Source: Candidatus Saccharimonadales bacterium
Lineage (GTDB): Bacteria; Patescibacteriota; Saccharimonadia; Saccharimonadales; SZUA-47
Length of the DNA: 64,000 bases
Direction of reading: 5' to 3'
Assembly (NCBI GenBank): GCA_041737385.1
Contig: JBGSRU010000002.1
Location: 333,437 to 397,436 of the forward strand
In this document: positions 1-64,000 of the stretch, one piece after another
How positions within the stretch are numbered: position 1 is the stretch's first letter
Layout: each line of letters starts with the position of its first letter
Notes under the pieces: model-generated
Database searches by the model: none
What the model was told of the DNA's origin: nothing
What the model saw: only the letters and a program-made list of their open reading frames with translations
Made by a program: the position numbers and the translations under genes

Positions 1-1
1 T

Positions 2-334
2 ATCGTAGTACGTTCAAATGAGTGGGTTGGCATTGATCGAATTGAAGCTTCAAGCATGCCGATATCTGATGAAGATAGACGTGGCTTACAATCTAGACGA
101 GACTTTCTGAGAAGCGAAGCTACAAGGAATCTAGCAATGTTTCTCTTGCTGGATAAGTTAATTGTAGAAAAAGTAATAGATTTTACTCCAAAATTATTCA
201 TAGAGCCAGACAATAGCCCAGGTAGTTTTGGCGATAGAGATGTGATATCAGGCGTTATCGACAAGAAAAAGCACCTTGACCCAGACGCTATACGAACCTT
301 AATAGAGTCATCTACTTCTTTTGTACGTCGATAA
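2..334 (+). CDS. hypothetical protein, 3' part of a gene running off the left edge
   Basis: The frame of ORF 56..334 stays open back to base 2 (…IVVRSNEWVGIDRIEASSM…), so the listed Met is probably internal. No motif recognised. Confidence 0.35.
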   Translation: MVVRSNEWVGIDRIEASSMPISDEDRRGLQSRRDFLRSEATRNLAMFLLLDKLIVEKVIDFTPKLFIEPDNSPGSFGDRDVISGVIDKKKHLDPDAIRTLIESSTSFVRR

Positions 335-803
335 TTTATTTAATCCAGAAAACATGTCACAGGGTACTAGAGGTCCGTCCTCTATAGGTGTTACTTCGTG
401 TCACTTTATATTTCAGGCTAAACCCTATAACAGGAGATCGTTTTCTGAATAATGGTTATTAACTTCGTTGCTGATTGCAGCCAAACCAGCATAAAGACTA
501 AATACCGATGAAAAATAAGCTACTGTTATAGAATCAATTCTGAGGACTAGTCAAAAATACTTAAATTCAGGAACCATTTTTGACTGCTTAAGCATTCCGA
601 GTTCGTGTTGCTTTTTCTAAGCAAGCAAGCTTGTATTGATTGTTAGAAAAATGCTGCCTGTCAAGAACTGTGACAGAAGTTTATTTTCAATAGTGCTATT
701 TAGCCCCGCTGCGATTCTTTTGGTACTTTACTGTTCGCTTGAGAAAAGTACAAAAACAGGTCAGTTTCCTGACCGCATCCTAAAAATATGCTTAACTATA
801 CAC

Positions 804-1388
804 ATGGCGAAGACAAAAAGAGGACAAGACACATCTCCAATAGTTCCACAGCTAAGCTTTTATATAGATAAGAAAAATACCGTGACTGAATACATCCCAA
901 AAGATGCAGGCAAATTCTATGACTGGTATCGATATAATCTTCGCAGCGTCCAAAATAAGCTCAACATGCCGCATTACTACTGGCACTATCGGCATCTGCA
1001 GTCACCAGAACTCATGAAAATTGCGGACCTGCAGTTCATGATCCATGTATATAGCGACCATGAAGGGCTGCCGGAGGATAAGTGGGAGAGGCATCATTAT
1101 CGCAACGCCTACAGTCTATATAGTACTGAATTCGAAAATTTAATTGTACCGAAGCTCCTCGAAGAAAAGGAGAACAGGGCAATTATTCACCCTTATGCAG
1201 TAGCCTACTACAAACGCTGGCTCAAGAAACCCAATCCGCACATAAAGCAGTTCTACCACGGCGTGAGTTCGTATGACAGAATTGAGCTACTGCTCAGTAT
1301 CCGTGACGTGGAAGTCGAATCATCAAAAAGATACAAATGGCGTAAAAAGTATCACAACCAAAAAGTCAAAAAGTCTAAAGATGCTTAA
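804..1388 (+). CDS. hypothetical protein (W/Y/H-rich, Lys-rich C-terminus)
   Basis: ORF 636..1388. The start is moved to ATG 804 (MAKTKRG…) because TGCTTAACT (789-797) lies 6 nt upstream, matching the window's leaderless promoter pattern. No family recognised. Confidence 0.45.
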   Translation: MAKTKRGQDTSPIVPQLSFYIDKKNTVTEYIPKDAGKFYDWYRYNLRSVQNKLNMPHYYWHYRHLQSPELMKIADLQFMIHVYSDHEGLPEDKWERHHYRNAYSLYSTEFENLIVPKLLEEKENRAIIHPYAVAYYKRWLKKPNPHIKQFYHGVSSYDRIELLLSIRDVEVESSKRYKWRKKYHNQKVKKSKDA

Positions 1389-1737
1389 AGACTCCTTTCT
1401 TAGCTGTAGCCAAACCCGCATAAACAAACGTTCAATAGCAAATTATGTATTTGCACAGCTTCCCAGGGTCCGGGACATAAAGAATGTCAAACCGATGATG
1501 TTTGTTGTTGAAAATGACAATTCTTGTCGGACGTTGTAGTTTGAGGAGGAAGTGTAACGCCTAAATAGTCCGCATTGTAATTTCAACAATTCAAACTCAT
1601 AGCGCATTGATCATTTCCGTCCCGGCGATTTGCTTACTTTAGCGTATAAAATAAGGCGACAGTGTGGTGCGAAAGCCACAATATAATATTAGAAACCTCT
1701 TGTGTTTATAGAATAACTTTTTGGTATTATCATTGTT

Positions 1738-2151
1738 ATGCGCGATATTTTTGAAGTTTTTCCTGATGAAAGTGATGAGTTTGATGGAATCGACTTACTA
1801 TTTGGTTTCAATGGCGATGCTAGCCGAAAAAGCTTAGCCTTTTTTCAAGACTTAGCGCGCCAGCAAGGTGTAAATACTCAACAAAACTTTGCTAGATTTG
1901 CAAGTGGTCTAATATGGCCGCATAGCGTAAATAACTACGGTGAGAGCCTTGTTATGAAACTACACAGAATGTTACCAAACCGCAATGGTGATGCGTGGGC
2001 TTTGGCTAAAATAGAAATTAACGCCTGTATTGATTATCTTGATGTACTGTCTAAAAACCTTGTCGTTCCAATACCGATACCAATAAAAGACGACTATAGT
2101 GAACAAATTACCTGGGAAATGCGCACGCTAGGTGACAAACATCATAGTTAA
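1738..2151 (+). CDS. hypothetical protein
   Basis: 137-aa ORF. An extended -10 TGGTATTAT (1722-1730) lies 7 nt before the ATG. No motif recognised. Confidence 0.5.
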   Translation: MRDIFEVFPDESDEFDGIDLLFGFNGDASRKSLAFFQDLARQQGVNTQQNFARFASGLIWPHSVNNYGESLVMKLHRMLPNRNGDAWALAKIEINACIDYLDVLSKNLVVPIPIPIKDDYSEQITWEMRTLGDKHHS

Positions 2152-2321
2152 GCAGGCGCATTGATACCTGATCTCGAATTATGTAGAAGATTTTGCGATG
2201 ATCCATCCGCATTTGGAGATTCACTGGGTGCACGGCTTGAACTTCATGACGTTACGCAAACCAACAAATCCGGCTAATTCTAGCCAAGAATGTCAGCAAT
2301 ACATCAGGTATACTTGAGGGT

Positions 2322-3533
2322 ATGAATGAGATCAAGTGCCCGCACTGCGGGAAGAATTTTAAAGTTGATGAAGCAGGGTTTGCTGATATTTTGAAGCAAG
2401 TTCGTGACGGACAGTTTGAAAGGGAACTGCACGAACGACTGGAACTGGCTGAGAAAGACAAAACAAGCGCCGTGCAGCTTGCACAAGAAAAATCGAAAAA
2501 TGATATGCAAGCTGAATTTGTGAAATTACAACAGCAACTCTCAGAACTAAAAGCGACTAAAGAAAACGAAATAATCAAACTGCAAGCTAAACTTGACGCA
2601 GGCGAGACCGAGAAAAAACTGGCTTTAAGCGAAGCGGTTAATACTCTGGAAAAAGAACGTGACGCGCTCGCAAATAAACTAGAGAGTAAAGACACCGAAA
2701 AGCAACTACTCGAATCGTCGCTCAAGGACAAATACGAAACAGAACTAAAGTCTAAAGAAGAAATGATCGCCTACTACAAAGACATGAAGGCCAAACTCAG
2801 CACCAAAATGGTTGGTGAGAGCTTAGAGCAGCACTGCGAGACAGAGTTCAATAGATTACGTGCAACGGCGTTTCAAAACGCATATTTTGAAAAGGACAAC
2901 GACGCGAGTGCTGGCACCAAAGGCGACTACATCTACCGCGAAGCAGACCATAGCGATACGGAAATAGTATCAATAATGTTTGAAATGAAAAACGAAGACG
3001 ACCAAACAGCAACCAAGAAAAAGAATGAAGATTTCCTCGCCAAACTAGACGACGATCGAAATAAGAAGGGCTGCGAATACGCCGTATTGGTGTCACTACT
3101 AGAGTCCGACAGCGAACTATACAACTCAGGGATTGTTGATATGTCGCACAAGTATCCCAAGATGTACGTCATCAGGCCACAGTTTTTCATACCAATCATT
3201 ACCTTGCTTAGAAACGCTGCGATGAACTCCATGAAATACAAATCAGAGCTTGCAGTCGTTAAAGCGCAGAACATAGACGTCACGAACTTCGAAAAACAAC
3301 TAGACGATTTCCGTGATTCATTCGGACGTAATTACCGCCTCGCATCAGAAAAGTTCAAAACGGCAATAGACAGCATCGATAAATCCATCATCCAACTACA
3401 AAAGACGAAAGAAAACCTACTAAGATCAGAAGACAACCTACGTATAGCAAACAACAAAGCGGACGAACTAAGCATCAAAAAACTCACCCGTGGCAACAAA
3501 ACAATGCAAGACAAGTTCCGCGAAACTAGTTAG
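2322..3533 (+). CDS. DUF2130-like protein (N-terminal Zn-ribbon, long coiled coil, C-terminal nuclease-like core; RmuC-like architecture)
   Basis: Starts MNEIKCPHCGKNF. Contains an E/K/L-rich coiled coil of about 150 aa. The C-terminal block GESLEQHCETEFN…KGDYIYRE…IVSIMFEMKNE…NEDFLAKLDDDRNKKGCEYAVLVS matches DUF2130 proteins as I remember them. Confidence 0.75.
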   Translation: MNEIKCPHCGKNFKVDEAGFADILKQVRDGQFERELHERLELAEKDKTSAVQLAQEKSKNDMQAEFVKLQQQLSELKATKENEIIKLQAKLDAGETEKKLALSEAVNTLEKERDALANKLESKDTEKQLLESSLKDKYETELKSKEEMIAYYKDMKAKLSTKMVGESLEQHCETEFNRLRATAFQNAYFEKDNDASAGTKGDYIYREADHSDTEIVSIMFEMKNEDDQTATKKKNEDFLAKLDDDRNKKGCEYAVLVSLLESDSELYNSGIVDMSHKYPKMYVIRPQFFIPIITLLRNAAMNSMKYKSELAVVKAQNIDVTNFEKQLDDFRDSFGRNYRLASEKFKTAIDSIDKSIIQLQKTKENLLRSEDNLRIANNKADELSIKKLTRGNKTMQDKFRETS

Positions 3534-3569
3534 AAGTTCTGATCTATAAAATGAGTTCAGTTCTTTAGT

Positions 3570-3812
3570 CTAAACTATCTTTCCGTATTCTAGCGTCCAA
3601 CGGCCTTGAACCTGTAGCATTCTCTCATAACTAGGCGGCATGTCATCGGCCACTGCGGTAAAACCAACATGTTCGCACACTTTATCCCACTCTGCTTGAA
3701 CAAAGCCTTCTGCGACTGCTAAGAAATCATGATCTTCTTTTGAGAATCGATACTCTGGCATATCATCTGTACGTATTTCTGTGCCTTCTAAAACTTGAGC
3801 TTGTGATTTCAT
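3570..3812 (-). CDS. hypothetical small acidic protein
   Basis: 80-aa ORF with no motif recognised. Confidence 0.4.
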   Translation of the reverse strand: MKSQAQVLEGTEIRTDDMPEYRFSKEDHDFLAVAEGFVQAEWDKVCEHVGFTAVADDMPPSYERMLQVQGRWTLEYGKIV

Positions 3813-3968
3813 ATGTTTCTTTTTTTGTTTTAATTATTATGTATTAATTAAACTCCTATTTTTAGCAAAAATATGTGATTAATTGCACAAAGTGCCAACA
3901 AAAGTTTTTTTACTAGTTTTTTACTAGTTTATTTTTAAAAGCGATTAACTTTAATTGTTAAACAGTAT

Positions 3969-4649
3969 CTATACTTGCGTTCCGAAGAGAGTACCAACGC
4001 CGTAAGTAAGCGCCATTGCGAGTAAACCACCAATGATAACGCGGGTAATTGCTTTCTTGCGTGATGCACCGCCAGCTGTTGCGCTGAAATAACCGACTAG
4101 AAATAATGCTATCGTAACAGCTACAAAAGTTGACCGTAGTTTCACAGAATCAGGAGCTAGAACAACAACCAAAAAGGGAATAAGCCCGCCTGCAGTAAAG
4201 CCAATCATTGATGATAATCCAGCATCAATTGGGCTATTGATATCGTCTTCTTCCAGATTAAATTCTGCTTGTAAGTGTGCTTTTAAAGGATCTTTTTTGG
4301 TTAGTTCCTGCGCAACTTGCATTGCAGTGTTTTTAGAAATACCTAATTCAGCATAGTGATCAGCTAGTTCTTGTAACTCGCCCTCAGGATCGGTTTTAAG
4401 TTCTCGCTTTTCTTTTGCGATGAAGGCTTTTTCTGCATCAGACTGACTACTAACAGAAACATATTCTCCTACCGCCATGGATAGTGCACCAGCTACGAGT
4501 GCAGCAAGTCCTGCGGTGAATATTGCACCGTGGTCACTAGCAGTCGCTCCAGCAACACCCATAACTACAGCGGCAGTAGATACAATTCCGTCGTTTGCAC
4601 CAAGCACACCCGCGCGTAGACGGTTCAAGTTAGCTTTTGTAAGTTCCAT
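3969..4649 (-). CDS. VIT1/CCC1-family Fe/Mn transporter
   Basis: N-terminal RAGVLGANDGIVSTAAVVMGVAG signature. A central soluble helical insert and a C-terminal TM bundle are typical of the VIT family. Confidence 0.85.
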   Translation of the reverse strand: MELTKANLNRLRAGVLGANDGIVSTAAVVMGVAGATASDHGAIFTAGLAALVAGALSMAVGEYVSVSSQSDAEKAFIAKEKRELKTDPEGELQELADHYAELGISKNTAMQVAQELTKKDPLKAHLQAEFNLEEDDINSPIDAGLSSMIGFTAGGLIPFLVVVLAPDSVKLRSTFVAVTIALFLVGYFSATAGGASRKKAITRVIIGGLLAMALTYGVGTLFGTQV

Positions 4650-4735
4650 TACTTTACAGTATACCTTACTTAGATTTTACGTTTTATTGAACCTAACATT
4701 AACCATGAGCAGTGTGTAGCCGATATACTAGTTAT

Positions 4736-5746
4736 ATGGTTAGGCGCAAAAAATATCATTATAAGAAAGCTAAACATAGCTTCAAGAGTAAACATGTAGT
4801 ATTCATAGCTATAGCTCTACTACTTTTTAGTCCGGCGCTCTTAGGCTTACTGACAAGTAATGATACCCGTGATACTATGACAAATTCTGATTTCTCAAAA
4901 GAGTTGTTGCAACAAGAAAAAGAGTCCACAGCAGTAGACACTGATCCAAGAATAGCCAACAGTGTGCTTCAAAATATAGTTTTGCCAGTAGCCGGTCAGT
5001 CAGCGATGGGAACACTAGAGCTTGGCCCAATCAAAGTCAGCGACAACGAAACTCAAGCTCCTATTGCAAGTATCACCAAAATAATCACCTCACTTGTCAT
5101 CCTAGAAAAGCGGCCAATATCTTTAGGCGAGCAAGGAGACACTATCACACTAACTGCTCAAGACGAGCAATATTATTATGATTATTTGGCGCTTGAAGGC
5201 ACTTTAACACCAGTTACTGCTGGCCTCACTATGTCACAATACGAAGCTTTGCAGGCTATGCTGCTACCGTCTTCAAACAATATGGCCGATACGCTCGTTG
5301 ACCAGTACTTTTCTAGTAAGGAAGAATATCTAACTTTTGCGAACCAATACCTAGATGAAAAAGGCCTTTCAGACACGCAAGTAGCAGACACTACCGGTTT
5401 TTCTCCCGAGAGCAGAAGCACTCCATCTGACTTAATCAAGCTCGGCCAGCTTGCGCTTGAGAATGCGGTTATCAAGCAAATAGTCGCTCAGCCAACTGCA
5501 ATAATTTCTGTCGCAGGTGAGATTCCTAACTACAATCCTCTCATCGAAGATCCTGATATTATAGGAATCAAACCGGGCGCGACAGATGAGGCAGGATATA
5601 CACTGCTTTTTGCCGCTAACCTCCCTAAAAAATCAGGAGAAATCGAAACAGTCATTGCCGTGACACTCGGCCAGCAAGACAGAGCAGAATACGTACAATC
5701 TGCAAGAAGCATGATTGCAGAAGCGCGAATACTTCTATCTAAATAG
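4736..5746 (+). CDS. D-alanyl-D-alanine carboxypeptidase (peptidase S11, PBP5-like), membrane anchored
   Basis: SxxK (ASITK), SxN (SSNN) and KTG-like (KPGAT) motifs occur in the correct order, with an N-terminal TM. The start is moved to ATG 4736, which has TATACT 6 nt upstream. Confidence 0.8.
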   Translation: MVRRKKYHYKKAKHSFKSKHVVFIAIALLLFSPALLGLLTSNDTRDTMTNSDFSKELLQQEKESTAVDTDPRIANSVLQNIVLPVAGQSAMGTLELGPIKVSDNETQAPIASITKIITSLVILEKRPISLGEQGDTITLTAQDEQYYYDYLALEGTLTPVTAGLTMSQYEALQAMLLPSSNNMADTLVDQYFSSKEEYLTFANQYLDEKGLSDTQVADTTGFSPESRSTPSDLIKLGQLALENAVIKQIVAQPTAIISVAGEIPNYNPLIEDPDIIGIKPGATDEAGYTLLFAANLPKKSGEIETVIAVTLGQQDRAEYVQSARSMIAEARILLSK

Positions 5747-5799
5747 TGTTTCTGTCTTATAGTTAAAAAGCTTGTGTTATAGAGCTGTATTTCTACAAG

Positions 5800-6228
5800 C
5801 TATAGCTCATCGCCTTCGAGTGATATATCTTCGTCCTGACCGTGTGTCAGTATTTTATCAACTAGCTTATCGATGTCATCGTCGGATAAGTTTGCTTTGA
5901 CAGTATAGCCTTCGATGCCTAGTTCCCGAAGATCTGGAGAAGCTTCTGATTCATTCAAGTTCGATATCACATACACGCGGATATCTTTGCCCCAGTCGCT
6001 CGCACGCATCCGTCGCAAGACTTCGTCGCCTGCAATAATAGGAATCATCAAATCCAATAACACAAGTGCAGGGGTTTCTCTTTCAATGATTTCAAGTGCT
6101 TGCTGGCCATCAGAAGCAACAAAACAGTTATAACCAATTATTTCTAATCTTGTTTTATATATTTCGGCGAGAGACGGCGTGTCTTCTACGATCACAATTT
6201 TTAAGCGCATGTCTTGTTCTTCATTCAT
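5800..6228 (-). CDS. stand-alone response-regulator receiver domain protein
   Basis: CheY-like pattern: IVIVEDT…, VLLDLMIP (phospho-acceptor Asp), and a conserved Lys region (TVKA). There is no output domain. Confidence 0.8.
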   Translation of the reverse strand: MNEEQDMRLKIVIVEDTPSLAEIYKTRLEIIGYNCFVASDGQQALEIIERETPALVLLDLMIPIIAGDEVLRRMRASDWGKDIRVYVISNLNESEASPDLRELGIEGYTVKANLSDDDIDKLVDKILTHGQDEDISLEGDEL

Positions 6229-6255
6229 AGCATTATCATAGCGTATAGTGTGAGT

Positions 6256-6537
6256 ATGGACAAAAAATTTAAAAACCTAAAAGCTTGGATGTTTGAAGAC
6301 GATAAAGGAAACTTAACACTTGCTCAAAAGCCAAATCTACCAATTGTCATATGGGCAGTAGCTAGACTATTGCAGTTTGTCTTTACAAACGGGACATTCG
6401 CTACATTATTAGAGACGATATCTTTCGGTGCGTTATTTACGTGGGCGTGGCTTGAGTTGTTTAAAGGCGACACACCATTTAGGCGCATAGTAGGCTTCGT
6501 AGTTATTACTGCCACTATATATTCAAAGATACAATAG
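6256..6537 (+). CDS. small membrane protein, hypothetical
   Basis: Part of ORF 6214..6537. ATG 6256 (MDKKFKN…) has TATAGT 6 nt upstream. Two or three hydrophobic helices are visible. Confidence 0.45.
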   Translation: MDKKFKNLKAWMFEDDKGNLTLAQKPNLPIVIWAVARLLQFVFTNGTFATLLETISFGALFTWAWLELFKGDTPFRRIVGFVVITATIYSKIQ

Positions 6538-6554
6538 TATTGTAATAACATTTA

Positions 6555-6563
6555 TGTTATAAT
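6555..6563 (+). promoter_or_regulatory. extended -10 promoter (TGTTATAAT) placed 8 nt before ATG 6572
   Basis: Exact TGnTATAAT. The spacing predicts a leaderless transcript. Confidence 0.55.
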
Positions 6564-6571
6564 AAATATAT

Positions 6572-7081
6572 ATGGTTTCTGATAATTTATGTGAGGACGG
6601 CGCAAACGGTTTAGGCTGTCGTCTTGGTTTCTTGCTTGATAGTGATTTTACGTCACGAAATTCACCTAATAAGGTGAATTTTTCTTCTTTTACTAAAACC
6701 GAAACACTCGCTAAAAGTAGAAACAACGATTCTATTATCCGTGTCTTACAGGGAGAGTGGTCGGAGAGATTTCGCTTTATTACACACAGCATTGGTGGGT
6801 CTACCGTTGGAGTAGCTTTAGAAGAATTCAGGGGCGTCAAAACAGAAAGAGCATTAAGTATATTTACTAACCTTTCAGAAGCTGGTGCGGCATATGTAGA
6901 CATAGCAGCAACTCAACCCTACGCAGATTGCCCAATAGAAGAATACCGACTTCCTATTGATACAACGAAAGAGCTCCTAGAGGCTAGAGCAGTGATATGT
7001 CAGATGACTATTGAACTTGTAAATTCTGTTGACGGACCTTTAGCATTTGAAAGGGCATTACAGACTGCCGAGTGTTCTTAG
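6572..7081 (+). CDS. hypothetical protein (uncertain)
   Basis: 169-aa ORF with a leaderless-type promoter. A 126-aa ORF is open on the opposite strand (6523..6903), and the N-terminal half has odd composition. No motif recognised. Confidence 0.35.
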   Translation: MVSDNLCEDGANGLGCRLGFLLDSDFTSRNSPNKVNFSSFTKTETLAKSRNNDSIIRVLQGEWSERFRFITHSIGGSTVGVALEEFRGVKTERALSIFTNLSEAGAAYVDIAATQPYADCPIEEYRLPIDTTKELLEARAVICQMTIELVNSVDGPLAFERALQTAECS

Positions 7082-7101
7082 ATAAAAGTTTGCTATTATA
7101 G

Positions 7102-7683
7102 ATGTCAATGAGTAATAGCAATAATAACTGGATAGTCCTAGCCGGAGGACCTAACAGCGGCAAAACTACGTTAATTGATGAGCTAAGCAAACGTGGCTAT
7201 AAAGTGAAGCCAGAGCAAGCGATGGTAGTCATTAATGAATATTTAGCGAGTGGCGTAAAGCTGGAAAATGTCCACACAGATCCTGTGCTTGGCGGGCAAT
7301 TCCAGAGAGACATAGCGCTTAAAGAACTTGCTGCAGCAGCAGAATTCTCTCCAGACGAGCTCGTGTTTTTTGATAGATGGGCGCCTGATTATTTTGCTTT
7401 TGCAAAGATTAGAAACCTGAAAAAAGATGAAGAGATAATCAAAAAACTTGCAGACTGCTCATATAAACATATATTTGTACTCGATTTACTCAAAAACGAA
7501 TACGCCGATAATAAAATTGAAGCGCATCTAGCAGATCCTATAGCTGTCGCCATACAGCAAGAAGAGCATTTGATAGACGTCATAAACGATCTACATATGG
7601 AGTTCACACGCGTTCCAGTCATGAGCGTCGACGATAGAATTGAATATATTCTCGAAGCACTAAAAACCGCTGATACAAAATAG
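7102..7683 (+). CDS. P-loop ATPase (AAA_28/NadR-ATPase-like)
   Basis: Walker A GGPNSGKTT lies near the N-terminus, with hydrophobic-D (FVLD) as Walker B. The start could be ATG 7108, which is 8 nt after TGCTATTAT at 7091-7099. Confidence 0.65.
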   Translation: MSMSNSNNNWIVLAGGPNSGKTTLIDELSKRGYKVKPEQAMVVINEYLASGVKLENVHTDPVLGGQFQRDIALKELAAAAEFSPDELVFFDRWAPDYFAFAKIRNLKKDEEIIKKLADCSYKHIFVLDLLKNEYADNKIEAHLADPIAVAIQQEEHLIDVINDLHMEFTRVPVMSVDDRIEYILEALKTADTK

Positions 7684-7697
7684 TACCGGCGGTTTTT
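7662..7697. terminator. hairpin between convergent genes (AAAAACCGC … GCGGTTTTT)
   Basis: Perfect 9-bp inverted repeat at 7662-7670 / 7689-7697 with flanking A/T runs and an 18-nt loop. Confidence 0.45.
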
Positions 7698-7725
7698 ATC
7701 CTACAGTCTTGAGCTAACTATATGG

Positions 7726-8538
7726 TTAGTATATATAAGACCATTGGTTTGCAGGAACAGTACGGTTCGTGATTGCGTACAGTGCTTGATAGTTCATGTC
7801 TGTAATAGTAATAGTCCCATCACCGTTCACAGATTCAACGTAGGCTATGTGATTGCCTCGCTGTGCTGCTGCTCCAACACGCGGTTCTGAGCCGGTTGCT
7901 ATTCCTTGTGCTGCAGCACGTGCAACCCAAGTTCGCGCATTACCGAGATTGTTTGGAAGATCTGGGCGTCTACTTTTAACGTACCACGTACAGTAGCCGG
8001 CGACATAGCCATTACCGCTAGATGCGCCGCGCGCCGCTTGTACGGTTGGTGCTGCTTGTTGCGTAGTTCTTTTACTCGTTTTTGTTGTCTGAGCAGTGGT
8101 TGCTGGAGCAGGGGGTGCTGCTACAGGTTCAGCCGGCAACTCACGCGTCGCTACTACTTCTGCTACAGTCGGGATGACAAGCTCTGTTCCAACTTCAATT
8201 AAGTCTGGATTTTCAATACTAGTGTTTTTATCATATATTTTTTTCCACTCAAGTGAATATTGTTTCGCAATAATACTTAGGTTTTCCGATTCTTGAACCA
8301 TGTGTTTTGTTTCGACTGGTTCGACAGGTGTTTGCTCGACTACAGGCTCTGTTACGGCATCAGTTATTACAACTAGTGCCTTTGTAGACTCGGTAGATAA
8401 CAGTTTAACAACTGTATTGCTCGCTGTTTCTACATTATTTTGATTTGGTTGCTTTTGCTGGGCAATAGCACCAACTGAAGATGTTTGTGCCAAAATTAAG
8501 CCGCACAGTAATACACCCACTGGTAGGGTTAGACGCAT
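7726..8538 (-). CDS. secreted LysM + CHAP peptidoglycan hydrolase
   Basis: Signal peptide MRLTLPVGVLLCGLILAQ. LysM block (HMVQESENLSIIAKQYS…IEVGTELVIP) followed by a P/A/T linker. CHAP Cys (GYCTWYV) and His (GNHIAYVESV) are present. SD AAAGGAG. Confidence 0.85.
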   Translation of the reverse strand: MRLTLPVGVLLCGLILAQTSSVGAIAQQKQPNQNNVETASNTVVKLLSTESTKALVVITDAVTEPVVEQTPVEPVETKHMVQESENLSIIAKQYSLEWKKIYDKNTSIENPDLIEVGTELVIPTVAEVVATRELPAEPVAAPPAPATTAQTTKTSKRTTQQAAPTVQAARGASSGNGYVAGYCTWYVKSRRPDLPNNLGNARTWVARAAAQGIATGSEPRVGAAAQRGNHIAYVESVNGDGTITITDMNYQALYAITNRTVPANQWSYIY

Positions 8539-8919
8539 ATAGTTACTTTCTCCTTTTACTTATTGATGTGACCGTCATGGATTCGCATATCCTTGCTACA
8601 CGGTCTGCTGCACTCGCTAGTCTCCACTCACACGTAAAGATTGCAGTCTCACAATCCTACATAGCACACACTATGTTTGTCAATACATGCAGCCTGCCCG
8701 TGATTATGTAATGTTTTCACCTCTGTTGAAACAACCATAAATGTGATATTTCGCAAAGTAGTTTTTACAACATAATAACTACATATGGTGGTTCTTCATA
8801 TTTTCAAACCCTATAAAACATATGCTTATTGCGCTTATTTTGTAGTAAATAGCACAAAAAGCGAGGCTTACTAGCTTCATGAGTTAAGAAGCGATATACT
8901 ATACTCATTCGGAGGGAAC

Positions 8920-10341
8920 ATGAAGAGTATTAAGTCTGGTGCAGCATTGCGTGCAAAGTTATCAAAATATCTAAGCATATCGCGCGGTAAAAAAGCATTT
9001 AAGAATTTGCCAAAAAACACTAAGCTGTCTATGGCCCTTATATTGCTCCTCGTGCTTGTTGGATTTTGGGCAGTTTTATTTAACGAAAACACGACTCAAG
9101 AGATGGCTCAGAATGATGAAGAAACCGTCACAGAGCTAGAGACCGCGCCGGCAATGAAAGCGGTGCTTTCATTAACAGAAGGCGTCGTTGAAATCCGCTA
9201 TGATCAGAATGCTGATTGGCAAGATACTAAGCCTGATATGGCTGTTGATCCTGATGCAAACGTTAGAACCGTTGGAGCCAGTTCTAGAGCTATTATTAAG
9301 CTAGAAGATGGAAGCGAAATTCGTATAGACGCAAACACCGAGATCGTTTTTGAGTCTTTGACTGAGTCACGTATTGTCGTGGCGCAAAAGACTGGCTATC
9401 TGTATAACAGAATTACAGCATCAACAAAAAGAATTTATGGGGTGCATACAACTAATGCCCAATTTCAAGCTGTCGGAACAGCTTTTCGTACGATAGCTAA
9501 CGGAGACGAAGAAGCTGTAGAAGTGTATCAAAACTCTGTCAAGGAAACGAGTATTAATCTCAGTGCTTCTGAGGGTGAAAAGCTTACAATTAAAAATCCA
9601 GCGAAGCCAAGCGTAGAAAAAACGAAAGAAAAGCTATCAATTCAGCTACTTAAAGATGATGAGTTTATCGTATGGAACAGAGAGCTTGACAAGAAAAACC
9701 CTGATTTCTCGTCTAGCCTAGGGTTCCTAAGTGATTTTGATGGTCCTACTATAGATATAGCTGATCCAGCAGCCGGAAGTACTATTCAAATAGAAACAGA
9801 GGCCAGCGAAGGCACTGTAAACATTAAAGGCAAAACAGAAGCTCGGGCTTCACTTACCGTAGAATCAAAATCACAGAACGGTAGTAGTCCTGTGGCGGTT
9901 AGTGTTAACCCTGACGGCAGCTTTGAGACAGGCAGCATTACAGCGCCGGTAGGGAACTCGGTATTTGAGTTTGTCGCTAAAGACCGAGTAGGGAACGAAT
10001 CAAAACTAAATATCACCTACACTTTTGCACGAAAAGCGACCGTACAAGAACAGGCGTTATTATTTAGCGTCACTAGCTCAGATAAAAAACTTAACTTTGA
10101 GTGGCAACTTGTTGGGCTGACTGCTCCAGAAGGACTTAAAATTATTGGATCACAAACTAATAATCCTAAACTTGGTAGCGATAAAACCTATGCTACAGTC
10201 ACTTCAGGGACTGCTATTTCAGTCGATATCGATAAAGATTTTAAGAGTGGTAAAACCTATTATTTCAGACTTTGTCGATATATAAGTAGTACTGATACAT
10301 GCGACGAATACAGCAACGAAGTTTCGATAAAAATCCCATAG
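8920..10341 (+). CDS. membrane-anchored FecR-domain / Ig-like repeat surface protein
   Basis: SD GGAGGG and an N-terminal TM. FecR-like segment (RTVGASSRAIIKLEDGSEIRIDANTEIVFESL) and beta-rich C-terminal domains. Confidence 0.5.
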   Translation: MKSIKSGAALRAKLSKYLSISRGKKAFKNLPKNTKLSMALILLLVLVGFWAVLFNENTTQEMAQNDEETVTELETAPAMKAVLSLTEGVVEIRYDQNADWQDTKPDMAVDPDANVRTVGASSRAIIKLEDGSEIRIDANTEIVFESLTESRIVVAQKTGYLYNRITASTKRIYGVHTTNAQFQAVGTAFRTIANGDEEAVEVYQNSVKETSINLSASEGEKLTIKNPAKPSVEKTKEKLSIQLLKDDEFIVWNRELDKKNPDFSSSLGFLSDFDGPTIDIADPAAGSTIQIETEASEGTVNIKGKTEARASLTVESKSQNGSSPVAVSVNPDGSFETGSITAPVGNSVFEFVAKDRVGNESKLNITYTFARKATVQEQALLFSVTSSDKKLNFEWQLVGLTAPEGLKIIGSQTNNPKLGSDKTYATVTSGTAISVDIDKDFKSGKTYYFRLCRYISSTDTCDEYSNEVSIKIP

Positions 10342-10400
10342 CGATAGCCCTTGTTAATAATTTCTACTCATAATAAATGTGGTGTCACGCGAAAAGCCAC

Positions 10401-10430
10401 AAAAAAGAGGCTGATTCTCCAGCCTCTTCA
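10401..10430. terminator. bidirectional rho-independent terminator
   Basis: An A-run, then GAGGCTG (10407-13), loop ATTCTC, CAGCCTC (10420-26), then TT. It lies between convergent genes. Confidence 0.7.
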
Positions 10431-10474
10431 CTCATTCGTCCCACGTACCACTTACTGCGTACCCAACACCTGTA

Positions 10475-11116
10475 CTATTTCTTTTTCTTAATAACCGGTG
10501 CAAAGAAGAACATATAGGCGTTCATACCGACTACCATGCCAGCTATTGGTGCCAATACTAGAGTTGTGCTCAAAGCATTATTTCCAATCGCCACAGCAGG
10601 GTTCAAAAAGCCAGCTGAAGCGAGTGAAGCCAGTAGTGCTCCTGCGCTCAAGGATGCGCCAATGGTAATAGCCGCATAAGCACCTTCTAATTTCTGAGAG
10701 ATTGCAGCAGCAATTCCGGATCCGAACACTGCAGCACCTGCAGCCTCTACCCAAAATACACGCCACTCGAAGCTAGCTACGCCGGCAGAAGCAAGAGTAT
10801 CATTAGTCGCATAGTTAAAGAATAATAGCGCTACAGCGCCTCCAAGTAGCTGACAAGCAATATAAATAACCGCATCTATAGTTGTAATCTTCTTAATAGT
10901 CCATAAACTTACTGTTACTGCAGGATTTACGTGCGCTCCAGAAACGTGTCCAATCTTTGTCACTATCAATGCAAGTGCAGCACCAGCTGACAAAGCGATA
11001 TACCAAGCTGACGTTCCGGCTCCAAACATATTGCTCACGACGAGTACTGCCGATGCGAGCATAAACGTGCCAATAAACTCTGCCATTGGCGCTCTTAATT
11101 TTTGTTTCGTTAGCAT
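10475..11116 (-). CDS. MIP-family channel (aquaporin/glycerol facilitator)
   Basis: Two NPA boxes (HVNPAVT and FLNPAVAIG) and six hydrophobic helices. The start is set to the Met preceded by SD GGAGGG. Confidence 0.85.
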   Translation of the reverse strand: MLTKQKLRAPMAEFIGTFMLASAVLVVSNMFGAGTSAWYIALSAGAALALIVTKIGHVSGAHVNPAVTVSLWTIKKITTIDAVIYIACQLLGGAVALLFFNYATNDTLASAGVASFEWRVFWVEAAGAAVFGSGIAAAISQKLEGAYAAITIGASLSAGALLASLASAGFLNPAVAIGNNALSTTLVLAPIAGMVVGMNAYMFFFAPVIKKKK

Positions 11117-11185
11117 AGAACCCTCCATAACCTTAAATAAGTTTACTTTTACAGGTTCAGTATACTACCGAATGTCAAGATTAGA

Positions 11186-12784
11186 TTATTTCTTCTTAAC
11201 AGATGGCTTCTTGGCAGATTTTTTAACAGTTTTTTTCGTGACTTTATTTTTAACTGGTTCGCGGACTCGAGCAGGTGATGTTACGAGTTTTTCCTCTTCT
11301 TTGAGTTGGTTGCCAAATTTTTTAATGAGGGCAGGTGCGATGAAGGTAGTGATGATGACAACAAGCACAATTGTGCTGAACAGCTCACTAGACAGTACGC
11401 CGAGAGCGCTACCTGTAGCTGCGAATATTAATCCTACTTCACCACGAGGGACCATTGAGACACCAACAAACATCTTTTCGGTTCTTGTACCTTGGGCTGC
11501 AAAACCAGCAACAAACTTAGAGGCTATAGCTATTACAGAAATAATACCTGCTGTTAGATACAGACCTGGATCTAGTAAAGAGCCGAAATCGATCTGTAAA
11601 CCGGTGAATACGAAGAACACAGGAATGAATATGAGGCCTATGCTGTTAATCAGATCTTCGATGTGTGAGTGACGGTGCTTCTTGATGATTGAAGCAACTG
11701 TTTCATCACCCTCAAGGTATTTGATGTCTTCAATAATTTCTGGATCTGAGAATGATTCAAAGTGAACCGCGTCTAACAAGAGTCCAGCAGCAAATGCACC
11801 AATGATTGGTTCAAGGCCAAACAGTTCAGCAAGGTAACCAAATACGAGTGCGAAACCAACAGCAAGTGTGAGTTTCATACCTATCCCAGTATGAATAGCA
11901 CTGAACAACTTTGAAATAGGTTTCGCAAGTAATCCACCCAAAACGATTGCTCCACCAAGGAAACCAAATGATTTAGCTGCTAGTTCTATGATGAGCGCTG
12001 GAGTTAGTTCGCCGCCAGCTGCAAGTGAAGATACGATTGCAAGCACGATAAGTCCGAGTACGTCATCGATTACGGCTGCGCCAAGTACTGTTTGAGCAGC
12101 ACGAGTCTTCGTAAGCTTTAGTGAACGGAAGACAGACGCAGTGATTCCAACACTGGTTGCAACAAGCGATGCACCCAAGAATAGTTGTGCATTAGAAGAA
12201 GCGTCACCGAAGAAAATAGGCGCGAGAACAAAAGATCCAAGTGAGAAGGGTATAACAACGCCAATCAAAGCAACCATAAGTGCTCGAACACCAACTTTTT
12301 GCATCTCTTTAGTATTTGATTCTAGTCCAATTGAAAACAGTAAGAGCAGTGCACCAAACTGTGCAAGGAAACTTATTATTTCATTTGCAGCAATCTCTCC
12401 GATAAAACCCCAGCCGAAATATCCAACAGCAGACAATGCAACACCAGCGAGTAGCTCACCAATGACGGCAGGCTGACCGTATTTTTCGACAAAGTTACCT
12501 AGCTTACCTGCAATCAAAACAAGCGCAAACATAGCGAATATGATGCCAAAATGATGCGCTCCGCCTTCAGAGTGCTCTTCGTCTTCAGTAGCAACTTCAT
12601 TATCAGTATAGTTTGCTTTTACTTCGTTTTCGCCAACATGCGAATCACCTTCATAAGAGCTGGATTCTTCAGCGACTGCGACTAACGAATAATCGTTAGC
12701 AGCGTTGACTGAATTAGTTTGTAAAACTACAAGAGGTACAGCCGCAAAGAGCAGTACTGCCAAACTGGCAATAAATCGTTTCAT
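11186..12784 (-). CDS. cation:proton antiporter (Na+/H+ exchanger family) with signal peptide, acidic/His N-terminal region and Lys-rich tail
   Basis: At least 10 TM helices with Na_H_exchanger-like blocks (IGELLAGVALS, GLESN, PRGEVGLI). The C-terminus reads KKTVKKSAKKPSVKKK. Confidence 0.8.
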   Translation of the reverse strand: MKRFIASLAVLLFAAVPLVVLQTNSVNAANDYSLVAVAEESSSYEGDSHVGENEVKANYTDNEVATEDEEHSEGGAHHFGIIFAMFALVLIAGKLGNFVEKYGQPAVIGELLAGVALSAVGYFGWGFIGEIAANEIISFLAQFGALLLLFSIGLESNTKEMQKVGVRALMVALIGVVIPFSLGSFVLAPIFFGDASSNAQLFLGASLVATSVGITASVFRSLKLTKTRAAQTVLGAAVIDDVLGLIVLAIVSSLAAGGELTPALIIELAAKSFGFLGGAIVLGGLLAKPISKLFSAIHTGIGMKLTLAVGFALVFGYLAELFGLEPIIGAFAAGLLLDAVHFESFSDPEIIEDIKYLEGDETVASIIKKHRHSHIEDLINSIGLIFIPVFFVFTGLQIDFGSLLDPGLYLTAGIISVIAIASKFVAGFAAQGTRTEKMFVGVSMVPRGEVGLIFAATGSALGVLSSELFSTIVLVVIITTFIAPALIKKFGNQLKEEEKLVTSPARVREPVKNKVTKKTVKKSAKKPSVKKK

Positions 12785-12821
12785 TGTTTTATTAGTCCTT
12801 ATAAGATTATTATATTGTTCA

Positions 12822-12840
12822 AAATGTATTATATATCACA
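12822..12840 (-). promoter_or_regulatory. shared 19-nt upstream motif (minus-strand reading TGTGATATATAATACATTT, contains TATAAT)
   Basis: Identical 19-mer also at 15150-15168. It lies upstream of the antiporter gene. Confidence 0.55.
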
Positions 12841-12889
12841 TAAATAGCGTGTCAATAGAAAATGAGGCGCTATTTTATAACGATTTGTT

Positions 12890-15082
12890 TTATCCAAAAA
12901 GTGAAGTCAACAAGCTTCGTCTAGAATAACTTTGTGTGCTACCTACCTCAGCACCAAAAGCTTCCTCTTCGCCGTGTGCAGGCTGGTCAGTCGCATTGAT
13001 TGGCTTGGGGAATTTTAAGAATTTTGGACCGAGCTTATCTGCTACGCCAAGTATTTGAGCCCACACAAAACCTTCTGCGAGTGGGCGTGCATGAATTGGT
13101 AAAATCTGTTTTTTAGCTTCCTCAATACCATACTCATCAAGCGGGAAAGACACTACGTTCGCCATGTTACCAGGAGGTAGTAGCATGCCACCCTGAATAC
13201 CTGCTATTAAGGCAATCGATGGGTTATTCTCAGTAAACTTGAATCCTTCACGAACACCAACGAGGTTGTCGGCAACACTGCTAAATCCTGCGATCCCTAC
13301 ATATTTACCAAAGTCGTTAATGAGGTCTTTAACTATTTTGTTTGGTATTTTATCTGTTAATTCGTCAAACTTTCCGACAAGTTCTTTGAACACAGGGCTT
13401 ACAAATATCATACTCATACTCTGGAAAGGGAAGACATCTAAAACATCAGTAAAGCTATGACCAAGTGCTCGTTGCATTCTAGTCACATCTGTAACACGCC
13501 TATAAACCGCTACCGGGTTCCATTTACTCGTTACATCTCCGCCGAATCCAAGCTCTGCTTCAATCTCATCACTCACTTCTTTAGCGCTTACAGCAAAAAT
13601 CCTTGCAGTCGTAGCATCTAAGTTGTGCGACTCCATCCAATTAGTCAATCCTTCAAAGTCATCTGCAGCAACAAAATTCTTTATTTCTCTTTGCATCTCT
13701 ATTCTGTCATAACTATGTTGATCTGAGCGATCGGGTAAATTAGCAAGAACACCTGATATAAACTGGTCATAACGATGAAAATCTTCAATTCTTGATCCTT
13801 CTTCTTCATGACCGTGTGATTCAATGTGATCCTTCAAAAGCAAGTCTTTAAAACCGTCCACTTTATCAGAAAAAGCACCCAAAACATCATGTCGCATACC
13901 ATTTTTATCTTGCTCTTTTCCAAGAATAGGAAGTACAAGATTTTTTACTGACCTTCCCATTACACCTTTAACAAATCCTAGGTTACGACCTAGTGCTTCA
14001 CGGGATAGTTTACCTGCATCTTTTTCTTCGCCCTCGATAGCACCTATTTTTATCAACTCTTTAGTAATCATTTTGTTTGTGTACTCTAAAGAACGTAGCG
14101 CAGGAACCATACCTACTGACAAAGACTGCCATAATAATCCTATGCCACCAAAACGTTCTAGGGTCGCAATAAACGGTGGATCACCAAAGAAAGGGAAGCC
14201 TGCTTTATCTGAAATATGGCTTTGTAGAAGTGCTTTGATGTGACCAATTGATTCTTGTGTTGCAGGATCTTCAGAGGCAGTACTCTCTCCAGCTATAGAA
14301 GATAACGTATCTTCAACCATTTGGTCCGCAAATGATTGTGCTTGTTTGACAATTGTTGAGGCTTCTTTTGTGGTCATTCCTGAAGCTCCTACAGTAGTCA
14401 CCATAGGGGCTAAGACTGATGCAAGCTCTGTCACAATTGCAACTCGGTCTTGAAGTACTAAGTCTTTTCGTGCTGTTATCTCTTTATATATTGTTTCAAC
14501 ATCCAACATCATTCCTTCAGCGACCACAACCGTTCCTTCGATAATTGCAGTAAATTTAAGTGTTGCAGCTAGTTCCTCATCAATATGATGCAAGGTCTCT
14601 TCATCACCTTCTTTTCTGGCATTATGACGTTTTAACCCAATTAAAACAGCCTGCGAATAATAGTGTCCCTGAGTAATTGTTCTTCCAGAAGATAATTCTT
14701 TAATACCGTGAGCGAACACGCCTGTTCCTATATAGTCTAATTTATCCGGACCGTGCTCTAGATGTTCGCCCTCTTCTTCATTTTCTAGACCTTCTAACAT
14801 CTCGTCTAGAAAATCGCTCATTTCTGAATCAAGGCTTTCAATTTCTCGAATTGCTTCTAACTCTTCAGGGGTCAATTGTACTTCATCGCGGCTTTGCCCA
14901 AGCGGGTCTTCAAGGAAGAAGTCTGCTACTACGTCAAGACCTCTACCGGCCTGATGTCCAGCGTCACCTGAATATACGATTGCAGCTCCTAGGCCAGCCG
15001 CAGCGATTCCACCTTTAATTATTGCATCTCTTCTTGACATTTCTGGATTCAAATGAGGATCCGTTTCTTGCGTGTGTGCCAT
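12890..15082 (-). CDS. large orphan protein with Tat-like N-terminal signal
   Basis: ORF 12890..15139. ATG 15082 is preceded by SD GGGAG. The N-terminus MAHTQETDPHLNPEMSRRDAIIKGGIAAAGLGAAIV resembles S-R-R-x-x-x-K plus an h-region. The remainder is acidic and unrecognised. Confidence 0.6.
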   Translation of the reverse strand: MAHTQETDPHLNPEMSRRDAIIKGGIAAAGLGAAIVYSGDAGHQAGRGLDVVADFFLEDPLGQSRDEVQLTPEELEAIREIESLDSEMSDFLDEMLEGLENEEEGEHLEHGPDKLDYIGTGVFAHGIKELSSGRTITQGHYYSQAVLIGLKRHNARKEGDEETLHHIDEELAATLKFTAIIEGTVVVAEGMMLDVETIYKEITARKDLVLQDRVAIVTELASVLAPMVTTVGASGMTTKEASTIVKQAQSFADQMVEDTLSSIAGESTASEDPATQESIGHIKALLQSHISDKAGFPFFGDPPFIATLERFGGIGLLWQSLSVGMVPALRSLEYTNKMITKELIKIGAIEGEEKDAGKLSREALGRNLGFVKGVMGRSVKNLVLPILGKEQDKNGMRHDVLGAFSDKVDGFKDLLLKDHIESHGHEEEGSRIEDFHRYDQFISGVLANLPDRSDQHSYDRIEMQREIKNFVAADDFEGLTNWMESHNLDATTARIFAVSAKEVSDEIEAELGFGGDVTSKWNPVAVYRRVTDVTRMQRALGHSFTDVLDVFPFQSMSMIFVSPVFKELVGKFDELTDKIPNKIVKDLINDFGKYVGIAGFSSVADNLVGVREGFKFTENNPSIALIAGIQGGMLLPPGNMANVVSFPLDEYGIEEAKKQILPIHARPLAEGFVWAQILGVADKLGPKFLKFPKPINATDQPAHGEEEAFGAEVGSTQSYSRRSLLTSLFG

Positions 15083-15149
15083 TTTACTCCCACGAAAAGC
15101 TAGCGCTTTAATCGTATTTTTTTGATTATTTGTCAACAACTCTTTATCG

Positions 15150-15168
15150 AAATGTATTATATATCACA
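15150..15168 (-). promoter_or_regulatory. second copy of the 19-nt upstream motif
   Basis: AAATGTATTATATATCACA is identical to 12822-12840. It lies upstream of the 730-aa orphan. Confidence 0.55.
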
Positions 15169-15346
15169 AAAATTTGAGGTCAAGGGTGTAAGCAACTTTT
15201 CGAGATATGCCTTGATGTAAAGTATGTCGACAAAGCCATAACCGGTATTGTATCCACGCAAATTTTTTTTTGCTAACTTTATATAAAACGATTGTATATG
15301 CTTGCGAAGATAAGAACATCTAAAAATCGTCCATTATGATTAATTG

Positions 15347-15355
15347 TGATATAAT
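15347..15355 (+). promoter_or_regulatory. extended -10 promoter TGATATAAT, about 150 nt upstream of alr
   Basis: Exact TGnTATAAT on the plus strand in the 368-nt spacer. Confidence 0.45.
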
Positions 15356-15507
15356 TCACATAAATAGTTAAGAATTCAAGTCTAACCTAATACAATGTAT
15401 AGATTTTCCGTAACCCTAAAATCACGCAAAGATACTATTTTGTGTTGCCCAGGCCCAGTACAGTTGCGCAAGTCAGCTGTATGCATCCCTAATAAAATCG
15501 TAACTAT

Positions 15508-16656
15508 ATGAGTAAGAAATCTATCGGGCTAGAAGCCCAAATACACAGTTTAGTTTGGGCAGAGGTTGACCTTCAAAAGTTGCGAAATAATTTTTTGCAA
15601 TTACGTAAGTTTGTAAATGATAAAACTAAGTTTTTAGCTGTTGTTAAGGCTAATGCGTATGGTCATGGAATTCAACGTATATCCAAAGAGTTAGAGAAGC
15701 TAGGCGTTGATTACCTTGGTGTTTCGAATCTCAATGAAGCTGTGACGATAAGAAGATGTGGAGTAATGACTCCAATTCTTGTGTTTGGATATGTATGCCC
15801 AGAGGATATTGGTATTGCAGTAGATAATCACATCACACTTACGGTATGTGAAGATACCATGCTTAGTGCTGTTGCTTCTTACGCAACCAAAACCGATAAA
15901 ACTGTGCCAGTCCACATACAGATTGATACTGGCCTTCGCATGTACGGCGTTGATTATAGGGAAGTTGGATCATTTATAAATAAAGTCCTGCACCATTCTA
16001 ATATCTATGTAGAAGGGGTTTATAGCCATTTTACTAACTCAGAGGACAAAGATACTATACTTTCTTTTGAGCAGCTAGATCTTTTCAATAATGCATTGAA
16101 GGAAATCATCAGTTATGGGGTTAACCCTCCCTATATTCATATTGCAAATGGAGCTGCAGTTATAAATATTCCTGAATCGCACTATACGATGGTAAGAACA
16201 GGAACGTTTTTATATGGCAACCAGACAAAAGGACAAAATCCTAAATTTAAGCCAGAGCAGATCATGACATTAAAAACAAAAGTTGTTCATAAATCACAAT
16301 TAAGTCCCAGTGACCAAGTGGGTTATGAGAAATCATTTATAACGTCAGGAATTAAAGAAATCGCATGCTTACCAATTGGTTACGGTGATGGATTTAGGCA
16401 AAAACCTCATTGGGAATATGTTTTAATCAATGGTCAGCAAGCCCCTGTTATAAATGGTGTCAGCATGGATAAAACAGCTGTTGATATATCAAAAATTAAA
16501 AATGTGGAAATTGGAAGCGAAGTGGTTTTGCTGGGAACACAAAAAGAGACAATAACAATAAATCAAGTTGCACAGATGCTGAATGCAGCTAACTATGAAA
16601 TTCTCTCCGGATTAACTAGCAGGGTTAAGAGAATTTATTTAAACGAAACATTATGA
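15508..16656 (+). CDS. alr: alanine racemase
   Basis: PLP-Lys motif AVVKANAYGHG, central HIANGAA, and C-terminal GVSMDKTAVDI block. The length of 382 aa fits. Confidence 0.9.
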   Translation: MSKKSIGLEAQIHSLVWAEVDLQKLRNNFLQLRKFVNDKTKFLAVVKANAYGHGIQRISKELEKLGVDYLGVSNLNEAVTIRRCGVMTPILVFGYVCPEDIGIAVDNHITLTVCEDTMLSAVASYATKTDKTVPVHIQIDTGLRMYGVDYREVGSFINKVLHHSNIYVEGVYSHFTNSEDKDTILSFEQLDLFNNALKEIISYGVNPPYIHIANGAAVINIPESHYTMVRTGTFLYGNQTKGQNPKFKPEQIMTLKTKVVHKSQLSPSDQVGYEKSFITSGIKEIACLPIGYGDGFRQKPHWEYVLINGQQAPVINGVSMDKTAVDISKIKNVEIGSEVVLLGTQKETITINQVAQMLNAANYEILSGLTSRVKRIYLNETL

Positions 16657-18215
16657 AACAATTAATAAATACTAAACCACAGATACATACCCCTCAGCTA
16701 GAAATTGAGTTGCTTTCTGAGTTACGCGAAAAAGCATTTGCGCGTCGCCCCCAGCTGGAAGAGATCATCAACGCCTCACGAGATATGACACTTTTTGATT
16801 TCTCAAAAATGTATAATGTTCCATACTCACAAAATATTAATGCAACCCTGAAGCTACAATTCATTGATACATTTGCCAAAGAAGTGGAACGATTACTTGG
16901 CATTGAAGTAGCAGCCAGCTGTGCTCGTCAACTAGCAACAACCTATAGAGTTACGACGACTGACCATCATGGACCAATAAGCGAACCCGGTATGGTAAAC
17001 AGCAATATTCATGAAGCACTACCATATTTAAATGGAGACGAAACTATAAAAAACATTATTGTGCTTGGTTGTGCGAATGTCTCTTTTGACAACGAATCGT
17101 TTCCGCGAGGATTGTTATTTCACGTTCCTAGTGCTATTGATGCAGAATGTAAACAACTTGTATTTTTCTCCCGTTCAGTACGAGCTAAGCCTGTTATATA
17201 TCACCCATCATACGATCATGAAAACCTAACTAATGCAAAGAAATTACTTGCTAACTGGCAGATAGAAAAATCCATTAGTGAAAACGAGAAGAATAAAGTT
17301 GAAAAAATTCTTGATGACATATATGCCGAACCTTCTGTGATGCAGTGTACCAATTTTTCAGAACAAGTAACTAAAACGAACTACAGCCTTTGGGCTATGC
17401 TTATGAAGCATTATGAAAATGCACCAAAGCTTGTATATATCGAGCAAGAAAACATTGTTAATTTGCTTTTATTAAACTACCATCTAGACCAAGATACAAT
17501 CATCCATAGATTGTTATTTACACCCAAATACCACGAACTTATAATTAAACACTTCAACGGCATCGATAAGTGCTTTTCACTTCAAGAAAATAAGGGAACT
17601 TATCTATTCTGGGCACTGCCAAATGGACAAAAATATCGTGTACAGCTCTGGAAAAAAGGAAACTTTCTCACAACTGATGATGGTAGCTACCAGGTTCCAT
17701 TGACTCCTGAAGGCATTAGAAATGCGATCAATAATAAAGAGCTAATTCCTAGCACACTTATGTCGTTCACTCTTTTGTCTTTTTATTACGGTGTGAAACT
17801 CACAGGTGGGACTAACCAAACTACATATCTTAATCAGATGAAAGAGGCATTTATAAATATGCAAAATGAGTATGGAGATACAGAGAGTGCAAAGTTTGCT
17901 CGCAAAGTACCCACAAAAGAGCTGTCTGTGGCTCTGCACAATCTAGCATTTCTAGAAAACATATGGGGCAACCATTTACCTGCAACTTGTATAGATATTA
18001 TCCTTTATGGTGACAAAAACACGATGTCTAGCTTAAAAGAAGAAGCGCAAAAATTAACACTTAACGAAGTTTTTGAATGGGCTTTACCCGATCTTTATAG
18101 CTGGTACTATAGTGCAGCCGAGAGAAGTCCGCTATTATCAAACATTTCTAAGGCACAGATTAGAGACTATCTTGGTATAGACGAAAAAATAATTCCCATT
18201 GCCATACCTAGTTAA
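16653..18215 (+). CDS. orphan 520-aa protein translationally coupled to alr
   Basis: ATGA start/stop overlap with alr. There are no P-loop, ATP-grasp or TM features that I can see. Confidence 0.6.
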   Translation: MKQLINTKPQIHTPQLEIELLSELREKAFARRPQLEEIINASRDMTLFDFSKMYNVPYSQNINATLKLQFIDTFAKEVERLLGIEVAASCARQLATTYRVTTTDHHGPISEPGMVNSNIHEALPYLNGDETIKNIIVLGCANVSFDNESFPRGLLFHVPSAIDAECKQLVFFSRSVRAKPVIYHPSYDHENLTNAKKLLANWQIEKSISENEKNKVEKILDDIYAEPSVMQCTNFSEQVTKTNYSLWAMLMKHYENAPKLVYIEQENIVNLLLLNYHLDQDTIIHRLLFTPKYHELIIKHFNGIDKCFSLQENKGTYLFWALPNGQKYRVQLWKKGNFLTTDDGSYQVPLTPEGIRNAINNKELIPSTLMSFTLLSFYYGVKLTGGTNQTTYLNQMKEAFINMQNEYGDTESAKFARKVPTKELSVALHNLAFLENIWGNHLPATCIDIILYGDKNTMSSLKEEAQKLTLNEVFEWALPDLYSWYYSAAERSPLLSNISKAQIRDYLGIDEKIIPIAIPS

Positions 18216-18228
18216 AAAACTGAAATGG

Positions 18229-18654
18229 CTATCTTCGGTTGCGGCGTTTTAGTTCGGCTATTTTGAGTCGAGACGATTGCCTGTCGACAAGCATCTGAGC
18301 TTTGTCGAGAGATACTTGGTCTCTTGCTTCAGATCGTAGTTGCTTTGCGCGTTCTAGTGCAGCTTCCGCTTCTTTGGCGCTGACTTCTGAATCTTTGTCG
18401 GCAATATCAACCAATACCCGTACAGTGTTGTCAGTTATTTCAATTACTCCGCTATCAATCGCATAATACTCTTGTAGATCATCCGGTGTGTTGTTGTTCT
18501 TTCGAACCGTGATAATACCCGTCACAGCAGTCGAAACGAGCGGAGCGTGTCCTGCAAACACCGCAATAATTCCTTGTGGGGTAGGGAGCTTGACTTCGTA
18601 GATAGATTCTCGAAGCTTTACGCCGGTTAGGGTAACAAGTTCAAAATGGATCAT
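18229..18654 (-). CDS. atpC: F1 ATP synthase epsilon subunit
   Basis: MIHFELVTLTGVK…AGHAPLVS beta-sandwich pattern plus a C-terminal helical hairpin. It is the last gene of the atp cluster. Confidence 0.85.
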   Translation of the reverse strand: MIHFELVTLTGVKLRESIYEVKLPTPQGIIAVFAGHAPLVSTAVTGIITVRKNNNTPDDLQEYYAIDSGVIEITDNTVRVLVDIADKDSEVSAKEAEAALERAKQLRSEARDQVSLDKAQMLVDRQSSRLKIAELKRRNRR

Positions 18655-18658
18655 AGTA

Positions 18659-19378
18659 TTAGATCGTCCATTCCGACGTGCCTGCTTCTGCTATGTCTGA
18701 AATATGGGTGGGGGGGTCTTGGCTAGCTTCATTTGCATGTAGTCGCAGAGCCGTACTTTCTTGTGCTTGGTTGTATGTAGTGTTCGATAGTGCACTAAAG
18801 TCTTCAATCGTATCTTTTGTACCAGCTTGGATGGGTATATCAGACCCTGAACCTATTCGTGTCTCACTACTTGAGCCTCGTGTCGGCACTGCATATCTTG
18901 CAGACGCAAAATCAATGATTGTTGAACCTAGCTCATCTCCAGCAACAACAGTCATTGCGTGAGCTTTTGTCCATTCTACTGCTCCAAAAGCAGACAGTAG
19001 GCCAAATCCACGCTTCGGTTTTTCTGATGGAAATTTCTCTGGACGGTGCAACTTTCTAGCAGCTTCTTCTGCAACAAGCTTAGTAAGCGCGACAGTGTCA
19101 GATGCTGCATTTCTTACCCTATCTGAACCAGTTGCGCCAGTTACTGGATCAGTAGCTAGTAAATCGAACGTCGCATGTGCTTTTTCAACACCAGATTGAA
19201 CCTTTTTTGCTCCGCCCCAAGCAGCTAGCAATCCTAATGAACCAACAGTTAGTGGCGCTATGAGCGCAACTTCTAGTGTCTTTTTTGAAGCTCTATCAAG
19301 TCTTGCTCCAATAGATTCTAAATGATCACCATCATGCCCGACATGATTCGCTCCAGAACTATGTGCATGCACACTCAT
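18659..19378 (-). CDS. orphan 239-aa protein inserted between atpD and atpC
   Basis: Starts 2 nt after the atpD stop and ends 4 nt before the atpC start. It has a His-rich N-terminus (MSVHAHSSGANHVGHDGDH) and one hydrophobic segment (ALIAPLTVGSLGLLAAWGGA). Confidence 0.55.
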   Translation of the reverse strand: MSVHAHSSGANHVGHDGDHLESIGARLDRASKKTLEVALIAPLTVGSLGLLAAWGGAKKVQSGVEKAHATFDLLATDPVTGATGSDRVRNAASDTVALTKLVAEEAARKLHRPEKFPSEKPKRGFGLLSAFGAVEWTKAHAMTVVAGDELGSTIIDFASARYAVPTRGSSSETRIGSGSDIPIQAGTKDTIEDFSALSNTTYNQAQESTALRLHANEASQDPPTHISDIAEAGTSEWTI

Positions 19379-19380
19379 TG

Positions 19381-20823
<1,443 letters not shown>

Positions 20824-20865
20824 TCATTAATTTCGTTTGCAATAGATTCTTCTGTCGCTGCCTTA

Positions 20866-21810
20866 TCATGACATTGCCTCCGCTCCACCGACGATTTCTG
20901 CGAGTTCTTGGGTGATGGCTGATTGGCGGGCGCTGTTAGCAGCTAGTGTCAGGTCATCTATCAGATCACCAGCGTTGTCAGAAGCAGTTTTCATGGCTAA
21001 CATACGTGAACTTTGCTCTGAGGCTTGGCTCTCTAAGTAAGCTTGCCATAACTGTACATCGACTAAACGATCAGCAATAGTATCAAGCACGACTTGTGGA
21101 CTTGGTTCAAACAATGCCAGCTCTAGATCTGCTGAGACTTTTGTGTCTGTAAATGCAGCAGGTAAGAGTCGTTGTTTGGTTACTTCTTGGACAACACTCG
21201 ACTTAAAATCAGTGAACAATATGTCTACAGCATCTGTTTGGGGGATTATTTCTGCAACTATATTTTTTGCATAAGGGTTCTTAATAGTGCTTTCGTCTTC
21301 ATTCTTAACGATTATTTCTTTACCAACGAACTGTTCTTTTACAGTGCTGAGGATTGCAATCAGATCATTGATAGTTGGTCGTTCTGGCATAGAGTCGTAA
21401 CTAGCAAGCACGTGTATATCTGAGATTTTTCCAACAAACTTCGCTGCTTGTTTACCAATAGTGATGATTTTGGTTTCAATATTGTTCTCAATATCAGCTT
21501 TAAGTTCTTTTGTTAACTGACGAAGAACGTTAGAGTTATATGCTCCAGCCAATCCTCGGTCTGAGGTAATGACTATGAGAATTCGACTTTTTACCTCGCG
21601 AGTAACGAAAAGTGGATGCTTCGAGACATCAGTAAGCTCACGCAAACGAGTCAATATCTGGCGGGCTGTATGTACATATGCGCGTGACGCTACCGTTGTT
21701 TCTTGAGCACGGCGCATTTTACTGGCAGCAACCAGCTCCATAGCCTTGGTGATCTGCTTGGTATTCTTGACGCTCTTGATGCGCGCTTTGATCTGCTGTG
21801 TACTAGCCAT
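20866..21810 (-). CDS. atpG: F1 ATP synthase gamma subunit
   Basis: N-terminal IKARIKSVKNTKQITKAMELVAASKMR and C-terminal ITQELAEIVGGAEA signatures. Confidence 0.9.
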   Translation of the reverse strand: MASTQQIKARIKSVKNTKQITKAMELVAASKMRRAQETTVASRAYVHTARQILTRLRELTDVSKHPLFVTREVKSRILIVITSDRGLAGAYNSNVLRQLTKELKADIENNIETKIITIGKQAAKFVGKISDIHVLASYDSMPERPTINDLIAILSTVKEQFVGKEIIVKNEDESTIKNPYAKNIVAEIIPQTDAVDILFTDFKSSVVQEVTKQRLLPAAFTDTKVSADLELALFEPSPQVVLDTIADRLVDVQLWQAYLESQASEQSSRMLAMKTASDNAGDLIDDLTLAANSARQSAITQELAEIVGGAEAMS

Positions 21811-22183
21811 TATTGACTCCTCTCAATGCGGCAAACGCAAGATGAGAAGTTTTATTACGAAGCCGGAAAACGTCTCCTACAAGTACTTCATCCTCGCCAC
21901 GATCACGTAGCTGACGAGCTGCCCATACATCAAAATCAACGAGTATTGGTTGCTCAGTATCATCCTCAGCAGGAGTTACTACTTTGAAATCGTACGTTGA
22001 TATTCCCGTATTTGGATCGATAGCAGTTTGCGTTCTTACGAAGTTCGGTGGTAGCTGATAAGGGATAAACGCAAAGGCATAGCCTTCATTGATAGCTGTT
22101 GGTGTTTCGGTAGCCTCTATGCGAATAGCCTCCGATACAAATCCTTCAGCAAACGTTTCTAAACTTTCATATGTTTGAGCCAT
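21803..22183 (-). CDS. orphan 126-aa protein inside the atp operon
   Basis: SD AAGGTGA. Its 3' end overlaps the atpG start by 8 nt. No motif recognised. Confidence 0.55.
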   Translation of the reverse strand: MAQTYESLETFAEGFVSEAIRIEATETPTAINEGYAFAFIPYQLPPNFVRTQTAIDPNTGISTYDFKVVTPAEDDTEQPILVDFDVWAARQLRDRGEDEVLVGDVFRLRNKTSHLAFAALRGVNNG

Positions 22184-22224
22184 AAACTAATTCACCTTGC
22201 CCATTATTAACGATTTATACACGA

Positions 22225-22482
22225 TCACGCGAATCCACCCTGAGGAGACCATTCATTAATAAACTGCGGTGGTACAGGAAGTAACTGCTCTCTAGTATCT
22301 ACTAAATGATCTCCTCTATGCATAGCTGACTGAAGTCCGCATAGCGCCGCTCTTCTCGCAACAGCCAAGTCTTCACCGGTCAGAGTGCTTAGTCCAGTAA
22401 CGACATCAGCTTCAACACCCAAGCCTTTAGCGACTTCGGCGATTAGTTGTTCTGGTGTTGGGTAGGGCTGTGCATCTGACAT
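22225..22482 (-). CDS. orphan 85-aa protein inside the atp operon
   Basis: Starts 1 nt after the atpA stop, with a GAGGAAA SD inside the atpA 3' end. No motif recognised. Confidence 0.5.
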   Translation of the reverse strand: MSDAQPYPTPEQLIAEVAKGLGVEADVVTGLSTLTGEDLAVARRAALCGLQSAMHRGDHLVDTREQLLPVPPQFINEWSPQGGFA

Positions 22483-22483
22483 A

Positions 22484-24022
22484 TTATTTTTCCTCTGCGT
22501 ATTCTTTCGCTACTTTTTCAGCTTGGTCAGTGATGATTTTGGTCATTGTGTCTTCAACTTTGCCGCCTTCGTTTAACTTCGCCATATCCTTTTTCTTCTC
22601 GCTACTTAGCTGAGAGAGCAAGGCGTGTTGAGCTTTCTTGATCTGTGCAACTGGCACGCTGTCAAATGAACCACTTGTTGCAGCGATCAGACTTGCGACT
22701 TGCTCCCATACTGATAGCGGTGAGTACTGTGGTTGTTTTAGTAGTTCAGTTAGTCGTTGACCACGTTCGATACGTGATTTTGTATCTGCGTCTAGATCTG
22801 AGCTGAACTGTGCGAATGCTGCAAGTTCACGGAACTGAGCTAGGTTGATACGTAGTGAGCCAGCTGCGCCTTTCAAGGCCTTAGTCTGGGCAGCACCACC
22901 AACACGTGATACCGATAGACCAACTGAGATAGCCGGACGGATACCTTGGTTGAACAAGCTCGTTTCCATGAAAATCTGACCGTCAGTGATCGAGATCACG
23001 TTGGTCGGGACGAATGCTGATATATCTCCAGCTTGCGTTTCTACAATAGGTAGGGCAGTTAGTGAACCGCCACCTTCAGCGTCAGATAGTTTGGCCGCAC
23101 GCTCGAGTAGTCGTGAGTGTAGGTAGAACACGTCACCTGGGTAAGCTTCGCGTCCCGGTGGGCGACGGAGTAGAAGTGACATCTGGCGGTAGGCCACAGC
23201 GTGCTTTGAAAGGTCGTCATAGGTAATTAATGCGTGCTGACCATTGTCTCGGTAGAATTCACCCATAGCTGCACCCGCGTACGGCGCGAGGTATTGCATT
23301 GAAGCCGGATCAGAAGCTGAAGTCGCCACTACAATAGTCTGGTCCATCACACCTTCGCGCTCAAGTCGCTCAACCATTCGTGCAACCTTGGACATCTTTT
23401 GACCAATCGCTACATAAATATTGATCACGCCTGTGTTTTGCTTGGCTTGGTTAATCATAGTGTCTACCGCAACGGCTGTTTTACCAGTTTGGCGGTCACC
23501 GATGATCAGCTCACGCTGACCACGACCGATTGGGACCATAGCGTCAATTGCCATCAGTCCAGTCATCATAGGTTCGTGGACAGATTTACGAGCAAGCACA
23601 CCAGGAGCAGGTCGTTCTACGAGTCCAGTTAGCTTTGTTTTGATAGGACCCTTGTCGTCAAGTGGTCGTCCAAGTGGATCAACAACGCGACCTTGCAGCT
23701 CAGGGCCGATAGGGACCTCTAGGACTGAACCAGATAGTTTGACCTTGGCGCCGGCTTTCACCTTGGTATCTGAATCTAGCAATACAGCTCCGATTTCGTC
23801 TTCCATGAGGTTGAGGGCAAATGCACTGACTGAACCGCCGTCGGCTGATTCGATTTCTAACATTTCTGAATAACCTGCAGCAGATAGTCCGTAAATCCAT
23901 GCCACACCGTCACCGATACGGGTGACGATTCCTGATTTTTCAACGTTTCCGCTGGTTTTTAGTGCTTGAATGGCGCTTCTTACTTCTGCGGCCAGTTCTG
24001 CTGTTGATACTTGTGTACTCAT
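22484..24022 (-). CDS. atpA: F1 ATP synthase alpha subunit
   Basis: Walker A GDRQTGKT and alpha-type blocks ([23 protein letters not shown]). Confidence 0.95.
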
Positions 24023-24023
24023 A

Positions 24024-24413
24024 TTATTTGCTCTCCGATATTGCTGTTTTAAATCTATTTAATCTTCCTCGTACTGTTAGGTCTATTTCTGACTCACCTG
24101 AACGGGCTTTGACTCCGCCAATGACACTTAGGTCGATGACTTCATTGAACTGTGGGTTCTCAACCTCAAGAAGCGCTGCGAGCTGCTTCTTCACTTCACC
24201 AGATACCTCATGTGCAGACGTAATAGTAACCTGTGCAGACCCACGGCGAGTTAACTCTTCATCAATAGCTCGCATAACCGCTGACATATCGCGACTACGA
24301 CGTTCTTCTAGTAGGTATGCGGCAATGCTTGACGATAAATGCTTGATGTTTGAGCCAGCTTCAAGCTGATCAACCGCATACTTAGCCAAGTCGTTAGTCG
24401 TTACTTTACCCAC
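24024..24413 (-). CDS. atpH: F1 ATP synthase delta (OSCP) subunit, short form (129 aa)
   Basis: The C-terminal [30 protein letters not shown] matches the delta C-terminal motif. Its position between atpF and atpA fits. Confidence 0.75.
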
Positions 24414-24976
24414 TATTTCAAAGCCTCCTTGAGATAGTTTTCTACTAATTTTCTGTCACCTGACTCGTCGAGTTTTTGACCGATGATTGCTTCGGTCGCT
24501 TCAGTTACCAAACTTGCCATTTCGGATTTCAGACCTTTGCGGGCTTCATCAATGTCGCGTTCAATTTTGCCTTCAGCCGCACGTAGAATATCGTCAGCCT
24601 TTTGATTGGCTTTTTCTTCAGCAGCTTGGATCATTTTACCCGTTTCTTGACTAGCTTCAGCAATGATCAAGTCAGCTTCTTTTCTGGCAGCTTTCAAGGC
24701 TTTCTCTACAGTCAGTTCTAGCTCTGCAGACTTCTTGTCCATTTCTGAAGTTAGATGCAGGCCACGGCTGATGTCTTCCTCGCGCTTCTGCAGGTTAGCA
24801 ACGATACCACTAAGTGCGTACTTCTTAATCACAAAGAACAAGACGAGGAAGGTAATTGCAGATGCACCGATTGCAGGCAAGCTTAAGCCTAGCGCACCGA
24901 TGCCTTCAGAAGTTTCTTCCGCTTTTTCACCGGCTGCCGCAGCTCCAGCTGCAAATGTATTTAGTAAGTTCATCAT
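24413..24976 (-). CDS. atpF: Fo ATP synthase subunit b
   Basis: A single N-terminal TM followed by a long charged helix. Its position fits, and it has a 1-nt overlap with atpH. Confidence 0.8.
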   Translation of the reverse strand: MMNLLNTFAAGAAAAGEKAEETSEGIGALGLSLPAIGASAITFLVLFFVIKKYALSGIVANLQKREEDISRGLHLTSEMDKKSAELELTVEKALKAARKEADLIIAEASQETGKMIQAAEEKANQKADDILRAAEGKIERDIDEARKGLKSEMASLVTEATEAIIGQKLDESGDRKLVENYLKEALK

Positions 24977-25082
24977 ATATTTCTAATTGTATCCTTTCCG
25001 GTCGGAACAACCATAACTGATTACGATTGATCATAGTCAGGTGTCGTTGTTCGAGGGAAATTAATTGTTAAATGTTGTTGGT

Positions 25083-25110
25083 GGAGAGAGCAACTGAGGT
25101 CACTCTCTCC
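25083..25110 (-). other. 8-bp stem hairpin in the atpE-atpF spacer
   Basis: GGAGAGAG (25083-90) / CTCTCTCC (25103-10). It lies just 3' of the atpE stop within a 146-nt intra-operon gap. Confidence 0.5.
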
Positions 25111-25122
25111 CAATGGTGCTTC

Positions 25123-25374
25123 CTACAAGAGGAATGCGCCAAGTAGGAACGCAAGCAGTGCGGTAACCTCGATCATAGCTGCGATAATCACAACCTGACT
25201 TGAAGCTTTTCCAGCTTCTGGATTTCGTCCAATAGCTTTCATGTAGTTTGAACCTACAAGACCAAGACCAATAGCTGCTAGTGCTAGTGAGAGACCAACC
25301 ATTCCAGCTTTTGACCATGCTTCTGCAACTTGAACATCAAATTCAGTTGCTTGTGCTAGAGTTTGTAAAAACAT
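25123..25374 (-). CDS. atpE: Fo ATP synthase subunit c
   Basis: Two-helix hairpin with a polar loop RNPE and the ion-binding Glu in AAMIEVTAL. Confidence 0.85.
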   Translation of the reverse strand: MFLQTLAQATEFDVQVAEAWSKAGMVGLSLALAAIGLGLVGSNYMKAIGRNPEAGKASSQVVIIAAMIEVTALLAFLLGAFLL

Positions 25375-25421
25375 ATTTTTTCTCCGTAGGAATTATATTC
25401 CGTGGTTACTTTTTAAATATT

Positions 25422-26297
25422 TCATGATGAAGGTACTAGCTCTTCGACCTTTTGAGCGTTAACTTCTTCATGTTCATCGTGATGGTCGGCGTGTGCAATC
25501 GCCAAGGACAAGTAGGTAGCAGTGAGTACCGTAAACACATATGCCTGAATACCGGCGACAAGCAACTCAAACATCAGAATTGGAATGACCGCAATTGGTG
25601 TCCGTCCGCCAGTCAGCACTAAACTCGTAAACACGGCTATCAAAATCTCACCAACAGCAGTGTTTAAAAACAAACGCAACGACAAGGATAAGATACGAGT
25701 AAACTCACCGAAAACCTCTAAAATACCTATAAAAAAATTGATTGGGTTGAGCGGTTTGCTACTGAAATAATGCGTTAAGTGGCCCTTGATGCCCTGAGCA
25801 CGAATTGACAAGATCTGTACATAAACAATCGCAATGATCGACATAACCAATGTACCGTTCAAATCTGCAGTGAAGGGACGGAAGAGTGGGATTTGGCCTT
25901 CTTTTGTACTGACCTCTAACGCTGGACCAACCAGTGGGAAGAGTCCCATGATATTCGTGAATAGTATGAATATAAAGAACGTTGCCATAATAGGCGCATA
26001 TTTGTAGGCTTTCTGTCGTGAACCAAAGGCGCCTTCAAGCATTCCTACGACGAACTGCACGATAGATTCAAGCACTGCGACCGAATAGTTTTTCTTGGCT
26101 GGTTTTACGGTGGATTTTTTAGCAATAGTTGTCAGGACAACTCCCATGAACAACGCGACGATTACACCATATACCATTGAATTCGTAACTGGTATGCCAG
26201 CAACGTTCCATAGCTCTTCAGCTTTAAGCGACACGTGAATTTCAGACTCACCAGCTGCAAAAACAGAGGTAATAGGGTATAGCAAAGAATTAAGCAT
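25422..26297 (-). CDS. atpB: Fo ATP synthase subunit a
   Basis: Essential-Arg motif LSLSLRLFLN. Polytopic, and the first gene of the cluster. Confidence 0.85.
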   Translation of the reverse strand: MLNSLLYPITSVFAAGESEIHVSLKAEELWNVAGIPVTNSMVYGVIVALFMGVVLTTIAKKSTVKPAKKNYSVAVLESIVQFVVGMLEGAFGSRQKAYKYAPIMATFFIFILFTNIMGLFPLVGPALEVSTKEGQIPLFRPFTADLNGTLVMSIIAIVYVQILSIRAQGIKGHLTHYFSSKPLNPINFFIGILEVFGEFTRILSLSLRLFLNTAVGEILIAVFTSLVLTGGRTPIAVIPILMFELLVAGIQAYVFTVLTATYLSLAIAHADHHDEHEEVNAQKVEELVPSS

Positions 26298-26482
26298 TAT
26301 GCATACTCCAGCGTGCGCGTCGGCGTTTCAGTCGGCGTATATCTCATTTCACCCTATTTTAGCAGAGAAGTCAGACCTCAGACAAGGCTTTTTGTGATAA
26401 AAATCACTTTTTTTATAAAAAGTGTATAATCTATAAAACAATTTTGTATTTTTACCAAAATATTGTAGAATAGAAAGTTATC

Positions 26483-28414
26483 ATGCCTGAAATTTCACTA
26501 CCACCAATTACAGACACTATTGATCCGCACATTCGGATGGGTTTTTCAATTGGAAACAACCCTGTGCATGAATCAATGTTACACAGAAATAGTAATCCAC
26601 TAGAAATTCGCCACGATCACAAGCCTTCGATTTGGGACAGTCGTACTTGGGGCGCGACCCAACCCGATTATATTACCTTCGAACCAAACGATTTCTTGCA
26701 TCGATTACAGAGCGGTCATACACCAACTCGCTCAGATAGATTAAGATATCAAACTACCCGAGGATTTCGTGCTGGTGTTTTTAGAGATGTAGCAGACGAC
26801 ACAGACTCTAGAGAGCGACACAACGTTTCTCTCCATAGGATAAGTCAAGATCATACGAGCATTCCAAGAAGAAGAGTCCGTAGAGGCTTTGAAGCCGGAG
26901 TTGCCGTAAATGGACGTACAGTAGCCGCCACGCTTGCAGCAAGTGCACTTGTGTCTAGCGTCGGGGTACCAGATTTATTAGAGCCTTTTGTCATTAGAAT
27001 TGATACAGAAGACAAAATTATCCCGCTTGGATTAAGACAAGTAGAGCGTGATATTCCATTTCAAGAGCAGGAGTTTGTGACGACACGGCAGCGCAGTGAA
27101 CCTACGTTTAGCACAGGGCCTACTTTTGGAAGCGTCAGTACAACGGAAGAGTTTTCCAAGGAATTTACTATTCCAATGATCTGGTCTGAAACATTTGGAC
27201 CAAATGCAAAAATAGGCCTAGCTAACGCCGCTCCTCTCGATGCTGTCTACGATCTTGTAGACCAAGAAGGTATAGATATAGATAGTATCGTTATCAGAGG
27301 CTACTCAGACGCTACCGATGACACTCGTGATGGAGTAGCAGGTGTCCAAACACAAACGGCTGGGAACCAAGCAATTGCCGATGCGCGAGGAGAATTCATA
27401 GCCCGTGAAATAGTCGGGAACACTACTGTCGACAGCACTGTTGTATCGCAAGCCTTTGACCATATAGCTGAAGATAGCTTTACGGATGCAGAGCTAGAGA
27501 CTTTGCAAGTACTTTCAGAAAAATACGGCCGATTACCGGACGAGTTAATTGAACAATTCCACCGAGGTGCTATATCTGAAGCAGAAATTATAGCTTGGGG
27601 AACCGAAGAAATTGATGCCGAACAACGCGTAGAAGTCACTGTCGCCGGTACAACTACATCAACAGCTACAGGCGTAACGGGCGAGCAAGAGTTTTGCGAT
27701 ATACGAGAAACAGTGACCGAAGTTCCCATTAACGAAACTGAAATGGTGACCGAGCAAAACGAAATCGGTTTGCCAGATGTTTCACTCGCAATATTACCGT
27801 TGTTCTTGTACGCGGCTAGGCGCATGCGTGTTCACAAGCGACGTGTAGAGCCTTTAAGCGAAAATGCAGAAGCAATACGACGCGCTATAGAAAGCGAACT
27901 CTCTCCTCAGCAACAGATTAGACTACCAAGGTTGCAAACTGGTCGAGGCTCAGGTGGCAGCGGAGCAGGGCGCGTTCCTACAAGTAGGGGGAGCACAGGA
28001 GCAACTCCGACAACACCTCGAACGCCATCTCCTACTACATCGCCGCGACCAAATACTGGAAGCGCTCCAAATACTCCAGCTAGGACTCCTCAACCAAGAC
28101 CAGAAGCAACCCCACCAGCATCTACCGTCGTAAGACCACCCCGCCCAACGATCAGAGAGACACTACGCCAGTGGCGATTTCCTGCGCTTGTCGGAGGCGG
28201 AGTTGTAGCAGCTGTTATTCTGCTTTCAATGTGTGATAGTGATCCTGATTTGCCAAATTACGATTTCAGCGTTCCACGAATAGAATCAGACGGTAATCCA
28301 CCGAGCGAGCCAGAGCTTGAATCAAAAGAATGTAAAATTACTACCGTCAGTACAGATCGAAACGGCGAAGTATCCATTTCCTCAGCAGACACAACCATAA
28401 TCGTAGAAAAATAA
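26483..28414 (+). CDS. large orphan membrane protein with P/T-rich linker
   Basis: 643-aa ORF. Weak OmpA-like block (IRGYSDATDD…GNQAIADARGEFIARE). Internal LPDVS, hydrophobic stretch and RRMRVHKRR. PT-rich tract, then a second TM. Confidence 0.55.
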   Translation: MPEISLPPITDTIDPHIRMGFSIGNNPVHESMLHRNSNPLEIRHDHKPSIWDSRTWGATQPDYITFEPNDFLHRLQSGHTPTRSDRLRYQTTRGFRAGVFRDVADDTDSRERHNVSLHRISQDHTSIPRRRVRRGFEAGVAVNGRTVAATLAASALVSSVGVPDLLEPFVIRIDTEDKIIPLGLRQVERDIPFQEQEFVTTRQRSEPTFSTGPTFGSVSTTEEFSKEFTIPMIWSETFGPNAKIGLANAAPLDAVYDLVDQEGIDIDSIVIRGYSDATDDTRDGVAGVQTQTAGNQAIADARGEFIAREIVGNTTVDSTVVSQAFDHIAEDSFTDAELETLQVLSEKYGRLPDELIEQFHRGAISEAEIIAWGTEEIDAEQRVEVTVAGTTTSTATGVTGEQEFCDIRETVTEVPINETEMVTEQNEIGLPDVSLAILPLFLYAARRMRVHKRRVEPLSENAEAIRRAIESELSPQQQIRLPRLQTGRGSGGSGAGRVPTSRGSTGATPTTPRTPSPTTSPRPNTGSAPNTPARTPQPRPEATPPASTVVRPPRPTIRETLRQWRFPALVGGGVVAAVILLSMCDSDPDLPNYDFSVPRIESDGNPPSEPELESKECKITTVSTDRNGEVSISSADTTIIVEK

Positions 28415-28485
28415 TTTATGTCACTTTGAGCAAGTGAACTTAAGTAGTTGCAACCCTGCTTGCGGCTTAAGAAACTATTCACCGA

Positions 28486-29124
28486 TTACTCCCAGAATCT
28501 AACAGCTGTTTCGAGTCGTTCTGATAGGGTTAGTTCTTTGCTGCCGGTGCAGGCTGAAGGATCGGCACGCTGATTGTATTCGCCCGCGTCTTGCGAGATT
28601 TCTGCATATTGTTCGTCTAGTTTTTCTCTCGTTGGACTACCAACGCTTATCAATAATGTGTCTTCTGATCGAATCGTCCGATTCGCAGTTGTTTCGACTT
28701 CGTCGCCGTTTAAGATAAATCTAATTTGAGTATCTTCGTCTTCAACGTACACTACACCGTCATAACGGAACACTGTATCTCCATCTGTCATACCGACGTT
28801 AGCAAAGAAATGTCCCCACGTTGCTGCTTCGTCGTGAACATGGACGATATGGTTGACTTGGTCATGCATGTGCGCGCGGATTTTAGGGTTATTTAGGTCG
28901 TCGCCACCACATGATTGCACTTCCTCGTAGTAAAATGGGCTATCAAACGGTAACCGTTGTTCTTCGATAAAAACAGCAAAATTAGCGTGATAATGCGTAG
29001 ATTCACGTGTATACAAGACGAACCTCAACGCGAGCAGCCAAAAAGCTCCGATGATGAAGGCAATAATCACTAATTTGAGCTCTTTTTTGTGTACTTTTAA
29101 TTTTTCCATAGATTCAGTATACAA
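28486..29124 (-). CDS. membrane-anchored His-motif protein, hypothetical
   Basis: N-terminal TM, then HYHANFAVF… and HMHDQVNHIVHVHDE His clusters. Confidence 0.5.
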   Translation of the reverse strand: MYTESMEKLKVHKKELKLVIIAFIIGAFWLLALRFVLYTRESTHYHANFAVFIEEQRLPFDSPFYYEEVQSCGGDDLNNPKIRAHMHDQVNHIVHVHDEAATWGHFFANVGMTDGDTVFRYDGVVYVEDEDTQIRFILNGDEVETTANRTIRSEDTLLISVGSPTREKLDEQYAEISQDAGEYNQRADPSACTGSKELTLSERLETAVRFWE

Positions 29125-29131
29125 TATTGTT

Positions 29132-29440
29132 ATGATTAGATTTATTTTTGCCCACGCAGGCGAAGTGCACGACTCAACAATTACAGCATCGGCCCATGAG
29201 CTTGCTTGGTACGTTCAACTACCGCTTTTTTTCATTGTCGTCGCTATGTTTGGCAGTCTTATATGGTTAGTCTCGAAACGACAAGACACGACACTACTCA
29301 TTACGTCGTTTGCCTTACTTATTGCAGGGTTCAGCTTGTTTAAGGTCGCTCCAATTGCTAGTGCGACAGCAATTACCTTAGGACTTGTTACGACATTAGC
29401 CGTAACGCTCCTCGGTCTCGGTTCACCAGAAAAAAAATAG
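29132..29440 (+). CDS. small membrane protein, hypothetical
   Basis: Part of ORF 29051..29440. ATG 29132 (MIRFIFAHAGEVHD…) avoids overlap with the divergent gene. Three hydrophobic helices. Confidence 0.45.
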   Translation: MIRFIFAHAGEVHDSTITASAHELAWYVQLPLFFIVVAMFGSLIWLVSKRQDTTLLITSFALLIAGFSLFKVAPIASATAITLGLVTTLAVTLLGLGSPEKK

Positions 29441-29482
29441 ATTCTTTTGACTAAAAACCTCTAGACGCGCTACTGTTAGGAT

Positions 29483-30055
29483 ATGGCATTTGAAGATTTT
29501 AAAACAAAAGACGCTGTCGTCGTCGTGTACACAGGTGAAGGCAAGGGTAAAACGAGCGCTTCGATAGGGCTTATGGTGCGTGCGCTAGGCAGGGACTGGA
29601 ACGTCGCTTATGTACAGTTTGTCAAAATGTGGGAAACTGGCGAATCGCAATTCATTACGAAACTGAAGGCTACTGGAGAGTTTGATAACCTCACTTATTT
29701 CAGAGGTGGCAAGGGGTTCTATAACGCAGGTGATCTCAGTGCTAAAAACGTCAGTGAAGCTGAGCATAAAAAAGCAGCCCAAGAAACCTACGAAAAAGCT
29801 ATCCAATACGCCACTAGCGGTGAATTTGATCTCGTTATATGCGATGAAATCAATAATTCAGTCCATGATGGGCTACTACCGAAAGCTGACCTCAAAAAAC
29901 TACTCACTAAGCGACATAGCAAAACGAGTGTTTGTGTAACAGGAAGAGATTTCCCTGAAGACTTAGTTAAATTCACTGACATTGCAACGAACATGACGAA
30001 GATAAAGCATCATTTTGATGATAAATTTCTCGCGAATAAGGGCATAGACTATTGA
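29483..30055 (+). CDS. cob(I)yrinic acid a,c-diamide / cob(I)alamin adenosyltransferase (CobO/BtuR type)
   Basis: VVVYTGEGKGKTSASIGLMVRALGRDWNVAYVQFVK matches the CobA/CobO P-loop block, followed by DLVICDEI. Confidence 0.75.
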   Translation: MAFEDFKTKDAVVVVYTGEGKGKTSASIGLMVRALGRDWNVAYVQFVKMWETGESQFITKLKATGEFDNLTYFRGGKGFYNAGDLSAKNVSEAEHKKAAQETYEKAIQYATSGEFDLVICDEINNSVHDGLLPKADLKKLLTKRHSKTSVCVTGRDFPEDLVKFTDIATNMTKIKHHFDDKFLANKGIDY

Positions 30056-30534
30056 CCGCGCAAGTACTCTCTGAGGCCGCAAGACAGGCAGAAGCCGACA
30101 GTCTACACCAATCCTTAGTTGAAGCTCACGAAAGAGTAAGAGAATTTAGCCAGTATGTTATTCCCCACGAAGAACCATCCCAGTTTGAGATAGGATTTGA
30201 ACAATCATCGATCGAGCATATAGAGTTAATCATTAGACATTTAGCTTTTGTTGGTGCTCATCAGATCGAACTGGTCCCAACCGAACTAAACCCGACACCA
30301 GAGACAACGACTATTTCAGATTTTGTAGTCGAGATCGAACGGTTCACTTCAACACTTTTTTTTATTACCGAGGAAGGTACAACACCGCTGGAGTCAATTA
30401 AGCGTTTTATCGTTTTACCTTCACCTGCTTTGATAATGAGTCAAGCTACTCGTTTTCCACTACTTAGTCGAGAGCTCTTGCCACTAACTCGTAGTTTGTT
30501 TGCCATACCGACCTCGATGCAACGTTTCTGGTGA
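30052..30534 (+). CDS. hypothetical protein
   Basis: 160-aa ORF with a TTG start overlapping the upstream stop (ATTGA). No motif recognised. Confidence 0.4.
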   Translation: MTAQVLSEAARQAEADSLHQSLVEAHERVREFSQYVIPHEEPSQFEIGFEQSSIEHIELIIRHLAFVGAHQIELVPTELNPTPETTTISDFVVEIERFTSTLFFITEEGTTPLESIKRFIVLPSPALIMSQATRFPLLSRELLPLTRSLFAIPTSMQRFW

Positions 30535-30545
30535 TAGTGATTAAT

Positions 30546-30857
30546 TTATATTTCTTGGGATAGTTTTTCGAGAGAATCAAGAAAACGACGGAGCGGTTTC
30601 TGGTGCTGAACAATCGCATAGTAGACTCGTAGATTGTCATGGGTTCGATCGGATGCAATTAGGCCTACATCAGTAAGCATTCGGAGTTTTTTTGACAGGG
30701 TGGATGGGTTGATCTGAAGTTCATCTCGCAACTCGCTGAAGTTACGTTCACCATATCGGTCAAGTTCATATACTATTTTAAGTACGCTAGCGTCTCCGAA
30801 TACATAAAATCCTCTCAAAAGTGCTAATAATTTCGCATCTGGTAATTGATTTTTCAT
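30546..30857 (-). CDS. winged-helix transcriptional regulator (ArsR/HxlR-like)
   Basis: About 100 aa with an HTH segment NFSELRDELQINPSTLSKKLRMLTDVGLI. Confidence 0.6.
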   Translation of the reverse strand: MKNQLPDAKLLALLRGFYVFGDASVLKIVYELDRYGERNFSELRDELQINPSTLSKKLRMLTDVGLIASDRTHDNLRVYYAIVQHQKPLRRFLDSLEKLSQEI

Positions 30858-30924
30858 AATTTAGCCATGTATATATTTCATACTACTACACTTTATAAAC
30901 AGCTTAAAATCCTTTCATTTCTTA

Positions 30925-30933
30925 TGCTATTAT
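30925..30933 (+). promoter_or_regulatory. extended -10 TGCTATTAT, 6 nt before ATG 30940
   Basis: TGnTATTAT followed by 6 nt and then ATG, which predicts a leaderless transcript. Confidence 0.5.
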
Positions 30934-30939
30934 TAACGC

Positions 30940-31581
30940 ATGAACAAAGACAAGCTCATGAATCAAAAAACTTTTAGTATTTTTTCATGGTCATTGTTCG
31001 CTTTGTCGTTGGCTATTGTTATAGCATCTTGGGGCATAGGTGTCTCGTGGCAACTCGAATCACTTAGCCCATACCAGTGGTTTCCGTTATTTGGACTACT
31101 CGCATGGATAATAATGGCAGGACATTATTATACCGGTGTTTTTCGAGTTCTAGATCATAGTCTTAAAAAACCCAAATTTTACAAAAATTTAACTGAGTAT
31201 GTGGTGCTTGGAAGCCTGCTGCTACATCCGGGGATTCTTGCAATCGCTCAGTTCAATAATGGCGAGGGACTTCCGCCTCAATCGTTTATTGATTATGTTG
31301 GTGAAGGATTGAAACTGGCAGTTTTACTTGGCTCAATATCACTTCTACTGTTCCTCAGTTTTGAAGTATTCAACCGTATGAGAAAAAACCGTTTCGTTAA
31401 AAAATATTGGTTAGCAGTTTCACTAAGCCAAAGTTTCGCAATGACGTTTATATGGGTGCATGGTCTACGACTTGGCACGAATTTAGGTGATGGATGGTTT
31501 AGGATCCTATGGATAGTTCTTGGGTTTGCACTACTACCATGCTTTTACTTTATTCATAAAGCAGATTTCACAAAAGAATAG
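30940..31581 (+). CDS. polytopic membrane protein, hypothetical
   Basis: 213 aa with 5-6 hydrophobic helices. Divergent from the wHTH regulator. Confidence 0.55.
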   Translation: MNKDKLMNQKTFSIFSWSLFALSLAIVIASWGIGVSWQLESLSPYQWFPLFGLLAWIIMAGHYYTGVFRVLDHSLKKPKFYKNLTEYVVLGSLLLHPGILAIAQFNNGEGLPPQSFIDYVGEGLKLAVLLGSISLLLFLSFEVFNRMRKNRFVKKYWLAVSLSQSFAMTFIWVHGLRLGTNLGDGWFRILWIVLGFALLPCFYFIHKADFTKE

Positions 31582-31598
31582 GCTATACAAAAACGCAT

Positions 31599-32102
31599 AT
31601 GAAACCAACACTACATTTACTGATGGGGCTCCCAGGGAGCGGCAAGACAACGCTGGCAAAGCATATTCAGAAACTCACCAAAGCAGTTAGATTGTCGTCA
31701 GACGACTATAGGTTATTGGTATTTCCAGAGCCAACTTTTAGTCAGAAAGAGCATGACAACCTTTACGGTCTCATCGATCACAATGTTGAGCACCTTCTCA
31801 GCTCAGGGCATAGTGTCATATACGACGCGAACCTTAACCGCCGGCATCATCGTGATGAGAAGTATGCACTCGCTAAAAAGTATGGCGCTGAAGTTAAACT
31901 ATGGTGCCTCAATACTCCCGAAAATCTCTCCAAGAAAAGAAGAGTTGAAGATCAAAACGACTCTCTATTGCCAGACGGCGAGTCACCTGAGCGTATGTTC
32001 GATCGAATCTCTTCATTGTTTGAACCGCCGCTAGTAGATGAGCCATGCACCTATATTGACGGTACTAAAATAACAGAAGAAACCGTTAAAGAAATCTTAT
32101 AA
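31599..32102 (+). CDS. P-loop kinase (AAA_33 / polynucleotide-kinase-like)
   Basis: Walker A GLPGSGKTT at residue 10 and a size of about 167 aa. Confidence 0.6.
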   Translation: MKPTLHLLMGLPGSGKTTLAKHIQKLTKAVRLSSDDYRLLVFPEPTFSQKEHDNLYGLIDHNVEHLLSSGHSVIYDANLNRRHHRDEKYALAKKYGAEVKLWCLNTPENLSKKRRVEDQNDSLLPDGESPERMFDRISSLFEPPLVDEPCTYIDGTKITEETVKEIL

Positions 32103-32182
32103 TTCCAACTCGGTTTCTCGGCTATATGGATTTTGTTTGAGTGGGTGTATTATATTTTTATAATAAAATATGAAAGAGAGCT

Positions 32183-32860
32183 ATGAGTTATAAATTTTTA
32201 GGTCCGTTAATTGGTGTATTAGTCTTTGTTGGTGGTTTTGTTGCAATAACGAGTTTGAGTGACGATTCAGAAACCGAACCAAGTAGCAGCTCATCGTCTG
32301 AAGTAGCATCAACTGATGCAAATGAGCCAACTTTCGCACCAGTGAACACTTTCGATGAATCATTCGTTGCCACCATCAGCGGCACAACGGAAGGACAAAG
32401 CTTTAGTGCAATACTTGAATCAGATGGTAACGGCGTTACTAAGTTCTCGTCAACGGATGAAAACGGGTCAAGTTTTGAATTCTACAATACACCTGATAGT
32501 ACTATAAATTGTTCTGAAGGACAGTGTGTTAAATTGCCAAGCTCAGGCGAAGCTTCAAATACCGAAGAATATACGTTTAACCAGTCAGATTTTGATAAGT
32601 TTAAAGAGACTGCTGAATACGAAGGTGAAGAAGATTGCCCAGCAGGGAAGTGCGACGTTTGGCTTGTAGCAGACGACGATGTTGCCGGCAATCCAAGCCA
32701 GTCATTAGAGACTAAAATCTACATTTCAAAGAAGGATCAGCGCATCAGTCAAGTTGTTGGGATGCAAAACGGAGAGGTAACGACCATTGTATACGAGTTC
32801 AAGGATGTCACGATTACACTTCCAGAAAACGTACAAGAACTTCCGAACTTTAATTCTTAA
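32183..32860 (+). CDS. membrane-anchored/secreted acidic protein, hypothetical
   Basis: N-terminal TM, a Ser-rich linker, and Cys pairs. Confidence 0.5.
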   Translation: MSYKFLGPLIGVLVFVGGFVAITSLSDDSETEPSSSSSSEVASTDANEPTFAPVNTFDESFVATISGTTEGQSFSAILESDGNGVTKFSSTDENGSSFEFYNTPDSTINCSEGQCVKLPSSGEASNTEEYTFNQSDFDKFKETAEYEGEEDCPAGKCDVWLVADDDVAGNPSQSLETKIYISKKDQRISQVVGMQNGEVTTIVYEFKDVTITLPENVQELPNFNS

Positions 32861-32887
32861 GCAGTTCTGCGCGTGGAAACCGACCTG

Positions 32888-33715
32888 CTATCGCCTACTT
32901 CTTATCACGTCGAGCGGTAAGAACAACAAGCTAAAAAGAAAAATCACAAATCCCAGTCCGAGAGAAAACAAAAAGCCGAGTGCAGTACTCGAAGGCTTGA
33001 GCCGTCGCAGGTTGGGTGAGCGGAGATTACCGTTATTTGTGTGTAGCTCTTTAGTACTGTTAATGAGTCGTCGATATTCAAAAATCTTTACCGTATTCAC
33101 GTATCGCTGACCATAGGTTGAGATAAGTAGATGATTATCTTGGATAATTTTTCCGCCTTGAGCAGCCATCCAGAGCGAGAGATCTTGGTCTTCGTGCACG
33201 AGAGAATCGTCATCAATTACTTTGTCTGCAACATCCTCCCACGCAGATTTACGAATTGCCATATTAGCTCCCCACATCGTGATCGTATGAAAGAGAGCGT
33301 GGACAAACCAATAGTAACCTCTTGCGAAAATAGTTGTTTTTAGCAGCGAGCTTCTTGGAATTATCGTTGCTCTTCCTAGCCCCGTCACCCCTTGAAGGCC
33401 AGCATCTAATTCGAATAATTCCTTAACCCGTTTTACCCAATCTACGTCAAGCTCCGAGTCAGCATCAATTCGACCAATTATTTCAGATTTCGCTGCATTA
33501 CATCCAGCAGTTCGTGCATGCCCACGGCCTTGCCTCGGTTCGTGAGTTATAGTGACGAAACCATACCTTCTTGCGATTTCCATGCTGGCATCTGTACAAT
33601 TATTATCCACAACGACAACCTCGTCTGGTGCAACCGTTTGTTTGGCAATTGAGTCTAAGCACTTTGGAAGCTCTGATTCTTCGTTGAAAACTGGGATTAC
33701 AATGGATATGGTCAT
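32888..33715 (-). CDS. family 2 glycosyltransferase with C-terminal TM
   Basis: ISIVIPVFNEE…VVVVDNNCTDAS and a DxD-region (RIDADSE). Confidence 0.8.
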   Translation of the reverse strand: MTISIVIPVFNEESELPKCLDSIAKQTVAPDEVVVVDNNCTDASMEIARRYGFVTITHEPRQGRGHARTAGCNAAKSEIIGRIDADSELDVDWVKRVKELFELDAGLQGVTGLGRATIIPRSSLLKTTIFARGYYWFVHALFHTITMWGANMAIRKSAWEDVADKVIDDDSLVHEDQDLSLWMAAQGGKIIQDNHLLISTYGQRYVNTVKIFEYRRLINSTKELHTNNGNLRSPNLRRLKPSSTALGFLFSLGLGFVIFLFSLLFLPLDVIRSRR

Positions 33716-33750
33716 GCACTCAATAATAACAGCTATCTGGCTAGATCCAC

Positions 33751-34296
33751 CTAGATATCACTAGCGTAAACAGTAACATAGAGATGCTGCTCGGTGTCTT
33801 CATCGAACAAAACTTCAGCCATACCTATTCGGTTCATTTTTCCGTTCAGCATACAGTCCTTATGCGGTAAACTGACTGACCATTGCGCTACAGCAGTGGC
33901 AGGATCGTTAGTAAGTAGTAGGTTCTCACAGGACTGAGCAGTTCTAGAAATAGCATATTTTTCTAATAAATCACTAAAAGTTTTGCCTTCGAATGAGTGG
34001 CTGTAGTATCTTTTAGTTTTCATATCGTTTGCACGTTCCTGCGCGAGACTATTTAGTCGAGTATCTTCTGTAAGGGCAGGTTGATTATTTATACGACGGT
34101 AATCGTTAATTTCGTTTGTTGTTCGTTGCTTATTTACAGCAGTGAACATTTCTGAGTTAATCACAGATACTCCTGCTACCTGCGGGCTCGCCGTAGCATA
34201 ATAAGTACCTTCTTGTGAGTTGTTAAAACTCCTTGCAGACAGGACAAAACAAGCAGAAAATACGTAAAACAGAAAAAACCTCACAAGTGTTTTCAT
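33751..34296 (-). CDS. CAP/SCP (YkwD-like) domain secreted protein
   Basis: LAQERANDMKTKRYYSHSF…CENLL…AQWSVSLPHKDCML pattern. The start is set to MKTLVRFF (signal peptide), with TGTTAAAAT 8 nt upstream. Confidence 0.7.
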   Translation of the reverse strand: MKTLVRFFLFYVFSACFVLSARSFNNSQEGTYYATASPQVAGVSVINSEMFTAVNKQRTTNEINDYRRINNQPALTEDTRLNSLAQERANDMKTKRYYSHSFEGKTFSDLLEKYAISRTAQSCENLLLTNDPATAVAQWSVSLPHKDCMLNGKMNRIGMAEVLFDEDTEQHLYVTVYASDI

Positions 34297-34395
34297 AATA
34301 ATATATTTTAACATAATATTATCTATTATGTCAAGCATTAGCATATCGCTTTATTTGTAATTCTACGATATACTTCTAGGAAGTTAATTAATCAT

Positions 34396-35535
34396 ATGAC
34401 ACAGAAAACTACTAAACGTAAAACGACTAGCAGAGCACCCTCAAACGACATGGGCGTAAAGCTGAGGAACTTTCTTTTAATTCTTGTTCCAAAATCTAAA
34501 TGGGGAAGAATATTTGCGGTCTCCTTATACGGCACAATCATTGCTGTGCTACTTTTCAGTTTTACATTGTCCCAGTGGTATAGAGTTTCACATAGTTCTG
34601 AGCCACTAACGATAGGCGCGACTTTCGTTCCAGGGTATGCACGATACTTTGAGCTTGACCCAAAAGAAACAATGCAAGCGATGATTGATGATCTGGGTAT
34701 TAAAAGGTTCCGACTCGTAAGTTACTGGAAAGATTACGAAAAAGAACCAGACCAATATGATTTTACTGATCTTGATTGGCAGTTTGACATGGTTGAAGCA
34801 GCCGGTGGAGAAGTTTCGCTAGCAATGGGCTTGAGGCAACCGCGATGGCCAGAATGTCATGGACCAGAATGGGCAATGCAAAAACCAGTCGCCGAGTGGA
34901 CTGAAGACTTAAAAGAATTCATGGGAGTTGTTGTTGATCGCTACAAAAATCGAGCCGTATTAACCGAATACCAACTTGAGAATGAGTTTTTCTTGAGTGT
35001 GTTTGGTGAGTGCCCGGACTTCAGCAGAGACCGACTCATCGACGAATACAATTACCTCGAAAATGCAGACAGCTCTAGGCCAATAATTATAAGCAGGAGC
35101 AATAATGCAGTTGGGTTCCCACTCGGCGATCCGCGTCCAGATAAATTTGCATTAACAGTTTACAAACGTGTATGGGATAAAACACTCACCAAAAGATACT
35201 TCGAGTATCCATTTCCTGCGTGGTTTTATGGCTTTCTTGCCGGAGGGGGTGAGATTCTGACAGGCAAGGAGCTGTTTGTTCACGAACTGCAAACTGAAGC
35301 CTGGCTCCCTGACGCGATCAGAGACCAAGGCTTCGATATGACGAATGCTTCAATTGAAGAGCTATACAAATCAATGGATCCAGAAAGACTTGCTTCTAGA
35401 ATTCAGTACGCGGTAGACACCGGCATGCGTACAATTGACGTCTGGGGAGTCGAGTGGTGGTATCAGATGAAAGAAAAACGAAACGCACCAGAACTATGGG
35501 ACACCGCTAAGCGCGAGCTACAGAGTTACCGCTGA
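34396..35535 (+). CDS. membrane-anchored TIM-barrel glycoside hydrolase-like protein
   Basis: N-terminal TM. QLENEFF (an NE acid/base-type motif) and a later HELQTEAW (candidate nucleophile Glu). The family is not resolved. Confidence 0.45.
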   Translation: MTQKTTKRKTTSRAPSNDMGVKLRNFLLILVPKSKWGRIFAVSLYGTIIAVLLFSFTLSQWYRVSHSSEPLTIGATFVPGYARYFELDPKETMQAMIDDLGIKRFRLVSYWKDYEKEPDQYDFTDLDWQFDMVEAAGGEVSLAMGLRQPRWPECHGPEWAMQKPVAEWTEDLKEFMGVVVDRYKNRAVLTEYQLENEFFLSVFGECPDFSRDRLIDEYNYLENADSSRPIIISRSNNAVGFPLGDPRPDKFALTVYKRVWDKTLTKRYFEYPFPAWFYGFLAGGGEILTGKELFVHELQTEAWLPDAIRDQGFDMTNASIEELYKSMDPERLASRIQYAVDTGMRTIDVWGVEWWYQMKEKRNAPELWDTAKRELQSYR

Positions 35536-35540
35536 ACTAA

Positions 35541-36254
35541 CTAGACCTTAGGCTCTGGAAATATAAACGGAGTGATGGCATCTATTGTTCTATTCGGTGC
35601 TAGTAATGCTTCCATGTGATAATGCTCTGCTATAACTACGGTAGATATGCCATCGTCAGCAGCTTTTTGCATGTCCGCTGATTCTTGGAATCTAAAGCTG
35701 TCTCTTCCTGAGTGCACTATTGCTCGTCCAGCTGGGAAGTCATCATACCTTCCAACCAAGTCATCAACTGTCGAATAACCTCTGCTTATCCTCAACGGAG
35801 TCACTAGTGTAGTTAAAGGGCTTCTGGCTAACTCGACGCCTGCACCAATCATATCTAGTATTCCGCCTTTGTGTGCACCAGATTCTTTTTCAATATGGTC
35901 AGCCATTATGTCGTTTGCTCTTTTTAATAATTCAATAAAGGGAACTTGCTCTGGAGGGTTAAAAGCTATAACTTGTAATGCCCCTCTTATTCGCATAATG
36001 CCAGCAGAATGCGCAATTACTGCTCTGCGTCGCATCTCTTTTGCTAACGCAGCTCTGTTAATCATTGCAGCAGACCTATTTAAGGTTATTACTTCTACAT
36101 CCTCAACTTCTTCCCAGATATTTTGAAAGAATCTACGCTCATCAAGAGATTGGGCCAAAAACTCGCCAACGCGCTTTCTTTCACTATGACCAAGCACGAC
36201 GAAAGCTTTGCTTGCTTCTAGTCTAAATTTTGGGCCGAGTGTTTCGCTGCTCAT
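35541..36254 (-). CDS. alpha/beta-hydrolase-like protein, hypothetical
   Basis: Part of ORF 35541..36338. The start is set to MSSETLG. Nucleophile-elbow-like IAHSAG. Confidence 0.4.
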   Translation of the reverse strand: MSSETLGPKFRLEASKAFVVLGHSERKRVGEFLAQSLDERRFFQNIWEEVEDVEVITLNRSAAMINRAALAKEMRRRAVIAHSAGIMRIRGALQVIAFNPPEQVPFIELLKRANDIMADHIEKESGAHKGGILDMIGAGVELARSPLTTLVTPLRISRGYSTVDDLVGRYDDFPAGRAIVHSGRDSFRFQESADMQKAADDGISTVVIAEHYHMEALLAPNRTIDAITPFIFPEPKV

Positions 36255-36317
36255 ATTTCTATTATAACACTTTTTTAATATGTTGTCTATAACCATAACC
36301 TCTGTTAGAATAGGAGG

Positions 36318-36785
36318 GTGAAAAAGAAGCAGCAGCAAAACGAAAAAACTATCAGAAATCGGCGAGCATCATTTGATTACGAACTTGGCGATAGTTTTGT
36401 TGTGGGAATAGTTCTAAATGGCAGAGAGACAAAAAGCCTACGTCTCGGCCATGCTCAGCTTCAAGGAGCATACGTAACGGTGAAAAATGAAGAACTATGG
36501 CTAATCAATGCAAGCATACATGGTACAAATGGTATTCCTATTGAAGACTCAGAGGTTACAAATGCGAGAAAACTACTTGCTAAGCGTAAAGAAATTGATC
36601 AAATAATTGCAGCCAAGCAACAGGGGAGAACAATTGTTCCGACCGCTATTCTCACGAAAGGTAGATTTATAAAAGTTCGTATTGCACTTGGTAAAGGTAA
36701 AAAATCCTATGACAAACGCGAGACAATGAAACGCCGCGACGACAACCGGAATACACATAGAGAAGTCAGAAACACTCTACGTTAA
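36318..36785 (+). CDS. smpB: SsrA-binding protein
   Basis: IRNRRASFDYELGDSFVVGIVLNGRETKSLR… and a basic C-terminal tail. GTG start, so the exact start is uncertain. Confidence 0.85.
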   Translation: MKKKQQQNEKTIRNRRASFDYELGDSFVVGIVLNGRETKSLRLGHAQLQGAYVTVKNEELWLINASIHGTNGIPIEDSEVTNARKLLAKRKEIDQIIAAKQQGRTIVPTAILTKGRFIKVRIALGKGKKSYDKRETMKRRDDNRNTHREVRNTLR

Positions 36786-37159
36786 CGATTAAATTCTAAG
36801 AGTTTTGGCTGGACATAATTCATTGTCTCTATAACGGGCTTAGCAGCAACTTCTGCTACACCATAAGGGATACCAGTTTTTACTTCTGCTACTACTAAAG
36901 CTCCGGCTACTGCTACACCAAGTGTTGCGTTTCCTACTTGTCTTATTGTTGAGTCTCTAAATTTAGGATCTAAAGGATAGAATTCAGGAGGATAACTCTG
37001 TAAATCGGGAAATCTACTTATGCCCATAGTACCTTCAGATGTATAAAGAAAAGCATTCATTACCGCTACGGTTGTCTTCAATGATCCACGACCAGCACTA
37101 TTACGAACTCTCGTAAACAAACTTTGAACTTTATTATACGGAGATACTAATTCACTCAT
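36782..37159 (-). CDS. hypothetical protein
   Basis: 125-aa ORF. On the minus strand TGATATAAC lies 8 nt upstream of the ATG. Confidence 0.45.
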   Translation of the reverse strand: MSELVSPYNKVQSLFTRVRNSAGRGSLKTTVAVMNAFLYTSEGTMGISRFPDLQSYPPEFYPLDPKFRDSTIRQVGNATLGVAVAGALVVAEVKTGIPYGVAEVAAKPVIETMNYVQPKLLEFNR

Positions 37160-37202
37160 TACATAATGTTATATCACGAAAACGATAAAATTACAATACT
37201 TA

Positions 37203-37907
37203 TTAGCCGATAACTGTGCCGACGTGCTCGCCGTTTATGAGTCTGGTTAGTCCGTCAGGTTCGTGGAGGTTCATCACAACCACTTTGACGCCTTGTTCAG
37301 CGGCAAGTCCCATTGCTGACTTGTCCATGACTTTAATTTCTGGGTTTTCAAGTGCTTGTTGGTAGCTTACTGATTCTAACTTCTGTGCATCAGCGAATTT
37401 GTTTGGATCTTTGTCATAGACACCGTCAACTTTTGTCGATTTGATAACCAGCTCACAACCTAGTTCAAGTCCGACTAGCACCGCAGCGCTGTCATGAGTA
37501 GAGTAGGGGCGTCCGATTCCACCTGCAACGATGAGTACTCTTCCTGCTTGGAGGTGCTTTTCAGCGAGCCTAAATGAAAAGTTTTCAGCAACTTGTTCAG
37601 CATATATATTGCTTAAACAGCGTGTAGGCACTCCGTGAGCTTCAAATATATCAGTCATTGCCATCGCATTAATAAGACCGCTCAGCATGCCCATCTGGTC
37701 AGCTGTAACGCGTTTGATACCGTCTCCAGCGAGTTCAGCTCCGCGAACTAGATTGCCACCACCAGCGATAATGACTAATTGGCAACCAGTTTCTACTATT
37801 TTCTTTGCTTCACCTGCGATCCACGCAACTACGTTTGGATCGATCCCTGAGTCGTGCTCGCCGGCTAGTTGCTCGCCGGACACTTTGAGCAATATTCTTT
37901 TATACAT
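37203..37907 (-). CDS. pyrH: UMP kinase
   Basis: YKRILLKVSGEQLAG, VIIAGGGN and TKVDGVYDKDP blocks. Confidence 0.9.
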   Translation of the reverse strand: MYKRILLKVSGEQLAGEHDSGIDPNVVAWIAGEAKKIVETGCQLVIIAGGGNLVRGAELAGDGIKRVTADQMGMLSGLINAMAMTDIFEAHGVPTRCLSNIYAEQVAENFSFRLAEKHLQAGRVLIVAGGIGRPYSTHDSAAVLVGLELGCELVIKSTKVDGVYDKDPNKFADAQKLESVSYQQALENPEIKVMDKSAMGLAAEQGVKVVVMNLHEPDGLTRLINGEHVGTVIG

Positions 37908-38034
37908 TAGCTCCTATTGTAGCAAGCTTTAAAGGCTACTAAAAGCTATACTTCAAGTTTAAGTACGAGATGTTTTGTCAAGATCACGTCGATGTGTTCG
38001 CCAACAATTGTATCAACGACAGTTGCTGGTAAAT

Positions 38035-38448
38035 CTAGACCACTGGACTTATGGCTCTATACTCGCCTGCGACATATATTTTTCCAAACATTACTTCTGT
38101 ATTCTCAGGATTAGATCTAATTAGGAATCCATTGAATTGTTGTTTAGAATCAGCTTGAGTTTTTATGTCTCCATTATCTCCAGCGACTGTGACCCCACTA
38201 AATAGATTAATAGAGCTAAAATACCATGCTTGTAGTACTCCAGTTTCTTTTAACCAGCATGCACTTGCGAGTACACCTACTTTTCGAACGTTCTTGGGAT
38301 TCTTAGCGCCAAAATACATGTGCTCTGTTTCTTCATGTTGATAGCCTAGTACTTTAGAAGGAATTAGAGAGAACGAAGCGTGCGATTCAGGAGTGTCGGC
38401 GCCCAAAAGCAGACGGGAAGTACGAAGGGGAGCACGAGAGGTAAACAT
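38035..38448 (-). CDS. hypothetical protein
   Basis: 137-aa ORF with a leaderless-type promoter. No motif recognised. Confidence 0.45.
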   Translation of the reverse strand: MFTSRAPLRTSRLLLGADTPESHASFSLIPSKVLGYQHEETEHMYFGAKNPKNVRKVGVLASACWLKETGVLQAWYFSSINLFSGVTVAGDNGDIKTQADSKQQFNGFLIRSNPENTEVMFGKIYVAGEYRAISPVV

Positions 38449-38456
38449 ATTATTTG

Positions 38457-38465
38457 ATTATATCA
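38457..38465 (-). promoter_or_regulatory. extended -10 TGATATAAT, 8 nt before ATG (38448)
   Basis: Exact TGnTATAAT on the minus strand. Confidence 0.6.
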
Positions 38466-38487
38466 CACAATAGTAGTATTGTCAATA

Positions 38488-38496
38488 TGCTACACT
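38488..38496 (+). promoter_or_regulatory. extended -10 TGCTACACT, 6 nt before ATG 38503
   Basis: TGnTACACT on the plus strand, divergent from the previous promoter. Confidence 0.55.
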
Positions 38497-38502
38497 TCAA
38501 TC

Positions 38503-39300
38503 ATGAAGTTATATTCTTGGAATGTGAACGGAATCAGAGCGGTCTGGAACAAAGGTTCGTTTCAGGCGTTTATAGAGGAGCATCAACCCGATATATTGTG
38601 TCTGCAAGAGACCAAAGCTCAACGCGACCAATCGCCAGTAGATTTACCTGATTACATTGAATACTGGCATAGCGCAGAGAAAAAAGGCTACAGCGGTACT
38701 GCGATATTTACAAAGACCGAGCCTCTTTTAGCCCAAAATGGCTTCTCAGAAGCAATTATGGACAAGTACGACTTTGCTGATTCGTTTGGCGATACGAGCA
38801 AAGAGGGAAGAGTGTTGACGCTGGAATTCCCTGAATTTTACGTTACAACCGTCTATACACCGAACAGCAAAGGCAAGTTAGAGCGACTACATATGCGTGA
38901 GGAAGTCTGGGGACCTGCCTACCAAGATCACTTGAAAGAATTACAATCTAAAAAGCCAGTGCTTGCTTGTGGTGACTTTAATGTCGCTCACAACGAAATA
39001 GATCTCGCTAGGCCTGCAGAGAACGTAGGCAAACATGGATTCACCGATGAAGAACGCAACGATTTTACTGAGCTACTTGAAACCGGCGTTATCGATACGT
39101 TCAGAAGCCTATATCCAGACGAGAAAGAAGCCTATAGCTGGTGGACGGCATGGGGCGGGGCACGCGAGCGTAATGTAGGCTGGCGGATAGACTACTGGCT
39201 GGCATCAGAAAGTCTAAAAGACCGTATTAAAGAAGCCAAAATCCACCCCGAAGTCATGGGTAGTGACCACTGTCCAGTGAGCATTGAACTACATCAGTAA
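38503..39300 (+). CDS. xth: exodeoxyribonuclease III
   Basis: MKLYSWNVNGIRA, CLQETK, GDFNVAH and SDHCPV motifs. Confidence 0.9.
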   Translation: MKLYSWNVNGIRAVWNKGSFQAFIEEHQPDILCLQETKAQRDQSPVDLPDYIEYWHSAEKKGYSGTAIFTKTEPLLAQNGFSEAIMDKYDFADSFGDTSKEGRVLTLEFPEFYVTTVYTPNSKGKLERLHMREEVWGPAYQDHLKELQSKKPVLACGDFNVAHNEIDLARPAENVGKHGFTDEERNDFTELLETGVIDTFRSLYPDEKEAYSWWTAWGGARERNVGWRIDYWLASESLKDRIKEAKIHPEVMGSDHCPVSIELHQ

Positions 39301-39309
39301 AAACAATAT

Positions 39310-39951
39310 CTATGCAGCCTTAATTAGTTCGAGTTCTGCTTTTTGTTTAGCGAACGATTCTTTGGCTTCTTTAAAGGTCTTGATAGAAGCGACTGCGCCC
39401 ACAGCTCGAGAAGCAACAAGTAGCGCTCGATAACTTCTGAAGTTAATTAATGGTGAAACTTCTCCGGTTTGTAGTGCATTCAAAAATCCGGTTTTCATTT
39501 TAGCTTTTTTAGAAGCCTTGACGTTAACACCGTCGGGAGCTTTAAATCTCTCTACAGTCATTGCAATGTCTCGGACGAGTATGCCTGTTTGTGGAACAGC
39601 CAAGGCAGCTGCAGTTAAAGTATGGCCAGCTTTATATATCCTATAAATTGACGCGTACGCTACTACATGATTAACGGCCTTGTCGGTAATGTCATCTAGC
39701 TGACTATTATATTTTTCAGAAGGGCTACCAAGCTGTTCAGCCAACCAAGCAAGCTTGCCATCTACAAAATCGCCCATAGCAACACCACCATGAACAGCTG
39801 AGAGTGCTACTGTACCGTATGCAGGAACATTTTGAACCCTATCCATTGATGCAATGCCAACTGCCTCAGCAACGCCGACTCCTGTTCGAAACCAAGTGGT
39901 AAAGTCAGCTCCAAAACGAGCGACGTTTGCTGCTGCTATATTTTTTTGCAT
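39310..39951 (-). CDS. membrane protein, weak CDP-alcohol phosphatidyltransferase-like motif
   Basis: DGKLAW…LDDITD loosely fits DGxxAR…DxxxD but has an insertion. Several moderately hydrophobic helices. Confidence 0.3.
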   Translation of the reverse strand: MQKNIAAANVARFGADFTTWFRTGVGVAEAVGIASMDRVQNVPAYGTVALSAVHGGVAMGDFVDGKLAWLAEQLGSPSEKYNSQLDDITDKAVNHVVAYASIYRIYKAGHTLTAAALAVPQTGILVRDIAMTVERFKAPDGVNVKASKKAKMKTGFLNALQTGEVSPLINFRSYRALLVASRAVGAVASIKTFKEAKESFAKQKAELELIKAA

Positions 39952-40011
39952 AATTTGATCAGATTGTACTTTGTTTAATAGTTATAAACAAAAGCGGTAT
40001 ACTAGTAGCTA

Positions 40012-40743
40012 ATGAGAAAGCAATTCGCAGTATTTGATATCGATGGAACTATATCGCGTACCAGCTTATTACAACTGATGGTTCGCGAGCTTGTTGCGCG
40101 CGGAAAACTCGGCATAGGTCCAGGCCGAGAAATTGAGATTATGCTCCATGATTATCGACAAAAAATAGCTGATGATGACTTTGGTGGCTACATGAAAAAA
40201 GCCGTCGACATCATGTTCAAAGGAATGCCAAATGGACTGCGAATTGAAGATTATAACGAAATTACCGATGCAATTGTCAAAATGTCACTTAGCAGTACTT
40301 ATGTATACACCCGCGAACTCGTACAGACGCTAAAGCGAAACAATTTCTTTCTTATCGCTATTTCTGGCTCTGAGGTTAAAGCAGTGAGCACTTTTGCACG
40401 GGCAATGGGGTTCGACGCTTGGGTAGGTGAAGTTAGCTACGCGCAAAAAGATGGCAAGCTGACCGGTGAGGTTAAAGCGCTTAAACAAACAAAAGCCGAA
40501 ATCCTTAATGCCATAATCAAGAAATTCGACCTCGACATCAAAGGCAGCACAGCAGTCGGTGATACAAGTAGCGATATAAGTGTCCTCGAAATGGTCGATA
40601 GCCCAATCGTGTTTAATCCTAACCAAGCATTGTTCAAAGTGGCGCGAGAAAGAGACTGGATGATAGTTCTGGAGCGCAAAGATATGGTGTACGGCATGGT
40701 CAAAGAAAACGGCCAGTACATACTAAAACAAGTCAACGCCTGA
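40012..40743 (+). CDS. HAD-superfamily hydrolase (SerB-like subfamily IB)
   Basis: Motif I FDIDGTI, motif II ISGS, motif IV GDTSSD. Confidence 0.75.
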   Translation: MRKQFAVFDIDGTISRTSLLQLMVRELVARGKLGIGPGREIEIMLHDYRQKIADDDFGGYMKKAVDIMFKGMPNGLRIEDYNEITDAIVKMSLSSTYVYTRELVQTLKRNNFFLIAISGSEVKAVSTFARAMGFDAWVGEVSYAQKDGKLTGEVKALKQTKAEILNAIIKKFDLDIKGSTAVGDTSSDISVLEMVDSPIVFNPNQALFKVARERDWMIVLERKDMVYGMVKENGQYILKQVNA

Positions 40744-40759
40744 AGAAGCACAAAATCCC

Positions 40760-40768
40760 TGTTACAAT
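40760..40768 (+). promoter_or_regulatory. extended -10 TGTTACAAT, 6 nt before ATG 40775
   Basis: TGnTACAAT followed by 6 nt and then ATG. Confidence 0.5.
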
Positions 40769-40774
40769 TAGAAT

Positions 40775-41506
40775 ATGAAACGGAAGTTTGCGGTTTTTGA
40801 TATTGATGGAACGTTTTTTCGTTCGCACCTATTCTGGGAAGTTGTTTTAGAACTTGCCAACAGAGAAATTCTGCACCCAAAGCTCAATGAATATACCGTC
40901 GACATGTACGATAAATGGAAAAGACGAGCGAATAAACGAGCCTTTGAGGATTTCGACTATGGAGTGGTTAACGAACTAAAGGAGCTGGTAACAGAACTTG
41001 ATCCGGTGATATACGACAGCGTCGTGAAAAAGGTTATCGAGTCGAAGCTTGACCACGTCTATACGTTTTCAAAAGGATTGTTGAAAGAGCTTAAAGGCAA
41101 AGGCTACTTTGTAATCGCAATTTCTGGCTCAAGACAAGAAGAAGTTGATATTTTTGCGCCGTACCATGGGTTTGACGATTGGATTGGTCAAAAGTTTGAA
41201 CGCTCCGCCGATGGCAAAAAATACACTGGCAATATTGAAGCAACCTACAAAGATAAACACATTACACTTGAGAAATTCGTCAAAAAACATGACCTTACAT
41301 ACGAAGGCAGTTATGCAATCGGAGACACAGGAGGCTATATATCTATGCTGGATGTCGTGGATAATCCAATTGCATTTAACCCAAACCATTTGCTGCTGGA
41401 GCATGCGCAGAAAAATGGCTGGAAAATAGTTTTAGAAAGAAAAAGTATTGTCTATACGTTGGAGGCACAAGATGGATCATACCTATTGGCTAAAACAGAC
41501 GTCTGA
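40775..41506 (+). CDS. HAD-superfamily hydrolase, tandem paralog
   Basis: Same 243-aa length and collinear motifs (FDIDGTF, ISGS, GDTGGY) as the upstream gene. Confidence 0.75.
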   Translation: MKRKFAVFDIDGTFFRSHLFWEVVLELANREILHPKLNEYTVDMYDKWKRRANKRAFEDFDYGVVNELKELVTELDPVIYDSVVKKVIESKLDHVYTFSKGLLKELKGKGYFVIAISGSRQEEVDIFAPYHGFDDWIGQKFERSADGKKYTGNIEATYKDKHITLEKFVKKHDLTYEGSYAIGDTGGYISMLDVVDNPIAFNPNHLLLEHAQKNGWKIVLERKSIVYTLEAQDGSYLLAKTDV

Positions 41507-42260
41507 GCCACTATTCCCAGATATTCTCTGGAGCCGACCTGAATCGAAAGCTGGAGCGGGGAAACTCGCTGTTATCGGTGGTAACTCTCACGGATTTAGC
41601 GCACCTGGTATTGCTTATATGAGCGCGTTGCAAGCAGGGGCAGGTGTTGTTCAAGCGATGTTGCCTGACGCGGTGAAAAAAGTAGTCAAGCACATGCTGC
41701 CGGCTGCCGAGTTTGCTCCAAGCACCCCTAGCGGGAGCTTCAATAAGCGCGCCTTGGATGATCTGGTGCGAATTAGTTCATGGGCGGACTGCACACTTCT
41801 TTCGGGCGACATTGGTCGCAACAGCGAAACAGCTATTCTGCTTGAAAACTTTGTTGAAAAATTCCAAGACAAGCTCGTTATTACACAGGACGCAGTTGAT
41901 TATTTTAAAGAAATCCCGCTGCAATTGGTTAATAGAGACCAGACGATAGTTGTATTGTCACTCAGCCAGCTGCAGAAAATGTTCATTAACACACCTACAA
42001 TTATGCCTATTACACTATCCATGAATACGCCGCAGCTCGTTGAAGCGCTACATAACTACACGATTGAGCACCAAGCATGTATTGTGACGAATCATAACGA
42101 CATGGTGTTCGTTGCTCATAAAGGGAAGGTGAGCACAACAAAGCATGAAGAAAAGATATGGCGAGTCGAAACTGCTGCAAAAATGAGCGTATGGTGGCTC
42201 CAGAATCCCGACAAGCTATTTGAAGCAACCACTTCGTCTCTATATCAAACCGATAAATAA
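41472..42260 (+). CDS. YjeF C-terminal-like carbohydrate kinase / NAD(P)HX dehydratase-like protein
   Basis: GAGKLAVIGGNSHGFSAPGIAYMSALQAGAGVV resembles the YjeF_C N-terminal block. I could not see the C-terminal GxGD motif. Confidence 0.45.
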   Translation: MDHTYWLKQTSEPLFPDILWSRPESKAGAGKLAVIGGNSHGFSAPGIAYMSALQAGAGVVQAMLPDAVKKVVKHMLPAAEFAPSTPSGSFNKRALDDLVRISSWADCTLLSGDIGRNSETAILLENFVEKFQDKLVITQDAVDYFKEIPLQLVNRDQTIVVLSLSQLQKMFINTPTIMPITLSMNTPQLVEALHNYTIEHQACIVTNHNDMVFVAHKGKVSTTKHEEKIWRVETAAKMSVWWLQNPDKLFEATTSSLYQTDK

Positions 42261-42895
42261 TAGCTCACTAGAATAACTACATGCATCATGAATCCATACG
42301 TTAACTGTTTGAGTAGATAATATGGCTTATCGCGTATCAAAAGTTGCGGCGCCAAAATTGCCAGGAATATCGAACAAACTAATACGAATATTCTAACGTC
42401 ACTTTTAAAAGAACTACTCAGAACAATTGATAGTATCCCAAGAATAAAAAGTGCTCCAAATAAATTTGCCGTTAAATCATGAGTAAAGATATGCTTATCT
42501 TTTCTTGGGATAAAATTGTTTAGCGCAAATAGCGTTACAGCGATAACAAATAGCGAGAATATATGCACTGGAAGCTTGTTCCAACTATTTAGCCACGCTA
42601 TAAAACCAGCGGTGTAAAATAGACAAGAAATTGCAAAAATTTTATGAGCAGGATCCTTAGAAACATGATCACTAAATGTAGCTGATGTGTTTACGCCCCA
42701 TCTTTTTAAAATAAATAACACTGTACTTATTAGAAGTAGGGTTGATAGTGGTCCAAGATATTGCATTGACTTAATTAAAACACACAAAAATAGTATTTTA
42801 ACTTTGAATTGCTTAACAGAGATATCGTCTCTATAATGTAGCGATAGGATTACCGCAGTAGTGGAATTCTTAGTGCAAAGTTCTGGCATTAACAA
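42245..42895 (-). CDS. polytopic membrane protein, hypothetical
   Basis: Several hydrophobic helices. The true start may be internal (MQYLGPLS…). Confidence 0.45.
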   Translation of the reverse strand: MLMPELCTKNSTTAVILSLHYRDDISVKQFKVKILFLCVLIKSMQYLGPLSTLLLISTVLFILKRWGVNTSATFSDHVSKDPAHKIFAISCLFYTAGFIAWLNSWNKLPVHIFSLFVIAVTLFALNNFIPRKDKHIFTHDLTANLFGALFILGILSIVLSSSFKSDVRIFVLVCSIFLAILAPQLLIRDKPYYLLKQLTYGFMMHVVILVSYYLSV

Positions 42896-42922
42896 TTACA
42901 CATAGTATCAATACCATTTGGG

Positions 42923-43008
42923 GCCGCGGTGGCGGAATTGGTATACGCGCACGACTCAAAATCGTGTTCCTTAACGGATTGAGGGTTCAAGTCCCTCCCG
43001 CGGCACCA
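42923..43008 (+). tRNA. tRNA-Leu (anticodon CAA), CCA encoded
   Basis: Hand-folded cloverleaf. Acceptor GCCGCGG/CCGCGGC. Anticodon stem CACGA/TCGTG with loop CTCAAAA. Long variable arm. T-arm GAGGG-TTCAAGT-CCCTC. Confidence 0.9.
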
Positions 43009-43137
43009 AATGAGATTGATACGTCAGACTTTAGAATCCTGTGAGCATTACGCTCGCAGAATGTAGGCAAGTCCGCCAAAGCGGTACCATGTTTTTCTGA
43101 CACATTACCTACTGACACTCAAAATGCTATACTGTTA

Positions 43138-44589
43138 ATGATTATGAGCACAAGTGATGAAAACAGTACGGCAAATGATGATTCAAACAACTTGCCACTC
43201 AAAAACGAAAAAGTAATTCAACCCCTAAGCAGCGGGCAGTCAAGCACGCTTAATATAACTGGATCAAGTGACGATCTGTTGGCTGAGTTACGTGCAAAAA
43301 CTGCTGCGCTTGCAGATCAAGTCAAAGGAGTAGATCATCCAAGTAGTCGGACGCTGGTGCTTGATAGTGAAAAACTTGATGAAGAAATTATCGATGCGTT
43401 GCAACAAGATAGAGTAGGAAGCATAGAGACGAGGCGGACTTCAAAAGACCTCAAAGATACATCTAATCCTGCAGTTGAACTTGTTCGAAACAAACTAGCT
43501 AGACTCTACAAAAAAGAGCCAGATGCCGCTGAAGAAGCACTCGAGTCATATCAAGCTGGTGCAGAAAGATCGAAACACCAAGAATTCATGTATACCTTGT
43601 CGACGTCCGGTAAATCATTAGCTGACATACAGACCGAGTGGCACGAGTATTACACAGCTTTGTCTGATGACGAAAAACATTCTGTTTGGAAAGAATTCTA
43701 TGAAGCCCAGAACCACCCCGCACAATATGCAGCCGCCCAACAAACACCAGCTCCACAACCAGAAAAAACCACAAGACGAACTCGTCAAACACAGATACAT
43801 GCGAGCGAACCACAAGATCAAAGAACCGTCAACGACATAAAAGAACAGCTCATGAATCGTGTGAACGCAGGGGGCAAGCTAACAGCTGTTCACCATGCGA
43901 AGTCACTACTGTTTGGACTTGGGTTGGCTGCATTTGTCGGACTCGTTATCACGTTCACATTTTTCAATGAAGTTTTTGTTGCACCATTCATAAGTCCGAG
44001 TCGTAGCGTTAGTGCGACGCCGATAATTGGTAGCCAGACCGGTGAAGTCGGACCTGATTCAAAGATAATCATTCCGAAGATTAACCTCGAAGTACCAGTT
44101 GTATTTGACCTCACCACTGTTGATGAAGCAACGATACAGAATTCATTAGAAAATGGAGTAGTTCACTATGCTACTTCTCCAAACCCCGGCGAAACTGGTA
44201 ACTCAGTTATCGTCGGGCACTCAAGTAATAATATTCTAAACTCTGGTAAATATAAATTTGCGTTTGTTCTGTTAAAACGGCTAGAGATAGACGATACCTT
44301 TTTCGTTCAACGTGGTGGCCAACGCTACACCTACAAAGTCTACAAAAAAGAAATAGTAGGCCCCAATGACGTATCCGTTCTGGACACGCAGGAAAAGCCA
44401 AATACAATGACGCTTATCACTTGTGATCCTCCGGGAACGTCAATCAATCGACTCATCGTTACCGCCGAACAAATCGCGCCAGATCCAGCAGGGAATAAGC
44501 CAAGCACAGCAATTCAGACGCCAGTTAGCGAAATAGAACAACTTCCATCAAACGCACCAAGTCTATGGTCGAGACTATGGCCATTTTAA
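43138..44589 (+). CDS. sortase-family transpeptidase with ~270-aa N-terminal extension
   Basis: His (VIVGHSS), TLITC catalytic Cys motif and downstream Arg (NRLIV). There is a TM just before the catalytic domain. Confidence 0.8.
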   Translation: MIMSTSDENSTANDDSNNLPLKNEKVIQPLSSGQSSTLNITGSSDDLLAELRAKTAALADQVKGVDHPSSRTLVLDSEKLDEEIIDALQQDRVGSIETRRTSKDLKDTSNPAVELVRNKLARLYKKEPDAAEEALESYQAGAERSKHQEFMYTLSTSGKSLADIQTEWHEYYTALSDDEKHSVWKEFYEAQNHPAQYAAAQQTPAPQPEKTTRRTRQTQIHASEPQDQRTVNDIKEQLMNRVNAGGKLTAVHHAKSLLFGLGLAAFVGLVITFTFFNEVFVAPFISPSRSVSATPIIGSQTGEVGPDSKIIIPKINLEVPVVFDLTTVDEATIQNSLENGVVHYATSPNPGETGNSVIVGHSSNNILNSGKYKFAFVLLKRLEIDDTFFVQRGGQRYTYKVYKKEIVGPNDVSVLDTQEKPNTMTLITCDPPGTSINRLIVTAEQIAPDPAGNKPSTAIQTPVSEIEQLPSNAPSLWSRLWPF

Positions 44590-44626
44590 TAGGCTACAAC
44601 CAAAAGTAAACTACTACCAAAACTTT

Positions 44627-46108
44627 CTACCTATCAGCTGCTGCACGCATAGAAGTTGTAATAAGACGAGAAGGTCCGCCTGCTTCTACTGGCGGCATGA
44701 ATGTATAGAACTGATCAAAATCTTTCTCCATAAACCCACCAAGAAGCGGATCCGACATGATTAAATCAAACACATTGCTCCCGTCAAAATCCATAATATA
44801 TTGTACACCATCGCTGCTAACGCTTATGTGTTGGCCATCGAGCCAGCGTAACTTCTGATTCGGATCGAGCGGCGCTTCGAGCTTAAACTGATATGATCTG
44901 TCGGCTTCAAACTCATGCGACGCAAAAGACTGACCTCCACGTGCAACAATAACGCTTGAGTCAGCAGATATCACAAGTTCTTCAGGATTCGGCACGCGTA
45001 AAACAGTTATTGGAACAGGGATTTTAGAAAACTCGTTATTTTTGATCTCGTTAACTGGATCTTTGTATATAATCACTCTATCTTCAGCTGGAGAACCGAT
45101 ACCTACCACTAGCGAGCTGCCAAGTTTTGAAATATCGAGCAAATAATTAGGACTTTGCTTTAGTGATCGAAGTTTATACGTTTCATTGCCGACCAACAAA
45201 TTCACCACTACCATGCCTTCTTCAGCTCCTTCGCTAGTCACGTACAGCAACTTATCATCATCATAACTAACATAATCAAGCACCTTATCAAGGACTAGTT
45301 CGGCCGTGCCATCAGTATTTGCACGGTATACCGTTTCTGAAACACGGTCATACAGGTAGACTGCGTTCTTTTTCCGTGAGCGTAAACTTACCTCTGTAAA
45401 AATAACAGTAGGAAAACGCGTACTAAGTTTAACAGATCTGTTTCCATCTTCTCTATCTATCAAAACATACTCTATCGTTGAGGCGGTTGTATACGATGCT
45501 AGAAACGTCTTGTTATCATCAGCCCAGTCGATGACTTCCCACGTTCCTGCTTCTTTAGTGTTAAGCAGATCAAGCGGTAACTGCAGTAGGTCAAGCCGTA
45601 ACTCATTTCTATTAAGATCAATAACTTGGAGCTGTAATGGGTTTTCTGTTGATGCCATAACCAGCCAGCGCTTGTCGATACTTTGACTTGCCATTGTTGG
45701 ATTCGCAACCAAGTTCAATGCTAACTCGCTATCAAGTGAAGAAGGAATAAGGCGAGCGTATGTGAGGCGACGCAAACTTCCGCCTTCTAAGACAAGCTCC
45801 CTTTGCCAATCTCGGTAGCCATCACGGCTCATTTTCACATCATACTCACCGGCAGGGATCACTAACCGTGCGTCAGTTCGACCGCGCTGTTTTTCACCAT
45901 TCAGATATATGTCTGCGGATTCAGGTTTGCTATCTAAATAAATCAGACCATTTTGAATAACTTCACCAGTTTGCCGGTCTATAGAGTACCCATTTACAAG
46001 ATATACTACGACGACTGTTCCAATAGCTATTGCAACTCCTAATAGAACGTACATAACCATTAGGCTGATCTTTTTACGCTGTTTCTTTTTGGGGTCTAGG
46101 TAATCCAT
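44627..46108 (-). CDS. membrane-anchored PEGA-domain protein
   Basis: N-terminal TM followed by a PEGA-type block (PESADIYLNGEKQRGRTDARLVIPAGEYDVKMSRDGYRDW). Confidence 0.7.
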   Translation of the reverse strand: MDYLDPKKKQRKKISLMVMYVLLGVAIAIGTVVVVYLVNGYSIDRQTGEVIQNGLIYLDSKPESADIYLNGEKQRGRTDARLVIPAGEYDVKMSRDGYRDWQRELVLEGGSLRRLTYARLIPSSLDSELALNLVANPTMASQSIDKRWLVMASTENPLQLQVIDLNRNELRLDLLQLPLDLLNTKEAGTWEVIDWADDNKTFLASYTTASTIEYVLIDREDGNRSVKLSTRFPTVIFTEVSLRSRKKNAVYLYDRVSETVYRANTDGTAELVLDKVLDYVSYDDDKLLYVTSEGAEEGMVVVNLLVGNETYKLRSLKQSPNYLLDISKLGSSLVVGIGSPAEDRVIIYKDPVNEIKNNEFSKIPVPITVLRVPNPEELVISADSSVIVARGGQSFASHEFEADRSYQFKLEAPLDPNQKLRWLDGQHISVSSDGVQYIMDFDGSNVFDLIMSDPLLGGFMEKDFDQFYTFMPPVEAGGPSRLITTSMRAAADR

Positions 46109-46254
46109 AGGTGCTGATTTTGCTACTTTCTACAAACTACATTATGTCATATTTTGTATAAAATTGTTATACAATTATCCTTGCGTATGTTGCATATTCA
46201 AGATACGATATATGATAGAACGGGTAACAACATTAGTAACAGAGGTAATACAGC

Positions 46255-47358
46255 GTGGGAACACAACATCAAGATGTTATAGAGATAAATGGTAAAAAAT
46301 ACGACGCTGTCTCAGGCAGATTAATCGACAAAAATCAAACAACCAATCAAATCACTACTATGCAGCCTACAGTGAAGCGAACTAACGGAGTTGCGGTCGA
46401 TGGATTTGTTAAAAGCACACATGCAATTCGTAAGGTGCAACATCAAAAAAAACCATTGCAAAAATCTCAAACGTTAATGCGAACTGCAGTCAAAAAACCT
46501 ATAGCAACTACTAAAACACCTCGACCAACTACGGTTGCAGGCATCTCAAAACCGCAGCTTGGAAGCTCAGCGCATCGTCAAAAGCTAGCCGCAGAAACCA
46601 TCAAAAGTCCACAAATATCTAAGTTCGGAAGCGCAGAACACCGAACCTCGATTGTTAAAAAAGTTCAAGACTTGCCTGTAAAGCAAGTTGTTCAGCATGC
46701 AACCCACCATGAAACTGCAACACTGCAAGCTCATCATGCAGTGCAAGCGCAACCAAGTGCATCACACTTGGCTCCTTCGAGAAGCAAAGCAACGTCAGCA
46801 CTCATCGAGAAAGCTCTCACAAATGCAACAGCACATGAACAACCCCTACATTCTGTTGAGCACGGTAAAAAGCGAAGGAAAATCGCTCACAAACTCGGTA
46901 TTAGTGCCCGCGCCATGGCAGTAAGTTCGAGCGTACTTGCGGGTGTCTTACTTGGTGGGTTTTTTGCACTTCAAAACGTGCCAAACCTCTCCATGAGAGT
47001 TGCAGCAGCGCGCGCTGGCTTCAACGCAAGTATGCCAGGCTACAATCCGTCAGGATTTAGCTTCAAAGGACCAATTAATTACAGCCCAGGACAAGTAACC
47101 GTTTCTTTCAGCTCAAACACTGATGATCGCCAATACAACGTCACACAAAGAGCAAGCAATTGGAATAGTGACGCACTCCTGTCTAATTTTGTTGCCGTAG
47201 ACAGCAATCAGTATCAAACGTACCTTGATCGAGGTCGAACATTATATATTTATGATGGTTCCAATGCAACATGGGTAGATAACGGCATCTGGTATCAGAT
47301 AGAAGGCAAGTCGGCAATGACTACTGACCAACTTGTTCGTATCGCTGCTAGCATCTAA
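46255..47358 (+). CDS. membrane-anchored hypothetical protein
   Basis: GTG start. Basic/His-rich N-terminal half, a central TM, and a beta-rich C-terminal domain. Confidence 0.45.
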   Translation: MGTQHQDVIEINGKKYDAVSGRLIDKNQTTNQITTMQPTVKRTNGVAVDGFVKSTHAIRKVQHQKKPLQKSQTLMRTAVKKPIATTKTPRPTTVAGISKPQLGSSAHRQKLAAETIKSPQISKFGSAEHRTSIVKKVQDLPVKQVVQHATHHETATLQAHHAVQAQPSASHLAPSRSKATSALIEKALTNATAHEQPLHSVEHGKKRRKIAHKLGISARAMAVSSSVLAGVLLGGFFALQNVPNLSMRVAAARAGFNASMPGYNPSGFSFKGPINYSPGQVTVSFSSNTDDRQYNVTQRASNWNSDALLSNFVAVDSNQYQTYLDRGRTLYIYDGSNATWVDNGIWYQIEGKSAMTTDQLVRIAASI

Positions 47359-47371
47359 CCAATAGGAGTCT

Positions 47372-48673
47372 ATGGACGTCAGCAAAAAAGTAAGATTCAA
47401 CTACGGACTTATCATAACTCTAACAATAGTAGCAATTCCTATGTTCGGATGGAAGCTATCTTATTCATTCATAGGGCTCTCAACATACGATGCGTTGCTT
47501 ATATCTTTTGCCAAAATCGGTGCTTTTGGTGGTCTTGCAATGTTTGCAGTCTCTCTAATTCTTAGCGGGAGGTATGTATTCTACGAAAGACTTTTTGGTG
47601 GTTTAGACAAAATGTATATTGCTCACCGATTTTTCGGCACAGTAAGTGTCGCTTTACTGTTTATACATCCTTTTGCACTTAGTCTACTAACTATCGAGAG
47701 TGGCCTAGGCGCCGCAGCCCTTTTGTGGATAGATGTGCGTGATTTTGGCGTGATCTTAGGGGCGCTAAGTCTTTACGGTTTGATAGGGCTAATAGTGTGG
47801 ACAATATTCGCTAAAATGTCTTATGAAACTTTCATCAAAGTGCACCGCTTATTGGGGGTCTTTTTTATCTTAGGAGCCGTACACGCATTCATGCGTGGTA
47901 GCGTTTTAGACGAAAGTCTTTTTATGCAAGTGTACGTTTTGGCGCTTACAGCTGCTGGATCGATAACATTTTTAGTCTACTCAGTTTTCGGCGACATTTT
48001 ACACCGACCTCTTTCGTACCATGTCTCTTCAGCGCGTAAATTACCAAATGACATTATTGAAATTGTCCTTCGGCCGCGTATAAAGACTCTGCGGTTTAGC
48101 CCAGGGCAGTTTGTATATGTCAGTTTTCCAGAATTACAAAATAAGGAATACCATCCGTTTTCAATAGCATCCGGGAAGAACGACAGTGAATTACGTCTTG
48201 TGGTTCGTAAATTTGGTGATTTTACTAATGAACTTACGGACATATCTCTAGACACTCATGTAAATGTAAAGGGTCCGTTTGGAGGGTTCACATTCTTTGC
48301 TGCACGTCGAAAAAAACAACTATGGATTGCAGGTGGTATCGGAGTTACGCCGTTTTTGAGCGGCGCTCGGTCACTGCGAAGCTCAACTGAAACTGGCAAG
48401 ATAGAAATGGTCTATGCAACTGCCGAGAAAAATCCATATGGACTAAAGGAGCTTGAACGAATCGAAGACCAAAACCCATCGTTTAACATTACACACCTTC
48501 ATCAAGAAACATTTGGCCACATCTCGCTCCGTACACTGCAGGAACAGTTCAAAGACATACACGAACGGGTTATTTATCTATGTGGCCCACCGGGCATGAT
48601 TCAGGCTCTAGAAAAAGAAGCAGAAGAACTAGGCCTCAGCAAGAACCTCCACTTCGAAGCCTTCAGCTACTGA
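47372..48673 (+). CDS. ferric-reductase/NADPH-oxidase-like flavocytochrome (FRD TM domain + FAD + NAD(P)H domains)
   Basis: SD AGGAG. His pairs H..(14)..H (AHRFFGTVSVALLFIH) and H..(13)..H (VHRLLGVFFILGAVH). HPFSIAS FAD motif, GGIGVTPF NAD(P)H motif, and C-terminal CGPPGM. Confidence 0.8.
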   Translation: MDVSKKVRFNYGLIITLTIVAIPMFGWKLSYSFIGLSTYDALLISFAKIGAFGGLAMFAVSLILSGRYVFYERLFGGLDKMYIAHRFFGTVSVALLFIHPFALSLLTIESGLGAAALLWIDVRDFGVILGALSLYGLIGLIVWTIFAKMSYETFIKVHRLLGVFFILGAVHAFMRGSVLDESLFMQVYVLALTAAGSITFLVYSVFGDILHRPLSYHVSSARKLPNDIIEIVLRPRIKTLRFSPGQFVYVSFPELQNKEYHPFSIASGKNDSELRLVVRKFGDFTNELTDISLDTHVNVKGPFGGFTFFAARRKKQLWIAGGIGVTPFLSGARSLRSSTETGKIEMVYATAEKNPYGLKELERIEDQNPSFNITHLHQETFGHISLRTLQEQFKDIHERVIYLCGPPGMIQALEKEAEELGLSKNLHFEAFSY

Positions 48674-49845
48674 TGCTCGGTTAATTCCTCTGGTAAGAAC
48701 CCTTCTTGAGGCTTGAAGTCGGCTTTCCATTTGTAGTCTTTGCCACATTCTAAATCTTTCATGAGTTTGGTCGGTGCATTGCGAAGATGCAGGGGAACTT
48801 TTGCGTTCGGGTGGTAGGCTACCTGACGCTTTGCTCCACTCATCAGTTCTGCAACCTCTCTAGACTTCGGATTTTTGGCCATTGCGATTACTGCGTGGGA
48901 AAGTGCATATTCTGCTTCAGGCAAGCCAACTCTTTCAACCGCCTGAAACGCTGCAACGGCTAAAGTCAGTGCGTACGGGGCGGCCATGCCGATGTCCTCA
49001 GATGCAAAAATCAGTATCCTTCGTGCTATAAATAGTGGATCTTCTCCTCCCACAATCAGGCGGTGCAGATAATACAAACTAGCTTCAACGCTTGATCCAC
49101 GCATTGATTTGATGAATGCTGATGCAAGATTATAGTGCTCCTCGCCGTTTTTATCAAACTGATAATTTGTCCGCTGCATGACCGTCTTAATATGATCTTC
49201 GGTCAGTTGCTGTTTAGAGTTTACAAGCTGTGAAGCAATTTCGATCGTATTTATAGCGCTGCGGGCGTCTCCACCCGATAACTGCGCCAACAACTTAGCT
49301 GCTTTTAGCTCGATGGGATGATTTATGCGTTTGGATGCTTTTTTAATCAGCTGAACTAGCGCTTGTTCGTCTAGTGCGCTAAGCACAACAACTCTTGTGC
49401 GTGAGAGCAAGGCGTTGTTGACTTCAAAACTTGGGTTCTCAGTCGTTGCACCAATCAAAGTCAGCTCACCCGATTCAATATGCGGCAGAAATGCATCTTG
49501 CTGCGACTTGTTGAACCGATGCACTTCATCTACAAATAGCACCGTCTGCTGACCAAGCCGCCGATTCTGCTGCGCCCGCTCTACAACCGCGCGCACGTCC
49601 TTAACGCCGGCCGTTACCGCACTCATCTCTATAAAGTCTACGTCTCCCCAAGATTCTTTCAATAGCCGAGCAATAGTCGTCTTACCAGTCCCAGGAGGAC
49701 CCCACAGTATCAAACTTGTTGGCTGCTTATTCTTGATGAGTAAAGACAACATACCGTTAGGACCAGTCAAATGTTCTTGCCCAATCACTTCAGAAAGCTT
49801 CATAGGCCGCAACTTCTCCGCCAAAGGTATATAAACATGCTCCAT
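48667..49845 (-). CDS. rarA: replication-associated recombination protein A (AAA+)
   Basis: [19 protein letters not shown], and the MgsA C-terminal helical domain. Confidence 0.9.
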
Positions 49846-49912
49846 ACATATATATTAACCTAAGAAATCAGCATTTTGACAAATATTCATATTTAATTTA
49901 TAATTTATTCAA

Positions 49913-50392
49913 ATGATTACACCAGAAACCGATGCTTTTTATGAGCGAATGCTCTTAGAATCTATCGACACGCAAACCATCTTGTTCCCAGGTGACAACC
50001 GCGCTCACTCTATGCGTATATTGGCAGAAAAAGTATTGCAACATGACGGTGAAGTAGAGATTGAAGAATTTGATGACTTCACAAGAATGACCAGAACACA
50101 AGGCTGGACAGACTTTAACGCTGAATGTATCTTGACCAGAGATGCATCAGGAATTAATAGGCTAAGAAGATTTGGCTTAGTGGACTACCCAGCAGGAGCA
50201 ACACTTTGGTTTGCAAGATATGACCTAGAAGAAAGCGCAACTGAAACATCTGAAGGAATTAAAATTACTGCTACAGACGTTACTGAAGACTTCAAACGAC
50301 CACTAAGTGATTTAACAGTTCCCGTTATACAGCGGCGAACTCATGGCTTAACGACTAATTTCGTTACAGCATTCTCAGCAGCTAGAAATTAA
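49913..50392 (+). CDS. hypothetical protein
   Basis: 159-aa ORF. TATAAT lies 8 nt upstream of the ATG. Confidence 0.45.
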   Translation: MITPETDAFYERMLLESIDTQTILFPGDNRAHSMRILAEKVLQHDGEVEIEEFDDFTRMTRTQGWTDFNAECILTRDASGINRLRRFGLVDYPAGATLWFARYDLEESATETSEGIKITATDVTEDFKRPLSDLTVPVIQRRTHGLTTNFVTAFSAARN

Positions 50393-52062
50393 GATAGTCT
50401 AGATAAAACTGTTTCTTCGCCTACGATTTGCATGATTGTGTAGAGATCTGGGGTGCGAGTTTTTCCAGTTGTTTTGACGCGGATTATTTTGGCGAAGTCG
50501 GCTAAACCGCCTTTAAATTTATCTGGATTTGATTTTAAGTCTTTACGGTCTAGGGCGTAACCGGACTTTTCTGCTGCTGATTTCATGTTCTCAAACCATG
50601 CATCCTTATCAGCCGAATGATCATAGCCCGACAAAAAATTCTGACATGCTGTCTGCACATCCACATCAGATATACCCTCAAGTGCCTCAGTTATTAATGG
50701 GACGAATCGCGTTGCGAAAATTTCGTCGTAGAAATACCCGAATTGTTCTGGTACATCAGACCATTTTGCAACATCTTTGCGGGGCTGATCACCGTCTCGC
50801 TCGATTGACAAGACTCGATTTGTAAAATCACCGTCAACCATCATAGCTTCGAATAGCGGGCTATCATGCGCATTCGCCCATGCCAGTACAGCTTTGTTAA
50901 ATGCGCCTTGGTCCATTGAAGCTATCTCATCTTTTGCATAATCCTCAACTTTTTTCATATCAAGCAAAGGTGAACGAGAACTAGCAAGTTTGTCTAAACT
51001 TAATTCAAAGTCACCTAGATCTGAGTCAAGATTAGCCTTGTACCATTCTTCGAAGTTTGAGTTAGCTAACCCAAGCAAATAGGCCTTCACAGCTCTGAGT
51101 GGATATGCGGCCTCTTGCCAATATGCAACATCAGCTTCTGGATCTTTACGCTTTGATAGTTTGCGCTTACCACCGCCATTTGGATCTACAATCGATATAA
51201 CTGGTGTATGTGCATATCTGAAAGGTTTGATTCCGAGCGCCTCGGCAAGTTCAATATGTAGCGGGGTAGACGGCAGCCATTCTTCGCCGCGGAAAATAAT
51301 TGCCGCGCGCATTAGATAGTCGTCAACCACATGGGCTAAATGATAGGTTGGCAAACGGTATTCGTCTGATTTAATGAGCGGTACGTCGAGATCGTTTTCT
51401 GGAACGTTCATATGGCCCTTTAGCACGTCATCAAACTCCATGCGTTTGATGTGTGAGCCTTCAGATTTAAACCTCAGGACAAACGGCTTACCGGCATCTA
51501 GTGCCGCCTGCACATCATCGTCTGATCTATCGCGCCATAGCGCCCATTCGCCGTAATACCCAGGACGAAGCTTTTTAGATTGCTGGTCTTTAACGGCGGC
51601 TTGCAACTCTTCAGAAGTTGCAAAACAGGGGTATGCTCGTCCTTTCTCTAGTAAATCGAGTGCAAAAGCTAGGTATATATCACCTCGTTCGCTTTGCACA
51701 TACGGACCATATTCACCGATAACTGAGCCGTCTGCTTGCAGGCCTTCGTCTGGAATAACTTCAAAGGCTTTTAGTTGCTGGGCTATTAGCTCTTTAGCAC
51801 CTTCAACTTCACGTTTTTTGTCAGTATCTTCGATTCGTAAAACATACACGCCGTTAGTTTGACGAGCTACATATTGGCAAATCATAGCCGTAAATATTGC
51901 GCCAATATGGACAAAGCCTGTTGGAGAGGGACAAAATCGTGTTACTTCAGCACCATCAGGTAGATGGCGCTCAGGATATCTGGCTTCGATTTTAGAACGG
52001 GAGGCAATTTGTCGATTATTAGTGAGTTGCTTTGCAATACTTTGTTGTAGATTTTCATTCAT
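50389..52062 (-). CDS. gltX: glutamate--tRNA ligase
   Basis: RFCPSPTGFVHIGAIFTA (HIGH-type motif) and KLSKRK (KMSKS-type motif). At 557 aa it is longer than typical bacterial GluRS. Confidence 0.85.
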   Translation of the reverse strand: MNENLQQSIAKQLTNNRQIASRSKIEARYPERHLPDGAEVTRFCPSPTGFVHIGAIFTAMICQYVARQTNGVYVLRIEDTDKKREVEGAKELIAQQLKAFEVIPDEGLQADGSVIGEYGPYVQSERGDIYLAFALDLLEKGRAYPCFATSEELQAAVKDQQSKKLRPGYYGEWALWRDRSDDDVQAALDAGKPFVLRFKSEGSHIKRMEFDDVLKGHMNVPENDLDVPLIKSDEYRLPTYHLAHVVDDYLMRAAIIFRGEEWLPSTPLHIELAEALGIKPFRYAHTPVISIVDPNGGGKRKLSKRKDPEADVAYWQEAAYPLRAVKAYLLGLANSNFEEWYKANLDSDLGDFELSLDKLASSRSPLLDMKKVEDYAKDEIASMDQGAFNKAVLAWANAHDSPLFEAMMVDGDFTNRVLSIERDGDQPRKDVAKWSDVPEQFGYFYDEIFATRFVPLITEALEGISDVDVQTACQNFLSGYDHSADKDAWFENMKSAAEKSGYALDRKDLKSNPDKFKGGLADFAKIIRVKTTGKTRTPDLYTIMQIVGEETVLSRLS

Positions 52063-52118
52063 ATATTAACAGTTTACAGCACTAGACTTTAACTAGCCAT
52101 AAGGGTATAAATTAACCC

Positions 52119-52745
52119 ATGAAGAAAAAACTTACTAAAAAGAAAATTATTATTAGGACTGTTACTAAAAAACAGCTCGTAATTGTCACAATACTGTCAT
52201 TCATATTGTCAATTGTCATAGCACTTGGGGCTATTGGACTGGCGTATCAACAACTGATTACTAAAGAAAATGAATCATCAATTAGTAAAATTGCGTATTT
52301 TATAGACTCTGCAACCAGAAACTTATCACAAATTACCCCACAGGTTGACTACACGGACAATTACTTTGTTCAAGGAGCAAAAATACAGTTTACATCTAAT
52401 GATCACACTATACTTCGGCACATGTACGATGATTCTATTAATTCAACCATCTATTTGACATCTGATGTATTGCTCGACTCAAGTTCTAATAAAATCCATG
52501 GTGCTTTAACGTTTGAACAAAGTATTAGTGAAGTACCAAATTTTCAAAACTGTAGCCGTGTATCAGCCATAACATTTAACGAACAACGACCGGCAAATTA
52601 TGAAGATTATGTTGCGAACGGCAACAAAAAATTACAAGATGGAAGAACTGCATATTTCTGGAAACTTCCCGAAAATCTCTGTAAAGAGTATGAATTAGTC
52701 GACTCACTGAACAAAATTATCCAAACCATAGAGAGCTTCAATTAA
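52119..52745 (+). CDS. membrane-anchored hypothetical protein
   Basis: Lys-rich N-terminus and a TM. No motif recognised. Confidence 0.45.
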   Translation: MKKKLTKKKIIIRTVTKKQLVIVTILSFILSIVIALGAIGLAYQQLITKENESSISKIAYFIDSATRNLSQITPQVDYTDNYFVQGAKIQFTSNDHTILRHMYDDSINSTIYLTSDVLLDSSSNKIHGALTFEQSISEVPNFQNCSRVSAITFNEQRPANYEDYVANGNKKLQDGRTAYFWKLPENLCKEYELVDSLNKIIQTIESFN

Positions 52746-52807
52746 AAGTCGTTAAGTTTGTTAATTGCATAGAGAGTCGTTAACTTGTACAATACTGTTT
52801 AAGCTTT

Positions 52808-53962
52808 ATGGAACAACAAAATAGTTTAGGGGAATCAACTTCTCCGCACCCAATTGATGTAACGAAAAAAGACAGATTTGCTGTCGTAAAGGCGTTTATG
52901 CGTAAACGACCACCAAAGAAACGTCTCGCTATCGTTGCTGGAGTCTCGCTCGGCGTCCTACTCATGGGTAGTGTGGGTGCATTTACTCTCATCAAAGACA
53001 ACACAGAACCACTACCCGAGCCAGTCATAGAATCAACTTATGTGCCACCCGCAGAAAAAATATACGCTCCGCTCACTGGACTTGAGACAACTGCTGAGCT
53101 CGCTGCCCGACCTGTGGTAGGAGTCATGATTGAGAATAGCATTGACGCGCGGCCTCAATCAGGCTTACAAGAAGCCGGAGTGGTTATTGAAGCAATAGCC
53201 GAAGGCGGCATTACACGTTTTCTCGCGTTATACCAAGAAGCTCAGCCAGAGAACATCGGTCCAATCAGGTCAGCGCGGCCTTATTATGTGCAGTGGGCGG
53301 CAGGATTTGATGCTGCGTATCTTCATAGTGGTGGTAGCCCAGAAGCACTTGCACTCATTCCAGCGCTCGGACTAAAAGATCTCGATCATGGCAGATTCGG
53401 AGAAAAACTCGCAAGTAGAGTAAGTAATCGTTATGCACCACACAACGTCTATACAAGCATGAGTAGAATTGACGAAGTTCGTAATTCACTTGGATATACA
53501 AGCAGCACATTTACTCCGTTTTCAAGGGTAGAAGTAGAAGAAGTCATCACCGACGCGACACCGGCAGCAGTAACTGCAGGGAAGATCTCCTTCGACATCT
53601 CTAGTCCGCTATACAACACAAGCTATACCTATGACACAGCAGCAAATTCGTATAGTCGTATTATGGCTGGACAAGCTCACACTGACGAGAAAAGTGGCAA
53701 ACAAATCACTCCACGGGTAGTTGTTGCGATGTACATGACTTACGGCATTCACCCAGATGGTGTCCATACTTTGTACGGAAATATTGGAGCCGGTAAAGCA
53801 TTAATTTTCCAAAACGGACAAGCTGTTGAAGCATCGTGGGAAAAGAAAACACAAACTGATCCAATCGTATTCAAAGACGCTGCCGGAGAAAACATTGTGT
53901 TTGAACGAGGACAGATGTGGATTACTGCAATCCCTGAGGGGAGAGTTTCCTACACTCCGTAA
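52808..53962 (+). CDS. DUF3048-domain protein (YerB-like)
   Basis: VMIENSIDARPQSGLQEAGVVIEAIAEGGITRFLALY and SARPYY blocks. Confidence 0.7.
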   Translation: MEQQNSLGESTSPHPIDVTKKDRFAVVKAFMRKRPPKKRLAIVAGVSLGVLLMGSVGAFTLIKDNTEPLPEPVIESTYVPPAEKIYAPLTGLETTAELAARPVVGVMIENSIDARPQSGLQEAGVVIEAIAEGGITRFLALYQEAQPENIGPIRSARPYYVQWAAGFDAAYLHSGGSPEALALIPALGLKDLDHGRFGEKLASRVSNRYAPHNVYTSMSRIDEVRNSLGYTSSTFTPFSRVEVEEVITDATPAAVTAGKISFDISSPLYNTSYTYDTAANSYSRIMAGQAHTDEKSGKQITPRVVVAMYMTYGIHPDGVHTLYGNIGAGKALIFQNGQAVEASWEKKTQTDPIVFKDAAGENIVFERGQMWITAIPEGRVSYTP

Positions 53963-53989
53963 TGATGGAGTAGAGGGCGGGTAAACTTT

Positions 53990-55546
53990 ATGGATTACGC
54001 GAAACAGTATAAAAGGAAACTCTCACTCATTGTTGCAGCATCTTTACTTTTCAGCGTGCTCATAAGCCTTGGTATGTGGTTATTTTTATCGTCCGTCTTC
54101 AGTGACGATCAACTACTTCTCGTTATAGTTTGGGTGTTAATTACTTCTGCGTTAATAGGGTTTTTATCGTTACATGTTGCTCGCGCTACTTTTCAACCAC
54201 TTAGCAAGCTATCTGACGCAATCGTATTTGCTGGGCATAATTCTAGAGGTGGAACAGCACCTGACACTGAAGCGCTTCATCTTGGTCGAGAGCTCGTTAC
54301 ATCACTTGCCCTGCAGGTCTATGATTTAGCCAGCATGGCCAGTGACAGCAGCTCAATGACAAATGAAACAAATCAAACTTTAGCCACACCAACCATGCAA
54401 GCAATCACTCCTTCCGTACTTGACCATGTTGGATTGCCGGTTTTTGGTATTGATCCAAACCAGAATATTACCGCAGTGAATAGAGCAGCCTGTGAATATC
54501 TCGGCATAGAAGCAAGCCAAGTAATGGGTAGACCGTTTTATGACGCCGTAAAGCTATCATTTCAGAGTGAAGAGACTTTTGAAGCATGGCTCAAAACAAC
54601 GCAAGGAAACGCCATAAAAGGTGTACGACTATGGGAACGAGTGCGAACAGTTGACCCAGAAGGCAATGCTGTTAAACAGTTCGATTTAGTTGCAAGTTTT
54701 AGCAAAGAAAACGTCAGTGGAACTGAAACAATGTTGGCTATATATGACCGAACTGAACAATATTCACGCGATGATCAAGAAATTGGGTTTGTTGCACTTG
54801 CGGTTCACGAACTTCGTACGCCACTCACTATTATGAAGGGCTACATCGAAGTTTTTGAAGACGAAGTAGGGCCAACATTGACGCCAGAGCTGACTGGTTT
54901 TATGCACAAGATGCAGGCTAGCGCGCAACAGCTTACTTCATTTGTTGGGAATATTTTAAACGTTGCACGCATACAAGAAAACCAACTCGTACTCAAGCTA
55001 CAGCAGCAAGATTGGCCACAAATTCTGAAAATTGCTGTAGAAGACCTTGCCTTAAGAGCTGGTGTTCACGGTAAGCACATCGAAGTGCAAGTAGCAGAGA
55101 ACATTCCACCGGTGGCTGTAGACAGAATTAGCATTCATGAAGTGCTCAATAATCTCGTCGATAACGCGATTAAGTACTCAGGAGATTCAGGTAAAATCGT
55201 TATCAAAACCGGCGTCAACCAAGACGGCATGGTGGAAACTAGTGTCCAAGATTTTGGTATTGGGATACCAACTGCGGTCATGCCAGATTTATTCCAGAAG
55301 TTCTACCGCAGTCACAAAAGCAGCATTCAAGTTGGTGGCACAGGCCTAGGATTATACCTCTGTAAAGCAGTCGTGGGTGCGCATGACGGCAATATCTGGG
55401 TTCGCTCAAAAGAAGGTGAGGGAAGTATTTTTAGTTTCACAATTCAACCGTTTGACCAACTCAAGCACGAACAGCCAGCTGGCCAAGATGGTATTATGAG
55501 AGGAGCTCATGGATGGATCAAAAACCATTCAATGAATAGACAATAA
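53990..55546 (+). CDS. sensor histidine kinase (2 TM, PAS-like, HisKA, HATPase_c)
   Basis: H-box HELRTPL, N-box NLVDNAIKY, G1 DFGIGI, G2 GTGLGL. Confidence 0.9.
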   Translation: MDYAKQYKRKLSLIVAASLLFSVLISLGMWLFLSSVFSDDQLLLVIVWVLITSALIGFLSLHVARATFQPLSKLSDAIVFAGHNSRGGTAPDTEALHLGRELVTSLALQVYDLASMASDSSSMTNETNQTLATPTMQAITPSVLDHVGLPVFGIDPNQNITAVNRAACEYLGIEASQVMGRPFYDAVKLSFQSEETFEAWLKTTQGNAIKGVRLWERVRTVDPEGNAVKQFDLVASFSKENVSGTETMLAIYDRTEQYSRDDQEIGFVALAVHELRTPLTIMKGYIEVFEDEVGPTLTPELTGFMHKMQASAQQLTSFVGNILNVARIQENQLVLKLQQQDWPQILKIAVEDLALRAGVHGKHIEVQVAENIPPVAVDRISIHEVLNNLVDNAIKYSGDSGKIVIKTGVNQDGMVETSVQDFGIGIPTAVMPDLFQKFYRSHKSSIQVGGTGLGLYLCKAVVGAHDGNIWVRSKEGEGSIFSFTIQPFDQLKHEQPAGQDGIMRGAHGWIKNHSMNRQ

Positions 55547-55548
55547 TT

Positions 55549-55962
55549 ATGGAAGAATCACCTACAACACCACCATCCACAACTCAGCCAAGCATCCTCG
55601 TCATCGAGGATGAACGCTTTATTTCTGAGCTCTACACCCGCGCACTACAAAAAGCAGGTTACAAGGTAGAGACTTCAGCCGACGGTGAGCAAGCACTCTT
55701 CACTGCAGTCAATAACCACTTTGATGTGATTTTGTTAGATATTATGTTACCGACGATGAATGGTGTTGATCTTTTATATAAAATGAAGAGCGACCATGTC
55801 CAACCTGCGATGACTAGCAAGATAATCATTACGACAAACCTCGATCAAAAAGAAGAAACAAGAAGCAAAATTGAGAAACTAGCTGATGGTTATCTTATCA
55901 AGGCTGAAATTACTCCTAGAGAGCTCGTCAACTATGTCAACCAAGTTATTGGCCGTTCATAG
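55549..55962 (+). CDS. receiver-only response regulator
   Basis: ILVIEDE…, ILLDIMLP, and a conserved Lys (LIKA). No DNA-binding domain. It starts 2 nt after the kinase stop. Confidence 0.85.
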   Translation: MEESPTTPPSTTQPSILVIEDERFISELYTRALQKAGYKVETSADGEQALFTAVNNHFDVILLDIMLPTMNGVDLLYKMKSDHVQPAMTSKIIITTNLDQKEETRSKIEKLADGYLIKAEITPRELVNYVNQVIGRS

Positions 55963-55987
55963 CTTACTAGACATCACCTCTGTTTCT

Positions 55988-55996
55988 TGCTATTAT
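55988..55996 (+). promoter_or_regulatory. extended -10 TGCTATTAT with no credible ORF downstream
   Basis: TGnTATTAT lies 26 nt after the regulator stop. The downstream 430 nt are non-coding and end at a strong terminator (56416-56444). Confidence 0.4.
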
Positions 55997-56039
55997 CTTG
56001 TAAGTTTTCACCATTGAATAAGATTAATACGCACCCAGC

Positions 56040-56067
56040 CCGTTCAAAGAGAGGATTCTTTGAACGG
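56040..56067 (+). other. perfect 11-bp stem hairpin
   Basis: CCGTTCAAAGA (56040-50), loop GAGGAT, TCTTTGAACGG (56057-67). There is no U-tract. Confidence 0.6.
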
Positions 56068-56157
56068 AACGAATCAAAGACTCGTTTTGGCTACAATTTT
56101 TGCTCATCTATCTTGTTTTGTGGGCAAAAAAGTAACCAAACCATTACGCTTCGATTC

Positions 56158-56173
56158 AGGTCCCATCATCTAA
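56158..56173 (+). repeat. copy of the tRNA-Glu 5' end (AGGTCCCATCaTCTAA)
   Basis: 15 of 16 identical to 56528-56543, the start of the tRNA-Glu gene. Confidence 0.7.
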
Positions 56174-56197
56174 AGTAAGAAATGCCTGTGGCATTTA

Positions 56198-56295
56198 GCA
56201 AGGAGACTTTCTGAATCAAACTTGTTTTCAAAAGAGAAGTTACGGGTGAGACAATCCTGTGAATTGTCGCAAGGAGACTTTCTGAATCAAACTTG
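56198..56295 (+). repeat. two perfect 27-nt direct repeats (GCAAGGAGACTTTCTGAATCAAACTTG), each preceded by a short hairpin
   Basis: Copies at 56198-56224 and 56269-56295, period 71 nt. Preceding hairpins are AAATGCC-tgt-GGCATTT and GACAAT-cctgtga-ATTGTC. Confidence 0.8.
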
Positions 56296-56415
56296 CTTGA
56301 TATCATGAAATCTCGGGGTCGCTGAAAGTGACCGCTGAAAGTGGGTAGGACATCTTAACCGTCAAAAACATAGCGTTTTAAAAATCTTAATATATAATGT
56401 TGTTAAGTGTAGCTT

Positions 56416-56444
56416 AAAAAATCACGAGAGGACTCGTGATTTTT
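56416..56444. terminator. bidirectional rho-independent terminator
   Basis: AAAAA, ATCACGAG, loop AGGA, CTCGTGAT, TTTT. Confidence 0.8.
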
Positions 56445-56528
56445 AGAGGAGTGACTTGTGTGACCAAGTCTTTACTTAACAAAGAGTAACGTCTTTGTTA
56501 AGCTAGACAGGTCATCAAGTCACGACGA

Positions 56529-56603
56529 GGTCCCATCGTCTAACGGTTAGGACACTAGATTCTCAATCTAGCAATACGAGTTCGATTCTCGTTGGGATCA
56601 CCA
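56529..56603 (+). tRNA. tRNA-Glu (anticodon CUC), CCA encoded
   Basis: Hand-folded. Acceptor GGTCCCA/TGGGATC. Anticodon stem CTAGA/TCTAG with loop TTCTCAA. T-arm ACGAG-TTCGATT-CTCGT. 75 nt. Confidence 0.9.
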
Positions 56604-56665
56604 TTTTAGTTTTACAAAGGTCAGAAAATCTGCAGTTCACGTATTTTCTATTTTGTGTCTTGGGA

Positions 56666-56695
56666 CAATAGTGAAAGAGTTCGACTCTTATTAGG
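56666..56695 (+). repeat. degenerate copy of the tRNA-Glu 3' half (T-arm-like hairpin AAGAG-TTCGA-CTCTT)
   Basis: CAATA…GAGTTCGA.TCT…TT.GG is collinear with the tRNA variable loop, T-arm and acceptor. It lies 63 nt after the tRNA. Confidence 0.5.
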
Positions 56696-56737
56696 TGTAT
56701 AATGTGGTAAATGAATAAAAAACTAACTATATAGTCT

Positions 56738-57259
56738 ATGGCGAATGAAATTTTATTCGAAACAACTATCGATAAATACGATTTTGGACCGTACTTTTAT
56801 ACAGTTGTTTATGTAGGCAGCGACATTACTGACCAGCTACCTATGGATAAGTATCCACGATTAAGAGTAGAGGCTACTGTTGACGGCTACCCTTCGAAGG
56901 GCGCGTTAATGCCTGACAAGATAGGCTCAAAACAAACAGAGCACCTGCTGAATAAAAGTTACACGAAACGTGGTGAAAGAATCTGGTATTTTCAGGTACC
57001 GAAGAAAGTACTTAAAGAAATATCGAAAGAACTTGGTGATTCTGTAGAGGTCAAAATAAGTGTGGGTAATCAAGATGAGGTCGAAATTCATCCAGCAATG
57101 GAGGATTTCTTAAGAGAAAACGATACAGTTAATCAAAAATGGGAAACATTGACTCCAGGAAAAAAGCGATCTTTAGCATACCCTGTGTTGAAAGCAAAAA
57201 CAGATATAACACTCGAGAAAAGACTTATAGAACTAGAGGAAGCATTACTCAACCTATGA
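56738..57259 (+). CDS. DUF1905 + YdeI/OmpD-associated-like protein
   Basis: N-terminal DUF1905-like beta domain. The C-terminal TPGKKRSLAYPVLKAKTDITLEKRL resembles the YdeI C-terminal motif. Confidence 0.55.
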   Translation: MANEILFETTIDKYDFGPYFYTVVYVGSDITDQLPMDKYPRLRVEATVDGYPSKGALMPDKIGSKQTEHLLNKSYTKRGERIWYFQVPKKVLKEISKELGDSVEVKISVGNQDEVEIHPAMEDFLRENDTVNQKWETLTPGKKRSLAYPVLKAKTDITLEKRLIELEEALLNL

Positions 57260-57421
57260 CAATCATTCCTTGAGAGGTTTTTTATAATTGAATCTCAAAA
57301 TAACTCTACAACAAACAATACTTTTCTTACGCTATGAGGCTCAGAAGCCTCTAAGCAAAAACGTATTTGGAGATTATATTCTTAAACTAATGATGCAAGA
57401 AATATAGACAATTAAAAACTA

Positions 57422-58096
57422 TTAGTTTATTTTACAGAATCTTTTAAAGTAATTTTGAAATTCAACTGCTGCTTTGTAGTCTTCTAGTATCGAAGGTAGT
57501 AAATCGTCTGATAGTGCTAAATCAATTGGATACTCTTTTCCATAAGTCCAAGTTTTATTTAAAATATACGGGTTTTTATTCAGTGAGCCTTCAAACTCTT
57601 TGGGAACTCGTTTGTTTCGTTCGCCGTTTACTCCACCCCAATGTTTATTAAATGTTTTTGACTTAATTATTTTCATAAATTCTTCTGGGTTTTCAGCCAT
57701 TGCTGATTGTATTTTATTTTTAATTGATGTACCGGGCATATACATGCCGCCTAATACTTGGATGTTATCTACGACTCCTAGAGATATCAAGTAGCCAGGC
57801 CAGGTGAATGTATCTGATTTATTAATTCCAAAAGCAACAGCCATGTTAGTCCGGTATGGTGCTTTATCTTTGCTGAAACGAACGTCTTTATTGATCCTAA
57901 GCATCGCATTCGGTCCATCAACTTCTATGTCTTGGTCAATCTTTTTCATACCTTCAAGCAAATCTGTACTAAATTTCTTAAACGGATCTCTGACAAACAT
58001 TTCGTACCCACTTCGATGCTCGTCAAACCACTCCTTATTATTATTCAGTGTTAAATTACCAAAAAATTCTATATATTTATTTGTAAAGTATTTCAT
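57422..58096 (-). CDS. DUF2461 (TIGR02453) family protein
   Basis: FFGNLTLNNNKEWFDEHRSGYE…RINKDVRFSKDKAPYRT pattern. Confidence 0.7.
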   Translation of the reverse strand: MKYFTNKYIEFFGNLTLNNNKEWFDEHRSGYEMFVRDPFKKFSTDLLEGMKKIDQDIEVDGPNAMLRINKDVRFSKDKAPYRTNMAVAFGINKSDTFTWPGYLISLGVVDNIQVLGGMYMPGTSIKNKIQSAMAENPEEFMKIIKSKTFNKHWGGVNGERNKRVPKEFEGSLNKNPYILNKTWTYGKEYPIDLALSDDLLPSILEDYKAAVEFQNYFKRFCKIN

Positions 58097-58129
58097 GTAA
58101 TTATCATAGCTAAATAAAAATATATTTGC

Positions 58130-58150
58130 AATACGATACCGTATCGTATT
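58130..58150. promoter_or_regulatory. perfect palindrome AATACGATAC-C-GTATCGTATT, candidate TetR operator
   Basis: 10-bp arms, 12 nt upstream of the MFS start, overlapping a TATTAT -10-like hexamer. A TetR gene is the next gene downstream of the MFS gene. Confidence 0.55.
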
Positions 58151-58161
58151 ATCATTTATTT

Positions 58162-59682
58162 ATGGAAATATTTACAAGATCTAACTCAAAACAAGCAATA
58201 CAAAAAAAGCGCTGGCTCATCCACGCAGTCATGAGTAGTGGGCTTTTACTCGTAATCATGTCAGTAAGCTCATTAAATGTCGCTATACCGACTTTAGTAC
58301 GCGAACTTGGGACTACATCAACTCAACTACAATGGATATTAGACAGTTACGCATTAGTCTTTGCAGGGCTACTATTTTTAGCCGGTTCAATTGGAGATAG
58401 ATATGGCAGAAAAGGTGCATTTCTAGCTGGAATGAGCGTTTTCGGAATTGCAAGTATCTTCGCTGGTTTAGCCGATACACCTCAACAGTTAATTGCAAGC
58501 CGTGCTCTGATGGGAGCTGGTGCAGCTTTTATTATGCCGGCAACACTGTCAATTATTGCAAACGTATTCACAGACAAAAGAGAACGAGCAAAAGCGGTAG
58601 CTATGTGGGCTGGGTTTGCTGGAGCGGGCGGTGCTATTGGCCCCGTAGTTGCTGGTACTTTACTCGAGTTCTTTTGGTACGGCTCAATATTTTTCGCTGC
58701 AATACCCGTTGTTATACTCTCTATGGCTTTGACAGTGTTATTCGTGCCGACCTCGATGGATCCTGAACATGAAAAACTCGATTGGACAGGTGCACTACTT
58801 TCAGTGGCAACAATCGGTGCATTACTCTACACCATTATCGAAGCGCCCGTTTACGGATGGGCTAGTATACACACACTTATCTCAGCGATTATTAGTATCG
58901 TCTTGTTTATTCTGTTTATTTTATGGGAGCGTAGAGTCAAACATCCTATGCTGCCACTTAGTTTCTTTTCATCTAAAAGATTTTCTATCGGTAGTTTGAC
59001 TTTAGTACTCACGTTCTTTGGATTATTTGGTTTGTTTTATGTCTTGACGCAATACTTGCAGTTTGTACAGGGTTATACAGCGCTGGAAGCGGCAATACGC
59101 ACATTGGTTATTGGTGGAGCATTAGTAGCTGTTTCTAAATACGTGACAAACTTTGAAGAGAAACTTGGGACACGAAAAGTTCTTACAGGAGGACTTATTA
59201 TTGTTGGCATTGCTTTTGTAATGCTAGCGCAATTAAACGCAGACACTTCAGTCTGGTATATTTTGGCTAGCTTAACAGTACTTGGAGGCGGCATGGGACT
59301 TGCAATGCCGACTGCTACAGAAGCTATTATAGGTTCTGTGCCAACTAGAAAAGCCGGGGTTGGTTCAGCAATGAATGACACAACACGTGAATTTGGAGGT
59401 GCACTTGGCATAGCGGTATTTGGAAGCTTACTTGCTTCTAACTATAGCTCAAACATCGCAAGTTCTCTATCAAATTTACCACAAGAAGCGCTAAAAACTG
59501 CTGAATCTTCAATTGGTGGGGCTTATGCAATTGCTGAAACATTACCCGAACAGGCTAATACAATTATTATGGCTGCTAATACTTCATTTATAGATAGCTT
59601 ATCCGTCATAATGTACATTGGTGCCTCAGTCATGGTCTTGGCTGCATTAATTGCTTACAATCTTATGGTTGATAATAAATAA
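58162..59682 (+). CDS. MFS transporter, DHA2 (EmrB/QacA-like, 14-TMS) drug:H+ antiporter family
   Basis: GSIGDRYGRK (motif A-like), and many TM helices over about 500 aa. The start is set to ATG 58162. Confidence 0.8.
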   Translation: MEIFTRSNSKQAIQKKRWLIHAVMSSGLLLVIMSVSSLNVAIPTLVRELGTTSTQLQWILDSYALVFAGLLFLAGSIGDRYGRKGAFLAGMSVFGIASIFAGLADTPQQLIASRALMGAGAAFIMPATLSIIANVFTDKRERAKAVAMWAGFAGAGGAIGPVVAGTLLEFFWYGSIFFAAIPVVILSMALTVLFVPTSMDPEHEKLDWTGALLSVATIGALLYTIIEAPVYGWASIHTLISAIISIVLFILFILWERRVKHPMLPLSFFSSKRFSIGSLTLVLTFFGLFGLFYVLTQYLQFVQGYTALEAAIRTLVIGGALVAVSKYVTNFEEKLGTRKVLTGGLIIVGIAFVMLAQLNADTSVWYILASLTVLGGGMGLAMPTATEAIIGSVPTRKAGVGSAMNDTTREFGGALGIAVFGSLLASNYSSNIASSLSNLPQEALKTAESSIGGAYAIAETLPEQANTIIMAANTSFIDSLSVIMYIGASVMVLAALIAYNLMVDNK

Positions 59683-59697
59683 GTTATACTTAGTGAA

Positions 59698-60276
59698 ATG
59701 GACCAACAAGATACAAGAATAGAGCTGTCTAAAAACAAGATAACCGAAGCGGCATTGGAATGGATGCTAGCTGATGGTATGGACGCCCTAAGCATCGATG
59801 GTCTCGTTAAACGATCTGGCGTAGCAAAGACAACCATATATCGTCATTTTGAATCGATAAACGATATACTTGCAGACACCATAATTAAAACACTTCCAAA
59901 ACAAAAATCTGTTGATACTGGCTCTATTATTACCGATATGGAGTTATTACTTGGCTATACTCGTCAATCATTTGAATCTGCAACATGGGGAAAGTTACTT
60001 GCCGATATAGTAAAGAAAACAATTCAAGACGAAGAATTTAGAAAAATAAAAGGCAAACACATGGCCCAAATGATGGATCCAATGAGAGTTGCAATAAAAC
60101 GCAGTATAGATAGGGGGGAAATTAACCCAGACATTCCAACTGAGAATGTTATTGTGCATATGATTGGGCCATGCTATTACGCCCATTTTGAATGTCCAGA
60201 TCTGTATAGAACAAAAAAAGACATCGATTTGATTGTGCACAACTCTTTGTCAGAATACTTAGTAAATAACCAGTAA
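59698..60276 (+). CDS. TetR/AcrR-family transcriptional regulator
   Basis: N-terminal HTH: LSIDGLVKRSGVAKTTIYRHFES. Confidence 0.85.
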   Translation: MDQQDTRIELSKNKITEAALEWMLADGMDALSIDGLVKRSGVAKTTIYRHFESINDILADTIIKTLPKQKSVDTGSIITDMELLLGYTRQSFESATWGKLLADIVKKTIQDEEFRKIKGKHMAQMMDPMRVAIKRSIDRGEINPDIPTENVIVHMIGPCYYAHFECPDLYRTKKDIDLIVHNSLSEYLVNNQ

Positions 60277-60292
60277 TGATTTTAAAAGTAAC

Positions 60293-60871
60293 ATGATAGA
60301 GACTGATAATTTTGAAAAGGTCATAATAAGTTCTAAGCAAGAATTAAGAAACTGGCTCTTGAAAAATAATGGACAAAGCGAAAGTGTGTGGATAGTTACT
60401 TACATGAAGCATATTGGTGATTGTTACGTCTCTAAAGAACAAATACTTGACGAGGTACTATGTTTTGGCTGGGTAGATGGCATTAGACGTAAATTAAATG
60501 ATAACCAGACTATGCAGCTAATCAGTAAACGCAAAGCTCAACATTGGGCTAGGTCATACAAAAAAAGAGTAGAGAACTTGGCTACTGCAAACCTAATGCA
60601 TGAGTCAGGAATTAAAAGCGTGGAAGAAAGCAAATCAAGTGGGCTATGGAATTTTATGGATGACGTCGATGACTTGATACTTCCTAATGATCTTAAACAG
60701 GAATTACTGAAAGCCCCACCAGCCTATTCTAACTTCATGTCATTTAACAATTCTTCAGTGCGAAATATGTTACGCAGAATCAAATTGACTAAAACTGAAA
60801 AAACTAGGATAAAGTACATTCAGCAAACGGTAAACCTTGCTAAATTAAATAAAAAAGTACCACAAACCTGA
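60293..60871 (+). CDS. YdeI/OmpD-associated family protein
   Basis: ELRNWLLKN…VWIV…ILDEVLCFGWVDGIRRKLND pattern, and a C-terminal LRRIKLTKTEKTRIKYIQ. Confidence 0.6.
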   Translation: MIETDNFEKVIISSKQELRNWLLKNNGQSESVWIVTYMKHIGDCYVSKEQILDEVLCFGWVDGIRRKLNDNQTMQLISKRKAQHWARSYKKRVENLATANLMHESGIKSVEESKSSGLWNFMDDVDDLILPNDLKQELLKAPPAYSNFMSFNNSSVRNMLRRIKLTKTEKTRIKYIQQTVNLAKLNKKVPQT

Positions 60872-60905
60872 CAGCCATAGCAACTAATTAATTTTAAACT
60901 TTTAC

Positions 60906-61130
60906 CTATAAACAATGTAATTCATCTTTACACATTATTTCTTTATAGATACTATGATCTAATATATTATGTGAACCTTCCCACACACTACTTTTGTAAA
61001 TTATTGCTAGTTTTCTATATCTTAAGCCATTAAATGTCATTACTGTAATTCCTGTATGCTCAAGAATCTTAACTACTATCATCGCTTGCTCCCTGAGACT
61101 TCCATCATGATGATTTGGATTTATAGTCAA
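60906..61130 (-). CDS. small hypothetical ORF (doubtful)
   Basis: 74 aa with a non-ATG start. No convincing motif. Confidence 0.25.
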   Translation of the reverse strand: MTINPNHHDGSLREQAMIVVKILEHTGITVMTFNGLRYRKLAIIYKSSVWEGSHNILDHSIYKEIMCKDELHCL

Positions 61131-61511
61131 TACTTTAACACTTAGACCTCTCTTTATTTTTTACGAGCACATGTTAGTGAACCTGGTGGCTCAGAGCCTA
61201 GTTATGTATGAGCTCACAATAATAACTTCGCGTTTTGCTTTCTTTATATCGGTACTGAAAGCTTTAAACTAGGAGTATTCATCAAAAAGCTCTGACTAGA
61301 CAGGGAAGTGATCTCTTTTTCTAAACATCTTTAAATTCCTCGAATTTCTCAAGACGTTTATCAAGCTTAATTAAATCATCGTAAAGCGAGTTCCACCCAT
61401 TTGCCGGCAGGCTCACCAAATAAAGTAGGTCACAAAAGTGGCCTTTTTTATTTGATGTCCTGACGAGCGATCGAGCTAAAAGAGTTCGCTAATCCCCCGA
61501 ATCTTTGATTC

Positions 61512-61548
61512 AGACGGGCGGATTCTTCCTATCTAGTTGGGATCACCA
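61512..61548 (+). repeat. left copy of the ~46-nt direct repeat (AGACGGGCGGATTCTTCCTAT…GGATCACCA)
   Basis: 21-nt exact core shared with 63871-63891. Both copies end in GGATCACCA. Confidence 0.75.
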
Positions 61549-61555
61549 GTGTTAG

Positions 61556-61580
61556 AGCCTCACGTTTATGTGGGGCTTTT
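61556..61580 (+). terminator. terminator-like hairpin after repeat unit 1
   Basis: AGCCTCA, loop, TGGGGCT (one G-U pair), then TTT. Confidence 0.45.
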
Positions 61581-61680
61581 ACACTTGTGGTTTCACTTGT
61601 GAAACCGAACTCGAGAGTTCGTTCAGCACCCAATACTCAAGCTGCTGGTACTCTTCTCGTTGGGATCACCAACTTAAGCA

Positions 61681-61702
61681 CTCACCCCCGTGGTGAGTTT
61701 TT
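61681..61702 (+). terminator. rho-independent terminator after repeat unit 2
   Basis: CTCACC, loop CCCGT, GGTGAG, TTTTT. Confidence 0.7.
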
Positions 61703-61862
61703 AAATTCACAGCCTCATCGAGGTCGAGCCAGAAGAGTTCGTTATTTATCAGTCGCTACGCTACAGACGTGCAACATTCATTTTAATTTGAAAAATATCT
61801 CTACCTGTACACCGAATTACGCTATATACATGGAGGAATTAAACAATTATGATTGGGGTTGA

Positions 61863-62363
61863 ATGAATGAAAATGATTTCTATAAAAAACTCTTAAAAAA
61901 CTTACACCGATTCTTTATGTCAAAAACTTTTGATATATCATTAAGTGAAGATTTAACGAGCGAAGTATTACTAACTGTTTATGAGCAATTCAAGATACAG
62001 CAAGGAAATTCGAATATCAAGGATAGAGAGAAGTATGTATATGGTATCGCAAAAAATGTTTGGCTTAGGTACCTTAGGTCAAAGTACTCAAACTTAGTTG
62101 ATTATGTTGAGAACGTCGAAGATTTTGAAAAATATGTCCTAAATTCAGTCGAAGAATATGAAAAGATGTCAATAATCCATAGGGCAGTCCCTTTTATTGA
62201 ACAACTACCTGAAAAGCAAAAACAGATATTACTGTTAAGGTTCAGGGATGGAATGAGTCTCAAAGAAATATGCAAAGCGACTGGTTCAAATATGAACTAT
62301 GTTAAAACTACCCAGAAAAGAGGAATCGCCTCATTGAAGAATAATATCCAAGGAGATAAATGA
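61863..62363 (+). CDS. sigma-70 family (ECF-like) RNA polymerase sigma factor
   Basis: Region 2-like YGIAKNVWLRYLR. Region 4 HTH: LPEKQKQILLLRFRDGMSLKEICKATGSNMNYVKTTQKRGIASLK. Confidence 0.8.
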   Translation: MNENDFYKKLLKNLHRFFMSKTFDISLSEDLTSEVLLTVYEQFKIQQGNSNIKDREKYVYGIAKNVWLRYLRSKYSNLVDYVENVEDFEKYVLNSVEEYEKMSIIHRAVPFIEQLPEKQKQILLLRFRDGMSLKEICKATGSNMNYVKTTQKRGIASLKNNIQGDK

Positions 62364-63745
62364 TGGAAAACAATGATTTAGAAAAATTATTTTCAGGAGA
62401 ACAACTTGAACCAAGTAAAAAATTCGAAAAACAATTACTCAATAGGCTCAGTAAAGATGCTAAAAATCCAAAGATATGGTTTTTTTATAAGCTGAGCAGC
62501 GTATTAGTTATCACACTGATGCTCATAGGCGTAGCTCTTTATCAACCAAACTCTGATAATTTGAGCAATACAGTTCTTCTTAAAGAGCTATACCAAAAGG
62601 CGTTGGCGGATGAACTACCAGAGTCAAATGATGTAAACTTCTGGAAAATAATCGGAGGTACAACTTATGGAGCACAAGCACCTCTTTGCACAAATACTGA
62701 ATCGGGTGTTTCCTATCAGAAGCTTTCATTGCTGTATAAAAACAATCAAGAGTCTGCGTATTTTAATACCAGCACAGAGCAATATACACAACCGTATATG
62801 AATTATAGCGATGATTCTGATATTCCCGCCTACGATGATTCCGTATTCACCGGTGCAAATTCATACGTTGTTCAACAATATCTAGCAAATACTTATCTTA
62901 CAAACGAAAACGGCAATAAACTAACTGATAACGCAACAACAGAAGTTAAAACCGAAGGATCTTACCTCGTGTATGCCAAACTAGAAACACCAAGTTCGGA
63001 TGTAAAGAACTTCGTAGACGGATGTAATAATCTACAGATAAAAATTGAGATTGATGCAGAGACAGGATTATACGAGTCTATCTACATTTACAATGTTTCA
63101 AACAATAGTAAGTTAGATGAAGCAAACCTTAGTTTTTCGCTCTTTCAGCAGATTGAAACTGCTAGTTTCGCGAGCTTTTCTGATGTTGATGAAGAATTTA
63201 TCTCTGAGGGATTTGATCTTGAAACCGCACGATCAAATACCTTGAATAATTCCTACTCCCGAATAGTAAACAAAGAAGCAGGTTTCGAATTTTGGTATGA
63301 CAAACCACTGCTTGGCAAGTCAGAATTAAAATTAAGTCGTGATAATAACGGAAATGTGACGTCGTATCAATATGTCTTTTTGAAACATCCAGAAGTAACC
63401 TACATTATATACACATCATTCGCTAGAGACGTCATAAATTTGGAAGAGAAAATAGTTTTAGATAATCTAGAAGTTGTTACTAGAAACACTGGTGAGTTTA
63501 AGTTGCCCGGGTATGGAGAAGTAACGAGTACTTATTTGACAGCAAAAAATGACACTACAAAATACCAACTATCGATAACTGGCTCGACTGATATCATTGC
63601 GGTATATATTGAGGCTCCCCTTGAGCTGGGAGTATCAACAAAAGTAGATAAAAATGCCCCAGATTTTCCATATATAGAGGACAAAATATTGTCTATGATC
63701 GTCAGTGTATTTCCTCCTAATACAGACCCACCGAGTGGGCTATAA
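62360..63745 (+). CDS. single-pass membrane protein coupled to the sigma factor (putative anti-sigma/partner)
   Basis: ATGA overlap with the sigma gene. Short cytoplasmic N-terminus, a TM (YKLSSVLVITLMLIGVALY), and a large extracytoplasmic domain. Confidence 0.5.
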   Translation: MMENNDLEKLFSGEQLEPSKKFEKQLLNRLSKDAKNPKIWFFYKLSSVLVITLMLIGVALYQPNSDNLSNTVLLKELYQKALADELPESNDVNFWKIIGGTTYGAQAPLCTNTESGVSYQKLSLLYKNNQESAYFNTSTEQYTQPYMNYSDDSDIPAYDDSVFTGANSYVVQQYLANTYLTNENGNKLTDNATTEVKTEGSYLVYAKLETPSSDVKNFVDGCNNLQIKIEIDAETGLYESIYIYNVSNNSKLDEANLSFSLFQQIETASFASFSDVDEEFISEGFDLETARSNTLNNSYSRIVNKEAGFEFWYDKPLLGKSELKLSRDNNGNVTSYQYVFLKHPEVTYIIYTSFARDVINLEEKIVLDNLEVVTRNTGEFKLPGYGEVTSTYLTAKNDTTKYQLSITGSTDIIAVYIEAPLELGVSTKVDKNAPDFPYIEDKILSMIVSVFPPNTDPPSGL

Positions 63746-63870
63746 AATATCACAATCTGTAAGAAACTTAAGCCGATCAATATTGCATTATGTGTAGATA
63801 CAGACAAAAAGCATGATCTCTAGTCAAACAGAACCCTAAAGAGCCTGCTAAGCCTGCAAACTTTAGCTTA

Positions 63871-63907
63871 AGACGGGCGGATTCTTCCTATTCGCTCAGG
63901 ATCACCA
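63871..63907 (+). repeat. right copy of the ~46-nt direct repeat
   Basis: AGACGGGCGGATTCTTCCTAT, then TCGCTCAGGATCACCA. Confidence 0.75.
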
Positions 63908-64000
63908 AAGAAGAATTTTCAGACGATAAGGCTTTAGAAAAAGGATTCTTCTCTGTAAAAAAGGTGTGTTTCGTGTTTGAATTTTTATAATTTCATAGCT

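What the first reader, a model, noticed from the sequence alone, without database searches (positions are those of the whole stretch)
16653..18215. 520-aa orphan start/stop-coupled to alanine racemase
The ORF's ATG overlaps the alr stop (ATGA), implying co-translation with the D-Ala-producing enzyme. I see no P-loop, ATP-grasp, Mur-ligase, TM or signal features. The two-gene unit sits behind an unusually long 368-nt AT-rich spacer and looks more AT-rich than the flanking atp operon by eye. It is a candidate for a new D-alanine-utilising or cell-wall-related function, or a horizontally acquired module.
Basis: partly seen in the sequence, partly recalled or inferred. Interest (0 to 1): 0.55.

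Follow-up and report, generated by a model that had tools for sequence, protein, structure and literature searches.

The report
BshC-like enzyme coupled to alanine racemase
The "orphan" gene overlapping alanine racemase belongs to a large, unnamed enzyme family of the ultra-small CPR bacteria that folds like the cysteine-adding enzyme BshC and is repeatedly linked or fused to D-amino-acid-making enzymes and peptide ligases, so it probably attaches D-amino acids to an unknown acceptor.

Summary
A 520-aa ORF (16653-18215, +) starts in an ATGA overlap with the stop of a genuine alanine racemase gene (15508-16656), behind a 368-nt AT-rich divergent spacer.

It is not an orphan. It has 842 cluster representatives (50% identity) across Patescibacteria/CPR, all unannotated, with no Pfam, NCBIfam or PDB sequence match. 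Two high-confidence AlphaFold models (pLDDT about 92) match only BshC (bacillithiol cysteine-adding enzyme; Foldseek prob 1.0) and class I lysyl-tRNA synthetase. Canonical HIGH and KMSKS motifs and BshC's own motifs are absent.

The alr link is limited to the closest clade. Across 81 loci, however, the family sits beside alanine racemase, DapF/CntK-like racemases, Asp-type racemases or class IV aminotransferases in 27 loci: 28 of 303 nearby genes versus 1 of 559 distant ones. Ddl or ATP-grasp ligases are adjacent in 10 more. Natural fusions exist to a racemase and to two ATP-grasp types.

Best reading: a new BshC-fold amino-acid-adding enzyme family that uses D-amino acids, D-Ala in this window. 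The acceptor and the chemistry are unproven. The AT-richness is mild, and horizontal transfer is not supported.

The parts
15140..15507 (.). 368-nt AT-rich (GC 0.33) divergent intergenic region between the 749-aa gene on the - strand and alr. It holds promoter-like sites for both directions (+ strand 15368-15396 TTAAGA-17-TACAAT; - strand 15183-15156 TTGACC-16-TATAAT).
   Evidence: No Rfam family at E<=1. The number of promoter-like sites is not above the shuffled expectation, so the sites are only candidates.
15508..16656 (+). alr, a PLP-dependent alanine racemase (382 aa) and the presumed D-alanine supplier.
   Evidence: Pfam Ala_racemase_N and Ala_racemase_C. NCBIfam TIGR00492 equivalog 315.9 bits (cut-off 168). 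PLP-Lys motif VVKANAYGHG at residue 45.
16653..16656 (+). ATGA start/stop overlap, which suggests translational coupling of alr and X.
   Evidence: The same ATGA overlap occurs in L009; the gaps are 2 nt in L011 and 4 nt in L013.
16653..18215 (+). X, a 520-aa member of an unannotated CPR-wide family with a BshC / class-I-aaRS-like Rossmann fold. It is the predicted D-amino-acid-adding enzyme.
16956..16976 (+). Family motif T-x-D-H-H-G-P (aa 102-108; T102, H105 and P108 invariant). It lies right after the first Rossmann strand (99-103) and before helix 112-125, the position that HIGH occupies in class I synthetases. In a non-significant greedy alignment it lines up with BshC's invariant GGQQxG.
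   Evidence: Alignment A1, model secondary structure, motif coordinates, hhalign.
17070..17114 (+). Family motif C-A-N-V-S-F-D-N-x-S-F-P-R-G-L (aa 140-154; S144, N147 and R152 invariant) after the second strand. It is collinear with BshC's WxAGEDHD.
17778..17843 (+). Family motif SFYYGxKxxGGxNQxxYLxxMK (aa 376-397; Y378, Y379, G380, G385, Q389, L393 and K397 invariant) after strand 382-385. It is the one segment that hhalign pairs with BshC's invariant AGPGExxYWxELKxAF.

Best explanation
alr and X form a translationally coupled two-gene unit. Alr racemises L-Ala to D-Ala. X uses that D-amino acid as a substrate.

X belongs to a large, previously unannotated family found across Patescibacteria/CPR. 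Its fold is that of BshC and class I aminoacyl-tRNA synthetases, a Rossmann-type (HUP) catalytic core with connective insertions. By analogy with BshC and MshC, which join the carboxyl of cysteine to a sugar amine, X most likely catalyses a nucleotide-dependent 'amino-acid-adding' (amide- or ester-forming) reaction that puts D-Ala on an acceptor.

In other lineages the partner racemase differs, so the amino acid probably differs too. X often works with, or is fused to, ATP-grasp peptide ligases, which would add further residues. The product is probably a D-amino-acid-containing peptide or pseudopeptide of the cell envelope, or a small peptide metabolite.

Shown:
- gene structure and the ATGA overlap;
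- conservation of the family;
- fold similarity to BshC and class I LysRS;
- neighbourhood and fusion statistics.

Inferred:
- that X is catalytic;
- that a D-amino acid is its substrate;
- the ligase chemistry, its energy source and the acceptor.
For: 1. Family. There are 842 representatives at E<=1e-3. Members are 500-560 aa and come from Saccharimonadia, Levybacteria, Peregrinibacteria/Peribacteria, Gracilibacteria, Kerfeldbacteria, Magasanikbacteria and Parcubacteria. There are 31 invariant, mostly polar or aromatic positions grouped in discrete motifs, which is typical of an enzyme.

2. Fold. Two models (pLDDT 91.8 and 92.6) built on different members each hit only BshC 4wbd (E 9.6e-6 and 8.1e-7, prob 1.00, TM 0.43 over about 530 columns) and class I LysRS 1irx (prob 0.98-1.00). 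The invariant motifs follow Rossmann strands 1, 2 and 4. The greedy profile alignment is collinear with BshC.

3. Context in 81 loci.
- Alr is directly upstream in 4 loci, with one more nearby.
- A DapF-fold racemase closest to the histidine racemases CntK/HisR is next to X in 8 loci, directly downstream on the same strand in 7 of them.
- An Asp-type racemase is adjacent in 3 loci and two genes away in a fourth.
- A class IV aminotransferase is adjacent or near in about 11.
- Ddl is adjacent in 2, ATP-grasp ligases in 6 and PurD-like ATP-grasp in 2.
- An M15 D-Ala-D-Ala carboxypeptidase is present in 3, and a PBP2-like gene is convergent in 8.
- Racemase/aminotransferase genes make up 28 of 303 genes within +-2 of X and 1 of 559 farther away in the same loci (Fisher p 1.6e-12). 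ATP-grasp/Ddl genes are 10 of 303 against 1 of 559 (p 2e-4).
- DapF-like and Asp-racemase partners are scattered over several X clades, so the linkage arose repeatedly.

4. Fusions.
- P0125 is X plus a CntK-like racemase, 44% identical to the stand-alone neighbours.
- P0182, P0206 and P0230 are X plus a cyanophycin-synthetase/GshB-like ATP-grasp, 50% identical to the upstream neighbour in L053 and L075.
- P0178 is X plus a RimK-type ATP-grasp, 40% identical to the downstream neighbour in L054.
- In L094 the racemase fusion follows a GCS2 carboxylate-amine ligase and an L-amino-acid-ligase-type ATP-grasp on the same strand.

5. The window. The alr-X junction stays tight (ATGA, or gaps of 2-4 nt) in four genomes whose outer neighbours differ.
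Against: - No biochemical data exist for any member.
- Canonical HIGH, KMSKS and Walker motifs are absent, so ATP-dependent adenylation is not assured. BshC's own reaction has never been reconstituted in vitro (PMC5790435).
- Sequence-profile similarity to BshC is not significant (E 0.14-0.21).
- 44 of 81 loci show no D-amino-acid or ligase neighbour. Some conserved neighbours are unrelated housekeeping genes (UDG, SpoU, RlmI-like methyltransferase, NDK, M16 peptidase).
- The class IV aminotransferase cannot be told apart from a branched-chain aminotransferase; all NCBIfam hits are below their cut-offs.
- The loci are not phylogenetically independent, so the Fisher p-values overstate significance.
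- The 64-kb window holds no ddl, ATP-grasp, PBP or other racemase gene.
- The acceptor is entirely unknown.
Confidence: 0.55

Rival explanations
1. X acts on tRNA or RNA. It could be a derived class I synthetase that charges a tRNA with a D-amino acid for a Fem/MprF-type transferase, or an RNA-modification factor, rather than a tRNA-independent ligase.
For: Class I LysRS is the second-best and only other structural match (prob 0.98-1.00). RNA-modification genes recur near X in some lineages: SpoU methylase, RlmI-like methyltransferase, a predicted Dus-like gene (by sequence only) and a MiaB-like radical SAM gene (RlmN-like by sequence only). Established knowledge (PMC2922099): synthetase paralogs can feed aminoacyl-tRNA to peptidoglycan cross-bridge ligases.
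Against: HIGH and KMSKS are absent. No synthetase or anticodon-binding Pfam domain appears in 36 members even at E<=10, apart from a single Anticodon_2 hit at E 1.1. BshC, which is not known to use tRNA, is the better match. The RNA-modification neighbours are mostly on the opposite strand and confined to single lineages, so they look like inherited synteny. No Fem/MprF-type gene recurs, and no tRNA gene lies next to X in the window.
Confidence: 0.12
2. X is a functional equivalent of BshC. It would be a cysteine-adding (or other L-amino-acid-adding) enzyme for a low-molecular-weight thiol or glutathione-like peptide in CPR bacteria, with the D-amino-acid links being secondary.
For: BshC is the top structural match. 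Some partners belong to thiol-peptide chemistry: a GCS2 glutamate-cysteine-ligase-family gene in L094, the fused ATP-grasp resembling the GshB part of GshAB (E 3e-35), and the Asp-type racemase scoring above the cut-off of the cysteate racemase model.
Against: There is no BshC Pfam or NCBIfam match, and BshC's invariant motifs are replaced. No BshA-like glycosyltransferase or BshB-like deacetylase was recognised among the recurrent neighbours that were annotated; clusters c32 and c105 and most singletons remain unassigned. In the window and its clade the coupled gene is alanine racemase, not a cysteine-related gene. Direct fusion to a racemase argues that the racemised amino acid is what X uses.
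Confidence: 0.1
3. The alr-X overlap in this window is incidental gene packing in a compact CPR genome. X would have a function unrelated to D-alanine, enzymatic or structural.
For: alr is adjacent in only 1 of 79 species-representative genomes (L013), plus one at 1.3 kb (L023). The close relatives L014 (56%) and L015 (53%) lack it. More than half of the loci show no informative neighbour. Overlapping unrelated genes are common in small genomes (general knowledge).
Against: The junction is conserved in four genomes with different outer contexts. Three other non-homologous D-amino-acid-related enzyme types take the same adjacent position elsewhere, and one of them is physically fused to X. The enrichment is about 57-fold over distant genes in the same loci.
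Confidence: 0.1
4. alr-X is a recently acquired horizontal module, which would explain its AT-richness.
For: GC is 0.365-0.373 against a window gene mean of 0.421, and the pair is flanked by GC-richer atp genes.
Against: The deviation is only z -1.2 to -1.5 (GC3 z -0.75 to -1.3), and at least five other window genes are lower. The same MIP / alr / X / atpC neighbourhood occurs in L009, whose X is only 53% identical, so the arrangement is old and inherited vertically. No mobile-element gene was seen in the flanks that were annotated.
Confidence: 0.03

Closest known systems
BshC (bacillithiol biosynthesis cysteine-adding enzyme; PDB 4wbd; Pfam PF10079)
   Same: It is the best and reproducible structural match over nearly the full length, about 530 of 520-540 residues, with prob 1.00. 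The size is similar. Both have a Rossmann core with insertions and a helical C-terminal part. Conserved motifs fall at collinear positions after the Rossmann strands. Both lack canonical HIGH and KMSKS motifs. BshC attaches an amino acid (Cys) to an amine acceptor (GlcN-malate), which is the kind of reaction proposed for X.
   Different: There is no significant sequence or profile similarity. BshC's invariant GGQQxGLxxGPLY, WxAGEDHD and AGPGExxYWxELK are replaced by TxDHHGP, CANVSFDNxSFPRG and GGxNQxxYLxxMK. The taxonomic range differs: CPR for X, while every BshC homolog retrieved here was from Bacillaceae. The context is racemases and ATP-grasp ligases, not bshA/bshB. TM-score is only 0.43, with large rmsd from domain orientation.
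Class I lysyl-tRNA synthetase (PDB 1irx) and class I aaRS-like tRNA-independent ligases such as MshC
   Same: It is the second structural match (prob 0.98-1.00). The Rossmann (HUP) catalytic fold carries a conserved His-containing loop right after strand 1. MshC sets the precedent that this fold can adenylate an amino acid and transfer it to a sugar amine without tRNA (PMC2922099).
   Different: There is no HIGH, KMSKS or synthetase Pfam domain, and no recognisable anticodon-binding domain. Sequence identity is about 10%.
Racemase plus ATP-grasp D-amino-acid ligase pairs of peptidoglycan synthesis (Alr/Ddl; aspartate racemase with D-aspartate ligase for cross-bridges)
   Same: The operon logic is the same: a racemase gene coupled to the ligase that consumes the D-amino acid. 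ATP-grasp ligases make D-Ala-D-Ala and D-amino-acid cross-links (PMC2922099). Ddl, an M15 DD-carboxypeptidase and PBP2 genes occur next to X.
   Different: X has no ATP-grasp domain and an unrelated fold. In several cases X occurs together with, or fused to, an ATP-grasp enzyme, which suggests a complementary step rather than the same one.
MetRS-paralog / ATP-grasp peptide-metabolite systems predicted by Aravind et al. 2010 (PMC2922099)
   Same: A class-I-synthetase-fold protein is predicted from context to act as a peptide ligase alongside ATP-grasp ligases and amino-acid-modifying enzymes.
   Different: Those proteins are recognisable MetRS paralogs with cupin and lysine N6-monooxygenase partners. 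X is far more derived, is found in CPR genomes, and is tied to racemases.

Membership tests
BshC family (PF10079 / NCBIfam BshC) | Significant match to the family profile | tested here: not met
   X has no Pfam or NCBIfam hit at E<=1, and none of 36 members hits at E<=10. hhalign of the X profile against a 21-sequence BshC profile gives E 0.21. Genuine BshC proteins carry PF10079 and PF24850.
BshC family (PF10079 / NCBIfam BshC) | BshC three-dimensional architecture (Rossmann core with connective insertions plus a helical C-terminal region) | tested here: met
BshC family (PF10079 / NCBIfam BshC) | Invariant BshC motifs GGQQxGLxxGPLY, WxAGEDHD, SNNVxxRPxMQE and AGPGExxYWxELK | tested here: not met
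   The motifs come from A2. X has different invariant motifs at collinear positions. Only the Y-[LW]-x-x-[ML]-K-x-A-[FY] core is shared.
BshC family (PF10079 / NCBIfam BshC) | Co-occurrence or linkage with bshA (GT4 glycosyltransferase) and bshB (deacetylase) | tested here: inconclusive
   No such gene was recognised among the neighbour clusters that were annotated in 81 loci. Clusters c32 and c105 and most singleton neighbours remain unassigned, and genome-wide co-occurrence could not be tested.
Class I aminoacyl-tRNA synthetases (LysRS-I type) | HIGH and KMSKS signature motifs | tested here: not met
   A regex scan finds no H[ILVM]GH, H.GH or KMS[KS]S. A single invariant His (H105) sits at the HIGH position.
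Class I aminoacyl-tRNA synthetases (LysRS-I type) | Rossmann-fold catalytic domain of the class I type | tested here: met
   1irx chains hit with prob 0.98-1.00 and TM 0.35-0.38 over 450-470 columns. CYT-18 TyrRS is a weak third hit.
Class I aminoacyl-tRNA synthetases (LysRS-I type) | Anticodon-binding domain and tRNA aminoacylation | not testable with these tools
   There is no synthetase or anticodon Pfam domain. tRNA binding needs experiment.
ATP-grasp D-amino-acid ligases (Ddl / D-Asp ligase type) | ATP-grasp domain | tested here: not met
   X has no ATP-grasp Pfam hit. ATP-grasp domains occur only as separate neighbours or as C-terminal fusion partners.
Alanine racemase (the upstream gene, 15508-16656) | Equivalog-level profile match and PLP-binding lysine motif | tested here: met
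   TIGR00492 scores 315.9 bits (cut-off 168). Ala_racemase_N and Ala_racemase_C match. VVKANAYGHG lies at residue 45.

The most novel reading that the evidence does not exclude
The X family is a third, previously unrecognised class of D-amino-acid ligase, BshC/HUP-fold rather than ATP-grasp or Mur-type. Together with its fused or adjacent ATP-grasp, GCS2 and racemase partners, it would build a CPR-specific D-amino-acid-containing structure. This could be unusual peptidoglycan cross-bridges or stem modifications whose amino acid varies by lineage (D-Ala, D-His-like, D-Asp-like), or a cyanophycin/glutathione-like peptide. Because X is the only known structural relative of BshC with clear partner enzymes, it could also show what kind of activated donor or helper protein the still-unreconstituted BshC reaction needs.
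Probability: 0.2. Interest if true: 0.85.

Novelty: new variant of a known kind. Interest (0 to 1): 0.62.

Why it matters
CPR/Patescibacteria make up a large share of bacterial diversity, live as epibionts with minimal metabolism, and are rich in conserved proteins of unknown function. This family is widespread there: 842 clusters at 50% identity and no database annotation. The evidence gives a testable hypothesis, namely a BshC-fold enzyme that consumes D-amino acids made by its racemase partner.

If that holds, three things follow:
- it would add a new enzyme class to D-amino-acid and cell-envelope biochemistry;
- it would help explain how CPR cell walls or peptide metabolites are built, which bears on host attachment and on antibiotic targets in oral Saccharibacteria;
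- it would provide a handle on the unsolved mechanism of BshC, which is itself a proposed drug target in Staphylococcus and Bacillus.

Tried and rejected
- Sequence-based annotation of X found nothing. This covered Pfam, NCBIfam, PDB phmmer, a profile hmmsearch against the PDB, and Pfam scans of 36 members at E<=10.
- hhalign of the X profile against BshC, both as a single sequence and as a 21-sequence profile, gave E 0.14-0.21, which is not significant. Global mode degenerated. The greedy local alignment is collinear but is only illustrative.
- The BshC structure paper (PMC4303302) is not held. Statements about BshC's ligand sites are therefore not used as evidence.
- alr linkage as a family-wide property is rejected. 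Only 1 of 79 representative genomes has it adjacent, plus 1 nearby.
- A riboswitch or leader RNA in the 368-nt spacer is rejected: there is no Rfam hit at E<=1. Promoter-like sites are not above the shuffled expectation.
- A horizontal-transfer island is rejected on composition and synteny.
- The search for ddl, ATP-grasp, PBP or other racemase genes inside the 64-kb window found none.
- Literature searches for BshC with Patescibacteria, BshC-like/DUF2317, and Saccharibacteria alr/peptidoglycan found no description of this family.
- The L066 DAO-family fragment upstream of X is N-terminally truncated and is not counted as evidence.
- Neighbour clusters c32 (about 340 aa) and c105 (about 460 aa) and the L039 444-aa neighbour remain unassigned.
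Full report
**1. Observation**

- The ORF listing and the raw sequence show a 520-aa ORF at 16653..18215 (+).
- Its ATG overlaps the TGA of the preceding 382-aa ORF (15508..16656) in the tetranucleotide ATGA.
- The upstream ORF is a true alanine racemase. Pfam Ala_racemase_N and Ala_racemase_C both match. NCBIfam TIGR00492 scores 315.9 bits against a cut-off of 168. The PLP-lysine motif VVKANAYGHG is present.
- The spacer 15140-15507 is 368 nt with GC 0.33. It separates alr from a divergently transcribed 749-aa gene. It has no Rfam match at E<=1 and no more promoter-like sites than shuffled sequence.
- X has no Walker A, HIGH, KMSKS, TM or signal feature.
- alr (GC 0.365) and X (0.373) are more AT-rich than the adjacent atp genes. 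Against 55 window genes (mean 0.421, sd 0.039) they are only z = -1.45 and -1.24, and several other genes are lower.
The compositional peculiarity is weak.

**2. Not an orphan**

- The word-indexed search found 187 homologs, all 'hypothetical' and all without precomputed Pfam domains.
- The exhaustive HMMER search of 1.84 billion representatives found 842 at E<=1e-3 and 260 at E<=1e-30.
- Species-representative genomes carrying the family are labelled Saccharimonadales, Levybacteria, Peregrinibacteria/Peribacteria, Gracilibacteria, Kerfeldbacteria, Magasanikbacteria, Parcubacteria and 'Patescibacteria group'.
- A 36-sequence alignment (36-61% identity to X) has 31 invariant columns grouped in motifs:
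  - TxDHHGP (aa 102-108)
  - CANVSFDNxSFPRGL (140-154)
  - SEQxTKTN (236-243)
  - YxEQE (262-266)
  - GTYLFWA (315-321)
  - SFYYGxKxxGGxNQxxYLxxMK (376-397)
  - T421 and D448
- Pfam and NCBIfam have no model for the family. Scanning all 36 members at E<=10 also gives nothing consistent.

**3. Fold**

- AlphaFold2 on alignment A1 gave a confident model (pLDDT 91.8, pTM 0.91).
- Foldseek against the PDB returned exactly two meaningful hits: BshC of Bacillus subtilis (4wbd; E 9.6e-6, prob 1.00, 530 columns, TM 0.43) and class I lysyl-tRNA synthetase (1irx; prob 0.98). A weak third hit was the TyrRS CYT-18.
- A second model, built with a Peregrinibacteria member (P0050, 41% identical) as target (pLDDT 92.6), reproduced this: BshC at E 8.1e-7 and LysRS-I at E 1.9e-3, both prob 1.00, and nothing else.
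- In the model the invariant motifs sit right after the parallel strands: strand 99-103 then DHHGP then helix 112-125; strand 134-139 then CANVSFDN; strand 382-385 then GGxNQ. Class I synthetase-type Rossmann folds place their nucleotide- and substrate-binding loops at these positions (fold knowledge).
- I obtained the BshC sequence from memory, and the PDB search confirmed it as identical to 4wbd_A. I then built a 21-sequence BshC profile.
- Profile-profile comparison is not significant (E 0.14-0.21). It does pair X 382-404 with BshC's invariant AGPGExxYWxELKxAF. With greedy extension it gives a collinear alignment in which VSTaDHHGPxxhP falls on VVGGQQAGLLTGP and CANVSFDN falls on WVAGEDHD.
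- Conclusion: X shares the BshC/class I synthetase architecture but fails sequence-level membership of both families.

**4. Genomic context**

- In close relatives (52-62% identity) the alr-X pair is conserved with an ATGA overlap or a 2-4 nt gap, while the outer neighbours differ: L006/L013, L009 and L011.
- L009 also keeps the MIP / alr / X / atpC neighbourhood of the window, which argues against recent acquisition.
- Beyond that clade alr is not linked. Of 79 species-level loci, only L013 has it adjacent and L023 has it at 1.3 kb. The relatives at 56% and 53% identity, L014 and L015, lack it.
- I called ORFs in 81 loci, clustered them, and annotated the recurrent neighbours:
  - a class IV aminotransferase (Pfam Aminotran_4; BCAT versus D-amino-acid transaminase not resolved), adjacent or near in about 11 loci;
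  - a DapF-fold PLP-independent racemase whose best models are the histidine racemases CntK/HisR, next to X in 8 loci and directly downstream on the same strand in 7 of them;
  - alanine racemase in 4 loci, plus 1 nearby;
  - an Asp/Glu-family racemase (TIGR00035, above cut-off), adjacent in 3 loci and two genes away in a fourth;
  - Ddl in 2;
  - ATP-grasp ligases of three types in 6;
  - PurD-like ATP-grasp in 2;
  - an M15 D-Ala-D-Ala carboxypeptidase in 3;
  - a convergent PBP2-type transpeptidase in 8;
  - a DedA/VTT membrane protein in 6.
- Racemase/aminotransferase genes are 28 of 303 genes within two positions of X, against 1 of 559 farther away in the same loci (Fisher p 1.6e-12). ATP-grasp/Ddl genes are 10 of 303 against 1 of 559 (p 2e-4). 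In all, 37 of 81 loci have one or the other.
- The loci are not independent. However, on a neighbour-joining tree of X the DapF-like and Asp-racemase partners are scattered over several clades, so the linkage arose more than once.
- Other conserved neighbours (UDG and SpoU in Levybacteria/Saccharimonadia; RlmI-like methyltransferase, NDK and M16 peptidase in Peribacteria) look like lineage synteny.

**5. Fusions**

Five representatives of 845-942 aa carry X at the N-terminus.

- The C-terminus of P0125 is a CntK-like racemase. It is 44% identical to the stand-alone neighbours and has a precomputed Pfam CntK_N hit.
- P0182, P0206 and P0230 carry a module about 50% identical to the gene directly upstream of X in the Magasanikbacteria loci L053 and L075. 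NCBIfam relates this module to the ATP-grasp parts of cyanophycin synthetase and GshAB.
- P0178 carries a RimK-type ATP-grasp that is 40% identical to the downstream neighbour in L054.
- In L094 the racemase fusion is the third gene of a same-strand cluster, after a GCS2 carboxylate-amine ligase and an ATP-grasp with an L-amino-acid-ligase C-domain.
- These fusions are the strongest evidence that X acts in one pathway with a racemase and with amide-forming ligases.

**6. Interpretation**

- The most economical reading: X is an enzyme of the BshC/class-I-synthetase fold that takes the D-amino acid produced by its partner (D-Ala in this window) and adds it to an acceptor. ATP-grasp ligases often perform neighbouring steps.
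- The precedents are MshC and BshC, which join cysteine to a glucosamine amine, and the synthetase-paralog peptide ligases predicted by Aravind et al. (PMC2922099).
- What is not shown: catalysis, the energy source, the amino-acid specificity and the acceptor. The canonical ATP motifs are missing, and BshC's own reaction has never been reconstituted (PMC5790435).
- The cell-wall flavour of several neighbours (Ddl, M15, PBP2, DedA) makes a peptidoglycan or envelope product plausible. The GCS2 and GshB-like partners equally allow a soluble peptide.
- Rivals are a tRNA-linked role, a BshC-equivalent thiol pathway, incidental packing and horizontal transfer. They are listed with their evidence, and none fits the racemase fusions as well.

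**7. Novelty and verdict**

- I found no description of the family in Pfam, NCBIfam, the PDB or the searchable literature.
- It is a new, very divergent branch of a known kind (HUP/class-I-synthetase-fold amino-acid-adding enzymes), with a new and well-supported link to D-amino acids.
Its 'orphan' and 'horizontal module' ideas are wrong. Its D-alanine-utilisation idea is supported by independent comparative evidence, though it is unproven biochemically.

Noticed in passing
window 12890-15139 (-): A 749-aa ORF is divergent from alr across the spacer and has no Pfam or NCBIfam match. Its N-terminus (SRRDAIIKGGIAAAGLGAA) resembles a twin-arginine export signal. The same gene precedes alr in the Logan copy of the contig.
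   Followed up: partly
window 18229-24022 (-), especially 18659-19378: The F-type ATP synthase operon is interrupted by unannotated ORFs. A 239-aa ORF with no Pfam hit lies between atpC (epsilon) and atpD (beta). The relative L009 has a 120-aa ORF at the same position and a 23S_rRNA_IVP gene between beta and gamma.
   Followed up: partly
L020, L052, L059, L062, L068, L070, L072, L081 (about 6000-9000 in each): Tandem paralogs of X are common, with three copies in L052. A short paralog clade (437-492 aa; L068_5, L070_6, L079_14, L091_5) always lies directly upstream of the class IV aminotransferase. This suggests subfunctionalised specificities or a heteromer.
   Followed up: partly
L094 126-5511: A same-strand cluster runs GCS2 carboxylate-amine ligase, then an ATP-grasp with an L-amino-acid-ligase C-domain, then the X::CntK-like racemase fusion (P0125). 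It looks like a compact peptide-building operon.
   Followed up: partly
L066 5285-5927: A fragment of a DAO-family FAD oxidoreductase lies directly upstream of X. It is N-terminally truncated (profile positions 144-352 only) and carries a D-amino-acid-oxidase-like HNYGHGGSG signature. It is possibly a pseudogene.
   Followed up: partly
L044 about 7500-8100; L053 and L075 downstream of X: Nudix hydrolase genes directly follow X on the same strand in two lineages, which hints at a nucleotide-linked substrate or by-product.
   Followed up: no
locus table (e.g. L013, L015, L018, L023): Many genome records that carry this CPR-type family are titled 'uncultured Gammaproteobacteria bacterium', and others Lysobacterales or Limnocylindrales. 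These are probably placeholder or wrong taxonomic labels on Patescibacteria MAGs.
   Followed up: no
window 42245-42895, 52119-52745, 57422-58096, 61863-62363: Four genes have GC of 0.32-0.34 (z below -2), which is more AT-rich than alr-X. The last 8 kb of the window is generally AT-rich. Two tRNA genes lie at 42923-43005 and 56529-56600.
   Followed up: no
L042, L077 (downstream of X): A complete PurD-like (GARS_N/A/C) ATP-grasp gene directly follows X. If these genomes lack the rest of purine synthesis, as is usual for CPR (general knowledge, not checked here), it may be a repurposed amino-acid:aminosugar-type ligase.
   Followed up: no

Follow-up and report, generated by a model that had tools for sequence, protein, structure and literature searches.

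The window analysed here, i.e., the whole stretch of 64,000 nucleotides from a Candidatus Saccharimonadales genome, contains a minus-strand F-type ATP synthase operon carrying three extra cistrons, designated ins85, ins126 and ins239, the first two at the atpA-atpG junction and the third between atpD and atpC; a gamma-beta insert is absent from this operon. The features, listed in the direction of transcription, are the following:

25422-26297, minus strand: atpB
25123-25374, minus strand: atpE
24413-24976, minus strand: atpF
24024-24413, minus strand: atpH
22484-24022, minus strand: atpA
22225..22482, minus strand: ins85, first gap-filling ORF between atpA and atpG, 85 aa (ORF listing)
21803..22183, minus strand: ins126, second gap-filling ORF between atpA and atpG, 126 aa, with an 8-nt overlap with the atpG start (ORF listing)
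20866-21810, minus strand: atpG
19381..20796, minus strand: atpD, F1 beta (Pfam)
19379..19383, minus strand: upstream coupling junction, with the atpD stop TAA (19381-19383) and the 2-nt spacer CA before the ins239 ATG (sequence)
18659..19378, minus strand: ins239, orphan ORF that takes up the atpD-atpC junction, with its stop codon at 18659-18661 (coding-type composition; self-match only in protein searches)
19322..19378, minus strand: His-rich polar head of ins239, residues 1-19, MSVHAHSSGANHVGHDGDH (sequence)
19208..19279, minus strand: hydrophobic segment of ins239, residues 34-57, TLEVALIAPLTVGSLGLLAAWGGA, with RASKK just before it; candidate membrane anchor (hydropathy)
18662..19207, minus strand: lineage-specific C-terminal extension of ins239, residues 58-239 (comparison with the closest relatives, whose slot proteins have 62-91 aa)
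18652..18661, minus strand: downstream coupling junction, with the ins239 stop TAA, the 4-nt spacer TACT and the atpC ATG (sequence)
18229..18654, minus strand: atpC, F1 epsilon, C-terminal helical region present (Pfam)

In the ORF listing of the window, ins239 is a 239-aa reading frame with an ATG start, and it takes up 99% of the 726-nt gap between atpD and atpC. The spacers of 2 and 4 nt left on its two sides are those given by an earlier, sequence-only reading of this DNA, which did not name the strand, and the junctions read TAA-CA-ATG and TAA-TACT-ATG. The frame of ins239 differs from that of both neighbours, with stop codons separating it from atpD and from atpC, and in another gene call (P0001) an alternative start, GTG at codon 3, gives a protein of 237 aa. 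Shine-Dalgarno-like motifs at the starts of ins239 and atpC are weak only. Since ins239 lies flush with both neighbours, ribosomes finishing beta can re-initiate on ins239 and then on epsilon. In general, the beta-epsilon (IB-IE) block is one of the three gene-order blocks conserved across prokaryotic atp loci (PMC4154653), so that the remark of the sequence-only reading that beta is normally followed directly by epsilon agrees with a general bacterial rule.

Several features mark ins239 as a coding sequence. At this base composition, 239 open codons would be expected by chance with a probability of 6e-7, and the remaining five frames across the same region contain 5-20 stops each. The GC contents at the first, second and third codon positions (GC1/2/3) are 0.59/0.52/0.26. 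When codon usage is scored by a log-likelihood trained on those genes of the window that can be recognised, the called frame obtains +0.24 per codon, to be compared with +0.26 for atpC, and the value is lower in all five other frames and negative in four of them; the coding signal is seen both in the N-terminal 75 codons and in the remaining 164. Run SRR28170464, assembled independently in Logan, contains the identical gene in the same context. In base composition the region agrees with the remainder of the operon, and its codon usage is that of the host. No flanking or internal repeats were found at ins239, promoter-like and terminator-like sites around it occur at or below the shuffled expectation, with none bracketing the ORF, and the junction gave no Rfam match to a structured RNA at E <= 0.1. 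The ORF had been described as embedded in the F1 part of the operon, and this it is, as a genuine coding sequence tightly coupled on both sides. From these signals we conclude that ins239 is a real cistron of the atp mRNA, which would be expressed by translational coupling.

The protein has no recognisable relatives, and the term "orphan" under which it was first described stands after exhaustive protein searches. In a word-indexed search of 5.8 billion proteins ins239 matches itself only, and an exhaustive phmmer search of 1.84 billion cluster representatives returned, besides ins239, one 1796-aa repeat protein (P0002), which was rejected as a homolog, its score being the sum of 9 short repeat matches to query residues 47-89. 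No match was obtained in Pfam better than E = 0.069 (an unrelated FlgE domain), in NCBIfam at E <= 1, among PDB sequences below E = 1, in PADLOC or PHROGs, or by tblastn against phage and plasmid collections; neither a paralog nor a donor for the C-terminal tail was found in the window or in the fetched loci. The 90% cluster of ins239 consists of two entries, which are one gene called from different starts; one comes from a 531-kb NCBI contig and the other from a Logan contig. The two copies are identical, and no other variants are found. By these searches ins239 is, in operational terms, a species-specific orphan, and its origin is probably native.

As to the architecture of the protein, five His are found among the first 19 residues, as the earlier description of an N-terminal His cluster implied. 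His makes up 1.9% of the residues in the long ORFs of the window, and five His within 19 residues occur in 3 of the 103 ORFs of at least 80 aa, hence the cluster is real and unusual, though not unique. The single transmembrane helix proposed in the same description is found as one hydrophobic stretch, but this is borderline: in 19-residue windows the Kyte-Doolittle value passes 1.6 at residues 34-37 only and is highest, 1.87, at residues 35-53, and the summed Hessa-scale value is +3.7 kcal/mol, against -0.0 to +1.7 for the nearest relatives, which makes the segment the weakest in the group. Ala and Gly are abundant in it, Glu and Pro are present, and it may be regarded as a borderline transmembrane candidate. 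The charges flanking it, +2 vs +1, are near-balanced, so that the topology is ambiguous. The C-terminal extension is rich in Ala, Ser, Thr and Gly, and its last 79 residues carry a net charge of -6; residues 58-239, to which nothing in the slot proteins of the closest relatives corresponds, are equally coding-like. A single-sequence AF2 model of ins239 (pLDDT 42, pTM 0.31) was uninformative.

The occupancy of the F1 junctions was then surveyed in a wider set of operons. A scan with the gamma subunit, taking one genome per species, gave 80 loci, of which about 72 are from Saccharibacteria and the rest from Bacillota plus one Anaerolineales, and a metagenome scan with epsilon added seven further loci; a junction was counted as occupied when the gap was at least 120 nt. 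By tblastn, no locus similar to any of the three extra ORFs of the window was found. Extra ORFs are nevertheless frequent at these positions, the atpD-atpC junction being occupied in 42 of 67 Saccharibacteria loci, the atpG-atpD junction in 45 of 67, and the atpA-atpG junction in 33 of 71. The three extra genes reported for this operon are present as three extra cistrons, but such inserts are not peculiar to it. In 37 of the 42 occupied atpD-atpC junctions at least 97% of the gap is filled by same-strand ORFs or chains of ORFs; most often the filling overlaps the atpD stop by 1 nt (22 cases) and the atpC start by 4 nt, in the ATGA manner (20). Fo and stator junctions are mostly tight, with gaps above 150 nt in 2/52 (delta-alpha), 1/53 (a-c) and 5/49 (b-delta), although in L003, L046 and L065, the nearest relatives of the window, inserts are found at Fo/stator junctions too. 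An in-frame hypervariable insertion is also present in gamma of the clade to which the window belongs. The flanks fetched with the loci contain too few conserved gene pairs from outside the atp operon for a comparison, so that the pattern is described here for atp operons. What is surprising here is therefore a clade-wide slot with hypervariable coupled cistrons, of which ins239 is the largest instance, and not a single odd insert.

The proteins that fill these gaps are, for the most part, unrecognisable from one species to another: 110 of the 141 are singletons (phmmer, E < 1e-3), and no family grew when residues 1-75 of ins239 and nine slot proteins were used as jackhmmer queries on the full ORF set of 88 loci. 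The small families that do exist are each found at a single junction, a pattern that speaks for vertical descent accompanied by fast divergence. Taken as a whole, the slot ORFs are of coding type in composition (GC1 0.58-0.61, GC2 0.40-0.43, GC3 0.35-0.37, with GC1 the highest, in the order GC1 > GC2 > GC3, in 91-96% of the 141), and their products are acidic, with a net charge of about -6 to -7 per 100 residues; those of subclades other than that of the window are acidic and without a hydrophobic helix. In the L010/L017 pair the dN of the beta-epsilon slot is 0.52 vs 0.068 for atpC, i.e., the slot evolves about 7.6-fold faster, and pN (0.375) is lower than pS (0.632); in the alignable slot pairs in general, synonymous sites are saturated and pN is still below pS. 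The synteny and selection survey that had been proposed for this junction thus finds the slot widely filled, with pN < pS wherever slots can be aligned, but the sequence of ins239 itself in one genome only. Likewise, the idea of an insert confined to one genome with decayed homologs elsewhere is right for the sequence and wrong for the counterparts, which are intact, coupled ORFs.

In a rough neighbour-joining tree based on gamma and beta, tight beta-epsilon junctions are found mostly in early-branching Saccharibacteria, and the occupied ones in a large derived clade with scattered losses. In many Saccharibacteria, some of them inside the insert-rich clade, beta and epsilon are directly adjacent, which implies that no slot protein is essential to the enzyme. 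Occupancy of the beta-epsilon junction is associated with that of each other F1 junction (odds ratio ~4.7, p ~0.015, uncorrected for phylogeny), and the corresponding value for alpha-gamma vs gamma-beta is not significant (odds ratio ~2.0, p = 0.29, likewise uncorrected). The phylogenetic co-occurrence of the inserts that had been suggested as a check is therefore seen as a positive association, phylogeny being ignored, but is not obligatory. The slot can also take genes of foreign type, such as those for the four-helix 23S_rRNA_IVP proteins (PF05635) in L004, L032 and L064; in L023 it contains a block of 3.8 kb. The L004 protein matches PF05635 at 2.9e-35, and ins239 gives no match to this family. 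These foreign genes leave spacers of ~50 nt and fill 78-85% of the gap.

In the nearest clade the beta-epsilon junction is occupied, with 256-776 nt, in all seven members (L002, L065, L046, L003, L001, L082 and the window). The closest sequences are L087, whose beta is 98.5% identical over 269 aa, and L082, which is 94.7% identical to the window in alpha, 95.9% in beta, 74.8% in gamma and 79.4% in epsilon. The slot proteins of these relatives are short, 62 aa in L087, 68 aa in L081 and 91 aa in L082, and ins239, with ~180 extra C-terminal residues, is the longest single ORF in any of the beta-epsilon slots surveyed. Since relatives with beta ~96-98.5% identical carry only 62-91 aa, the 180-aa tail is dispensable at the level of the clade. 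In comparisons of the junction DNA with that of the closest relatives, nucleotide homology, ~82% in atpD, extends as far as the stop codon of that gene and is found again from ~6 nt ahead of the atpC ATG; as homology breaks at the edges of the slot, gradual divergence is indistinguishable from replacement. The L003 slot holds a chain of three ORFs (84+101+75 aa) with a total length similar to that of ins239, which makes the fusion of chained cistrons one possible origin of the latter. The L082 slot protein is, in turn, an orphan among 5.8 billion proteins; its ORF is identical in seven contigs from different samples, but these contigs are essentially clonal and their identity says nothing about selection.

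The slot proteins of this clade share a common layout, namely a polar head, often with basic residues, one hydrophobic helix (roughly residues 25-55) and a polar tail. The helix starts at residue 24-46 in the nearest-clade slot proteins and at residue 74 in L001, and the layout of ins239 matches the polar head (~25-45 residues) and the helix of L087, L082, L081, L002 and L065. When a hydrophobic helix is called as a 19-residue window with a Kyte-Doolittle value of at least 1.6, it is found in 9 of 47 beta-epsilon slot proteins vs 1 of 94 from the alpha-gamma and gamma-beta junctions (Fisher p = 2e-4), and in 7 of 10 nearest-clade loci vs 2 of 32 other loci (p = 1e-4). Alignments of ins239 residues 1-80 with the proteins of L087, L045, L081 and L002 give shuffle z values of 2.3-3.8, the highest being that of L087 (z = 3.8; the score was attained in 1 of 300 shuffles), all of them inflated by the clustering of hydrophobic residues, and neither phmmer nor jackhmmer detected sequence homology between ins239 and the nearest-clade slot proteins. 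The relation of ins239 to these proteins appears to be positional and architectural, and possibly one of homology.

Taken together, these observations lead us to favour, tentatively, the view that ins239 is a genuine, translated and species-specific protein gene in a slot that most members of a large clade of Saccharibacteria have filled, and that its product may be a fast-evolving accessory protein co-produced with F1 and probably anchored in the membrane. On this reading, ribosomes finishing beta would re-initiate on ins239 and subsequently on epsilon, and the membrane-anchored product made together with F1 could help to assemble, stabilise or regulate the F1Fo complex in the manner of KdpF, CydX or AtpI, where selection would keep the general architecture and not the exact sequence; the His-rich head and the ~180-aa C-terminal tail would be lineage-specific additions. 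Against an accessory role speak the hydropathy of the helix, which is the weakest of the group, the ambiguous topology, the dispensability of the tail at the level of the clade, the direct adjacency of beta and epsilon in many Saccharibacteria, the acidic slot proteins of other subclades, in which a hydrophobic helix is absent, and the failure of the searches to find a homolog of ins239.

As the main rival to this view, the same slot may quite possibly be no more than a translated spacer or proto-gene whose product has little specific function, in which junction DNA was expanded by insertion and slippage and was kept open only because the translation of epsilon depends on coupling, so that selection would act for an "open, soluble, harmless" product, and the His-rich head and the hydrophobic patch would be incidental. 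This would account for the extreme divergence and the range of lengths (62 to 239 aa) among genomes with beta 96-98.5% identical, for the many singletons (110/141 slot ORFs), for the orphan status of both ins239 and the L082 protein among billions of proteins, and for the repeated loss of the slot across the tree. The weak Shine-Dalgarno-like motifs at the ins239 and atpC starts imply that coupling probably matters, the in-frame, hypervariable insertion carried by gamma in this clade suggests a general tolerance of, or tendency to, expansions, and a native origin of species-specific orphans is deemed plausible in bacteria (PMC11293555). Yet GC1 and GC2 of 0.59 and 0.52, vs a GC3 of 0.26, place the first two codon positions of ins239 far from mutational equilibrium, for which the avoidance of stops alone is insufficient. 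Moreover, pN is below pS in alignable slot pairs despite saturated dS, the hydrophobic helix shows specificity for a single junction and a single clade, and from reduced genomes of ~1 Mb one would expect useless DNA to be lost.

It is rather improbable that ins239 encodes a surface or host-interaction protein riding on a strongly expressed operon and functionally unlinked to the ATP synthase. Such a protein would have a signal-anchor with the N-terminus inside and the 180-aa acidic tail, rich in Ala, Ser and Thr, outside, and its rate of evolution, which is of the kind seen in contact proteins, would be driven by an arms race with hosts or phages. Saccharibacteria live attached to host bacteria, which counts in favour of this possibility, and RASKK before the hydrophobic segment together with the acidic tail fits the positive-inside rule, albeit weakly. 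A pilus operon that adjoins the ATP synthase genes in CPR genomes (bioRxiv 10.64898/2026.03.03.709456) points in the same direction. However, the near-balanced flanking charges (+2 vs +1) favour neither topology, the slot proteins of most subclades have no hydrophobic segment at any of the three junctions, and nothing in this proposal explains why such genes should be restricted to F1 junctions.

A selfish or mobile insertion of phage, plasmid or IVS type, with its own expression signals, is largely refuted and very improbable. The same slot does accept foreign genes, as stated above for the PF05635 proteins and the block in L023, but true insertions leave ~50-nt spacers and fill 78-85% of the gap, whereas ins239 fills 99% of it and is coupled at both ends. 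In addition, flanking repeats are absent, sites resembling promoters or terminators are no more frequent than chance predicts, GC matches the operon and codon usage the host, and PHROGs, PADLOC and the phage and plasmid collections gave no match; an independently transcribed selfish element, the possibility that the sequence-only reading had itself named as fatal to its proposal, thus finds no support in a promoter, a terminator, a repeat, a GC shift or phage or plasmid similarity. That ins239 is not a gene at all, but a chance ORF, an assembly artefact or an extension of beta or epsilon, would suit its lack of homologs and its single genome but is extremely unlikely given the probability of 6e-7 for an ORF open by chance, the frame-specific codon signal, the identical sequence in the independent Logan assembly, the frame that differs from both neighbours with stop codons between, and the recurrence of the gap-filling pattern in dozens of independent assemblies.

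With respect to known systems, the accessory role tentatively preferred here has its closest parallels in KdpF (KdpFABC), CydX (cytochrome bd) and AcrZ, which are encoded in the operon of the complex they serve, as ins239 is in that of the complex it would serve, and which have one hydrophobic helix, for which ins239 offers a borderline candidate. Members of this class are shorter than 60 aa, however, whereas ins239 has 239 aa, a long polar tail, a His-rich head and a borderline helix; the slot proteins of L087 (62 aa), L081 (68 aa) and L082 (91 aa) are closer to the class than ins239 is. CydX shows great sequence plasticity and tolerates extensive substitution (PMC6005532), and small single-helix subunits are easily missed by homology searches (PMC4325964; reviewed in PMC12648545). 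Non-catalytic genes inside atp operons are known too, namely atpI/uncI, atpZ, atpQ and atpR, and the proteins of these families are thought to help in assembly or ion handling (PMC2881411). By contrast with ins239, which lies between the genes for beta and epsilon, these genes are found upstream of atpB or, in N-ATPase operons, between atpC and atpB, and AtpI, AtpZ, AtpQ and AtpR belong to conserved Pfam families with 2-4 membrane helices, while ins239 belongs to no family and has a single borderline segment. In searches against the Pfam and NCBIfam profiles of AtpI/UncI, AtpZ and AtpR/AtpQ, ins239 gave no match.

Small, lineage-restricted and partly disordered or helical regulators of F1 are represented by mitochondrial IF1, alphaproteobacterial zeta and cyanobacterial AtpTheta. 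These F1 inhibitors are soluble or, in the case of AtpTheta, very small, and they are conserved within their lineages and encoded outside the atpD-atpC junction. For the F1 inhibitor proteins IF1 and zeta, ins239 showed no profile match in Pfam and no sequence match in the PDB, and an inhibitory role of ins239 would be pure speculation. Lastly, ins239 resembles the bacterial orphans of native origin, which likewise have no homolog beyond the species, a host-like composition and a position between conserved genes, and which arise by rapid divergence or de novo emergence (PMC11293555). It differs from typical orphans in that it sits in a positionally conserved, coupled slot of an essential and highly conserved operon, a slot which is filled by a different orphan per species in dozens of species.

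No description of inserts in the atp operons of Saccharibacteria or CPR bacteria was found in the full-text literature searched, whose coverage of journals is partial. The adjacency of the beta and epsilon genes ranks among the best conserved in prokaryotic genomes, and the bacterial F1Fo complex is usually regarded as having eight fixed subunits. Within a large group of ultra-small epibionts, coupled ORFs of coding type routinely interrupt this gene pair and the two F1 junctions next to it, and these ORFs are unrecognisable between species. It is possible, though on present evidence unlikely, that the hypervariable coupled cistrons which Saccharibacteria have at the three F1 junctions, alpha-gamma, gamma-beta and beta-epsilon, encode lineage-specific extra subunits or regulators of F1Fo or, failing that, mark a hot-spot for the birth of new proteins inside an essential operon; if they are extra subunits, ins239 would be the largest beta-epsilon example, membrane-anchored and His-rich. 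Should the slot products bind the enzyme, there would be bacterial ATP synthases with lineage-specific supernumerary subunits, which would bear on how the enzyme is used in fermentative, host-dependent cells. Should they not bind it, the slots would be a replicated natural system for the birth and persistence of orphan genes in dozens of independent lineages, with known flanks and a known expression context, in an essential operon of a reduced genome. Both questions, the binding to the enzyme and the origin of the orphans, are directly testable in cultivable Saccharibacteria. If the proposal of extra subunits or of a hot-spot is true, the bacterial rotary ATPase would come to include forms with fast-evolving accessory parts, as do mitochondrial ATP synthases.

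At the atpA-atpG junction of the window, 94% of the gap between the alpha and gamma genes is filled by two extra ORFs, both of coding-type composition:

22225-22482, minus strand: ins85, extra ORF of 85 aa
21803-22183, minus strand: ins126, extra ORF of 126 aa

Searches across 88 related loci and against Pfam, NCBIfam, PADLOC and PHROGs gave no match to either, and in 90% protein clusters each of them stands alone in its own cluster. The single marginal match of ins85 is the protein that fills the beta-epsilon junction in the related locus L017 (E = 0.055).

Other kinds of insertion are also found at atp junctions. In four Saccharibacteria the inserted gene encodes a 23S rRNA intervening-sequence protein (PF05635, with a weak bAvd-like match besides):

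L004, 3963-4337
L032, 3617-4009
L064, 12139-12507
L055, 1315-1524

These PF05635 insertions retain their own spacers, and in this they differ from the coupled orphans, which lie flush with both neighbours. In one Patescibacteria MAG, atpD and atpC are split by a 3.8-kb multi-ORF block (L023, 12308-16095), the first ORF of which, of 231 aa, immediately follows atpD.

On either side of the operon lie further large ORFs:

12890-15139, minus strand: 749-aa ORF without Pfam match
16653-18215, plus strand: 520-aa ORF without Pfam match
26483-28414, plus strand: divergent 643-aa ORF upstream of atpB, which contains hydrophobic segments and a low-complexity stretch rich in Pro, Thr and Ser

The first two, together with an alanine racemase, separate atpC from a Na+/H+ exchanger; since the exchanger directly follows atpC in L090, an L082-type genome, the window's lineage has either rearranged this region or acquired the block by insertion. 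According to a recent preprint, a CPR pilus (pam) operon adjoins ATP synthase genes (bioRxiv 10.64898/2026.03.03.709456). The C-terminal tail of subunit a (about 25422-25500, minus strand) is rich in His and acidic residues, ...AHADHHDEHEEVNAQ..., and His clusters occur in other ORFs of the window as well, those at 28486-29124 and 46255-47358 having 5 His within 19 residues.

Identity between the window and L082, among its closest relatives, is very unequal across the operon, being high in alpha (94.7%) and beta (95.9%) and lower in gamma (74.8%), delta (75.8%), b (79%) and epsilon (79.4%). L003, L046 and L065, the nearest relatives of the window, also have expanded junctions (213-807 nt) between c and b, b and delta, and delta and alpha; nearly all other loci are tight there.

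The gamma gene itself (20866-21810, minus strand) contains an AT-rich patch:

21200-21600: AT-rich patch in gamma

Compared with the usual 287-aa Saccharibacteria gamma, the window protein carries an in-frame insertion of ~27 aa at about residues 164-190, and at the same site L082 gamma has a different, unalignable insertion of ~38 aa. Hypervariable sequence thus builds up both inside and between the F1 genes in this clade.

What the first reader, a model, noticed from the sequence alone, without database searches (positions are those of the whole stretch)
55988..56444. Promoter-to-terminator non-coding unit (~440 nt) packed with hairpins and repeats upstream of tRNA-Glu
After the response-regulator stop there is an extended -10 (TGCTATTAT, 55988-96) but no credible ORF. 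The downstream sequence contains these elements in order:
- a perfect 11-bp hairpin (56040-67)
- a tRNA-Glu 5'-end copy
- two hairpin-plus-27-nt repeat modules
- a tandem CGCTGAAAGTG x2 (about 56319-56342)
- a strong bidirectional terminator (56416-44)

A further nested stem (GTGACTTG…CAAGTCAC, 56451-56523, enclosing an 11-bp hairpin at about 56474-56502) abuts the tRNA 5' end. I could not match RNase P, tmRNA, SRP or 6S signatures by eye. This may be an undescribed structured RNA or the scar of a mobile element.
Basis: partly seen in the sequence, partly recalled or inferred. Interest (0 to 1): 0.6.

Follow-up and report, generated by a model that had tools for sequence, protein, structure and literature searches.

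The report
New tRNA-Glu-derived structured leader RNA
Just upstream of a glutamate tRNA gene in this Saccharibacteria genome lies a conserved folded RNA that matches no Rfam family; it is built from the first 17 bases of that tRNA fused to a set of hairpins whose pairing evolution has preserved, and it may be a tRNA-specific regulator whose function is still unknown.

Summary
They are not a random pile of hairpins.

The core, window 56159-56362, is one member of a conserved RNA family:
- I found it in 4 Saccharibacteria MAGs and 19 metagenome contigs.
- Wherever the contig extends far enough, it sits on the same strand 30-120 nt upstream of tRNA-Glu (CTC or TTC).

Its order of parts is:
- tRNA-Glu nt 1-17;
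- one or two three-hairpin units (P1, GCAAGG, P2, CGGGG, P3) sitting where the D loop would be;
- the 3' side of the D arm (TAGGACA);
- a short tail.

Covariation is strong: 16 of 33 pairs are compensatory in 11 sequences, and 26 of 33 in 23. G.U pairs place the RNA on the + strand. Rfam gives no match and no reading frame stays open.

The window carries the two-unit form. The "terminator" and the nested stem are a second copy of a conserved leader set that here precedes the real tRNA.

Function is inferred, not shown. Most likely it is a leader or riboregulator of the tRNA-Glu operon, descended from a tandem tRNA-Glu copy. One related genome lacks it.

The parts
55968..55996 (+). Promoter of the unit: TAGACA, 17 nt, TGcTATTAT
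   Evidence: One search gives 10 of 12 matches with the TG extension. The same block (TAGACATCACCYCTGTT..TGCTAWWAT) lies at the same distance, about 163 nt, from G+1 of the element in L024.
56040..56067 (+). Leader hairpin H1, first copy: 11-bp stem around AGAGGATT, which reads as loop GAGGAT
   Evidence: (I3). The homologous hairpins in L013, L024 and L007 have different stems around the same AGAGGATT / GGGGATT sequence.
56097..56130 (+). Degenerate copy of the long leader hairpin H2, with apex ..CTTGTTTTG..
   Evidence: (I10) and the fold. It aligns with H2 of L007, L013 and L024.
56159..56175 (+). Copy of tRNA-Glu nt 1-17 (acceptor 5' strand, D-stem 5' strand, start of D loop). It differs from the real tRNA at nt 10 and nt 16.
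   Evidence: (D3). In 18 of 22 loci with a tRNA in view the first 15-17 nt match that locus's own tRNA-Glu exactly; the other four differ at one position.
56176..56245 (+). Unit 1: P1 hairpin 56176-56200, GCAAGG 56198-56203, P2 56205-56241, linker ACGG
   Evidence: Coordinates. P1 covariation over 24 units is.
56246..56333 (+). Unit 2: GTGAGAC, P1' 56247-56271, GCAAGG 56269-56274, P2' 56274-56314, CGGGG, P3a 56317-56333
   Evidence: This is the best match to covariance model R1 in the window (56246-56334, 61 bits, E 4e-15). It is 91% identical to unit 2 of L017.
56332..56345 (+). P3b hairpin (CCGCTGAAAGTGGG), the P3 that belongs to unit 1.
   Evidence: (D6). L017 has the same arrangement of P3a followed by P3b.
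56346..56352 (+). TAGGACA, the 3' side of the tRNA D arm (nt 21-26). It can pair with 56168-56171 as helix P0.
   Evidence: columns 10-13 with 110-113. In the window A10 faces C25, so P0 has only 3 pairs (read from the sequence).
56353..56362 (+). Tail TCTTAACCGT, complementary to nt 15-24 (ACGGTTAGGA) of the real tRNA-Glu. It can also form a local hairpin with GGGTAGG.
   Evidence: I13. One search gives a duplex of -13.5 kcal/mol, z -3.7, with 0 of 300 shuffles as low.
56393..56398 (+). TATAAT box between the element and the tRNA leader; possibly a second promoter
   Evidence: Read from the sequence. Boxes like the -10 hexamer are about twice as frequent as in shuffles upstream of the tRNA across loci.
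56417..56451 (+).
   Evidence: I2. It aligns with H1 plus the AGGAGG-like block of L007, L013 and L024.
56451..56528 (+). Long leader hairpin H2, second copy, ending ..CAAGTCAC, then GACGA immediately before the tRNA
   Evidence: (I4). The same ..CGACGA|GG junction precedes the element in L001 and L024.
56529..56603 (+). tRNA-Glu (anticodon CTC), the gene the element always accompanies
   Evidence: ARAGORN. Rfam tRNA, 64.3 bits.

Best explanation
SHOWN. Window 56159-56362 is a member of a conserved structured RNA family that Rfam does not hold.
- It reads on the + strand.
- In Saccharibacteria it sits immediately upstream of tRNA-Glu genes.
- It is a chimera: tRNA-Glu nt 1-17, then one or two three-hairpin units (GUGAGA-P1-GCAAGG-P2-CGGGG-P3) inserted where the D loop would be, then the 3' side of the D arm, then a short tail.

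INFERRED ORIGIN. It is a tandem copy of tRNA-Glu that acquired the insert and lost its 3' half. Some loci still hold anticodon-arm remnants.

INFERRED MECHANISM.
1. It is transcribed from its own tRNA-type promoter. In the window this is 55968-55996, through a conserved 160-nt leader. In most loci transcription runs on into tRNA-Glu, so the element is the 5' part of the tRNA-Glu operon.
2. The units fold into a junction with invariant linker bases, closed by the former D stem (P0). This junction is the likely binding site for an unknown ligand or protein.
3. The 3' strand of P0 can pair instead with the tail: GGGUAGG with CUUAACC, or GGACA with UGUCC.
4. When the window-type tail is free, it is antisense to nt 11/15-24 of the nascent tRNA-Glu.
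5. I therefore read the element as a tRNA-Glu-specific riboregulator that modulates folding, maturation or yield of the tRNA transcribed behind it.
For: Family and position:
- The DNA pattern scan returned 19 real loci, in addition to 4 MAG loci.
- A tRNA-Glu lies downstream on the same strand in every locus with enough sequence.
- Model R1 finds exactly one element per locus (two units in L009) and nothing else in 235 kb.

Structure:
- RNAalifold gives 33 pairs, 16 with compensatory changes.
- Controls: 95.9% of cells paired against 81% in shuffles and 34-50% when partners are slid.
- P1 over 24 units: 8 of 10 pairs compensatory, 0 of 500 shuffles reach this.
- 23 sequences fitted to the model: 26 of 33 pairs compensatory.

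Strand: conserved G.U pairs in P3.

Not coding and not a known RNA.

Age: the synteny DUF3048-HK-RR-element-tRNA-Glu holds out to loci whose response regulator is only about 45% identical.

Origin: L001 and L024 keep anticodon stem-loop remnants after TAGGA.

Operon reading:
- The promoter and leader are conserved.
- I see no terminator between element and tRNA in most loci, while strong terminators follow the tRNA.

Switch and antisense:
- Forcing P0 costs 0-7 kcal/mol relative to the unconstrained fold in all but one locus (10 in L015).
- The GGACA/UGUCC hairpin has a compensatory variant, GGACG/CGUCC, in L014.
- Window-type tails pair with the tRNA D arm at -12 to -21 kcal/mol, z -2.3 to -5.6, and do so in folds of the nascent transcript.
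- In the window and L003 the tail matches C16 of the real tRNA, not A16 of the element's own copy.
Against: - There is no expression data, no ligand and no protein partner. Every functional step is inference.
- A -10-like box lies between element and tRNA in about two thirds of loci (13 of 20, against 6.8 expected), so the tRNA can probably be made without the element.
- The window has a hairpin followed by a T run (56417-44), and L004 a terminator-like hairpin, between element and tRNA.
- The antisense tail is not universal. Tails of the CCAGGCTGTCC type show no significant complementarity to the tRNA.
- Of five substitutions in the tail core, only two keep pairing with the tRNA.
- P0 covariation merely mirrors the tRNA's own D stem, and P0 is weak or absent in the window, L019 and L015.
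- A related genome (L029, HK about 71% identical) has tRNA-Glu(CTC) with a plain promoter and no element, so the element is dispensable for making the tRNA.
- The match of nt 1-17 to the local tRNA could come from repeated re-copying. L004 and L005 also duplicate the promoter.
Confidence: 0.4

Rival explanations
1. It is a stand-alone, trans-acting small RNA that serves as a platform or sponge for an RNA-binding protein. Its place next to tRNA-Glu would reflect only its origin and a shared tRNA-type promoter.
For: - It has its own promoter.
- Short motifs recur in exposed positions. GGA-containing sequences (AGAGGAUU in the hairpin, then AGAGGAG) occur in the leader, twice in the window. AACUUGUU hairpin apices occur in H2 and in P2 of most units.
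- The window has a hairpin followed by a T run after the element.
- Tandem units (window, L017, L012) would multiply binding sites.
Against: - No protein partner is known.
- Most loci lack a terminator after the element.
- The strict linkage to tRNA-Glu, and the way nt 1-17 and nt 21-31 track the local tRNA, are not needed for a sponge.
- The AACUUG apex is absent from several variant forms.
Confidence: 0.25
2. It is one half of a two-piece tRNA-like molecule. The element would supply the acceptor 5' strand and D arm. A second RNA encoded downstream of tRNA-Glu would supply the T arm and acceptor 3' strand with CCA. The real tRNA would be cut out from between them.
For: - L009 has a second unit downstream of its tRNA, inserted in the T loop of a tRNA-Glu 3'-half copy that ends ..TTGGGGTCACCA followed by a terminator.
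- L005, L018, L022, L024 and L025 have sense copies of about nt 57-76 located 180-270 nt downstream.
Against: - The 3' piece is absent or degenerate in many loci, including the window. There 56677-56695 is a decayed copy whose would-be acceptor strand cannot pair with GGTCCCA.
- There is no anticodon arm.
- The 3' copies usually fold back on an adjacent antisense copy.
Confidence: 0.08
3. It is the RNA part or footprint of a mobile element aimed at the D-loop position of tRNA-Glu. That could be a miniature integrative cassette carrying a replacement promoter and tRNA 5' part, or a guide-plus-scaffold RNA resembling the omega RNAs of IS200/605 elements.
For: - nt 1-17 of the tRNA form a direct repeat flanking the segment from the unit to the spacer.
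- In L004 and L005 the repeat extends over the promoter.
- The layout is a 17-nt tRNA-identical 5' segment followed by a structured scaffold.
- Distribution is patchy, since L029 lacks it.
- Unit 2 is 91% identical between the window and a locus of the other isoacceptor.
- GC content falls downstream of the tRNA.
Against: - No integrase, transposase, TnpB or IscB lies next to it in any of 24 loci.
- There are no copies away from tRNA-Glu in 235 kb.
- There is no Rfam match, including to HEARO.
- The orthologous position is kept across deep divergence.
Confidence: 0.08
4. It is a self-cleaving or otherwise catalytic processing element in the pre-tRNA-Glu leader.
For: - It is a compact multi-helix junction with invariant linker bases (GUGAGA, GCAAG, CGGGG) and variable stems.
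- It occurs in tandem copies.
- It lies within a tRNA precursor.
Against: - No known ribozyme family matches.
- The CUGAUGA seen in L001, L018 and L023 is not conserved.
- No cleavage-site logic is evident.
Confidence: 0.05
5. It is a functionless remnant: a decaying tRNA-Glu pseudogene or attachment-site scar whose hairpins are incidental.
For: - Partial tRNA-Glu copies, both sense and antisense, litter both sides of the gene in many loci.
- The window copy has two mismatches to the tRNA.
- Unit 1 of the window looks partly overwritten by unit 2, as shown by the 27-nt identical stretch.
Against: - 16-26 pairs carry compensatory substitutions.
- The single-unit form has a constant length of 108-112 nt (mostly 110) across diverged genomes.
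- The linkers are invariant.
- The G.U pairs are strand-specific.
- The element is retained at one locus while the neighbouring response regulator fell to about 45% identity.
Confidence: 0.04

Closest known systems
tmRNA (SsrA), including the two-piece forms
   Same: It is a tRNA-derived RNA in which parts of the tRNA (acceptor strand, D-arm region) are kept and large structured domains are inserted. In L009 a 5'-type and a 3'-type piece both exist.
   Different: The acceptor is tRNA-Glu-like with no G3.U70. There is no T arm or 3' CCA in the element and no tag reading frame. ARAGORN finds no tmRNA. The element is always next to an intact tRNA-Glu.
T-box riboswitch leaders
   Same: It is a structured leader RNA specific to one tRNA species, with potential for base pairing with that tRNA and for alternative helices.
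   Different: It lies upstream of the tRNA gene itself, not of an aminoacyl-tRNA synthetase or amino-acid gene. There is no specifier loop, T-box sequence or terminator/antiterminator pair. Rfam gives no match.
Regulatory RNAs cut from tRNA precursors, such as the 3'ETS of leuZ in E. coli (from my own knowledge)
   Same: It is non-tRNA RNA transcribed together with a tRNA that may have a regulatory role of its own.
   Different: Those are short, mostly unstructured spacers that act as sponges for small RNAs. This is a 110-200 nt covarying multi-helix domain fused to a tRNA half.
Group I introns in Patescibacteria tRNA genes (PMC13011429)
   Same: It is a structured RNA inserted inside a tRNA gene sequence in the same bacterial group.
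   Different: Those introns sit in the anticodon loop (for example position 35/36) of full-length, spliceable tRNAs, and Rfam recognises them. Here the insert is about 93 nt, sits in the D loop (the T loop in L009), and the host copy lacks its 3' half.
Split tRNA halves of Nanoarchaeum (from my own knowledge)
   Same: It is a separately encoded 5' part of tRNA-Glu with extra sequence attached.
   Different: This is a bacterium with no archaeal splicing endonuclease. A complete tRNA-Glu gene lies directly downstream, and no anticodon is present in the element.

Membership tests
tRNA (Rfam RF00005) | Complete cloverleaf with anticodon arm, T arm and acceptor 3' strand | tested here: not met
   ARAGORN calls only 56529-56603. 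Rfam tRNA hits only the real gene. The element holds only nt 1-17 and about 21-26 of the tRNA.
tmRNA | tRNA-Ala-like ends plus a tag reading frame, detectable by ARAGORN or Rfam | tested here: not met
   No tmRNA in the window or in 29 loci. Rfam finds nothing.
T-box riboswitch | Stem I with specifier, T-box sequence, and a position upstream of an aminoacyl-tRNA synthetase or amino-acid gene | tested here: not met
   No Rfam T-box match at E<=10 or in ten homologous loci. The downstream gene is a tRNA.
Group I intron in a tRNA gene | Catalytic core of about 200 nt or more, inserted in an otherwise complete tRNA, usually in the anticodon loop | tested here: not met
   The insert is about 93 nt per unit and sits in the D loop. 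The host copy is truncated. No intron family matches.
Riboswitch (generic) | Conserved junction or aptamer with covarying stems | tested here: met
Riboswitch (generic) | Expression platform with mutually exclusive helices that controls a downstream gene | tested here: inconclusive
   P0 and the tail hairpin compete and lie within a few kcal/mol of each other. No terminator or ribosome-binding site is controlled, and a second promoter may bypass the element.
Riboswitch (generic) | Specific ligand binding | not testable with these tools
   This needs in-line probing or calorimetry.
Dispersed mobile repeat (MITE, or IS200/605 miniature element with its omega RNA) | Many copies at unrelated sites, and/or an adjacent transposase, TnpB or IscB gene | tested here: not met
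   Model R1 finds no copy away from tRNA-Glu in 235 kb. The neighbours are HK, RR, DUF1905 and others.
Integrase attachment-site scar at a tRNA gene | A direct repeat of a tRNA segment bounding foreign DNA, with no selection on the bounded sequence | tested here: not met
   The direct repeat of nt 1-17 is present. But the bounded sequence is under structural selection, and no integrase lies within the 7 kb downstream.
Intrinsic terminator (for 56417-56444) | G+C-containing hairpin followed by a U run, at the end of a transcription unit | tested here: inconclusive
   There is a 12-bp hairpin whose 3' arm ends in TTTTT. The scan did not call it. It is homologous to leader hairpin H1, which in other loci is internal to the transcript.

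The most novel reading that the evidence does not exclude
This would be the first cis-regulatory RNA dedicated to a tRNA gene. A sensor domain grafted onto a copy of the tRNA's own 5' half would decide, through a P0 versus tail switch, whether an antisense tail (and possibly the tRNA-identical 5' strand) invades the nascent tRNA-Glu. That would gate the folding and maturation of the tRNA in response to an unknown ligand or protein.
Probability: 0.2. Interest if true: 0.85.

Novelty: new variant of a known kind. Interest (0 to 1): 0.68.

Why it matters
Saccharibacteria and other CPR bacteria have tiny genomes with few protein regulators, and almost nothing is known about their regulatory RNAs. 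Three points make this element worth attention.

- It is a covariation-supported RNA family built by grafting a junction domain onto half of a tRNA. The graft sits exactly at the D-loop/T-loop elbow.
- It has been retained next to tRNA-Glu for a long evolutionary time.
- If it controls tRNA-Glu maturation or supply, it would be a new layer of translational control. It would also be a clear example of a new regulatory RNA evolving from a duplicated tRNA gene.

Even if the function turns out to be different, it is a well-defined new family that can be added to RNA databases and tested by experiment.

Tried and rejected
- Rfam. I ran gathering thresholds on the whole window. I ran E<=10 on 55500-57000 and E<=5 on ten homologous loci. 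Only tRNA and chance hits came back.
- Viral contigs. The core pattern gave 0 hits.
- Exact-protein look-up of the response regulator, to identify the source genome. It failed twice.
- Leader peptide. The AGGAGG-like block followed by TTG suggested one. I rejected it because the TTG lies inside the H2 stem and the conceptual peptides differ completely between loci (read).
- Hammerhead-like CUGAUGA in P2. It is present in only 3 loci.
- boxA-like CUCUUGAAAAC in P2. It is base-paired and is absent from the variant forms.
- Pairing of nt 1-7 with CGGGGYC or with the tail. It is G+C-driven and shows no consistent covariation.
- Tail pairing with the element's own D-loop junction. It fits worse than pairing with the real tRNA.
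- Literature. Searches for a described equivalent found only group I introns in Patescibacteria tRNAs, which are different.
- Fetching more loci through response-regulator homologues. The RR-to-tRNA synteny is not universal, so I stopped.
Full report
THE OBSERVATION

- A promoter-like site, TAGACA-17-TGcTATTAT, at 55968-55996.
- A perfect 11-bp hairpin at 56040-67.
- A 15-of-16 copy of the tRNA 5' end at 56158-73.
- Two 53-nt modules at 56175-227 and 56246-298.
- CGCTGAAAGTG twice.
- A perfect 12-bp hairpin at 56417-44, flanked by A and T runs.
- A nested stem at 56451-56523.

Each of the six frames across 55963-56528 has 7-16 stops, and the three ORFs tested there (63, 46 and 37 aa) reach no Pfam cut-off. 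Rfam finds only the tRNA, even at E<=10.

RELATED SEQUENCES

The histidine kinase next door has 61-73% identical relatives in five Candidatus Saccharibacteria MAGs. In four of them a sequence related to window 56155-56360 lies just upstream of a tRNA-Glu.

I took a 37-nt degenerate pattern from the shared part. It is not expected by chance in the window.
- It found nothing in viral contigs.
- It found 21 metagenome contigs. Nineteen are clearly homologous and two are chance hits.
- Every homologous contig with enough sequence has a tRNA-Glu (CTC or TTC) 30-120 nt downstream on the same strand.

ANATOMY

The common form is 108-112 nt long, mostly 110. In order it contains:
- tRNA-Glu nt 1-17;
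- GUGAGA and hairpin P1, which has 8 variable pairs plus a U-A and a G-C pair across a conserved A/G mismatch, and a loop NGU;
- GCAAGG;
- P2, an outer stem enclosing a hairpin, often ..GAAAACUUGUUUUC..;
- CGGGG;
- hairpin P3, with a purine-rich triloop;
- UAGGACA, which is the 3' side of the tRNA D arm, often continuing through nt 31;
- a short tail.

The three hairpins therefore replace the D loop. The former D stem can close them as a four-way junction. Variant forms keep P1, the linkers and P3 but have a different P2 or an extended P3.

The window, L017 and L012 carry two units. The second is nested before the first unit's P3. The window and L017 elements are both 194 nt. Unit 2 plus P3a is 91% identical between them, and unit 1 only 64%.

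IS THE STRUCTURE REAL?

- In 11 single-unit sequences, RNAalifold predicts 33 pairs, 16 of them with compensatory changes.
- 95.9% of cells are paired. Column shuffles give 81%, and sliding the partners gives 34-50%.
- P1 counted over 24 distinct units: 95.4% paired, 8 of 10 pairs compensatory, 0 of 500 shuffles as good.
- 23 sequences aligned to model R1: 26 of 33 pairs compensatory. That alignment is fitted to the model, so it leans towards the structure.
- Two conserved G.U pairs in P3 would be C/A mismatches on the other strand. The RNA is therefore read on the + strand, like the tRNA.
- The covariation in P0 only mirrors the tRNA's own D stem and is not independent evidence.

DISTRIBUTION AND AGE

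Model R1 finds one element per locus, always at tRNA-Glu, and nothing else in 235 kb, including the rest of the window.

The order DUF3048-HK-RR-element-tRNA-Glu is shared by the window, L001, L004, L005 and the distant L011, L014 and L022, whose response regulator is about 45% identical. The element is therefore old and vertically inherited at this locus.

It is not universal. L029 (GCA_040384045.1) has tRNA-Glu(CTC) with a plain promoter and no element. L002, L027 and L028 have no tRNA after the response regulator.

ORIGIN

- The first 15-17 nt match each locus's own tRNA-Glu exactly in 18 of 22 loci with a tRNA in view, although acceptor sequences differ between loci. The other four (the window, L001, L009, L021) differ at one position within that stretch; over the full 17 nt the window copy differs at two positions (nt 10 and nt 16).
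- L001 and L024 still show anticodon-arm remnants after UAGGA.
- In L004 and L005 the promoter in front of the tRNA is also duplicated in front of the element.

The element is best seen as a tandem tRNA-Glu copy that gained the insert and lost its 3' half. Occasional re-copying of the promoter and 5' part has occurred since.

In L009 a second unit sits downstream of the tRNA, inside the T loop of a copy of the tRNA's 3' half. The unit can therefore occupy either loop of the tRNA elbow.

THE LEADER

The window promoter and the first hairpin are homologous to the leaders of L024, L013 and L007. The shared order is:
- promoter block TAGACATCACCYCTGTT..TAWWAT;
- hairpin H1, with covarying stems around a conserved AGAGGAUU / GGGGAUU sequence;
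- an AGGAGG-like block;
- a long hairpin H2, with apex ..AACUUGUUU..;
- ..CGACGA immediately before G+1.

In the window this set occurs twice. A partly decayed copy precedes the element (56040-56158). An intact copy precedes the tRNA (56417-56528).

HOW IT MIGHT WORK

The following is inference.
- Most loci show no terminator between element and tRNA, while a strong one follows the tRNA. The element is probably the 5' part of the tRNA-Glu operon.
- However, -10-like boxes are about twice as frequent as expected both before the element and directly before the tRNA. The tRNA can probably also be made alone.
- The 3' strand of P0 can pair with the tail instead: GGGUAGG with CUUAACC, which is perfect in L023, or GGACA with UGUCC, which has a compensatory variant in L014. 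Forcing P0 costs 0-7 kcal/mol relative to the unconstrained fold in all but one locus.
- Tails of the window type are antisense to nt 11/15-24 of the real tRNA-Glu: -12 to -21 kcal/mol, z -2.3 to -5.6. They pair with it in folds of the nascent transcript.
- In the window and L003 the tail matches the tRNA rather than the element's own diverged copy.

Together this suggests a junction domain that binds something unknown and switches between two states. One state leaves the tail sequestered. The other lets it interfere with folding of the tRNA behind it.

Weak points:
- The antisense tail is absent from the other tail type.
- Tail substitutions are only partly pairing-neutral.
- P0 is weak in the window.
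- The element is dispensable in L029.

RIVALS

In order of my belief:
- a stand-alone protein-binding small RNA, suggested by the repeated GGA and AACUUG motifs;
- one half of a two-piece tRNA-like RNA, based on L009 and the downstream 3' copies;
- the RNA of a mobile or guide-type element, although no recombinase and no dispersed copies were found;
- a ribozyme;
- a functionless scar, which the covariation contradicts.

COMPARISON WITH KNOWN SYSTEMS

The element is not a tRNA, tmRNA, T-box leader or group I intron, because defining features were tested and not met. The literature searches found no description of it. The nearest report concerns group I introns in Patescibacteria tRNA anticodon loops.

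It resembles tmRNA and other tRNA-derived RNAs in being a tRNA scaffold with grafted domains. It resembles riboswitch leaders in its conserved junction and competing helices.

VERDICT

This is a real, conserved structured RNA family, absent from Rfam and from the literature I searched, that is tied to tRNA-Glu in Saccharibacteria. Its function is unknown, and regulation of the tRNA-Glu operon is the best guess. I am close to certain that it is a selected structured RNA. I put the proposed mechanism at about 0.4.

Noticed in passing
window 56604-56700; L005, L009, L015, L017, L018, L022, L024, L025 downstream of their tRNA-Glu: Downstream of tRNA-Glu and its terminator, many loci carry a degenerate antisense copy of tRNA nt 76 to 40. 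A sense copy of about nt 57-76 follows, often with a second terminator. Between the two lie conserved hairpins, for example GAAGAAAGC..GCATTTTCTTC in L024 and L025. The window keeps a decayed version: AGAAAAT..ATTTTCT at about 56622-56650 and a T-arm-like copy at 56677-56695. This may be a second family of tRNA-Glu-derived RNAs.
   Followed up: partly
L009 443-560: A second three-hairpin unit (78.8 bits with model R1) sits in the T loop of a tRNA-Glu 3'-half copy: GGCAATAGGG|unit|TCAATTGCCCTTGGGGTCACCA, followed by a terminator. The unit can therefore occupy either loop of the tRNA elbow.
   Followed up: partly
window 56040-56067 and 56417-56451; L007, L013, L024 leaders: The leader hairpin carries a conserved GGA-containing sequence (AGAGGAUU or AGAGGACU) and is followed by a single-stranded AGAGGAG / AAAGGAGG block. 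The stems covary. The layout of one GGA in a loop and one in a Shine-Dalgarno-like block recalls CsrA-type binding sites, yet no ORF follows.
   Followed up: partly
window 55968-55996; L024, L001, L017, L018, L003, L021, L012 upstream regions: The motif C(C/T)CTGT(T/A) recurs just upstream of, or overlapping, the -10 box of these non-coding RNA and tRNA promoters. It could be a lineage-specific promoter element or a regulator binding site.
   Followed up: no
window 56198-56224 and 56269-56295: The 27-nt stretch GCAAGGAGACTTTCTGAATCAAACTTG is identical in units 1 and 2 of the window. In L017 the two units differ here. This suggests recent gene conversion from unit 2 into unit 1, which weakens the inner P2 hairpin of unit 1.
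   Followed up: partly
window 57000-64000: GC content drops from about 0.43 to 0.34-0.40 downstream of tRNA-Glu. The genes there are DUF1905/OmdA, DUF2461, an MFS transporter, TetR, a second OmdA and an ECF-type sigma factor. This may be an island inserted at the tRNA, although no integrase was seen.
   Followed up: no
L029 4650-4870 (GCA_040384045.1): A related Saccharibacteria genome has tRNA-Glu(CTC) with a simple TGnTAAAAT promoter and neither the element nor the leader hairpins. The element has therefore been lost or was never gained in some lineages.
   Followed up: yes
L004 7405-7470 and 7580-7645; L005 2010-2046 and 2185-2235: The promoter and leader in front of the tRNA are duplicated almost exactly in front of the element: 1 mismatch in about 83 nt in L004, and an 18-nt indel in L005. 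This points to recurrent re-copying between the two positions.
   Followed up: partly
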